Sequence record: SRR9188677_110
Length of the DNA: 33,995 nt
Reading direction: 5' to 3' (one strand)
A program made the position numbers and the translations under genes. Below, in pieces: positions 1-33,995 of this stretch (the stretch's first letter is position 1; every line of letters begins with the position of its first letter). The notes under the pieces are model-generated. The model was not told where the DNA came from. It ran no database searches and was given only the letters and a program-made list of their open reading frames with translations.

Positions 1-2
1 CT

Positions 3-389
3 TTTTTTATACTTTTCTTATATGCGGCCTCTAGTAAGCTATTAGATTATGAAAAATCGGAGCTACAAATGTCTAAATCGCCCATTATAACGGACTTTGC
101 CTTTATTTTAGTTTGGCTGGTTCCATTAATAGAAATCATCATTGCTACAATGCTGGTGATCCCAAGAACAACGATGCTTGCCTTGTATGCTTCGTTAGGT
201 CTTATGTCGCTCTTTACAGCATATATTATTGCCATTTTATACTTCACCGATAATATTCCATGCAGCTGCGGTGGCGTTTTAGAGAAAATGAGTTGGGATC
301 AACACTTGATATTCAACATAATTTTTATGGTTCTTGCTGTTACTGCAATTTTAATCCAAACAAAAATACATGAGAAAAAGACGGAGTAA
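3..389 (+). CDS. MauE/DoxX-family redox membrane protein, 5'-truncated by the window edge
   Basis: Frame is open from base 3 (FFILFLYAASSKLLDYEKSELQMSKSP...), so ATG 69 is internal. Shows the LFxYAAxSKLxD motif, several TM helices and the IPCSCGG motif typical of MauE/DoxX. Confidence 0.85.
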   Translation, partial: FFILFLYAASSKLLDYEKSELQMSKSPIITDFAFILVWLVPLIEIIIATMLVIPRTTMLALYASLGLMSLFTAYIIAILYFTDNIPCSCGGVLEKMSWDQHLIFNIIFMVLAVTAILIQTKIHEKKTE

Positions 390-482
390 ATTCCGTTATA
401 AAAATATTCCTATTGGCCAATTTGGATCAGGAGGAACCGAAAACCTGAAATAGAGTAGGTACTTAAATAAAACTATAAAAAC

Positions 483-713
483 ATGAAAAAGTTATTTTTC
501 GTTGCCGTATTAGCTGTAGTTGCCGTTGGTGGTGCATATACAGTAAAAGCTGATACATATTATGGAACAGGTGGAACGCCAGTTTTCAATTGTATTGAAG
601 AAGCTCAATTAGAATGTTCATCAATTTCTGGTGACATTTATACTTCTCCAACAAATCAAACACCAGCAACTAGGGTTGATAAAACTCAACTGGTTACGCA
701 ATACAATCCTTAA
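483..713 (+). CDS. Small secreted peptide, 76 aa (signal peptide plus ~53-aa mature part with C-x7-C); resembles the DUF6520-like peptides found beside MauE/DoxX genes
   Basis: MKK + hydrophobic core + VKA cleavage site; A-rich 5' UTR; two Cys (NCIEEAQLEC); followed by a strong hairpin. The family name is from recall. Confidence 0.8.
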   Translation: MKKLFFVAVLAVVAVGGAYTVKADTYYGTGGTPVFNCIEEAQLECSSISGDIYTSPTNQTPATRVDKTQLVTQYNP

Positions 714-729
714 ATCGGCATTGCAAATT

Positions 730-759
730 AATGAGCTATTCTTTAAAGAATAGCTCATT
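730..759 (+). terminator. Perfect 30-bp palindrome after the peptide gene (terminator or mRNA-stabilising hairpin)
   Basis: aatgagctattcttt (730-744) is the exact reverse complement of aaagaatagctcatt (745-759); only a weak T tail follows. Confidence 0.6.
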
Positions 760-772
760 TAAAATCGACATA

Positions 773-1840
773 ATGAAAAAATTGGCTATCATCTTTGCAG
801 TAATACTAATAACGTCGGCCATTATTATTATACCTCCATTGATAAGTAGATATTCAAATGAAAATGGGTTCGAAAGGCACTTTGCAGATGTTAGAGTTGA
901 CCTTAAAAGTTCACTTAAATTAGATAACAATCTCTATTCTTTAACTGGTATACCAAATAACGATATAAAGCTTAGAAACTTTAACAATCCTTTTTTTGTA
1001 TTCAGCGCAGATTTTGACCTGAAAAAGTTAAATGAAATTGAAATCGAGGTCCCAAAAGCATTTAATGCTAATGTAAAACACACACAAATAAGAACGCAAC
1101 CAACAAATACATATATAAAAAATTCAAGAGGAGATATTCTCTTAATATTTGACAATCAAACAAAATTTTATCAAACAGGACTAGACTTCGACCAAGCACA
1201 TGTTATTTCAAGAAACTCTTTAGTAGTAAGAACAAGGGAAAGTATTAATGGTCAAAACAACAGAGTACTGGAAAAGATCTCACTTTCCGATCAAGGAAAT
1301 ACCACTATTAAGAAATATGCCCTACCAAAACAGGTTGATGGAATATTTTGTACTGATGGATGGCTTCAATATGATTTTAAAAGAGCAAATCTTTATTACT
1401 TGTATGCATATCGGGGAGAATTTCTAATTCTTGATACGAATTTACATGAAATCAAAATCATAAAAACTATAGATACTATTCATAGAGCAAAAATAAATTT
1501 AGGTGTTGAAGATTTAAAGCTAGAAAATGGACGGCATGCTATACAAACAAAACAAGTAAAACCTCCTAATATTGTAAACAGAGGATTTTGTGTAAACAAT
1601 GGTCTAATTTATATACTATCAAACATAAAAGCTGATAATGAAACTGCTAAAAATTTTTACCAAAATCAACCAATTGATGTTTATTCTATAAGCTCAAAAC
1701 AGTACGTCCATAGCTTTTATATCCCTAAATTTAAGGGTTTAAAGCCAAGACAAATTGAAGTAATTGGAAATACTATTGTCGCTATATATGAAAATTATCT
1801 TATAATTTTTATTTTAACGAACACAGTCCAAAATTCATAA
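773..1840 (+). CDS. Membrane-anchored hypothetical protein, probable beta-propeller-like extracytoplasmic domain
   Basis: ATG 773 (MKKLAIIFAVILITSAIIII) is preferred because ATG 731 lies inside the hairpin. N-terminal TM/signal, beta-strand-rich body, motifs NGFERHF, DGIFCTDG, YLYAYRGEF, IDVYS..YVHSFYIP. Confidence 0.75.
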   Translation: MKKLAIIFAVILITSAIIIIPPLISRYSNENGFERHFADVRVDLKSSLKLDNNLYSLTGIPNNDIKLRNFNNPFFVFSADFDLKKLNEIEIEVPKAFNANVKHTQIRTQPTNTYIKNSRGDILLIFDNQTKFYQTGLDFDQAHVISRNSLVVRTRESINGQNNRVLEKISLSDQGNTTIKKYALPKQVDGIFCTDGWLQYDFKRANLYYLYAYRGEFLILDTNLHEIKIIKTIDTIHRAKINLGVEDLKLENGRHAIQTKQVKPPNIVNRGFCVNNGLIYILSNIKADNETAKNFYQNQPIDVYSISSKQYVHSFYIPKFKGLKPRQIEVIGNTIVAIYENYLIIFILTNTVQNS

Positions 1841-1877
1841 TTACCTTTATTTAATAAATTCAAATAAAGGTAATTAT
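1837..1877. terminator. Bidirectional terminator between the converging operons
   Basis: 16-bp perfect inverted repeat ataattacctttattt (1837-1852) / aaataaaggtaattat (1862-1877) between the stops at 1840 (+) and 1891 (-). Confidence 0.7.
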
Positions 1878-1890
1878 TTAAGTGAATGGC

Positions 1891-3414
1891 TTATTTAGCC
1901 TTGGAATTACCAAGAGCATTATTTATCATATCTATTATATCACTGGACTTTTGAGTTAAGCCGACGCTGCTAAGATTAGCAATATTTCGATGTTCTTTAT
2001 CAACCAATAAAATAAAAGGTATAGCATAAATACCGTAGTATTTCAAAAAAGGATGTCTTATGCTTAAATCACCAGTGCTAATATTTATATAATGATTTGA
2101 ACTCATTTTCCCACTTTTTATTCCACTAAGCCATTTATCCTTTTTTGTATCAACACTTATACTTAAGACGACAAAATCTTTATTATCCTTAAATTCGGGA
2201 AAAATTTCTTTTTCGAACTTTTGATGAAATATTGCACATGCGGTACAACCTTCGCCCCAAATATCAATCAAAATAACTTTTCCTTTTAGATTTGCTGTAT
2301 TAAAAGGATTTCCGTTTAGATCTATAAATTCGGCATCAAATAATTTACCACCTTTTTTTAGCTTAATTTTTTCTGAAATTAGATTACTGTACATTGGGTT
2401 GGTAATAAACTTGCTTGCATCCACTACCAATGTGTCATAAGTGTTTTGGTCAAAATTTGAAATATCAATTAGCGACTGTGGGGTTGTAAAAAATTCGGTA
2501 AGTAATCTTTCCCGTATTAATCCAGAATAGCTGCTTTTCACTAAATCATAATACTTTTTTAGATCAATTTTACCATTGGTATCATTTATTTTAATACTTG
2601 ATTTTAAACCCAATACTAGGGTTTGGATATAAATAGGCGATATTACACTAACTTCACTAGGGTCAACAAATAGAGCCTTTTGATAGTTGTTAAAATATGC
2701 TCTTACAATGGCAAGTAGATTTGGAGAACGCTTAAATTCATTAATATATCCTTCCATTATAGTTAGCCAGCTATTATAATACATACCATATTCATTATTT
2801 AATAAAACTCGTATGTCTGGATTAATTGTTTTGTTTTCATTTATCAATCTTTCTTTTTTTTGGGCAAAGCTGATTGAAAGGTCTGTTACATTTTTAAGGA
2901 TATAAGATAAACTTGATGTGTCATTGACCAAATCAAATTTTATGGTTTTTAATTGCTTTCTATACTCTTGATATTGATCTTGCAGTTTCTCAATCATATC
3001 ATATTTTTCAGAACCATTGCCAATAAAATTTATTGCTATAGGTAATCCTCCTAGCCATTCTCTCTTAGGATGATCGATTATTTTTATTGTGACATTATCA
3101 TCAGGTTCCACAAAATATGACCCTATTATGGTTTGACGACCTGCGTTATAAGCAATCATCCGTATATATGAAGTTTTTTTTATTTCAGACAATTTGAAAT
3201 TAAAGTTTCCATTATTATCTATTTTAATAGTTCGACTGGTTTTATTTTTCATAACCGTCTGTGGGTAAGAAACTATTAAAATACTATCCGGAACAGTTTC
3301 TTTTATACATTGAAAAGTGCCTGAAAAAGTTGGACTTTTTGGTTCATTGAATTGACCATTAACTTTTCCGCAATACAATGTTATAGTTAAAAAAATAGCT
3401 ATTAAATTTTTCAT
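1891..3414 (-). CDS. TlpA/ResA-like thiol-disulfide oxidoreductase with a long N-terminal domain, exported
   Basis: Signal peptide; C-terminal thioredoxin-fold motifs LKGKVILIDIWGEGCTAC, VLSISVD, YGIYAIPFILLVDK. Confidence 0.85.
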   Translation of the reverse strand: MKNLIAIFLTITLYCGKVNGQFNEPKSPTFSGTFQCIKETVPDSILIVSYPQTVMKNKTSRTIKIDNNGNFNFKLSEIKKTSYIRMIAYNAGRQTIIGSYFVEPDDNVTIKIIDHPKREWLGGLPIAINFIGNGSEKYDMIEKLQDQYQEYRKQLKTIKFDLVNDTSSLSYILKNVTDLSISFAQKKERLINENKTINPDIRVLLNNEYGMYYNSWLTIMEGYINEFKRSPNLLAIVRAYFNNYQKALFVDPSEVSVISPIYIQTLVLGLKSSIKINDTNGKIDLKKYYDLVKSSYSGLIRERLLTEFFTTPQSLIDISNFDQNTYDTLVVDASKFITNPMYSNLISEKIKLKKGGKLFDAEFIDLNGNPFNTANLKGKVILIDIWGEGCTACAIFHQKFEKEIFPEFKDNKDFVVLSISVDTKKDKWLSGIKSGKMSSNHYINISTGDLSIRHPFLKYYGIYAIPFILLVDKEHRNIANLSSVGLTQKSSDIIDMINNALGNSKAK

Positions 3415-3425
3415 ACTAACATTTA

Positions 3426-4796
3426 TTAATACCCTTCATTTTGGGTAATATTTCTATTTCGATTAATTTCCTCGTCAGGGATTGGATAAAGAACTGATGT
3501 AGATTTCCATGCTGGTTTTATCGTTGATAAAACTACATCTGCGGTTTTTTTTCTTTTGAGATCAAACCAACGGTGGCCCCATTCCGCGAAAAGTTCAATT
3601 CGCCTTTCACTTTGTATTTTTAAAATTAAATCAGCTTGGGAGATATTCGGACTGACGTCTTTTATTAGTGGGAGACCAGCCCTGTTTCTGATTTCATCCA
3701 AATCGCTTATGGCGGTACTTAATTTATTTAAATGTGCCCTAGCTTCAGATCGTATTAAATATAGCTCTGCTAACCTAAGTATCATTGAATACTCGGTAAT
3801 GGTAGTGGATTGTTTAACTTTATATTTAAAGGGATAATAATATATGCCTGTATTATCTGTAAACGTTTTTATCCAAGAATTTTTTCTCTTATCGTTAGCT
3901 TCAAAGGCATTTTCTACAAAATCTTTATTTAATGATACAATTTGTGGGGTGGATGTTAATATGAACATTCCTCCCTCAAAAGTATTATAGTTGTTGGATG
4001 GTGGCATTAATTGCCAAATAGTTTCAGAACTATTTTTGAGAAATACAGCGTCTAAAGAGGCTAAGCTGTATGAATTTGTTTTTGATATAACTAGGTAAGC
4101 ATATTTTTCGGCATTTTCCCAATCATTTAAATAAAGGTACACTCTTGATAGTAATGACTGTACAACAGATTTATTAGGCCTAATCCTTTCCGTAGTTATA
4201 TAAGCATCACCTAAAAGCTTCTCCGAAGCAATCAAATCATTAATTATTTGTTGGTAAATAATTTCGATTGACGAACGAATAGCATTTTGATTAACTTTAT
4301 AATCAGTACTAAGATTTAAAGGAACTCTTCCAAATAGATTGACTAAATAGAAATAGTTGAAAGCCCTAATAAAAAGTGCCTCACCTTCTAATTGGCCTTT
4401 TACTGAGGGTGTTACATTTACTGATTTTGATAATCCTTCAATAACTGCATTTGCGGCGTAAATCATGTTATATGGCGTTCCATATAAAGTTGTTATTGCA
4501 CTATTGGATGAAGTAAGATTATTTTCATAGAATTGAGAATATGCGCTATTAAAGTTTATTAGCTCATCAGCCGAAAGCCCGCAAAGAGCGGTTATACTTG
4601 AGGAGTTTCCAGAGGCATAACTATTGTTTGCCATACTACTATATATTCCTATTAAAGCGGAAGTGGCGATCTCATTGCTATCAAATACCGTGGCCTGCAC
4701 CAAACTATCTTTAGGCACACCAATATCAAGGAACTTTTTACACGATATATTGATGCAGTTTAGACAAAATAAAAGAATTAATATTTTCTGTTTCAT
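3426..4796 (-). CDS. RagB/SusD-family outer-membrane lipoprotein
   Basis: Lipobox ISC-KKFL; motifs GEALFIRAFNYFYLVNLFGRVP, LRLAELYLIRSEA, ERRIELFAEWGHRWFDLKR, YPIP, QNEGY. Confidence 0.95.
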   Translation of the reverse strand: MKQKILILLFCLNCINISCKKFLDIGVPKDSLVQATVFDSNEIATSALIGIYSSMANNSYASGNSSSITALCGLSADELINFNSAYSQFYENNLTSSNSAITTLYGTPYNMIYAANAVIEGLSKSVNVTPSVKGQLEGEALFIRAFNYFYLVNLFGRVPLNLSTDYKVNQNAIRSSIEIIYQQIINDLIASEKLLGDAYITTERIRPNKSVVQSLLSRVYLYLNDWENAEKYAYLVISKTNSYSLASLDAVFLKNSSETIWQLMPPSNNYNTFEGGMFILTSTPQIVSLNKDFVENAFEANDKRKNSWIKTFTDNTGIYYYPFKYKVKQSTTITEYSMILRLAELYLIRSEARAHLNKLSTAISDLDEIRNRAGLPLIKDVSPNISQADLILKIQSERRIELFAEWGHRWFDLKRKKTADVVLSTIKPAWKSTSVLYPIPDEEINRNRNITQNEGY

Positions 4797-4807
4797 AGCT
4801 ATTCTAA

Positions 4808-7800
4808 TTAAAATTTGAGATTTAACCCCATCATAATGGTTCTTAAAGGCGGTAACACCAATCCTTGACTTTCTGGATCTAAACCAACATAATTTGTTAG
4901 TGTAAAAAGATTTTGTGCTTGTAGATATATCTGTGCATCATTTATTTTTAGTCCTTTCACCAGTTTCTCGGGTAATCTATAAGAAAGTGATACGTTTTTT
5001 AACCTTACATAAGACGCATCCACAATTGACAATCCACCATCACCCATAGCATTTAGATATTGAGTTCTTGCATTTGTGGAAGTGCTAAATTTTTGCGTTG
5101 ATGACTGATCCCCTATATTTTGCCATCTATTGAGTACCTCAATAGGTTGATTTGGAGCAGCTGTAGATGAGCTCCAAAATCCTGGGCTTCCAGTATAAGC
5201 CAAATAGTTTCTACCATTTTGTTTATTAAATGATATTAAGAAGTCTAAAGAAAATTGATCAAGGTTTAAAGAATTTTGTAAACCTCCATAAAAATATTGC
5301 CCAGTAAATTTATGCAAATAGCGGTCATAGCTATTTAAAACGCCGTTGCCATCATAATCTTCCCTAGTATAAAGACCTGTTTGGCTATCGACAGAAACAT
5401 TATAAGTTTTTAGGATTGATAATGGCTGACCAACAATATAGCTATCTGCATATACGGAAGTACTTAAATCTGGATAGGCGATAAGTTTGTTTTTGGGTAT
5501 TGTCAAATTAACCGTAGTTTCCCACTTAAACCCATCTTTATTTAACAATTTGTATCCCAATAAAAATTCTAGCCCACTATTCCTAACCTTTGCTGGCAAG
5601 TTAGCTTGTATAGTTGTGAAACCTGTACTAAGAGGTAGTGGCAAACCCACTAACTGGTTTGATGAAGTATTTCTATAAAACGATATTTCTAGATTAAGCC
5701 TATTCTGAAAGAGAGCTAATTGCAGACCTAGTTCAGATTTTTTATTTACCTCCCAAGCATAATAAGGATTTGAAATCCTTGTAGGATAAATTGTTGCTTG
5801 CCCTTGATATGTACCCGCATAGTTATTTGACCATAATTCTAAATAGCCATAATCTGGTATTTGGTCATTACCAGTTATACCATAACTAGCCCTAAGTTTA
5901 CCAAAATTTAAAAAGAGAAGATGTTCTTTGAAGAAATTTTCATTTGAAAAAATCCATGCAGTACCCAAAGCTCCAAAATTTGCAAATTGCTTTCCATTTC
6001 CAAATCTACTAGAGCCGTCCCTTCGAGCCGTTAGGTTGATAAAATATTTGTCGTTTAAACTGTAGTTAACTCTTGAATATAAAGAGTTATACCTATAGAG
6101 AATATTGCTAATTTGACTTTTTTCGAGTAATGAAGCAGAAGCAAGGTTTCCCAAAAGTTCATCACTATTATAACCTGAAGCCTTAGTCGTTTGTAATTGG
6201 AGAACATTTTCCTGAAAACTCATTCCAATTAAGGCTTGCAGTTTCCCTTTTCCTATTTGAAAATTATAGTCAAGTTGGGGTTCTACCAACCATGTATTGT
6301 TATAGTTATTGGTAAAATAAGACGCTCTACTTGTAGAAGTTAGATTAAGTGCAGGTGAAAAAGTTGATAAAGGTGTGCTTGCAAATTCTTCTCTTCTAAT
6401 TGTATTATACCCTAGTGATGTTTTCAAAACTAGGTTTTTTATTATTTTGTAATTTAAGCTTACATTTCCGATTAAATTGTTTGTCTTAGCATCATTAGGT
6501 TGATAGAAATAAGACATTGGATTTATATAATTGGTTCTATTTAGCCAAGTCAGATTACCATATTCATCAAATGGATTAGGTGTATTTGGTGATAAAAATA
6601 TAAGACTTGTTGGGTCCGTTCTTATTAACTGACTATCTGTATTGCTATAATTTACATTAAAATTTGCCTGAAATCTATCTTCTTTTGAACCTATATTAAG
6701 ATTTGAGTGTAGACTAATTCTTTTAAATCCAAAATCTCCAGGGAATACGGTTCCTTCTTTATAATAATTAGCACCAAGAATATATCTGCTTTGTTCTCCA
6801 CCTCCGCTAATATTTAATGAGACATTTGTGTTGTTTGCTGTACCTCCAATTAATTCTTCTTGCCAATCTGTATATCTATCTGAACCCCATGCACCATTTA
6901 TATCATATTGGTTTGCTCCAGGAGTTAAGCCATCATTTTTGAACGCTTCGGTGCGCATTTGAAGATATTGCTCTGTGTCCAATAAATCTAATCTGTGAGA
7001 TACCTTACTAATCCCTTGCGAAGCATTCACACTAATTTTCATAGCTCCGGAAGCTCCTTTTTTGGTTGTTATTAATACCACTCCGTTAGCTCCCCTAGTG
7101 CCATAAATTGATGTGGCATCGGCATCCTTTAATACTTCAATACTTTCTATATCATAAGGGTTTATTGAACTTAACGGACTTGCCCCAACGGTAAGTAAAG
7201 ATGAAGTTCCTGAAGATATACTTGTAGATGGATATACGACCCCATCGATTACATATAAAGGCTCATTTCCAACCTGCAAATTGTTAATACTGCTACGACC
7301 ACGTATTTGAACCTTAAACCCTCCACCTGGCACTCCTGTTAATTGTGTTATTTCCATTCCTGTAACACGTCCTTGCAAGGCCATTAATGGATTATTAATA
7401 GATTGTTTTTCAATAGTTTCAGAAGTAATCTTGGAAATTGAGCCAGTTCTTTCACGGTCATTTACTTTATAATAACCTGCATTTACTTCTACGCCTTTAA
7501 GCGTATTGGTTTCTTGTATTAAAGTAACATTTAAGAATTTTTCACTATCAACAGTTCTTTCAACTGCCGTATATCCTAGATAATTAAACTGTAATATGAC
7601 AGTACCATTTGATACCCCTATGGAAAACTCGCCATAACTGTTTGTTTGTGTTGTTTTATTGGTGTTTTTTAATCTTACTGTAACACCAGACATTGGTGAT
7701 CCTTGCTCGTCAATTACTTTTCCTTTGACTGTAAAGTCCAAAGCTTTGTTGTTTTCTTGAATATTACTAGGCTTAGCCTTGCGCTTTATAACAATTGTTT

Positions 7801-8164
7801 TGTCAAAGATTTCGTAGGTAAAAGGCGAACCTTTTAAGCACTCCTCTAAAACCTGCTGAATGCTCGCATTTTTATTTGACACTGAAATTTTACTGGCTTT
7901 GTCGAGTTCCTCTATATCGTACCAAAAGCTCAATCCAGTTTGTTTCTTGATTTCATTAAAAGCAGTTTGTAGCGAAACATCTTTTAATGAAAGATTTACC
8001 GTTTGCGCATTGGCCGTTGCAGTAACCTTGAAACAGGTTATCAACAACAGCATCATTGCAATATTAAAGGTCTTGGGGAGTTTGAGCTTTACAATCGGCT
8101 TACATCCAGCCATTAGGAGCCACTTCCACCTAAAAAGGGGAGAGTGATGTTTAAAAAAAATCAT
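4808..8164 (-). CDS. SusC/RagA TonB-dependent transporter with N-terminal STN signalling domain (transducer)
   Basis: STN-like region (SLQTAFNEIKKQTGLSFWY), CarboxypepD-like domain, plug motif DIESIEVLKDADATSIYGTRGANGVVLITTKKG, RRDGSSRFG, C-terminal Phe. Confidence 0.95.
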   Translation of the reverse strand: MIFFKHHSPLFRWKWLLMAGCKPIVKLKLPKTFNIAMMLLLITCFKVTATANAQTVNLSLKDVSLQTAFNEIKKQTGLSFWYDIEELDKASKISVSNKNASIQQVLEECLKGSPFTYEIFDKTIVIKRKAKPSNIQENNKALDFTVKGKVIDEQGSPMSGVTVRLKNTNKTTQTNSYGEFSIGVSNGTVILQFNYLGYTAVERTVDSEKFLNVTLIQETNTLKGVEVNAGYYKVNDRERTGSISKITSETIEKQSINNPLMALQGRVTGMEITQLTGVPGGGFKVQIRGRSSINNLQVGNEPLYVIDGVVYPSTSISSGTSSLLTVGASPLSSINPYDIESIEVLKDADATSIYGTRGANGVVLITTKKGASGAMKISVNASQGISKVSHRLDLLDTEQYLQMRTEAFKNDGLTPGANQYDINGAWGSDRYTDWQEELIGGTANNTNVSLNISGGGEQSRYILGANYYKEGTVFPGDFGFKRISLHSNLNIGSKEDRFQANFNVNYSNTDSQLIRTDPTSLIFLSPNTPNPFDEYGNLTWLNRTNYINPMSYFYQPNDAKTNNLIGNVSLNYKIIKNLVLKTSLGYNTIRREEFASTPLSTFSPALNLTSTSRASYFTNNYNNTWLVEPQLDYNFQIGKGKLQALIGMSFQENVLQLQTTKASGYNSDELLGNLASASLLEKSQISNILYRYNSLYSRVNYSLNDKYFINLTARRDGSSRFGNGKQFANFGALGTAWIFSNENFFKEHLLFLNFGKLRASYGITGNDQIPDYGYLELWSNNYAGTYQGQATIYPTRISNPYYAWEVNKKSELGLQLALFQNRLNLEISFYRNTSSNQLVGLPLPLSTGFTTIQANLPAKVRNSGLEFLLGYKLLNKDGFKWETTVNLTIPKNKLIAYPDLSTSVYADSYIVGQPLSILKTYNVSVDSQTGLYTREDYDGNGVLNSYDRYLHKFTGQYFYGGLQNSLNLDQFSLDFLISFNKQNGRNYLAYTGSPGFWSSSTAAPNQPIEVLNRWQNIGDQSSTQKFSTSTNARTQYLNAMGDGGLSIVDASYVRLKNVSLSYRLPEKLVKGLKINDAQIYLQAQNLFTLTNYVGLDPESQGLVLPPLRTIMMGLNLKF

Positions 8165-8246
8165 ACTTTTGTAAGGTTTGGGTTAGTTGAACAAATTATC
8201 TTCACGGATACTGCTTTTTGCAGTTTGGTTAATTCCCCAAATTATA

Positions 8247-8271
8247 CCGGATGTGTTCGAAGCGCATCCGG
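8247..8271. promoter_or_regulatory. GC-rich hairpin in the fecR-susC intergenic region
   Basis: ccggatgtg (8247-8255) / cgcatccgg (8263-8271). The T-run follows on the + strand, so it is not a standard terminator for the minus-strand operon; possibly a processing or stability hairpin. Confidence 0.45.
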
Positions 8272-8331
8272 CTTTTTTTATGGGGATTATTAACTAATAC
8301 TAATTTTTGTTTATCTCATTGGCACTTCATT

Positions 8332-9435
8332 TTAAGGTGTAACAATCAGTTTGTAGGTCGAATTTTCTTGTCTTTCGATGGTGAAGTGGATACCACTATA
8401 TGCTAAAATCTTTAAAAGAACAGATAGGTTCGAGCTTCTTGATATTCCTCCGTTAAATGTTTTATTTGATATAACACCCCTGTATTCAACTTCTATATTG
8501 TACCATCGGGAAGCCTGTTTTAATATGGATTTTATATCCGCATTTTTAAATTCCAATCTTCCATTTTTCCAAGCCAAAGCAGTTTCTATATCAGCTTCTT
8601 GTACTTTGATCGCCTTATCATTGGTTATGGATTGTTGATTTGGTTTTAGAATTATTTTCTTTGACGATAGATTAGTTATTCTTACAGACCCTTCCAATAA
8701 GGTAGTAACAGTGCCGCCGTCATCCTTATAATCATTTATATTGAAATGTGTTCCTAATACCTCCGTGGTTTGTAAAGAACTTTTAACAACAAAAGGCTTA
8801 GACTTATTAGGAGAAACCTCGAAATATGCCTCCCCATTGAGTTCTACGCCTCGTTGTTTTGCACTCTCGAAAGAAATGGGGTATTTTAATGAAGATGAGG
8901 CATTCAACCAAACTTTTGTACTGTCCTGCAATATAATCTGATACTGACCGCCCTTGGGAGTAGAAAAGGTTTGAATGCCCGATCGCTGTTCTACAGTACT
9001 AATAGCTGTGCCGTCTGAATAGGTTAATTCCTTAGAACTAACAATTACGGCTGTTTTGGAACCGTTTAAATTGATCGTTTTACCATTGTCCAGCGTGATA
9101 CTTGCTTGGTTGCGACCTGGTGAAATATCCGAAATAATTTGTTGTTTGGGTTCTATATTGATCTTGTCAAAAATTCCCCAAGTACATACAGTAAGCAGGG
9201 TAACGGCAGCAACTGCGCCAATTCCTTTCCAAAGATTTATTTTAAGTGCTTGCTTTCTGGATATAGGTAATTCCTTATAGATTTGTTTACCTATCTCTGC
9301 AATCATTCCATCAGAAATATCAATTTCATGTTCATTAAAATCTAAAAATGAACTTTCTACAAGAGACTTTTCCGCCTCGGTGCACTCACCTGCATTATAC
9401 CTAATGAGCAGTTGTTTAGCTTCTTCCGTATTCAT
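8332..9435 (-). CDS. FecR-family anti-sigma factor
   Basis: Single TM segment, then TPKGGQYQIILQDSTKVWLNASSSLKYP, GEAYFEV, VLGTHFNI, TTLLEGSV, AWKNG, RWYNIEVEY. Confidence 0.93.
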   Translation of the reverse strand: MNTEEAKQLLIRYNAGECTEAEKSLVESSFLDFNEHEIDISDGMIAEIGKQIYKELPISRKQALKINLWKGIGAVAAVTLLTVCTWGIFDKINIEPKQQIISDISPGRNQASITLDNGKTINLNGSKTAVIVSSKELTYSDGTAISTVEQRSGIQTFSTPKGGQYQIILQDSTKVWLNASSSLKYPISFESAKQRGVELNGEAYFEVSPNKSKPFVVKSSLQTTEVLGTHFNINDYKDDGGTVTTLLEGSVRITNLSSKKIILKPNQQSITNDKAIKVQEADIETALAWKNGRLEFKNADIKSILKQASRWYNIEVEYRGVISNKTFNGGISRSSNLSVLLKILAYSGIHFTIERQENSTYKLIVTP

Positions 9436-9515
9436 TATACTGATGGGTTGATTGGAAGCTAGTACAGCAAAGGGTATGAAATCTTGAAGATTTAATTATT
9501 TTTTATTCAGCATTG

Positions 9516-10079
9516 CTAAAATAGGAGCAGAATATTCAGCTTAGCCTTTAGTATTTTTACAGCATTACTGATCTGATGGGAGACATTGCTTTCAGTCGTA
9601 TCGAGTTTACTCGCAATTTCTTTGTTTGTAAAATATTCCTTTCGACTTAGCATAAAAATCTCCTTCATTTTTTTTGGAAGATTTTGGATTTGCATTTCAA
9701 TGTATTCAGCTAGCTGTCTTTCCCTTATCTTGTTATCGGCATAATCAGTTTTGGGCTCAGATGCTAGCCTTTTAAGGACTTCTATATATTTTGCTTCAAC
9801 CTTTTCATGGGCGAAAAAATTAAGCATACTCGTTTTAAGTGATATATATAAAAATTGAGATAGATTGCCGTTCTCTAAAATAGTTTCCCTCTTAAACCAG
9901 AGTTTGGTAAACAAATCTTGCACAAAATCCTTTGCCAAATCTTTATCCCTTAACTTTTTAAATGAAAAGGAAAACATCAAATAATAATACCGTTCGTAAA
10001 TCTGGGTATAGGCCAAATGATCCCCATCTCTTAAAAGAGTTACTAATTGACTATCGGTAAAGGTTTGATAACCAGACAT
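9516..10079 (-). CDS. ECF RNA polymerase sigma-70 factor
   Basis: Region 2 (AYTQIYERYY...AKDFVQDLFTKLW) and region 4 (LPKKMKEIFMLSRKEYFTNKEIA); directly upstream of fecR. Confidence 0.93.
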   Translation of the reverse strand: MSGYQTFTDSQLVTLLRDGDHLAYTQIYERYYYLMFSFSFKKLRDKDLAKDFVQDLFTKLWFKRETILENGNLSQFLYISLKTSMLNFFAHEKVEAKYIEVLKRLASEPKTDYADNKIRERQLAEYIEMQIQNLPKKMKEIFMLSRKEYFTNKEIASKLDTTESNVSHQISNAVKILKAKLNILLLF

Positions 10080-10120
10080 CGCCCATTATTATACTATAAT
10101 GAGTTATTAATCGACGGAGC

Positions 10121-10237
10121 AAAAAATAGAGTGGACCCCACAGCTTTTGCAACAGGCACCGCCAGGAGCCGCTTGATCTTCCGAAGAAGACACAAGTTGA
10201 CCGCAAAAGACTTAAGTGAAGCCCACTCTATTTATAA
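10121..10237 (-). ncRNA. Candidate ~110-nt structured RNA / attenuating leader upstream of the ECF sigma gene
   Basis: Closing 11-bp perfect stem 10223-10233/10124-10134 ending in a U-run; inner helices; tcttc-TTCG-gaaga hairpin on the minus strand (10177-10190); TATCTTTG promoter box at 10244-10251 (-). Confidence 0.5.
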
Positions 10238-10356
10238 GGATCGCAAAGATACAAATATTTAGAAATGGGCTATTCACTTCATCGTCTTGTGGTCAAAACT
10301 GGCGGTTTCGTTACAAGAGATTTTGTTAATAACTCTTACTTTTTCTTACTTTCTTT

Positions 10357-10391
10357 GTACTATAAAGTATCTAAAAAATACTTTATAGTAC
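10357..10391. promoter_or_regulatory. 14-bp perfect inverted repeat with 7-bp spacer, candidate operator
   Basis: gtactataaagtat (10357-10370) / atactttatagtac (10378-10391), between the divergent sigma and HTH genes. Confidence 0.5.
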
Positions 10392-10524
10392 CACTAATAT
10401 AAGTAATAAAGTATAAAAATACTAATAAATATTTTCATTTTGTACTTATTAACACTCATTTTGTTCTTATTTTAATTTGTATAATACTATAAAGCTCATT
10501 TTTAAAAATAAAATTTTTTTAAAA

Positions 10525-10875
10525 ATGGCTGATTGGAAAGAAACCAGTACTGAAAAATTAGATCCTGCATTTGCAGCTATCAGGTCTCTTTTCCTAGATG
10601 GGACAATTGACAAAATGTACAAACTGATAAATCATAACCCTACAAAAGTTGCCCAACTTTTTAGCATGAGTTATAAAACCTTTCACGAAAAGTTAAGGGA
10701 ACCTTGGAGATTTTCAGTTTTACACATCATGCTACTAGCAAATGTATTAAAAATCGATCCAGAAGTAATCAATGGTGTAATACAAAAAGAAGTTGGTACG
10801 GAGTTAAATAAAAAGCTTGAAGCATACAATGCTAAAATTAAGGCTTCAAAGCAAAAAAGCGTAAAGAAACCTTAA
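10525..10875 (+). CDS. Putative Xre/Cro-like helix-turn-helix protein
   Basis: ATG 10525 follows an A-rich leader and is preferred to TTG 10477. PTKVAQLFSMSYKTFHEKLREPWRFSVLHIMLLANVLKID resembles an Xre-type HTH. Confidence 0.6.
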   Translation: MADWKETSTEKLDPAFAAIRSLFLDGTIDKMYKLINHNPTKVAQLFSMSYKTFHEKLREPWRFSVLHIMLLANVLKIDPEVINGVIQKEVGTELNKKLEAYNAKIKASKQKSVKKP

Positions 10876-11310
10876 GATTATTGAACTTATAGGAAATGCT
10901 AAATTGACACCTTAAATTTCACTTTATTATTTTCGTATATTTGTATTTAGTCATCATTTTAGGTATTCATTTCAAATAAAGACCCCAACGTATTTTAGCA
11001 TTGGGGTTTTTGGGGCTGGCAATATTTTTACCCCTATATATGTATTATTCCATATTATCCTGACAATATTCTCCTTCAAAAGGTCAGGCGTATTTTACAT
11101 CCTAAACAATTTAGTTCGGCAGCCAAAATTTATTACCTTTGGAAAGAGAGCGTTAATGTGCGGGGGTGAAACCAGCCTTGGTAAACCTCCGCCTTTTTAA
11201 AGTGCTCTAGTGCGTCTTATCGTAATAAAAATGCGGCTATTTAAACTAAACACTTATTGGTATATCTAATTTTATCTAACCTCTCCACCTAGTGGATCAA
11301 ATATCTGCTT

Positions 11311-11505
11311 ATGTCAAACTCAATCGATCTATCTAAATTAAAAATAATTCCCATATCCAATGTTATTAAAGGCCAAGTTCTGATAAATCTAGGTGAGGTT
11401 ATAGAAATTGATAGCTATCCAACCCATATTAATCTAATAATCTCCCGGTTAAATGAAAAACAGGTAGTTAAGTTTGGGAAAGAAGTATCCTTAGTAATTG
11501 TATAA
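11311..11505 (+). CDS. Small hypothetical protein, 64 aa, beta-rich
   Basis: ATG-start ORF in an otherwise empty region, protein-like amphipathic strand pattern, upstream TACCTTTG box at 11134-11141. Confidence 0.5.
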   Translation: MSNSIDLSKLKIIPISNVIKGQVLINLGEVIEIDSYPTHINLIISRLNEKQVVKFGKEVSLVIV

Positions 11506-11560
11506 ATGAGGGGAAGTTAAGGGGGCTGTCATATTCTGTATGCCTCCCTTTAATAATTAT

Positions 11561-11791
11561 ATGATTATGGACGAATTTTATTACCATGGGCTATATCTAT
11601 CGCAGGATATACCACAAAACACGCATCTTACGATTGTCGATGTTGCAATAGTTTTTTTCTTAGGAGTATTTTTGGTGTCCTCCTTAACCTTTGTTTTAAA
11701 TCAATGGTTAAAAGAACAGATAAAAGAAATGGAAGAAGATTTTCGTTTGCTTGAATGCCGGTTGCTAAATCGGAACATAGCCATCGATTGA
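11561..11791 (+). CDS. Small single-TM hypothetical protein
   Basis: Hydrophobic segment IVDVAIVFFLGVFLVSSLTFVL followed by a charged helix; start uncertain (11540, 11561 or 11567). Confidence 0.45.
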   Translation: MIMDEFYYHGLYLSQDIPQNTHLTIVDVAIVFFLGVFLVSSLTFVLNQWLKEQIKEMEEDFRLLECRLLNRNIAID

Positions 11792-11909
11792 TTAAATTGC
11801 ATCCTAAAATTTAAATTGAATATAAAATTTAGGATACGGATTAATTCGATAGGGTCAATATCTCAACATCTGGCAGGACATCTAATTTGGGACTTAAAAT
11901 TCACTTAAA

Positions 11910-12569
11910 ATGATAGAAAAATACAAATCAGAAATCCTACAAGTTTATGAGCAAAAAAGGGATGCAGGTGTGCTTTCACCAAATTTAATTCATTTAACAC
12001 CAGCAAATATTCGTAAAGAGGTTTGTTTGCTATTAAGTGCAGGCTGTGATAACACTGATATTAGAATGTTAAAGGAGTTTTTAGATTTACCATTTGAAAA
12101 ACAGCTTTCGGATGTCCCATTTAGAAAGTGGGATACTGACAAATTTAGGCCACTTTGCACTTTTCTAAAGAAAAGAATTAATACCCGTGATAAAAATATT
12201 GAACTTCTTGCCTGGTTGATTGACTTTCATCCACGCCCTTTTTCAAACTTCTGGCGCTTATTCAAAGGAAAATCCGGTTCTCTTTCTGAATTATCAATAA
12301 CAGAAAGCGGAATTTTGGAAGCCAACAATGAAAGGCAGCTAAATCTTTATAAACAGAATATGTTTCTGAATAACGAAACTCCTCAAAAGTCAGGTTCAAA
12401 TTCCCTATTAGCAAATGAACCTTTAGAAAAGGAAGTATTAATATCTCTAGGTGTACCTATAAATGAGAAAATCAGGAGCAAAGAAATTACCTTAGAATAC
12501 CCATCTGGTGTTAAATTATCGGTAGATGCTTCCGATCTATCATTGATCGCCGAACTGATAAAATTGTAA
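11910..12569 (+). CDS. Hypothetical protein with KNIELLAWLIDFxPRP domain and an IS66-TnpA-like C-terminal tail
   Basis: 219-aa ORF with helical N-domain, low-complexity linker and tail EITLEYPSGVKLSVDASDLSLIAELIKL. Confidence 0.7.
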   Translation: MIEKYKSEILQVYEQKRDAGVLSPNLIHLTPANIRKEVCLLLSAGCDNTDIRMLKEFLDLPFEKQLSDVPFRKWDTDKFRPLCTFLKKRINTRDKNIELLAWLIDFHPRPFSNFWRLFKGKSGSLSELSITESGILEANNERQLNLYKQNMFLNNETPQKSGSNSLLANEPLEKEVLISLGVPINEKIRSKEITLEYPSGVKLSVDASDLSLIAELIKL

Positions 12570-12576
12570 GGAAAGA

Positions 12577-12723
12577 TTATTTTCGAGCCATTCGATATAT
12601 AAAAAGTATCCAAACTCCAATTCCTACAATAAATGCAGGGAGCGGGTTTTTCATAGTTGTACCAGCCAACAATGCACCAGTACCTATAATACAAGTCAGG
12701 AAAAATAGAATTAAGTTTTTCAT
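12577..12723 (-). CDS. 48-aa two-helix membrane peptide (not in the ORF track)
   Basis: Manual translation MKNLILFFLTCIIGTGALLAGTTMKNPLPAFIVGIGVWILFIYRMARK*. Fits between the 12569 stop and the integrase terminator; TAAATTTG box at 12730-12737 (-). Confidence 0.6.
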   Translation of the reverse strand: MKNLILFFLTCIIGTGALLAGTTMKNPLPAFIVGIGVWILFIYRMARK

Positions 12724-12755
12724 GATATTCAAATTTAATATTTTTATCAATTAAA

Positions 12756-12788
12756 ACCTGCATAGTTCACTAGATGAACTATGCAGGT
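12756..12788 (-). terminator. Intrinsic terminator downstream of the integrase
   Basis: 14-bp perfect stem acctgcatagttca/tgaactatgcaggt, 5-nt loop, T-run on the minus strand, 8 bp after the stop codon. Confidence 0.75.
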
Positions 12789-12796
12789 ACAGAATA

Positions 12797-14098
12797 TTAG
12801 GCGGCGTTTCTCACCGATGTACTTCTCTTTTGCGTTTTAAGCATCTTGGTGTCTAACCGTCTTAATAGGCTTACAACCTTAATTTGTACTTCGTCAACTA
12901 TGCACCAATCTTTTTCAATATAAATATCAGTCGTAGAATGTTCGCTATCAACGTGATTTAATGCCTGTGCTACATCGTCTTTGCTCATTCTACAAGAGTT
13001 TCGGGCAATGGTGGCAAAACTATGTCTAGCCCAATAAAGGGTAAACTCTTTGAACCCTGTTATTTTCCTTAAATCTTTCATGCCCATAGCCAAAGCTTTG
13101 TTCAATCCATTAGAATTGATGTAACGGATAGAAAGTTTTTCTATGTACTTTTCTAATAATGGTCTAGCTTCATCAATAATTTTGATACTAATAAAAGCAT
13201 CATCTTTTCTTTGACCTTCCGTTTTTGAACGGTTATAATCTATTCTACCATTCCTGATATTCCCTTTTGTCAGATTATAAAAATCAACCGCATTCATTCC
13301 ACATAAATAGAAAGAAAGCATATACAGCTCCTTTGCCATTTCTGCCCGACTACCTTTTTTAGTCACGCAGTCTCGTATGGTTCTAATTTGTTCCAAAGTG
13401 TTATTTCTCTTTTTAGTTAGAGGTGCAGAACCTATTTTATATTTCTTAAAAGGATAATGCTTGATCCGATAAATGCCAAGGTCTTCATTATTATACATAT
13501 TTCGGGCAGCATTAAACAGAGTTCGCAAATCACGCATGTGGTTGAAAAGCCCACTATCTGACAACCCTTTACTTGTTGTTTCTTTTACAAGATTTTTCTG
13601 CCCACTTGGGCGTATCATTGTACGTTCGCTTCTCAAATAGCGCTCATAGGAGAGTAGCATATTTGAATTGATTTCTGTTATGGACACAGCATCCCTTTTA
13701 AAATAGTCAATAAGGCTATTACGCACAACACGATGGTTATGTGCCGTACCTTTTTTTCCATCTTTATCGCTCTGTAAAATATGTACAGAGCAAAATTTAA
13801 TAAAATCTACATCGGCATCTTTGTCGCGTAGGTAATCTTTAAGACTTTCGGCATTAAAAAAGTTCAGTTTCTCACCGAGTTCACTGATTACCTTACGATA
13901 GCCTTTTAATTGTTCATCGATCAGGTCATTGATAAAATTGTCCTTGATCTTCATTTTAGTAGTCAGTTGTTTTTTGACTACATAGTGTACAGTATCAATG
14001 TACTTTCTTTGGTTGTTGTGATGGACACAGATTTTTACATTGTAAGTTCCATCTACTTTCTTGTGGTGTTCGAACACCTTGGCGCTAACGGTTGCCAT
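12797..14098 (-). CDS. Site-specific tyrosine integrase (arm-binding, SAM-like and catalytic domains)
   Basis: N-terminal KKVDGTYNVKICVHHNNQRKYIDT; core-binding region; catalytic boxes LSFYLCGMNAVD, RSKT, YWARHSFATIA, ALNH, TTDIYI. Confidence 0.9.
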   Translation of the reverse strand: MATVSAKVFEHHKKVDGTYNVKICVHHNNQRKYIDTVHYVVKKQLTTKMKIKDNFINDLIDEQLKGYRKVISELGEKLNFFNAESLKDYLRDKDADVDFIKFCSVHILQSDKDGKKGTAHNHRVVRNSLIDYFKRDAVSITEINSNMLLSYERYLRSERTMIRPSGQKNLVKETTSKGLSDSGLFNHMRDLRTLFNAARNMYNNEDLGIYRIKHYPFKKYKIGSAPLTKKRNNTLEQIRTIRDCVTKKGSRAEMAKELYMLSFYLCGMNAVDFYNLTKGNIRNGRIDYNRSKTEGQRKDDAFISIKIIDEARPLLEKYIEKLSIRYINSNGLNKALAMGMKDLRKITGFKEFTLYWARHSFATIARNSCRMSKDDVAQALNHVDSEHSTTDIYIEKDWCIVDEVQIKVVSLLRRLDTKMLKTQKRSTSVRNAA

Positions 14099-14126
14099 AA
14101 TTCTTTAGGTTAGCACGCAAAACCTC

Positions 14127-14228
14127 TGTAACGTATTTGTAACGGTTTTACGTGAAGTTCAACAAAAAATTATGTAAAACCTGCCCTTATAGTGGTTTTA
14201 AAGGCATAGTTGCTGACGGTAATCAGCA
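14127..14228. repeat. Candidate att-region integrase/accessory-protein binding sites
   Basis: Direct repeat TGTAACG at 14127-14133 and 14138-14144 (11-bp period); inverted repeat tgctga-N6-tcagca at 14211-14228; located between the integrase start and the tRNA. Confidence 0.4.
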
Positions 14229-14232
14229 TCAG

Positions 14233-14275
14233 AAAAACAAAAAAACCGTCTCCAAATTTCTTTGTAAGACGGTTT
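14233..14275 (-). terminator. tRNA terminator
   Basis: aaaccgtct (14243-14251) / agacggttt (14267-14275) with a long T-tract on the minus strand, right after the tRNA 3' end. Confidence 0.75.
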
Positions 14276-14280
14276 CATAG

Positions 14281-14354
14281 TGGGCCCAGCTGGGCTCGAA
14301 CCAGCGACCAAGAGATTATGAGTCTCCTACTCTAACCAACTGAGCTATAGGCCC
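14281..14354 (-). tRNA. tRNA with CAT anticodon, most likely tRNA-Ile2 (lysidine); CCA not encoded
   Basis: Reverse complement gggcctatagctcagttggttagagtaggagactCATaatctcttggtcgctggttcgagcccagctgggccca folds as a cloverleaf. G1-C72 is paired (not initiator); C4-G69 and C5-G68 are the TilS determinants. Confidence 0.93.
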
Positions 14355-14495
14355 TTACGCAATTTTTTGCTACCTGCGTGAGGCAAATTTAAACAAATTT
14401 TTCAAGTCGGCAACATCTTTTTTTGGTCTTCGAAACTTTCGAGTTCCTCAAAAGAAAGCAAACTTAAAAAGCTAATTTTCAATTCTTTAGCCCGT

Positions 14496-14537
14496 AGATT
14501 ATGAGTCTTCTACTCTAACCAACTGAGCTATAGGCCC
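14496..14537 (-). pseudogene. Truncated 5'-half copy of the same tRNA
   Basis: 41/42 nt identical to 14313-14354; ends in the anticodon stem; no T arm or 3' acceptor strand. Confidence 0.85.
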
Positions 14538-14604
14538 CGAAAAACCTATTAGGTTTTGCGAGTGCAATGTTACATATTTGCAACGAATTTTGGAAACACT
14601 TTTT

Positions 14605-15240
14605 ATGGAAAAAATAAAAAATATTATTTTCGACTATGGTAACGTTATCTTCGAAATTGATTTTAAACGTACTCAAAATGCTCTTTTACAACTAGGTATC
14701 ACAAATGTTGAGGCTTTTTTTGCACATAAAGGACATCATTCTTTATTTGATAATTTTGAAACGGCAGCCATATCTGCGGCGGAATTTAGAGCAGGGATTA
14801 GAGATGCAGCGAATAACCAAAACTTAAGCGACCAAGAAATTGATGCTGCATGGAATAGTTTATTGATTGGAGTTTCTGCTAATAACCACGATGTATTGCT
14901 TGAGGTTAAACAAAAATACCGGACTTTCTTATTGAGCAACAACAACGAAATTCATTATAATTGGATTATTGATTACATCGGCAAGGAGTTTAACCTAAAC
15001 CATTACAACGATTATTTCGAGAAAGCTTATTTTTCGCAGCAAATGCGTTTACGTAAGCCAAATACCAATATCTTCGAAAAGGTTTTAGCCGAAAACAACC
15101 TAAACCCTACAGAAACGCTTTTTATAGACGACAGTCCGCAGCACATTGCTGGTGCGCAAAAAGCAGGATTAAACACGCTATTAATGGATGTACACCCCGC
15201 TAAGCTTGCCGATTTCCTAAAACAGCATGGTATTTTGTAA
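14605..15240 (+). CDS. HAD-superfamily phosphatase (YihX-like)
   Basis: Motif I IIFDYGNV, motif II LLSNNN, RKP, motif IV FIDDS; ATG 14605 preferred to TTG 14578. Confidence 0.9.
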   Translation: MEKIKNIIFDYGNVIFEIDFKRTQNALLQLGITNVEAFFAHKGHHSLFDNFETAAISAAEFRAGIRDAANNQNLSDQEIDAAWNSLLIGVSANNHDVLLEVKQKYRTFLLSNNNEIHYNWIIDYIGKEFNLNHYNDYFEKAYFSQQMRLRKPNTNIFEKVLAENNLNPTETLFIDDSPQHIAGAQKAGLNTLLMDVHPAKLADFLKQHGIL

Positions 15241-15328
15241 AGCAATAAACCTTCATGTATCAATAAAATTGATGAGCAACTAAACTTATTTATGCTTAAA
15301 TTTAATTCGATCACAATTTCGATTAAAT

Positions 15329-15646
15329 ATGGAAGAGCAAAAGTTTAACTCATTAAAAGAATTTTATCCTTACTATTTATCAGAGCACCAAAACCAAACC
15401 AGTAGAATATTGCACTTTATTGGTACTGGCTTACTATTGCTATCGTTATTTACTGGCATCTTATTTCACGATTGGCGCTTTCTAGTAGCCATGCCGTTTA
15501 TTGGCTATGGTTTTGCCTGGGTTGGGCATTTCTTTTTCGAAAAGAACAAACCAGCAACATTTAAATATCCTGGCTATAGCCTAGCAAGCGATTTTATTCT
15601 TTTTTGGGATTTATTTAACGGCAAACAGTCTTTTAAAACCAAATAG
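15329..15646 (+). CDS. DUF962 (Mpo1-like) membrane protein
   Basis: FYPYYLSEH..RILHFIGT and GYGFAWVGHFFFEKNKPATFKYP motifs. Confidence 0.9.
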   Translation: MEEQKFNSLKEFYPYYLSEHQNQTSRILHFIGTGLLLLSLFTGILFHDWRFLVAMPFIGYGFAWVGHFFFEKNKPATFKYPGYSLASDFILFWDLFNGKQSFKTK

Positions 15647-15709
15647 CTTTTGCCTATAGCTGCATAGAAAAAAGCAGTTTGTTCTAGCAGTACATTCTAA
15701 CTAGTTTTG
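15643..15709 (+). promoter_or_regulatory. katG promoter with OxyR-like box
   Basis: ATAG-N7-CTAT-N6-ATAG-N7-CAGT (15643-15678) adjacent to TTTG (-33) and TAGTTTTG (-7, 15702-15709). Confidence 0.55.
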
Positions 15710-15786
15710 AAAATAAGCCTTAGACAATTAATCAAGTTGAATTGGTTGCTGGCGCTTTAAAATAATTACTAACGCATAAAGTTTAA

Positions 15787-18066
<2,280 letters not shown>

Positions 18067-18087
18067 TCTTTTTTGAGCAGAAGTTAT

Positions 18088-18119
18088 AAAGGGTTTCCAA
18101 AAGAATGGAAACCCTTTTT
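18088..18119 (+). terminator. katG terminator
   Basis: aaagggtttcca / tggaaaccctttttg. Confidence 0.8.
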
Positions 18120-18474
18120 GGTTTAAAATACTTTAGCGATCAACTAACTAAAATTTAAAACTTCCTGCTATATTAGATAATCGGATGGCTTAGGGGAAGT
18201 TTATTAGGGAAAGATTCTGATACAGTTGACACACTTAAGCTGACAATTATTGAAACTTTAAACTATGGTGATTAACTCCGAGAATAGAACCCGAACCGAT
18301 AACAGCCATTTGCAAAAGCGGGGGTTTCCTTGCTTCTAGTGCTAAATCATTCTTAAAAAAAACACATATTAAGTAAACTTCAGAAATTATTTCTACTTGT
18401 AAGTACAAAATTGTTATAAATAAGTAGACTTAATTCTATCTATTTTTAATAATTTTGTAGAAATAGATAATTAT

Positions 18475-19923
18475 ATGAGCGGCATTAATCTTATTCCAAC
18501 AGAAAAAATAAAAGAACGTTTACGATATGAAAACCCTTGGTGGGTTAACAAACAAATACCGGAAATATATGGTACGATGGCCAAGCGACTATATTTTAAC
18601 TTGTTTTATCCGTTCGTAATTGAAAAAACTGTAAAAAGAGCATTGGTTCTTATGGGGCCAAGACGCGTTGGAAAAACTGTAATGCTATTTCACAGCATAC
18701 AACAATTATTAACTGAAAATGTAAATCCGCAAAAAATATTTTTCATTGGCATAGACAACCCTATTTATGTGCACTTAAGTTTAGAAGACATTTTAAGTTT
18801 GTGTAAGCAATCACTCAATCAAGACAATCTAAAAGGATGCTATGTTTTTTTTGACGAAATACAATACCTAAAAGATTGGGAACGCCACCTTAAAGTGTTA
18901 GTCGACTCCTTTCCTGAAACGAAATTTATTGTATCGGGTTCAGCAGCAGCAGCATTAAAATGGCATAGCACAGAAAGTGGCGCTGGTAGATTTACAGATT
19001 TCATGTTGCCTCCTCTTACCTTCCAGGAGTATATTCATTTAAAAGAAATGAACCATTTAGTATACGATGGAAAAATAAGCTACGGAGAAAATCAAATACC
19101 ATACTGTCTTCCACACGATATAAAAGTCTTAAATAAAGAGTTTGTACATTACTTAAACTTTGGTGGTTACCCCGAAGTTGTTTTAAGTGAAAAGATACAA
19201 AGTGATATGGGACGATACGTAAAAAACGACATTGTAGATAAAGTATTACTTAGAGATTTACCAAGTTTATATGGCATAAAAGACGTACAAGAGTTAAACC
19301 GATTTTTTACTTACATAGCTTATCATACTGGTAATGAATTTTCTTATGAAACAATGAGTAAAGAAAGCGGAATACAAAAAGATACTTTAAAAAAATACCT
19401 AGAGTATTTAGAGGCTGCATTTTTAATCAAAGTACTAAACAAAGTTGATGTAACCGCAAAACGATTAAAACGAGTAACCAGCTTCAAAGTGTATCTAACA
19501 AATCCATCATTGCGTACAGCATTATTTTCACCTATTAGTGAAACCGACAGTGAAATGGGGAATATGGTAGAAACAGCTGTTTTATCGCAATGGATGCATA
19601 GAGAAAAATTGGATTTAACCTATGCCCGATGGAAAGAAGGAAGAAATGAAGGTGAAGTTGATTTGGTGTTGGTTGATGATAAAAAATATAAACCTCAATG
19701 GGGGGTTGAGATCAAATGGAGTAATAGATATTTTGAAAAACCAAAAGAATTAAAAAGTTTAATACATTTTTGTAAGAGCAACAATTTTAAAAATGCTTTG
19801 GTCACATCGATAGATCAACTTGGAATAAAGCAAATAGAAGGTTTATTATTTTCATTTTTACCAGCTTCAATATATAGTTACAATATTGGCGACATCACAT
19901 TGAAAATGAAGAATCAAAATTAG
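18475..19923 (+). CDS. AAA_14 ATPase with DUF4143 / PD-(D/E)xK-like C-terminus
   Basis: ENPWW, Walker A GPRRVGKT, Walker B FFDEIQ, SGS, GGYPE, EVDLV...GVEIKW. Confidence 0.9.
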   Translation: MSGINLIPTEKIKERLRYENPWWVNKQIPEIYGTMAKRLYFNLFYPFVIEKTVKRALVLMGPRRVGKTVMLFHSIQQLLTENVNPQKIFFIGIDNPIYVHLSLEDILSLCKQSLNQDNLKGCYVFFDEIQYLKDWERHLKVLVDSFPETKFIVSGSAAAALKWHSTESGAGRFTDFMLPPLTFQEYIHLKEMNHLVYDGKISYGENQIPYCLPHDIKVLNKEFVHYLNFGGYPEVVLSEKIQSDMGRYVKNDIVDKVLLRDLPSLYGIKDVQELNRFFTYIAYHTGNEFSYETMSKESGIQKDTLKKYLEYLEAAFLIKVLNKVDVTAKRLKRVTSFKVYLTNPSLRTALFSPISETDSEMGNMVETAVLSQWMHREKLDLTYARWKEGRNEGEVDLVLVDDKKYKPQWGVEIKWSNRYFEKPKELKSLIHFCKSNNFKNALVTSIDQLGIKQIEGLLFSFLPASIYSYNIGDITLKMKNQN

Positions 19924-20147
19924 AATAGGTAAAAAATGAACATACTATACGGATTCTATATTGAACACAGAAGGGCAGAATTTGGATATTTATACATTTA
20001 AAAAACTTTATAGATCATTGGAAATTAGTGCTTTAAGCCTACTTCACCAGTACCAAACCACTGGTAGCAACCTTAAAAAATAAAAAAACACGTTTAAAAA
20101 CAATAATTGCTATCCTTGCCAGTTATATCATTTAGAGAAAATTAAAA

Positions 20148-20270
20148 ATGAACCGCCAAAAAAAAGAAAAACTTAAAATGTGGGCTAAAAAGCTTGGCTT
20201 TTGGGGCTTTGTTTTCTTTTTAGCTAAAGGATTGGTATGGTTGGCAATAGGATACTTTATTGTTAAATAG
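20148..20270 (+). CDS. 40-aa small membrane protein (not in the ORF track)
   Basis: Manual translation MNRQKKEKLKMWAKKLGFWGFVFFLAKGLVWLAIGYFIVK*: basic N-terminus plus a GxxGFxFFLxKGLxW hydrophobic helix. Confidence 0.7.
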   Translation: MNRQKKEKLKMWAKKLGFWGFVFFLAKGLVWLAIGYFIVK

Positions 20271-20312
20271 GCAACTGTGCAACTTGAGTTTTTCGCACAG
20301 TTCTTCGTTTAT

Positions 20313-20390
20313 AAACCCGATTTAGTGGAAATACTTTTACCATTCCCTTTTAGGGGATTTAGGGTAAAAGATTGTAACGAGAGCGGGACT
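20313..20390 (+). repeat. Flavo-1-like structured repeat / RNA motif, copy 1
   Basis: aaacccgatttagtggaaata-[cttttacc...ggtaaaag hairpin]-attgtaacgagagcgggact. Shares its flanks with the 24014-24084 copy. Family name from recall. Confidence 0.5.
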
Positions 20391-20464
20391 ACACGAACCG
20401 ACAAGCAATGACGCAAATTTTCAAATCAATCCCAGCTTTGCTCCTTATTCTTTACTCTTTCGGT

Positions 20465-20514
20465 TTTAGCCTTTAAGCTTTAAGCCTTAGCCTTTCAGCT
20501 TTAATCTTTAAGCT
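20465..20514. repeat. Degenerate heptamer tandem repeat (ctttaag-like) just after the proline dehydrogenase stop
   Basis: tttagcctttaagctttaagccttagcctttcagctttaatctttaagct. Confidence 0.6.
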
Positions 20515-20519
20515 CAAAA

Positions 20520-21704
20520 CTATAGTTTCCTTCTCGCCTTCTCTTTACTAATCAAACCCAACTCTCTGCCAGTTTGGCCAGCTACAGAGGTATTTTCTTG
20601 TGCTCGTCTAAATAAATAAGGCATTACGGCTTTTATCGGTCCATAAGGCACGTATTTAGCCACATTGTAACCAGCATCAGATAAATTAAAGCTTAAATTA
20701 TCGCTCATGCCTAGTAATTGTGCAAAGTAAACATGGGGATGGTTATGAGGGATATTATGCTCGTCAATTAATTGGGTAAGTAAACGGCTGCTTTCTTCAT
20801 TATGCGTTCCGCAAACAATGCCAATCTGGTCGATATGCTGCACACAGAAACGTAACGATTCATCATAATCATCATCCGTTGCCGCCTTATCTGGTTGTAT
20901 TGGTGATGGATAACCCATTTCTATAGCACGTTTACGCTCTTTTTCCATGTACGCACCACGAACCATTTTCACACCCAATATAAAACCAGTTTCTTTCGCA
21001 ATCAAATAATCAGCCTTTAAATCGGCCAGTTTATCGTGCCTGTACATTTGGTAAGTATTGTAAACGATGAGTTTTTCTTTGTTAAACTCTGTCATCATTT
21101 CCAAAGCCAAAGCATCAATAGTATCTTGTATCCAAGTTTCCTCCGCATCAATCATTACAGGCACACTTTTATCAAAAGCAGTTTGGCAAATTTTTAGACA
21201 ACGTCTTTTAACCCTTTCAAACTCCTCAGTTTCTGTGGCCGTCAATGCTTGTTTGGCATCCAATTTTTCCAAAAGCCCAAATCGGCCTATGCCGGTTACC
21301 TTAAATACGGTTATAGGTATACGCGGATCACCATCTGCCCTATCAATTGTTCTAATGATCTCTTCACAAGTAAAATCAAATACGGTTTCCTCTTCTTCGC
21401 CCTCTACAGAATAATCTAAAATGGTACCTACCTTACCATCATGCAATTGCGCTATCGTGCGCTCACATTCGGCAATAGTTTCGCCGCCACAAAATTGCTT
21501 AAAAATAGTAGCCTTTATTGCGCCTTGAATGGGAAAACCAACGTTTAATAAGAAATTGGTAATAGGCGGACCAACTTGGGTTAAAAAGTTACTGCTGATA
21601 ATTTTAAACAACCAATAAGCTTTGTTTAGTTCGGCATTGGTTTTATTACGAAAAGCGATTTCAGTATTGTCAAAATTGATATTTTTTCTGGGCGAAAGTT
21701 CCAT
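20520..21704 (-). CDS. Monofunctional proline dehydrogenase
   Basis: FCGGET, MIDAEETW, GVKMVRGAYMEKE, GTHNEES, FAQLLGMSD, KYVPYGP..YLFRRAQEN. Confidence 0.93.
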   Translation of the reverse strand: MELSPRKNINFDNTEIAFRNKTNAELNKAYWLFKIISSNFLTQVGPPITNFLLNVGFPIQGAIKATIFKQFCGGETIAECERTIAQLHDGKVGTILDYSVEGEEEETVFDFTCEEIIRTIDRADGDPRIPITVFKVTGIGRFGLLEKLDAKQALTATETEEFERVKRRCLKICQTAFDKSVPVMIDAEETWIQDTIDALALEMMTEFNKEKLIVYNTYQMYRHDKLADLKADYLIAKETGFILGVKMVRGAYMEKERKRAIEMGYPSPIQPDKAATDDDYDESLRFCVQHIDQIGIVCGTHNEESSRLLTQLIDEHNIPHNHPHVYFAQLLGMSDNLSFNLSDAGYNVAKYVPYGPIKAVMPYLFRRAQENTSVAGQTGRELGLISKEKARRKL

Positions 21705-21799
21705 TTTAAGGGATTAATTTGGTCAGTAAAGTGCAAAAATATAAATAACAACGGGCTTAAAGCAAAACACTTTGTATTTTATTGTAAATTTGCACCAAG

Positions 21800-22006
21800 A
21801 TGATAAAATTCAAACTTGAAGGCGAATTTATTCCGCTAATTGCACTCCTTAAAGCAACTGCTTTAGTACAAAGTGGCGGCGAAGCGCAAACTGTAGTAGA
21901 AGAAGGCCTAGTGAAATACAATGGCGAAATAGACTACCGTAAACGTTTAAAGGTACGTGCTGGCGATAAAATAGATTTTATGGGTAAAATAATTGAAGTA
22001 ATTTAA
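21800..22006 (+). CDS. S4-domain RNA-binding protein (YbcJ/YaaA-like)
   Basis: EFIPLIALLKA..SGGEAQ..V.YNGEIDYRKRLKVRAGD; TAAATTTG box at 21785-21792. Confidence 0.9.
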   Translation: MIKFKLEGEFIPLIALLKATALVQSGGEAQTVVEEGLVKYNGEIDYRKRLKVRAGDKIDFMGKIIEVI

Positions 22007-23061
22007 TGGAACCTATACAAAACGATGGTCATGCTGTTTATTTCGAAACTGGCCTAAAGCCGTTAATAGACTTATTAGCCAATAAAAATTACAGCAAAGT
22101 TTTTGTGTTTGCAGATACAAATACCGCCGAGCTTTGCCTTCCTGTTTTTCGCTCGCTGTTAGATTTAGAGAATTTTGATATCATTGAGACAGACCCTGGA
22201 GAAGAAAATAAAAATATTGATTTCTGTATTGGCATTTGGAAAACCTTATTAGATTTTGGTGCCGACCGCAAATGCGTAATGATTAATTTAGGTGGCGGTG
22301 TAATTACCGATATGGGTGGCTTTGTAGCCTCTACCTATAAAAGAGGCATCGATTTCATTAATATTCCCACTACATTGCTAGCACAGGTTGATGCCTCTGT
22401 TGGCGGCAAAACAGGTATCGACATTGATAATGTTAAAAACATGATAGGTACGTTTAGCATGCCTCAAGCTGTTTTTATCGAAAATACTTTTTTAAGTACG
22501 CTTTCAAAAAGAGAATTGTTATCTGGCTTTGCCGAAATGATCAAACATGGTTTAATTGCTGATGCGGCATATTACCAAAGGCTTAAATCCAGCAATTATG
22601 AAGCTTTAACACCTCAAGAAATTTACCGCTCGGTACAAATTAAGCAACAAGTAGTAAGCGAAGATCCTCTAGAAAAAGGCCTACGTAAAATACTAAACTT
22701 TGGGCACACCATTGGCCACGCTGTAGAAAGCTACTCGCTAAGCAAAGATAAAAAGCCATTAACACATGGAGAGGCTATTGCCATCGGGATGATTTGCGAA
22801 GGCTATCTATCTGCCAAATACTGTAACCTAACCGCAACAGAATTAGCAGATATGGCTACATACATTAAAGGTATCTATCCTAAATATAACATTAAAGAAA
22901 AAAGCTTTAGCACTTTACTTAGCCTAATGCAAAGCGATAAAAAGAATGAAGAAGGGTATATCTTGTTTTCTTTGTTAGAAAAAATTGGTCATTGCATTTT
23001 TAACTGCAAAGTTACCGATCAAGATATTGTAGAGAGTTTGATTTACTATAATAATTTATAA
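22006..23061 (+). CDS. aroB: 3-dehydroquinate synthase
   Basis: LGGGVITDMGGF, PTTLLAQVDASVGGKTG, LNFGHTIGHAVE, HGEAIAIGM, DKK. Confidence 0.97.
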   Translation: MEPIQNDGHAVYFETGLKPLIDLLANKNYSKVFVFADTNTAELCLPVFRSLLDLENFDIIETDPGEENKNIDFCIGIWKTLLDFGADRKCVMINLGGGVITDMGGFVASTYKRGIDFINIPTTLLAQVDASVGGKTGIDIDNVKNMIGTFSMPQAVFIENTFLSTLSKRELLSGFAEMIKHGLIADAAYYQRLKSSNYEALTPQEIYRSVQIKQQVVSEDPLEKGLRKILNFGHTIGHAVESYSLSKDKKPLTHGEAIAIGMICEGYLSAKYCNLTATELADMATYIKGIYPKYNIKEKSFSTLLSLMQSDKKNEEGYILFSLLEKIGHCIFNCKVTDQDIVESLIYYNNL

Positions 23062-23062
23062 A

Positions 23063-23974
23063 ATGAAATATACCGGAAGCGATATTTCTGTGGCTGGCCT
23101 TTTTGGTTTCGTAATTGTGTTAACCTTGGTAGAAATGTACATCAGTTACGTACACGATAAGAAAATTTACACCAAACGCGATACCTGGACCAATATATAC
23201 TTGATGACAGTTGCCGTGGTAATTAACTTAACCATGAAAACTGCCACCTTTTTCTTGTTAGATTATTGCTATCAATTTAGGTTATTTCAAATTCAAAATA
23301 TTTGGTTGTATTGGTTGGTGCTTATTTTAGCGCAAGATTTTTTATATTGGTTTTTACATACCGTAGGCCATTATGTACGCTTTTTTTGGGCCATGCACGT
23401 TACCCACCACTCTTCAGAACATTTTAATTTAACAACTGGCTTCCGCTCAACAGTTTTCGAACCTTTATACCGTGTGTTTTTTTATTTGCCATTGGCCTTT
23501 ATGGGCTTTACCGCAATGGATATCCTTTTTGCCTATTTGGTTACACAAATTTATGGCAACTTGGTACATACCCAAGCAGTGGGTAAATTGCACCCTTGGT
23601 TCGAATATATTTTTGTAACGCCATCTCATCACCGTGTACACCACGCCAGCAATGTGCGTTATTTAGACAAAAATATGGGCATGGTGCTTATTCTATGGGA
23701 TAGATGGTTTGGTACATTTCAAGAAGAACTTCCCGAAGACAGCATTAAATATGGCTTAACCACCCAACCAAAAGATACTGGTCCGGTAAATATTATTTTC
23801 CATGAGTTTATTGCGCTTAAAAACGATGTAAAAAAAGCACCAACTTTTATGGACAAGGTAAAATATATCTTAAACCCACCTGGATGGAGCCATGACGGCA
23901 GTACAAAAATTGCGAAAATAATGCAGCAAGAATTAAAAGCAGCTGAGCAAGAAGCTAAATCTAAATCTGCTTAA
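23063..23974 (+). CDS. Sterol desaturase / fatty-acid hydroxylase family protein
   Basis: His boxes HTVGH, HVTHHS, HHRVHH; NMGMVLILWDRWFGTF; several TM helices. Confidence 0.9.
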   Translation: MKYTGSDISVAGLFGFVIVLTLVEMYISYVHDKKIYTKRDTWTNIYLMTVAVVINLTMKTATFFLLDYCYQFRLFQIQNIWLYWLVLILAQDFLYWFLHTVGHYVRFFWAMHVTHHSSEHFNLTTGFRSTVFEPLYRVFFYLPLAFMGFTAMDILFAYLVTQIYGNLVHTQAVGKLHPWFEYIFVTPSHHRVHHASNVRYLDKNMGMVLILWDRWFGTFQEELPEDSIKYGLTTQPKDTGPVNIIFHEFIALKNDVKKAPTFMDKVKYILNPPGWSHDGSTKIAKIMQQELKAAEQEAKSKSA

Positions 23975-24013
23975 TTTTTAGCAAACGAATGGAATAAAGC
24001 TTTTGGCTAAATC

Positions 24014-24084
24014 AGCCCTGCTTTACATTTCAAGTCCTCTCCCGAGAAAATCGGGATTGCGGGCTTTCCATTTCAATCAGGTTT
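24014..24084 (-). repeat. Flavo-1-like structured repeat / RNA motif, copy 2
   Basis: Reverse complement aaacctgattgaaatggaaagcc-[tcccga..tcggga hairpin]-ggacttgaaatgtaaagcagggct; same architecture as 20313-20390. Confidence 0.5.
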
Positions 24085-24263
24085 AAATTACAAAGGTAGT
24101 GTTTCATGGGGCAAATCCATTAAGCAAAAAAGGTAGACTTTGAAATGCAAAATATCTATCCTATCAACAAATGAACTGTTTCCCGAAACAGACTTTAAGC
24201 AACAAAATTTAATTTTGATAAAATTATTTTCAATTTACTATTGACAAATTAAATTCGGAAGTG

Positions 24264-24271
24264 TACATTTG
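24264..24271 (+). promoter_or_regulatory. Bacteroidetes -7 promoter box (TACATTTG) of the pheA-aro operon
   Basis: Matches TAnnTTTG 14 bp before the leader-peptide ATG; TTG at ~24241. Confidence 0.7.
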
Positions 24272-24285
24272 ACACCAAGAAAAAA

Positions 24286-24348
24286 ATGAGATTAACAACT
24301 ACATATTGGTTTGGCTACTTTTACTACTTTAGTAAGAGCCGGGACTAG
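24286..24348 (+). CDS. Attenuator leader peptide MRLTTTYWFGYFYYFSKSRD
   Basis: 20-aa ORF with 8 aromatic codons in a 9-codon run (4 Tyr, 3 Phe, 1 Trp) directly upstream of the aromatic biosynthesis operon. Confidence 0.88.
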   Translation: MRLTTTYWFGYFYYFSKSRD

Positions 24349-24418
24349 TATGCAAAAAGATAGATAAAAATATTAAATGTATATCAAAAAGTCCCGGCCA
24401 TAAGCTGGGACTTTTTTT
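24338..24418 (+). terminator. Attenuator terminator / antiterminator
   Basis: Terminator gtcccggc (24391-24398) / gctgggac (24404-24411) + T7. Antiterminator arm gccgggact (24338-24346) is the exact complement of agtcccggc (24390-24398). Confidence 0.88.
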
Positions 24419-24436
24419 GTTTAACGCTTACCCACT

Positions 24437-25273
24437 ATGAAAACAAAAAAACCAAGAGTAGCTATCCAAGGTATTAAAGCATCATTTCATGAAGAAGCTG
24501 CTTTTAAATATTTTGGTAGAGATATTGATACTATTGAATGTAACTCATTTAAACAAACCTGTGATGTGCTAGAAAACGAGCAGGCAGATTTCGTTATCAT
24601 GGCTATCGAAAATTCTATTGCAGGCAGCCTATTACCTAATTACACTCTCATTAGAGATTATAATTTCGCCATAAATGGCGAAGTTTATTTACCTATCCAG
24701 TTACATTTAATGGCTTTACCTGGAGTAAAATTTGACGACATTAAATTTGCCACCTCCCATCCTATTGCAATTAGACAATGTGTTGATTTTTTTGACGACT
24801 ACCCAAACATACAGGTGATAGAAAGCAGCGATACCGCAGCTTGTGCAAAAAAAATTCGCGATGAACAATTAACCGATACCGTAGCTATTGCAAATACCTT
24901 GGCCGCCGAACTATATAGCTTAAATATCATCGAGCGCAGAATAGAATCAAACAAAAAGAATTACACCCGTTTTTTAATTCTACAAAAAGAAAAAAACGAA
25001 GACAATAAAAAAATCAATAAAGCCTCTATCTGTTTTCAGGTTGGTAATCATGTTGGTGCACTTTCTAAAGTACTTCACATCTTCGCAGAGCTTAATGTAA
25101 ACTTAACCAAAATACAATCAATGCCTGTACTAGGTAAAAGAAATGAGTATTACTTTTATGTAGATATGGAGTGGAAAGACATCGAAAATTATGATACTGC
25201 CATCCGTAAAGCATTAAAATATACCGTTAACTTTAACATCATGGGCGAATACGAGAAAAACGACAAAGTATAA
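24437..25273 (+). CDS. pheA: Prephenate dehydratase (PDT + ACT domains)
   Basis: VAIQGIKASFHEEAA, AIENSIAGS, SHPIAIRQC, NYTRFLIL, NLTKIQSMP. Confidence 0.95.
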   Translation: MKTKKPRVAIQGIKASFHEEAAFKYFGRDIDTIECNSFKQTCDVLENEQADFVIMAIENSIAGSLLPNYTLIRDYNFAINGEVYLPIQLHLMALPGVKFDDIKFATSHPIAIRQCVDFFDDYPNIQVIESSDTAACAKKIRDEQLTDTVAIANTLAAELYSLNIIERRIESNKKNYTRFLILQKEKNEDNKKINKASICFQVGNHVGALSKVLHIFAELNVNLTKIQSMPVLGKRNEYYFYVDMEWKDIENYDTAIRKALKYTVNFNIMGEYEKNDKV

Positions 25274-25335
25274 ATCCAACAAATTACATCAAATCATATT
25301 ACACAAAAAGAACACTCAACTTAATTTCTAATAAC

Positions 25336-26472
25336 ATGAAACTACATTTAAACATCCAACCATTAAACAGCTGGATTAACGTTAAAAACGAACCGCTAAT
25401 TATTTCTGGTCCTTGCAGTGCAGAAACCGAAGATCAACTTTTATCTACAGCACATTTATTAGCCGCAACTGGCAAAGTAAGCGTACTTAGAGCTGGTATT
25501 TGGAAACCACGTACACGCCCAGGAGAATTTGAAGGAATTGGAAGTATTGGTTTAGAGTGGTTAAAACGTGCTAAAGCAGAAACCGGCTTGCCAACTGCGG
25601 TAGAAGTTGCAAATGCAAAACACGTTGAAGAAGCTTTAGCTGCTGGTGTAGATATTTTATGGATTGGTGCTCGCTCTACAGTAAATCCGTTTACCGTACA
25701 AGAAATTGCCGATGCTTTGCAAGGTGTAGATATCCCTGTTTTGGTAAAAAACCCAGTTAACCCTGATTTACAGTTATGGATTGGCGCATTAGAACGTATT
25801 AACAAAGCAGGAATCACAAAGTTAGGTGCTATCCACCGTGGGTTTTCATCTTTCGAAAAAAGTGCTTTCCGTAACGAACCAATGTGGGAACTTGCTATCC
25901 AATTGAAAACACTTTGCCCAGAATTACCAATCATTAACGATCCAAGTCATATTTGCGGCAACAGAGAATTGCTTCCATACATTGCGCAAAAAGCTTTAGA
26001 TTTAGATATGCAAGGATTGATGATCGAATCTCACTTAGATCCATCTATTGCTTGGACAGATGCTAAACAGCAAGTAACACCTGCGGCACTTTCAGAAATG
26101 ATCAGCAAATTCACCTTGCGTAAACCAGAATCTAAAAACGAAGAGTTTGCTGATAAACTGGCTGATTTAAGAAAGGAAATTGATAAAATTGATGATCTTG
26201 TATTACAGAAATTAGCCGAAAGAATGAGCATTACCCAAAAAATTGGTGAGTTTAAAAGAGATAATAAAGTAACCATTTTGCAGGTAAACCGTTGGGATGA
26301 AATTATGCAGAAACGTACCGCCTTTGCAAAAGCATTAAAATTAGACGTTAACTTTACGGAGAAATTTTTGGAATTGGTACACGGCGAATCTATCCGCAGA
26401 CAAACAGAAATTATGAATGCAGGCAAAGCCGAAAAAGGAATTGCTGCAGAAGCACATGCTGATGCGAAATAA
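25336..26472 (+). CDS. Bifunctional DAHP synthase (type I-beta) / chorismate mutase type II
   Basis: ISGPCSAE, RAGIWKPRTRPG, WIGARS, HRGF, DPSH; C-terminal AroQ domain LRKEIDKIDD...QVNRWDE. Confidence 0.95.
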   Translation: MKLHLNIQPLNSWINVKNEPLIISGPCSAETEDQLLSTAHLLAATGKVSVLRAGIWKPRTRPGEFEGIGSIGLEWLKRAKAETGLPTAVEVANAKHVEEALAAGVDILWIGARSTVNPFTVQEIADALQGVDIPVLVKNPVNPDLQLWIGALERINKAGITKLGAIHRGFSSFEKSAFRNEPMWELAIQLKTLCPELPIINDPSHICGNRELLPYIAQKALDLDMQGLMIESHLDPSIAWTDAKQQVTPAALSEMISKFTLRKPESKNEEFADKLADLRKEIDKIDDLVLQKLAERMSITQKIGEFKRDNKVTILQVNRWDEIMQKRTAFAKALKLDVNFTEKFLELVHGESIRRQTEIMNAGKAEKGIAAEAHADAK

Positions 26473-26485
26473 ATTTGGATCATTA

Positions 26486-26618
26486 GTTCATTTGTTCATT
26501 GCTATTTTGCTATAAACGTTTTGAACTAATCAAATAAAGTAAGATAAAATAGTTTAGGTTAATTATTTCATGGCGATTTCGACCATTGGACTAATGAACA
26601 AATGAACAATTGAACTAA
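26486..26618. repeat. Inverted pair of short tandem repeats (aatgaaca units)
   Basis: gttcatttgttcatt (26486-26500) is the exact reverse complement of aatgaacaaatgaac (26593-26607). Confidence 0.65.
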
Positions 26619-26624
26619 AAAAAC

Positions 26625-27932
26625 ATGTCTAAAAACGTATTGCTTTCTTTTAAAGGAAACAAGCAAATTGATACCGAAATAAAGTTAACCGGCTCTAAAA
26701 GCGAATGTAATAGAGCATTAATTATTAGCGCTTTAAGCAAGGGTAAAGTAAGTGTAGAAAACTTATCGGTTGCAGCTGATACCGTTACACTCAATAAGGT
26801 TTTAAATGAGTTAAGAGCAAATAGTTTGGAGTTTGGAGAGCCGAGTTTGGAAACTGAAAACAACTCACAACTCACAACTCACAACTCGCAACTTAAAACT
26901 GTAGACATCGGCCCTGCCGGAACTGCAATGCGCTTTTTGACAGCATTTTTAGCAATACAATCTGGTAATTTTCTATTAACTGGTACCGAGCGGATGAAGC
27001 AAAGGCCAATAGGTATTTTAGCAGAGGCGCTCAAATCCATAGGCGCAAATATTACCTATGCAGCACAAGAGGGCTTTCCCCCCTTGCAAATTACTGGTCC
27101 TTTAACACAACAAAAAGCTAACGTTACCATAAAAGGCGATATCAGTAGCCAGTACATTTCTGCTTTATTAATGATTGCTCCTTCTCTACCTTTAGGCTTA
27201 ACGTTAAAAATTGATGGTGAGTTGACCTCAAAGCCTTATGTAGACATGACTTTAGCTATGCTTGAGCAAGTTGGCATTAGACATGAATGGGATGAAAACA
27301 CCATCAACATTGCACCACAAACCTTTAATGAAGCTAAATTATATGTAGAACCCGATTGGAGCGCAGCTTCTTATTGGTATGCCATTGCGGCTTTAGCAGA
27401 TGAAGCATCAATATTTTTACCTGGTTTAAATGGTTATAGCTTGCAGGGCGATAGTAAGATTACCGAAATTATGGCCAATTTTGGCATCACATCTCAGTTT
27501 AAAAATGGTGGAGTTTTTCTAAAAAAAGAACCCAAAAAAATTGAACGTAAAATATTTGATTTAAAAGAATGCCCAGACTTGGCGCAAACCATTGTAGTAA
27601 TTTGTGCTGCATTAGGCCATGATGCTACTTTTACAGGATTAGAAACACTAAAAATTAAAGAAACCAACCGTGTGTTGGCTTTGCAAACCGAATTGGCGAA
27701 AATTGGTGTTAAATTTATCGAGAAAAATTTAAGTTATAAGTTAGAATGCTCGGGTTTACATTTCCCAGAAAAAATTACCATTAGCACCTACGAAGACCAC
27801 AGGATGGCCATGGCTTTCGCTCCCCTAGCTTTAAAAATTAACGAAGTAGAAATTGAAGAAAAACAAGTGGTAGAAAAATCTTATCCTTACTTTTGGGATG
27901 ACTTGAAGAGGGCGGGTTTTAGTATCAAGTAG
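26625..27932 (+). CDS. aroA: 3-phosphoshikimate 1-carboxyvinyltransferase (EPSP synthase) with a repeat-derived insertion
   Basis: GSKSECNRAL, AGTAMRFL, RMKQRPI, SSQYISALL, EPDWSAASY, KETNR, DHRMAMAF, KSYP. Confidence 0.96.
   Translation: MSKNVLLSFKGNKQIDTEIKLTGSKSECNRALIISALSKGKVSVENLSVAADTVTLNKVLNELRANSLEFGEPSLETENNSQLTTHNSQLKTVDIGPAGTAMRFLTAFLAIQSGNFLLTGTERMKQRPIGILAEALKSIGANITYAAQEGFPPLQITGPLTQQKANVTIKGDISSQYISALLMIAPSLPLGLTLKIDGELTSKPYVDMTLAMLEQVGIRHEWDENTINIAPQTFNEAKLYVEPDWSAASYWYAIAALADEASIFLPGLNGYSLQGDSKITEIMANFGITSQFKNGGVFLKKEPKKIERKIFDLKECPDLAQTIVVICAALGHDATFTGLETLKIKETNRVLALQTELAKIGVKFIEKNLSYKLECSGLHFPEKITISTYEDHRMAMAFAPLALKINEVEIEEKQVVEKSYPYFWDDLKRAGFSIK
26808..26894. repeat. In-frame heptamer-repeat palindrome within aroA
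   Basis: Six gagtttg-like units (26808-26849), spacer, then (acaactc)x4 + gcaactt (26860-26894). Confidence 0.8.
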
Positions 27933-28006
27933 CGAGTATCAAGTATCAAGATTGGGTGCTTAGTGTAATTCAATCATTAAAACATTCAAAATTCAATCAT
28001 TAAAAA
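27921..28006. repeat. Short tandem/direct repeats in the aroA-aroC junction
   Basis: agtatca agtagcg agtatca agtatca (27921-27948) overlapping the aroA stop, and aattcaatcattaaaa twice before the aroC ATG. Confidence 0.6.
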
Positions 28007-29104
28007 ATGGCAGGCAACACATTCGGTAAATTATTTAACATCACTACTTTTGGCGAATCTCATGGCATGGCTATTGGAGTAATTATAGATGGATGCCCCG
28101 CAGGCTTACCAATTGATTTAGAATTTATCCAATCAGAGTTAGATAAGCGTCGCCCTGGCCAGTCTAAAATTACCACGCAACGAAAAGAAAGCGACACTGT
28201 ACAGGTGTTAAGTGGCGTTTTTGAAGGTAAAAGTACTGGTACACCAATAGCGCTAATTATACAAAATGAAGACCAACGCTCTAAAGATTACGGCCATAAC
28301 GTAGATGTTTATAGGCCGAGCCATGCTGATTATGTGTACGATGCTAAATATGGAATTAGAGACCACCGTGGCGGAGGCAGGTCATCAGCTAGGGAAACTG
28401 CTGCTAGAGTAGCTGCCGGTGCCATTGCTAAATTATTACTTAAACACCATGGCATAGCCATTTTTGCACATGTTACTGCTGTAGGGCAAATTAACGCACC
28501 AAACTTAACCACTGCCAATTTAGCCGAGGCATTAGCGCTTAGAGAAGCAAATATTGTACGCTGCGCAGATCCTGCTACCGCTAATCAGATGATCGATTTT
28601 ATTGATACAGTACGCAAAGACGGCGATACTGTTGGTGGTAAAATTGCCTGTATCATAAGAGGTTGCCCTGCCGGATTAGGAGAACCTGTTTTTGATAAAC
28701 TGCATGCCGATTTAGGAAAAGCAATGTTGAGCATTAATGCTGTTCATGGTTTTGAGTATGGCTCTGGATTTGAAGGTAGTGAGTGGAGAGGTTCTCAGCA
28801 TAATGATATTCCACAACCCAAAGCCCAGTCTGACCAAGGTTTTAAAACCATTACCAACCATGCAGGAGGTATTTTAGGAGGTATTTCAAATGGGATGGAT
28901 ATTACGTTTAAAGTAGCTTTTAAGCCTGTTGCAACTATTATGCATCAGCAAACTACCATTAACGCAGCAGGCGAAGTTGCCGAAATTAAAGGTAAGGGCA
29001 GGCACGACCCATGTGTTGTACCCCGTGCAGTGATAATTGTAGAGGCAATGGCTGCATTGGTAATGGCCGATCAGTTGCTTAGAAACAAAGTAGCAAAGAT
29101 GTAA
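28007..29104 (+). CDS. aroC: Chorismate synthase
   Basis: [45 protein letters not shown]. Confidence 0.98.
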
Positions 29105-29107
29105 CAT

Positions 29108-29716
29108 ATGCAAAAGTACATTTGGATTTTATGCTGTGTAATTGGCTTAAGTGCACAAGCCCAGACTTATAAAGCTAAGATTGATCAGCACCGCCAAAAA
29201 TATATGGCAGATTTTATCAGCGATCAGCATTCACCATTAAAAGAAACTGATTTAGTATTTTTAGATTTCTTTAATGCCGATAACACTTATGAAGTGGCTG
29301 CAAAGGTAACCCTACTCAGCAACCAAAAAATTTTCAAAATGCCCACTTATGATGGTACAAGCAAAGAATTTATCCGCTATGCGCAACTAGATTTTATGTT
29401 ACAGGGTCAACCGGTAAAGTTAACCTGCTATAAAAGTATAGCTCTTGCCATCAATCCTGCCTACAAAAATTTATTGTTTTTGCCATTTACTGATTTGACT
29501 AACGGTAAAAGCACTTACGGCGGAGGCAGGTACATTGACCTTGATTTAACCACCATCCACGATGGAAAGATTGTAATCGATTTCAATAAAGCATACAATC
29601 CTTATTGCGCCTATAGCGATGGCTATCGCTGTCCAATTCCACCACAAGAAAACAATATTGAATTGGAAATTTTGGCTGGAGAAAAATTATTTAAGGGAGA
29701 AAAAAAGCATAAATAA
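29108..29716 (+). CDS. DUF1684 family exported protein
   Basis: Signal peptide; LFLPFTDLTNGKSTYGGGRYID and DFNKAYNPYCAY...CPIPP. Confidence 0.92.
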   Translation: MQKYIWILCCVIGLSAQAQTYKAKIDQHRQKYMADFISDQHSPLKETDLVFLDFFNADNTYEVAAKVTLLSNQKIFKMPTYDGTSKEFIRYAQLDFMLQGQPVKLTCYKSIALAINPAYKNLLFLPFTDLTNGKSTYGGGRYIDLDLTTIHDGKIVIDFNKAYNPYCAYSDGYRCPIPPQENNIELEILAGEKLFKGEKKHK

Positions 29717-29742
29717 AGGTTAAAGTTCCCTTCAACCTTTAT
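29713..29742. terminator. Probable bidirectional terminator
   Basis: ataaaggtt / aacctttat between converging stops at 29716 and 29754. Confidence 0.5.
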
Positions 29743-29753
29743 GTATGTTAAGC

Positions 29754-32183
29754 TTAATTGAATAAGCCGGGGTATTTTTGAGGGTTGGCCTCATTCATCA
29801 TATCATAAACTGCCTCTATAACATCATCAACAGATGGCTTGCTAAAATAATCGCCATCAGAACCATAAGGTGGGCGATGCGCTTTTGCTGTTAATGTTTT
29901 TGGCTGAGCATCTAGCAAATAATAACCCTGTTGTACCTCAAGTATTTGCTGTAAAATAAACGCAGTGGCACCACCAGGTACATCCTCATCTACTACCAAT
30001 AATTTATTTGTTTTCTCTAAAGATTTTTTGCAAAGCTGATCAGTATCAAATGGCAATAAAGTCTGCGGATCAATAATTTCAATGCTAATCCCCAACTGTT
30101 CCAACTCTTCTGCCGCTTCTTCTACAATACGTAAAGTAGAGCCATAGGTTACCACCGTGAGGTCTGTACCCGTTTTAATTACTTCGGCCTTACCCAAAGG
30201 GACAGTAAATTCACCTACATTATCAGGTAATTTTTCTTTTAATCGATAGCCATTTAAGCACTCTACTACAAGCGCAGGCTCATCAGATCTAAACAAAGTA
30301 TTGTACATGCCTGCAGCCTGTGTCATGTTGCGTGGCACACAAATATGCAAGCCCCTTAACGAGCCCAATATCATACCCATTGGCGAACCAGAATGCCAAA
30401 CACCTTCTAAGCGGTGCCCTCTGGTACGTACAATTACTGGAGCTTTTTGCCCAGCTTTGGTACGATAAGACAAACTTGCCAAATCATCACTTAAAATATT
30501 TAAAGCAAAAAGTAGGTAATCTAAATATTGTATCTCGGCAATTGGTCTTAAACCACGCATCGCCAAGCCAATACCCTGGCCAACAATGGTCATTTCCCTA
30601 ATGCCTGTATCGGTAACCCTTAAATCTCCAAACTTGGCTTGTAATCCGGCAAAACCTTGGTTAACATCCCCAATATTTCCTAAATCTTCTCCAAAAGCCA
30701 CCAAACGCTGGTCTCTGCTAAAATTTGAATCAAAGCAAGCATTCAGCAATTCCCTACCATCAATCATTTTACTATTATCATGATAAACAGGGTCAATTAC
30801 ATCCACTAAAAATGGACTTTCTTTGCCGTCGGTAAATAATTTAGAGTTGTATTTTTCTTCGTTAACCTCAGTAAGTTTTTGATACCATTTTACTAAAGCA
30901 TCCCGCTCTGCGGAAGGCATGCCAACACTTAAGCGAATAGCTTTTCTAGCGCTAGAGATTACTTCCCTACGCAATGCATCTGGTGTTGAGGCTAACTGTG
31001 CAGCAATTTTAGTTAACATTGCATCGCCATTGGCCAAACCATTAATCAGGTGAATTACCTGGCTTTGCTCTTGCTTAATGCTCTCTAAAAATTCGTTCCA
31101 AGCTTCTTTTTGTAATTCTCTTACATATTTTTTAGCCTCATCTTCTAAGGTGGTCAATTCTTCGTCAGTAGCAATAGCAGATTCGATCATCCACTTGCGC
31201 ATTTGCGCAATACAATCGTACTCCTTTTCCCATTCTAACCTATCTTTTAGTTTATATCGCTCGTGCGAGCCAGAAGTAGAGTGGCCTTGTGGCTGTGTCA
31301 CTTCTGTAACATGTATCAGTACAGGTACGTGTTCGGTACGGCAAACATCAATAGCTTTTTGGTAGGTTTCGCATAAAGCGGGATAATCCCAACCTTTTAC
31401 CTTAAATATTTCATAACCATTGGTACCTTCTTCTCTTTGGAAACCCTTTAAAATTTCAGAAATATCTTCTTTGGTAGTTTGATATTTTGCAGGTACAGAA
31501 ATTCCATAACCATCATCCCATACAGAAATGGCCATAGGTACTTGTAGTACTCCAGCAGCATTTATAGCTTCAAAAAATACACCTTCTGATGTGGATGCAT
31601 TACCAATGGTACCAAACGCAACTTCATTTCCATTAACCGAAAAATTCTTTAAATAATCAAGTGCTGGATTTTGTCTAAACAATTTAGATGCATAAGCCAA
31701 GCCTACCAAACGAGCCATTTGTCCGCCTGTTGGCGCAATATCTGATGAGCAGTTTTTGATAGCTGTTAAATCTTTCCAAGACCCATCTTCATTTAGTGAA
31801 CGTGTTGCAAAATGGCAGTTCATTTGTCGGCCTGCAGATGATGGATCGGCCTCTACACTTGGATTAGCGTACAATTGTGCAAAAAACTCTTTAATGGTTG
31901 ATATACCGGTTGCAAAGGCAAAGGTTTGATCGCGGTAATAACCAGAACGCCAATCGCCATTTTTAAACGCTTTGGCCATGGCAATTTGAGGAACTTCCTT
32001 TCCATCACCAAATATGCCAAATTTGGCCTTTCCAGTTAATACTTCTCTCCTACCTAATAAACTGGCCTGGCGACTTTCGAATGCTATTTTATAATCATTA
32101 ATAACGATAACTTTAAAGTCATCGAAACTTAGTGCTGAAGCATCAATCTGATTAGTAATAAGTTTACTATTTGACATCATCAT
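29754..32183 (-). CDS. 2-oxoacid (probably branched-chain) dehydrogenase E1, fused alpha/beta subunits
   Basis: TPP-type E1 alpha (SGYYRDQT, GNASTSEG, GHSTSG) plus beta (FGEDLG, DTGIRE, PIAEIQYLDY). The TATCTTTG box at 32202-32209 overlaps TTG 32204, so an ATG at 32183-32177 is preferred. Confidence 0.9.
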   Translation of the reverse strand: MMMSNSKLITNQIDASALSFDDFKVIVINDYKIAFESRQASLLGRREVLTGKAKFGIFGDGKEVPQIAMAKAFKNGDWRSGYYRDQTFAFATGISTIKEFFAQLYANPSVEADPSSAGRQMNCHFATRSLNEDGSWKDLTAIKNCSSDIAPTGGQMARLVGLAYASKLFRQNPALDYLKNFSVNGNEVAFGTIGNASTSEGVFFEAINAAGVLQVPMAISVWDDGYGISVPAKYQTTKEDISEILKGFQREEGTNGYEIFKVKGWDYPALCETYQKAIDVCRTEHVPVLIHVTEVTQPQGHSTSGSHERYKLKDRLEWEKEYDCIAQMRKWMIESAIATDEELTTLEDEAKKYVRELQKEAWNEFLESIKQEQSQVIHLINGLANGDAMLTKIAAQLASTPDALRREVISSARKAIRLSVGMPSAERDALVKWYQKLTEVNEEKYNSKLFTDGKESPFLVDVIDPVYHDNSKMIDGRELLNACFDSNFSRDQRLVAFGEDLGNIGDVNQGFAGLQAKFGDLRVTDTGIREMTIVGQGIGLAMRGLRPIAEIQYLDYLLFALNILSDDLASLSYRTKAGQKAPVIVRTRGHRLEGVWHSGSPMGMILGSLRGLHICVPRNMTQAAGMYNTLFRSDEPALVVECLNGYRLKEKLPDNVGEFTVPLGKAEVIKTGTDLTVVTYGSTLRIVEEAAEELEQLGISIEIIDPQTLLPFDTDQLCKKSLEKTNKLLVVDEDVPGGATAFILQQILEVQQGYYLLDAQPKTLTAKAHRPPYGSDGDYFSKPSVDDVIEAVYDMMNEANPQKYPGLFN

Positions 32184-32311
32184 GGATAATTGGTTAGGCC
32201 ACAAAGATACAATTCTTTCTAAATAAGATTTGCCCTGCTAGTGTAATTTAAATATTGGAATGCTTTTTGTTTAAGATTAAAAACATTAAATTTGTTTAAA
32301 CCCATTATAAA

Positions 32312-32704
32312 ATGAAAAAGTTATTTTTAGCCATTGCATTAATATTAGGAGTTGGTTTTGTTGCAAATGCACAATCAGCAGCAGCCGAATTCAAATTTGA
32401 AACAGAAAGCCATGATTTTGGCAAAATTGCATTGAATAAGCCTGCTGTATTTACCTTTAACTTTACTAATGTTGGCGATGCGCCTTTAATTATATCAAAA
32501 GTAGAAACCACTTGTGGTTGCACAGTATCAGAATATACCCAAACACCTGTTAAAAAAGGCGAAAAAGGTTTTGTTAAGGTCACCATTACCCCAGTAGGTT
32601 CTCCGTTGCCATTTAATAAAGCAGTTACATTAACCTCTAATGCCAGAACAACCACAAAAGTTTTATACATTAAAGGTGTTTCTGTAACAAATGCTACAGA
32701 ATAA
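32312..32704 (+). CDS. DUF1573 domain exported protein
   Basis: Signal peptide; HDFGKI, FTNVGDAPLII..V.TTCGCT, FNKAVTLTSNA. Confidence 0.92.
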   Translation: MKKLFLAIALILGVGFVANAQSAAAEFKFETESHDFGKIALNKPAVFTFNFTNVGDAPLIISKVETTCGCTVSEYTQTPVKKGEKGFVKVTITPVGSPLPFNKAVTLTSNARTTTKVLYIKGVSVTNATE

Positions 32705-32728
32705 CGTAATATTTTAAGATAATTAGTT

Positions 32729-32758
32729 AAAAACCCCGTTAATTAAGCGGGGTTTTTT
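32729..32758 (+). terminator. Intrinsic terminator after the DUF1573 gene
   Basis: aaaaaccccgtt-aatt-aagcggggtttttt. Confidence 0.8.
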
Positions 32759-32772
32759 ATTTTTGTGGCATC

Positions 32773-33972
32773 ATGCCAAAAATCTCAGTTAAAGGGCTAG
32801 AAATGCCCGCTTCTCCAATAAGAAAACTTACTCCTTTTGCAGATAAGGCAAAAGCGTCAGGCAAAAAAGTTTATCATTTAAATATCGGCCAACCTGATAT
32901 TGCCACACCAGACGGTATGCTAAATGCCATTAAAAACATTGATTTTAATGTTTGGGCTTACACACCATCTGAAGGTACCTTGGCTTATAGAACTAAACTT
33001 ACCGAATATTATAACAAGCTTGGGTACAACATCACACCAGAAAATATTTTGGTAACTGTTGGGGGTTCTGAAGCCATTACCATTGCTATGCAAACTTGCG
33101 TTAACGAGGGTGATGAAATTATTATTCCAGAGCCATTTTACGCCAATTACAATGGCTTTGCTTGCATGAGCAATGTGGTAGTAAAACCTATTTTATCTTA
33201 CATAGAAAACGGATTTGCATTACCTCCAATCGCTGAATTTGAGAAATTGATCACGCCTAAAACTAAGGCTATCATTATATGTAATCCTAATAACCCTACT
33301 GGTTATTTATATTCTAGAGAAGAATTGGAAGCTTTAAAAGCGCTTTGCTTAAAGTATGATCTTTTCTTATTTTCTGATGAGGCTTACCGTGAATTTTGCT
33401 ATGATGGGCGTGAGTTTATTTCGCCAATGCACTTGGAAGGATTAGACCAAAATGTGGTAGTAATGGATACCGTATCTAAGCGTTACAGTGCTTGTGGCGC
33501 TCGTTTAGGCTGTTTAATTACCAAAAATGCTGATGTAATTGCTTCGGGATTAAAGTTTGCGCAAGCACGTTTAAGTCCGGGTATGGTAGAGCAAATTGCA
33601 GGTACCGCAGCGGTAGATACACCAGATAGCTATTTTGAAGAAGTAAATAAAGAATATACATTACGCAGAAACACCTTGGTAAAACGCTTGAATCATATTG
33701 AAGGCGTATTTTGTCCGAATCCAGGTGGTGCATTTTATGTGGTAGCTAAATTCCCAATTGATGATGCTGATGCATTTTGTCAATGGATGCTAGAAAGCTT
33801 TGACCATAACGGATCAACCGTGATGATGGCACCAGCAACAGGCTTTTACTCGAGCCCAGGCAGTGGTAAAAATGAAGTGCGTATGGCTTATGTTTTAAAT
33901 ACTGACGACTTGAACGCTGCAATGGACTGCCTAGAAATTGCTTTAGCCCATTATCCTGGTAGAACGGTTTGA
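32773..33972 (+). CDS. PLP-dependent class I/II aminotransferase (aspartate aminotransferase-like)
   Basis: LNIGQPD, GGSEA, CNPNNPTG, SDEAY, SKRYSACGARLG. Confidence 0.93.
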   Translation: MPKISVKGLEMPASPIRKLTPFADKAKASGKKVYHLNIGQPDIATPDGMLNAIKNIDFNVWAYTPSEGTLAYRTKLTEYYNKLGYNITPENILVTVGGSEAITIAMQTCVNEGDEIIIPEPFYANYNGFACMSNVVVKPILSYIENGFALPPIAEFEKLITPKTKAIIICNPNNPTGYLYSREELEALKALCLKYDLFLFSDEAYREFCYDGREFISPMHLEGLDQNVVVMDTVSKRYSACGARLGCLITKNADVIASGLKFAQARLSPGMVEQIAGTAAVDTPDSYFEEVNKEYTLRRNTLVKRLNHIEGVFCPNPGGAFYVVAKFPIDDADAFCQWMLESFDHNGSTVMMAPATGFYSSPGSGKNEVRMAYVLNTDDLNAAMDCLEIALAHYPGRTV

Positions 33973-33995
33973 GTTGTGAGTTGTGAGTTGTGAGT
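33970..33995. repeat. (tgagttg)n heptamer tandem repeat running off the window end
   Basis: Three full units plus a partial one, starting at the TGA stop; reverse complement of the caactca unit inside aroA. Confidence 0.8.

Follow-up and report, generated by a model that had tools for sequence, protein, structure and literature searches.

A mobile element of a soil-type Bacteroidota bacterium bears a previously undescribed gene set, in which an operon for a MauE-family protein, a small exported cysteine-containing protein and a beta-rich membrane protein converges on an operon for a SusC/SusD transporter. The question raised by this arrangement is what such a transporter, equipped with its own signalling chain, recognises. 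A preliminary description, made from the sequence alone, had proposed that the small protein is matured by MauE and TlpA and is the ligand or cargo of the transporter, as part of an autoinduction, kin-recognition or bacteriocin-like system. A search of mainly non-subscription literature found no description of the module.

Gene content and mobile setting

The window, the whole 33,995-nt stretch of DNA that was analysed (SRR9188677_110), contains all of the genes at the positions first described. The relevant features are:

3–389, plus strand: predicted MauE-family membrane disulfide oxidase (PF07291, 109.5 bits, cut-off 27, E 1.9e-31) with a CSC (CxC) motif
412–421, plus strand: perfect 10-nt palindrome directly before the pseudoknot; its core varies across relatives and stays self-complementary
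428–461, plus strand: H-type RNA pseudoknot of the DUF805b type, 22 nt before the peptide start
483–713, plus strand: 76-aa exported mini-protein, DUF6520-like, with a conserved Sec-type signal, a hypervariable 53-aa mature part and C-x7-C
773–1840, plus strand: membrane-anchored beta-propeller without a named Pfam family (AF2 pLDDT 91), fused to MauE in many relatives
1837–1877, unstranded: AU-rich hairpin, candidate shared terminator (−16.7/−17.7 kcal/mol; equalled by none of 200 shuffles; z −5.5/−7.4)
1891–3414, minus strand: TlpA/ResA-like thioredoxin, last gene of the SusCD operon (PF13905, E 1e-12; C390-x-x-C393)
3426–4796, minus strand: SusD/RagB lipoprotein of a distinct clade (PF14322, PF07980)
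4808–8164, minus strand: SusC/RagA transporter with STN signalling domain (TIGR04056, PF07660); N-terminal part conserved, plug and barrel swapped
8247–8271, minus strand: hairpin between fecR and susC, the same in L001 and L002
8332–9435, minus strand: FecR-type anti-sigma factor (PF04773, PF16344)
9516–10079, minus strand: ECF sigma factor (TIGR02937 above cut-off; TIGR02985 118.7 bits, cut-off 126.4)
12797–14098, minus strand: tyrosine integrase of the carrying element (PF13102, PF17293)
14280–14354, minus strand: tRNA (CAT anticodon), integration site, adjoining the integrase

The MauE gene lacks its 5′ end in the window; locus L006, which is 99.99% identical, has the complete gene (155 aa). 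Genomes have 7–14 PF07291 matches each, of which a single one is of the long form (385–407 aa), and the CxCGG motif is present in 123 of 135 module MauEs. The mature mini-protein (residues 24–76) has 53 aa, a mass of 5.8 kDa, a net charge of −4, no Trp and two Cys (Cys37 and Cys45), which are its only invariant residues among aligned relatives; no His or Tyr is conserved. The Atlas feature score between the mini-protein and clusters with 18–39% DUF6520 is 0.89–0.90; the DUF6520 profile (PF20130) did not match the window peptide and matched four of 15 aligned relatives (best E 1e-5).

The propeller ORF spans 731–1840, with a likely start at 773 because a 91% homologue (P0001) begins there. The AF2 model predicts a single N-terminal helix (residues 11–42) followed by a beta-propeller, bearing out the earlier view of a membrane-anchored, beta-rich partner. 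Its best VIA match was the DUF4221 protein 3s9j (Z 18.2, rmsd 4.1, 294 aligned), Foldseek returned generic propellers only, and no Pfam family matched more than one of 55 members. Fusions to MauE were present in eight of 64 propeller homologues.

On the opposite strand, the ECF sigma factor, FecR and the STN-domain transporter lie in one operon, the layout of ECF/FecR cell-surface signalling. A SusC/SusD pair, as in a polysaccharide utilisation locus, is present, and no CAZyme was found between the tRNA and a point 9.3 kb to the left of base 1 (in L006), with four ORFs lacking a family. CAZymes to the left of the window were consequently rejected as an explanation of the pair, in agreement with the original statement that no glycosidase or other catabolic enzyme was in view. 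The N-terminal beta and helical domains of TlpA, recognised by model and fold search, are variable, and CxxC is present in 37 of 37 thioredoxins of the window type.

The hairpin at 1837–1877 makes the proposed bidirectional terminator of the converging operons plausible, although it was not among the calls of a terminator scan. Autoinduction is weakened because the regions upstream of susC and mauE share no promoter motif: in a weak test for an ECF promoter (n=35), the susC and mauE/peptide upstream regions shared 3.6 7-mers within and 3.5 between loci, with corresponding values of 3.1 and 2.3 (sd 1.9) for the peptide leader. A sigma-70 scan was at chance level (64 vs 66.7).

The integrase–tRNA stretch has 93% DNA identity in the nearest relative (G001), where the tRNA is repeated 83 kb away, delimiting an 83-kb tRNA-flanked integrative conjugative element (ICE) with TraG, TraK, TraM and TraN above their cut-offs and MobB/MobC-like genes below theirs. 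This relative, together with the presence in the window of an integrase at a tRNA, as in Bacteroidota ICEs, confirms that the element is integrative.

Distribution across Bacteroidota

The module is real and widespread across Bacteroidota. In a set of 96 non-redundant loci, anchored on the propeller and with long flanks, the signal-peptide Cys mini-protein was present in 95, MauE in 92, SusC/SusD in 90 and a thioredoxin in 84, SusD being absent within 10 kb in six; FecR (44) and the sigma factor (40) were counted within 10 kb, a survey window that partly cuts both off. L005, with a distant MauE (28%), was excluded from every count, and L004 is full of frameshifts. The survey thus supports the co-occurrence of the two operons on which the preliminary description depended. 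Elsewhere than beside the propeller, small ORFs with a signal and two Cys occur at about 0.02 per 2 kb, so the co-location of mini-protein and propeller is far beyond chance. The gene after SusD encoded a thioredoxin in 59 of 90 cases and an S9 peptidase in 14.

With MauE DNA as anchor, the peptide was present in 22 of 23 loci. Among all short MauEs of five genomes, a listed propeller adjoins 27 of 40 (hand count); the remaining 13 lie in 12 loci, ten of which have an adjacent Cys mini-protein and nine a converging SusCD pair, all nine without a propeller and eight with a detected peptide. These propeller-less variants retain MauE, peptide and SusCD, and their SusD belongs to a second, distant group. 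Linkage of the two halves was seen across families, in both convergent and co-directional layouts.

In five genomes with 635 matches, the clade of the window SusD is set off by a drop in score from 230 to 155 bits. In these genomes, 17 of the 23 best SusD matches have a propeller within 10 kb and 33 of 53 clade members have no listed propeller nearby (hand counts); a peptide was present in only two of 20 sampled clade loci. TlpA accompanies SusCD without a peptide in 12 of 20 such loci and resembles ResA-type proteins, which weakens the earlier claim that it matures the peptide, and its candidacy as a MauD-like maturation partner was downgraded.

A structured leader before the peptide gene

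A conserved RNA element at 412–461 had been missed in the preliminary description. Its pseudoknot has a stem 1 formed by 428–431 with 444–447 and a stem 2 formed by 436–438 with 458–460. The window matched RF02914 (Rfam) at 30.4 bits (E 3e-5; cut-off 35.6), and 15 related loci gave ten matches, eight of them over the cut-off. Six of the seven pairs covary, which demonstrates the leader structure, and the pseudoknot was found in 90 of 164 peptide leaders vs 2 of 739 other genes. The same pseudoknot lies ahead of GG-leader peptide precursors in four of 30 loci, and this identifies the peptide as the module's product. A recoding role was rejected, as the MauE stop lies 38 nt upstream.

The palindrome was present in 57 of 75 leaders vs 16 of 75 control windows, and in 39 of 50 vs 1 of 25 in an unbiased test. 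Its core changes among at least seven words, all self-complementary, which suggests RNA–RNA pairing between transcripts.

The DUF805b RNA was reportedly published earlier as a cis-regulatory candidate, and its Rfam consensus and position are identical to those of the present element. The printed Rfam structure line has stem 1 only; stem 2 and the self-complementary upstream palindrome are new relative to that line, although the pseudoknot may be drawn in the original source.

Exchange of an allele block

Between the window and L001, its nearest relative, identity is 82% for MauE, 81% for FecR, 94% for the sigma factor and 80% for the SusC N-terminus, vs 25% for the mature peptide, 32% for both the propeller and TlpA, 52% for SusD and 49% for the SusC barrel. 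Values at four-fold sites are 0.59–0.79 in the flanks and 0.23–0.40 inside the block (saturation 0.29). This combination of low identity and saturated synonymous sites inside conserved flanks identifies, by sequence comparison, the peptide, propeller, TlpA, SusD and SusC barrel as a swapped cassette. In this comparison synonymous sites approach saturation in upstream regulators too (0.26–0.46), and the element is also mosaic elsewhere.

The predicted covariation of peptide and SusC/SusD was found in the window subtype (n=31), in which peptide similarity tracks the SusC barrel with propeller and MauE controlled (partial r 0.24), but vanished after control in two others (n=14 and n=31; r 0.06 and 0.03), where the peptide–propeller link persists (0.64 and 0.23). 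Across all subtypes the peptide follows the propeller no less closely than it follows SusC/SusD (partial r 0.22–0.64), values to be read in the light of the co-inheritance of neighbouring genes and the non-independence of Mantel pairs. The joint exchange of mini-protein and transporter as highly variable alleles speaks for a private tag or signal molecule, and not for the uptake of sugars.

Possible functions of the module

The best reading, with a probability of roughly 40%, is that MauE oxidises the exported peptide, which would be the cognate ligand of the SusCD–FecR–sigma transducer, with TlpA acting on the import side. The ICE would thereby carry the means both to make and to recognise a molecule. 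The mini-protein would be translated from its structured mRNA leader, which could raise or stabilise expression, and exported by Sec. The cassette MauE would then close the C-x7-C loop in the periplasm. Of the proposed role of MauE in disulfide handling, the chemistry now stands, DsbB-like disulfide oxidase activity having been demonstrated for two other MauEs in the available part of a recent report (10.64898/2026.03.05.709764), while the peptide is a putative client by gene linkage. The propeller, often fused to MauE, could be an allele-specific helper that holds or presents this client. Either the looped protein or a processed fragment would leave the cell by a route other than the module's own genes, which encode no outer-membrane exit, and bind the facing SusC/SusD, the STN domain signalling via FecR to the ECF sigma factor. 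TlpA, encoded with the receptor, might open the disulfide after import. Exchange of the allele block as a unit would give each element its own specificity, the many related SusCD–TlpA units that lack a peptide would 'listen' as receptors for the products of other alleles, and the likeliest use would be an identity or density signal between element carriers. A complex of the propeller (44–365) with the mature peptide (24–76), predicted without alignments, scored 0.02, a value that speaks neither for nor against binding.

A partner role inside the envelope is a rather doubtful alternative. The mini-protein would either serve the propeller as small subunit or cofactor, in the way that MauA partners the propeller MauB, or act as a SusCD assembly factor, and SusCD would take up peptides from outside as nutrients or cues with the aid of TlpA or the S9 peptidase. 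The closeness with which the peptide tracks the propeller in all subtypes and the existence of MauE–propeller fusions agree with this, as do the end of Sec export in the periplasm, the frequent absence of a peptide beside the SusD clade, and L181, in which two peptide–propeller pairs precede one SusCD. The propeller-less MauE loci that face SusCD, and the 19 of 140 modules with at least two peptide genes beside the propeller, argue against it, and a structural subunit would leave the swapping of receptor alleles with the peptide unexplained.

It is unlikely that the product is a narrow-range antibacterial mini-protein, similar to BfUbb or microcins, that enters competitors via related SusCD, with the propeller or TlpA as immunity. 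Such a role would suit the combination of a conserved signal with a hypervariable mature part, the co-varying neighbour, ICE carriage and the pseudoknot shared with GG-leader precursors, and BfUbb enters through ButCD according to the accessible part of its description (PMC11467351). The producer itself, however, encodes a matching inducible importer, and the mature part has no conserved core beyond the Cys. The bacteriocin-like role first suggested is further weakened because neutral and acidic peptides predominate (net charge at or below zero in 77% of 166 mature peptides; −4, hence not cationic, in the window) and because neither a GG leader nor a C39 ABC exporter, as in double-glycine bacteriocins and microcins, was found in the module, which has a Sec-type signal instead.

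HasA/HasR and MbnA/MbnT combine an STN–FecR–sigma receptor with a secreted ribosomal product, and a haemophore- or methanobactin-like scavenger could similarly bind a metal or cofactor outside the cell and be recaptured by its own transducer, orphan SusCD taking the carriers of others. The acidic peptides, the many orphan receptors and the metal-resistance cargo of the related ICE fit this layout, but it is quite improbable given that the two Cys alone are invariant and would both be oxidised by MauE, with no conserved His, Tyr or modifying enzyme. That two independent cassettes, for oxidative folding and peptide uptake, merely travel together on mobile DNA is very unlikely: each half also occurs alone and the element is mosaic, but the halves are linked in 90 of 96 loci across families and layouts, and again with the second SusD group where the propeller is missing.

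The reading of the mini-protein as a self-made ligand could extend, with less confidence than the best reading above, to communication or kin tagging that is allele-specific and spans the whole phylum, serving Bacteroidota and the conjugative elements they carry, with orphan SusCD–TlpA units as eavesdroppers and output set by a leader whose self-complementary palindrome would pair two transcripts beside the DUF805b pseudoknot. If so, SusCD would serve self-recognition, the MauE oxidative pathway would have a natural client and the orphan DUF805b motif a first role. To our knowledge, neither peptide signalling nor kin recognition has been described in free-living Bacteroidota. Pedobacter genomes have 90–157 SusD-like genes each, many without CAZymes, and the module offers a candidate ligand for a whole clade: a synthesisable 53-aa, 5.8-kDa peptide, for which controls are available in naturally occurring matched and mismatched alleles. 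It also provides the newly demonstrated MauE pathway with a dedicated candidate client and links the orphan DUF805b RNA with genes for exported peptides.

Comparison with known systems

HasA/HasR/HasI/HasS, MbnA/MbnT and pyoverdine/FpvA are characterised by a secreted product, a TonB-dependent transducer, an anti-sigma and an ECF sigma factor, a polymorphic locus and many orphan receptors. The present module differs from them in its Sec-exported disulfide mini-protein, its SusC/SusD receptor and the lack of evident metal-binding chemistry.

The mau (methylamine dehydrogenase) system (10.64898/2026.03.05.709764) has in common with the module a PF07291 protein with CxC, a CxxC thioredoxin close by and, as the likely client, a small Cys protein that is exported; the available part of that report terms MauE a generalist and makes no mention of the present module. 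The MauE described here is an extra copy in its genome with CxCGG, not CxCFG. The mau small subunit has six disulfides and the TTQ Trp, whereas the present mature peptide has two Cys and no Trp, and no MauG was found among the ORFs of L006. Streptomyces candidate RiPP clusters, in which MauE is proposed as modifier of a Cys-rich small precursor (PMC7794033), show the same pairing; their precursors have at least eight Cys, the host is Gram-positive, and no SusCD or propeller is named in the accessible part of that source.

Among transporters, RagAB-type SusCD pairs can import oligopeptides (10.1101/755678) and the SusCD pair ButCD imports the disulfide-bearing small protein BfUbb (PMC11467351), as far as the available portions of these reports go. 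The likeness lies in a CAZyme-free SusCD, peptidase neighbours in some subtypes and a small disulfide protein as possible cargo. Pairwise matches do not suggest a close kinship: the window SusC matches RagA at E 1e-57, more weakly than another SusC (5e-89), and the window SusD matches solved SusDs only partially (best E 1.5e-24 over half its length). What sets the present module apart from both is the gene for a presumed ligand that faces the transporter and is swapped with it, together with an STN–FecR–sigma chain.

Gene content of the module

The window genome is Pedobacter-like, with P. helvus (locus L001) and P. nutrimenti (locus L002) as its nearest named relatives. All eight genes named in the preliminary description were found in the window, in two facing operons:

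3-389, plus strand: MauE (PF07291, 109.5 bits) with a CSC motif
483-713, plus strand: 76-aa mini-protein with a Sec-type signal and C37-x7-C45; mature part of 5776 Da if reduced, 2 Da less if oxidised
773-1840, plus strand: 355-aa propeller protein, one N-terminal helix followed by a beta-propeller (predicted fold, pLDDT 91)
1837-1877: AU-rich hairpin at the meeting point of the plus- and minus-strand operons
minus strand, converging with the plus-strand genes: ECF sigma, FecR, STN-SusC, SusD and a CxxC thioredoxin (TlpA)

The best structural match of the propeller was a Bacteroides DUF4221 protein (Z 18.2, rmsd 4.1, 294 aligned), and its Atlas leads were TolB-like, DUF5128 and DUF4221 propellers (scores 0.86-0.88). 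Between sigma and integrase, 10477-12569 contains four unknown ORFs (116-132, 64, 83 and 219 aa) with no Pfam or NCBIfam match. The AAA_14/DUF4143 ATPase at 18475-19923, which lies in a stretch of low GC (0.31-0.33) and is flanked by katG-like and proline-dehydrogenase-like genes, is probably a small insertion.

Carrier element and upstream genes

The window belongs to an integrative element, as already proposed for it, and forms its right end. Its integrase-tRNA stretch is 93% identical to that of the relative genome G001, in which a tRNA copy lies 83 kb distant and TraG, K, M, N and mob-like genes occupy the interval; judged from these sequence features, the carrier of the module is thus an ICE family whose tra genes are known from this relative. 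The 5' half of the tRNA recurs as a second partial copy 140 bases past it (14493-14540), and this 42-base extra match is likewise present in G001 and in a further genome, G002. By eye, the cargo of the G001 ICE includes genes resembling those for resistance to arsenic, copper and heavy metals (L231-L232).

Locus L006, which is 99.99% identical to the window, extends the sequence 9.3 kb leftward through Crp-like, membrane LuxR, GNAT and membrane LytTR genes, unknown ORFs, and excisionase-like and primase-like genes, with families assigned via L001 orthologues. No CAZyme was found in these 9.3 kb left of base 1, which agrees with the earlier view that this is not a polysaccharide utilisation locus and leaves no enzyme of that kind there to explain the SusC/SusD pair. 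The conserved block at L006:5221-9080 (130-aa unknown, membrane LytTR, GNAT, membrane LuxR, Crp-like) recurs beside the module in many loci, and its membrane-bound regulators might serve as an additional sensor of the peptide.

Distribution and co-occurrence

A propeller profile built from 55 sequences had matches at family level in 27 of 251 genomes, at genus level in 63 of 235 and at phylum level in 30 of 401, and single genomes carried as many as eight full-length copies. The survey set (the 80 best among 175 metagenome matches, 33 regions, 60 of the best-scoring genome places and L001-L004) yielded 173 propeller ORFs, or 155 after merging at 90% identity, and co-occurrence was counted on the 96 merged loci with at least 8 kb on each side. 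A small ORF with signal and Cys was present in 95 of these, MauE in 92, SusC and SusD in 90, thioredoxin in 84, FecR in 44, sigma in 40 and S9 peptidase in 22; small Cys ORF, MauE, SusC, SusD and thioredoxin occurred together in 81. The small-ORF filter is heuristic, with a few false ORFs passing it (background 0.02 per 2 kb). The survey bears out the expectation that the peptide and SusC/SusD operons co-occur. Among 166 mature parts, 102 have four Cys, 53 have two (nearly all C-x6-7-C) and seven have six; Cys number correlates with thioredoxin type, two being present in 27 of the 35 modules that share the window's type. In the phylum set the peptide was present in 18/18 full-length loci, most with a MauE-propeller fusion.

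Several loci depart from this layout. Four paralogous peptide genes are arrayed within a single module in L009:144-1479, L199 and L300, at least three of those in L199 having their own pseudoknot. In genome G299, five near-identical MauE-peptide-propeller units are dispersed (L179, L182, L184, L188, L192), some without adjacent SusC/SusD, which suggests that the producer half has spread recently. Distant propeller kin in L284, L286 and L288 adjoin arrays of other small two-Cys exported proteins, with a pseudoknot in two.

With MauE DNA as the anchor, the peptide was found in 22/23 strong loci and a propeller within 1.5 kb in 22/23. In five genomes, 27 of 40 short MauE genes adjoin a listed propeller (hand count). 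The remaining 13 form 12 loci, of which ten have an adjacent Cys mini-protein, nine face SusC/SusD with no propeller at all, and two have a shorter propeller with no SusC/SusD in view. The module core is therefore MauE plus mini-protein, and SusC/SusD outlasts the propeller. In the propeller-less variant (L323, L325, L327, L328, L331-L334), MauE and two-Cys proteins of 85-133 aa, four in tandem in L331, converge on SusC/SusD; these loci mostly have a more distant SusD group and no pseudoknot by the pattern used.

From the SusD side the link to the peptide is one-way. The five genomes gave 635 SusD matches, 53 above a clear score gap, of which 20 (17 of the top 23) lie within 10 kb of a listed propeller by hand count, the propeller list being perhaps incomplete. 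In 20 other loci of the clade, one seen in part, the peptide was present in two, and the gene following SusD was thioredoxin-fold in 12 and an S9 peptidase in three; four have an ABC-type cluster. In these four (L216, L226, L228, L230) SusD is at the head of gene clusters that have, in place of TlpA, an ABC-type transporter and MutS-like and peptidase-like genes, labels that we assign by eye. L218:12019-17703 places SusC/SusD-TlpA opposite a two-Cys protein; next come a two-component pair and a gene that we take to be lantibiotic-dehydratase-like.

The 12 thioredoxin-fold genes directly after SusD make TlpA part of the receptor operon, and in fold it resembles Bacteroides TlpA domains and ResA, which are reductants. 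On both counts, TlpA more likely acts on imported cargo than in maturation of the peptide, the role first suggested for it.

Cassette exchange and co-variation

Compared with L001, MauE (82% identity), the peptide signal (68%), the first 200 residues of SusC (80%), FecR (81%) and sigma (94%) are conserved, whereas the mature peptide (25%), propeller (32%), TlpA (32%), SusD (52%) and SusC barrel (49%) are divergent. Bases 1-535 and 6719-10092 are similar at the DNA level, with no more than weak pieces in between, placing one cassette border where the signal sequence ends and the other close to the SusC plug. Four-fold site identity is 0.59-0.79 in the flanks and 0.23-0.40 in the interior, near saturation (0.29), indicating that the interior was replaced by an old allele rather than diverging by fast drift alone. 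Protein identity stays at 65-84% in regulators whose silent sites are just as saturated, which marks out the cassette proteins as specially diverse. The element is mosaic outside the cassette too, three upstream genes being 97-100% identical to L002.

Among 76 complete modules, partial Mantel tests linked mature-peptide similarity to the propeller in every subtype (r 0.22-0.64), to the SusC barrel in the window's subtype only (r 0.24; 0.06 and 0.03 in the others) and hardly at all to MauE; these are trends, because pairs are non-independent and linked genes co-inherit.

RNA leader

The gap between MauE and the peptide gene contains an H-type pseudoknot (428-461), absent from the preliminary description. 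It matches the Rfam motif DUF805b below the cut-off, which 8/10 matches in 15 related loci exceed. A pseudoknot descriptor matched 90/164 peptide-gene leaders, 2/739 other module genes and 1/492 shuffles, mostly 19-31 nt upstream of the ATG. In 49 aligned, descriptor-selected pseudoknots, 94.5% of cells pair and 6/7 pairs show both-sided change. In copies chosen without regard to stem 2, that stem is Watson-Crick paired in 67/81 (shuffle mean 27). Among 30 DUF805b loci examined genome-wide, ten precede module peptides, four precede GG-leader precursor-like peptides (weak family matches only) and most of the rest stand before proteins whose N-termini look signal-like by eye. The GG-leader precursor-like peptides (L247, L249, L251, L258) have 57-78 aa, and that of L258 is followed by an HlyD-type gene.

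Directly upstream of the pseudoknot is a perfect palindrome (412-421), present in 57/75 leaders against 16/75 control windows (shuffle mean 13). With the centre fixed from the outer stem only, self-complementarity of the four central bases holds in 39/50 against 1/25 controls, with seven different cores, and in a separate phylum set in 9/17 against 3/17. All these counts overstate independence since relatives share ancestry. The median self-duplex gain is -15.3 versus -4.0 kcal/mol. Half-sites and spacing vary and a hairpin could not pair its own centre, so the simplest reading is a site where two RNA molecules would pair, with a spacer-less operator as the alternative.

Function of the mini-protein

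MauE homologues have been reported to substitute for DsbB in E. coli via a CxC motif (10.64898/2026.03.05.709764). Each of the five genomes encodes a single long protein with a MauE domain and several short ones; the short ones nearly all adjoin a Cys mini-protein, which is therefore a likely MauE client. SusC/SusD pairs are described as importing oligopeptides (10.1101/755678) and the disulfide-bearing BfUbb (PMC11467351). From this chemistry and import, and from a siderophore/haemophore-like pattern, we propose, with a probability of about 0.4, that the mini-protein is the cognate ligand of the SusC/SusD-FecR-sigma chain, which would recognise it as an identity or density signal.

Against the ligand reading, the SusD clade is majority orphan in the five genomes, 6/96 propeller modules have no SusD, no promoter motif common to the facing operons was found, and an outer-membrane exit route is not encoded in the module. 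The peptide-propeller trend is also tighter than the peptide-SusC trend in two subtypes, which favours an envelope-internal partner of the propeller, a reading we consider unlikely overall. An antibacterial role, akin to the bacteriocin-like option raised initially, is more doubtful still, since 77% of 166 peptides are neutral or acidic and the producer itself encodes an importer. A scavenger role is slightly less probable again, and mere co-travel of the peptide and SusC/SusD halves is very improbable.

Comparison with known systems

By the features tested, the module is none of a polysaccharide utilisation locus, a mau cluster or a GG-bacteriocin cluster. For Streptomyces, a role of MauE in RiPP modification has been suggested (PMC7794033). 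No published description of the module was found in the paper library searched, and DUF6520 likewise had no match. We class the module with cell-surface signalling or peptide-import systems that encode their own ligand, and if the signal role is true it would be a new kind of system. In siderophore and haemophore systems the cell makes the product itself, the facing transducer is exchanged together with it, and orphan receptors are many; the module resembles these systems in all three respects.
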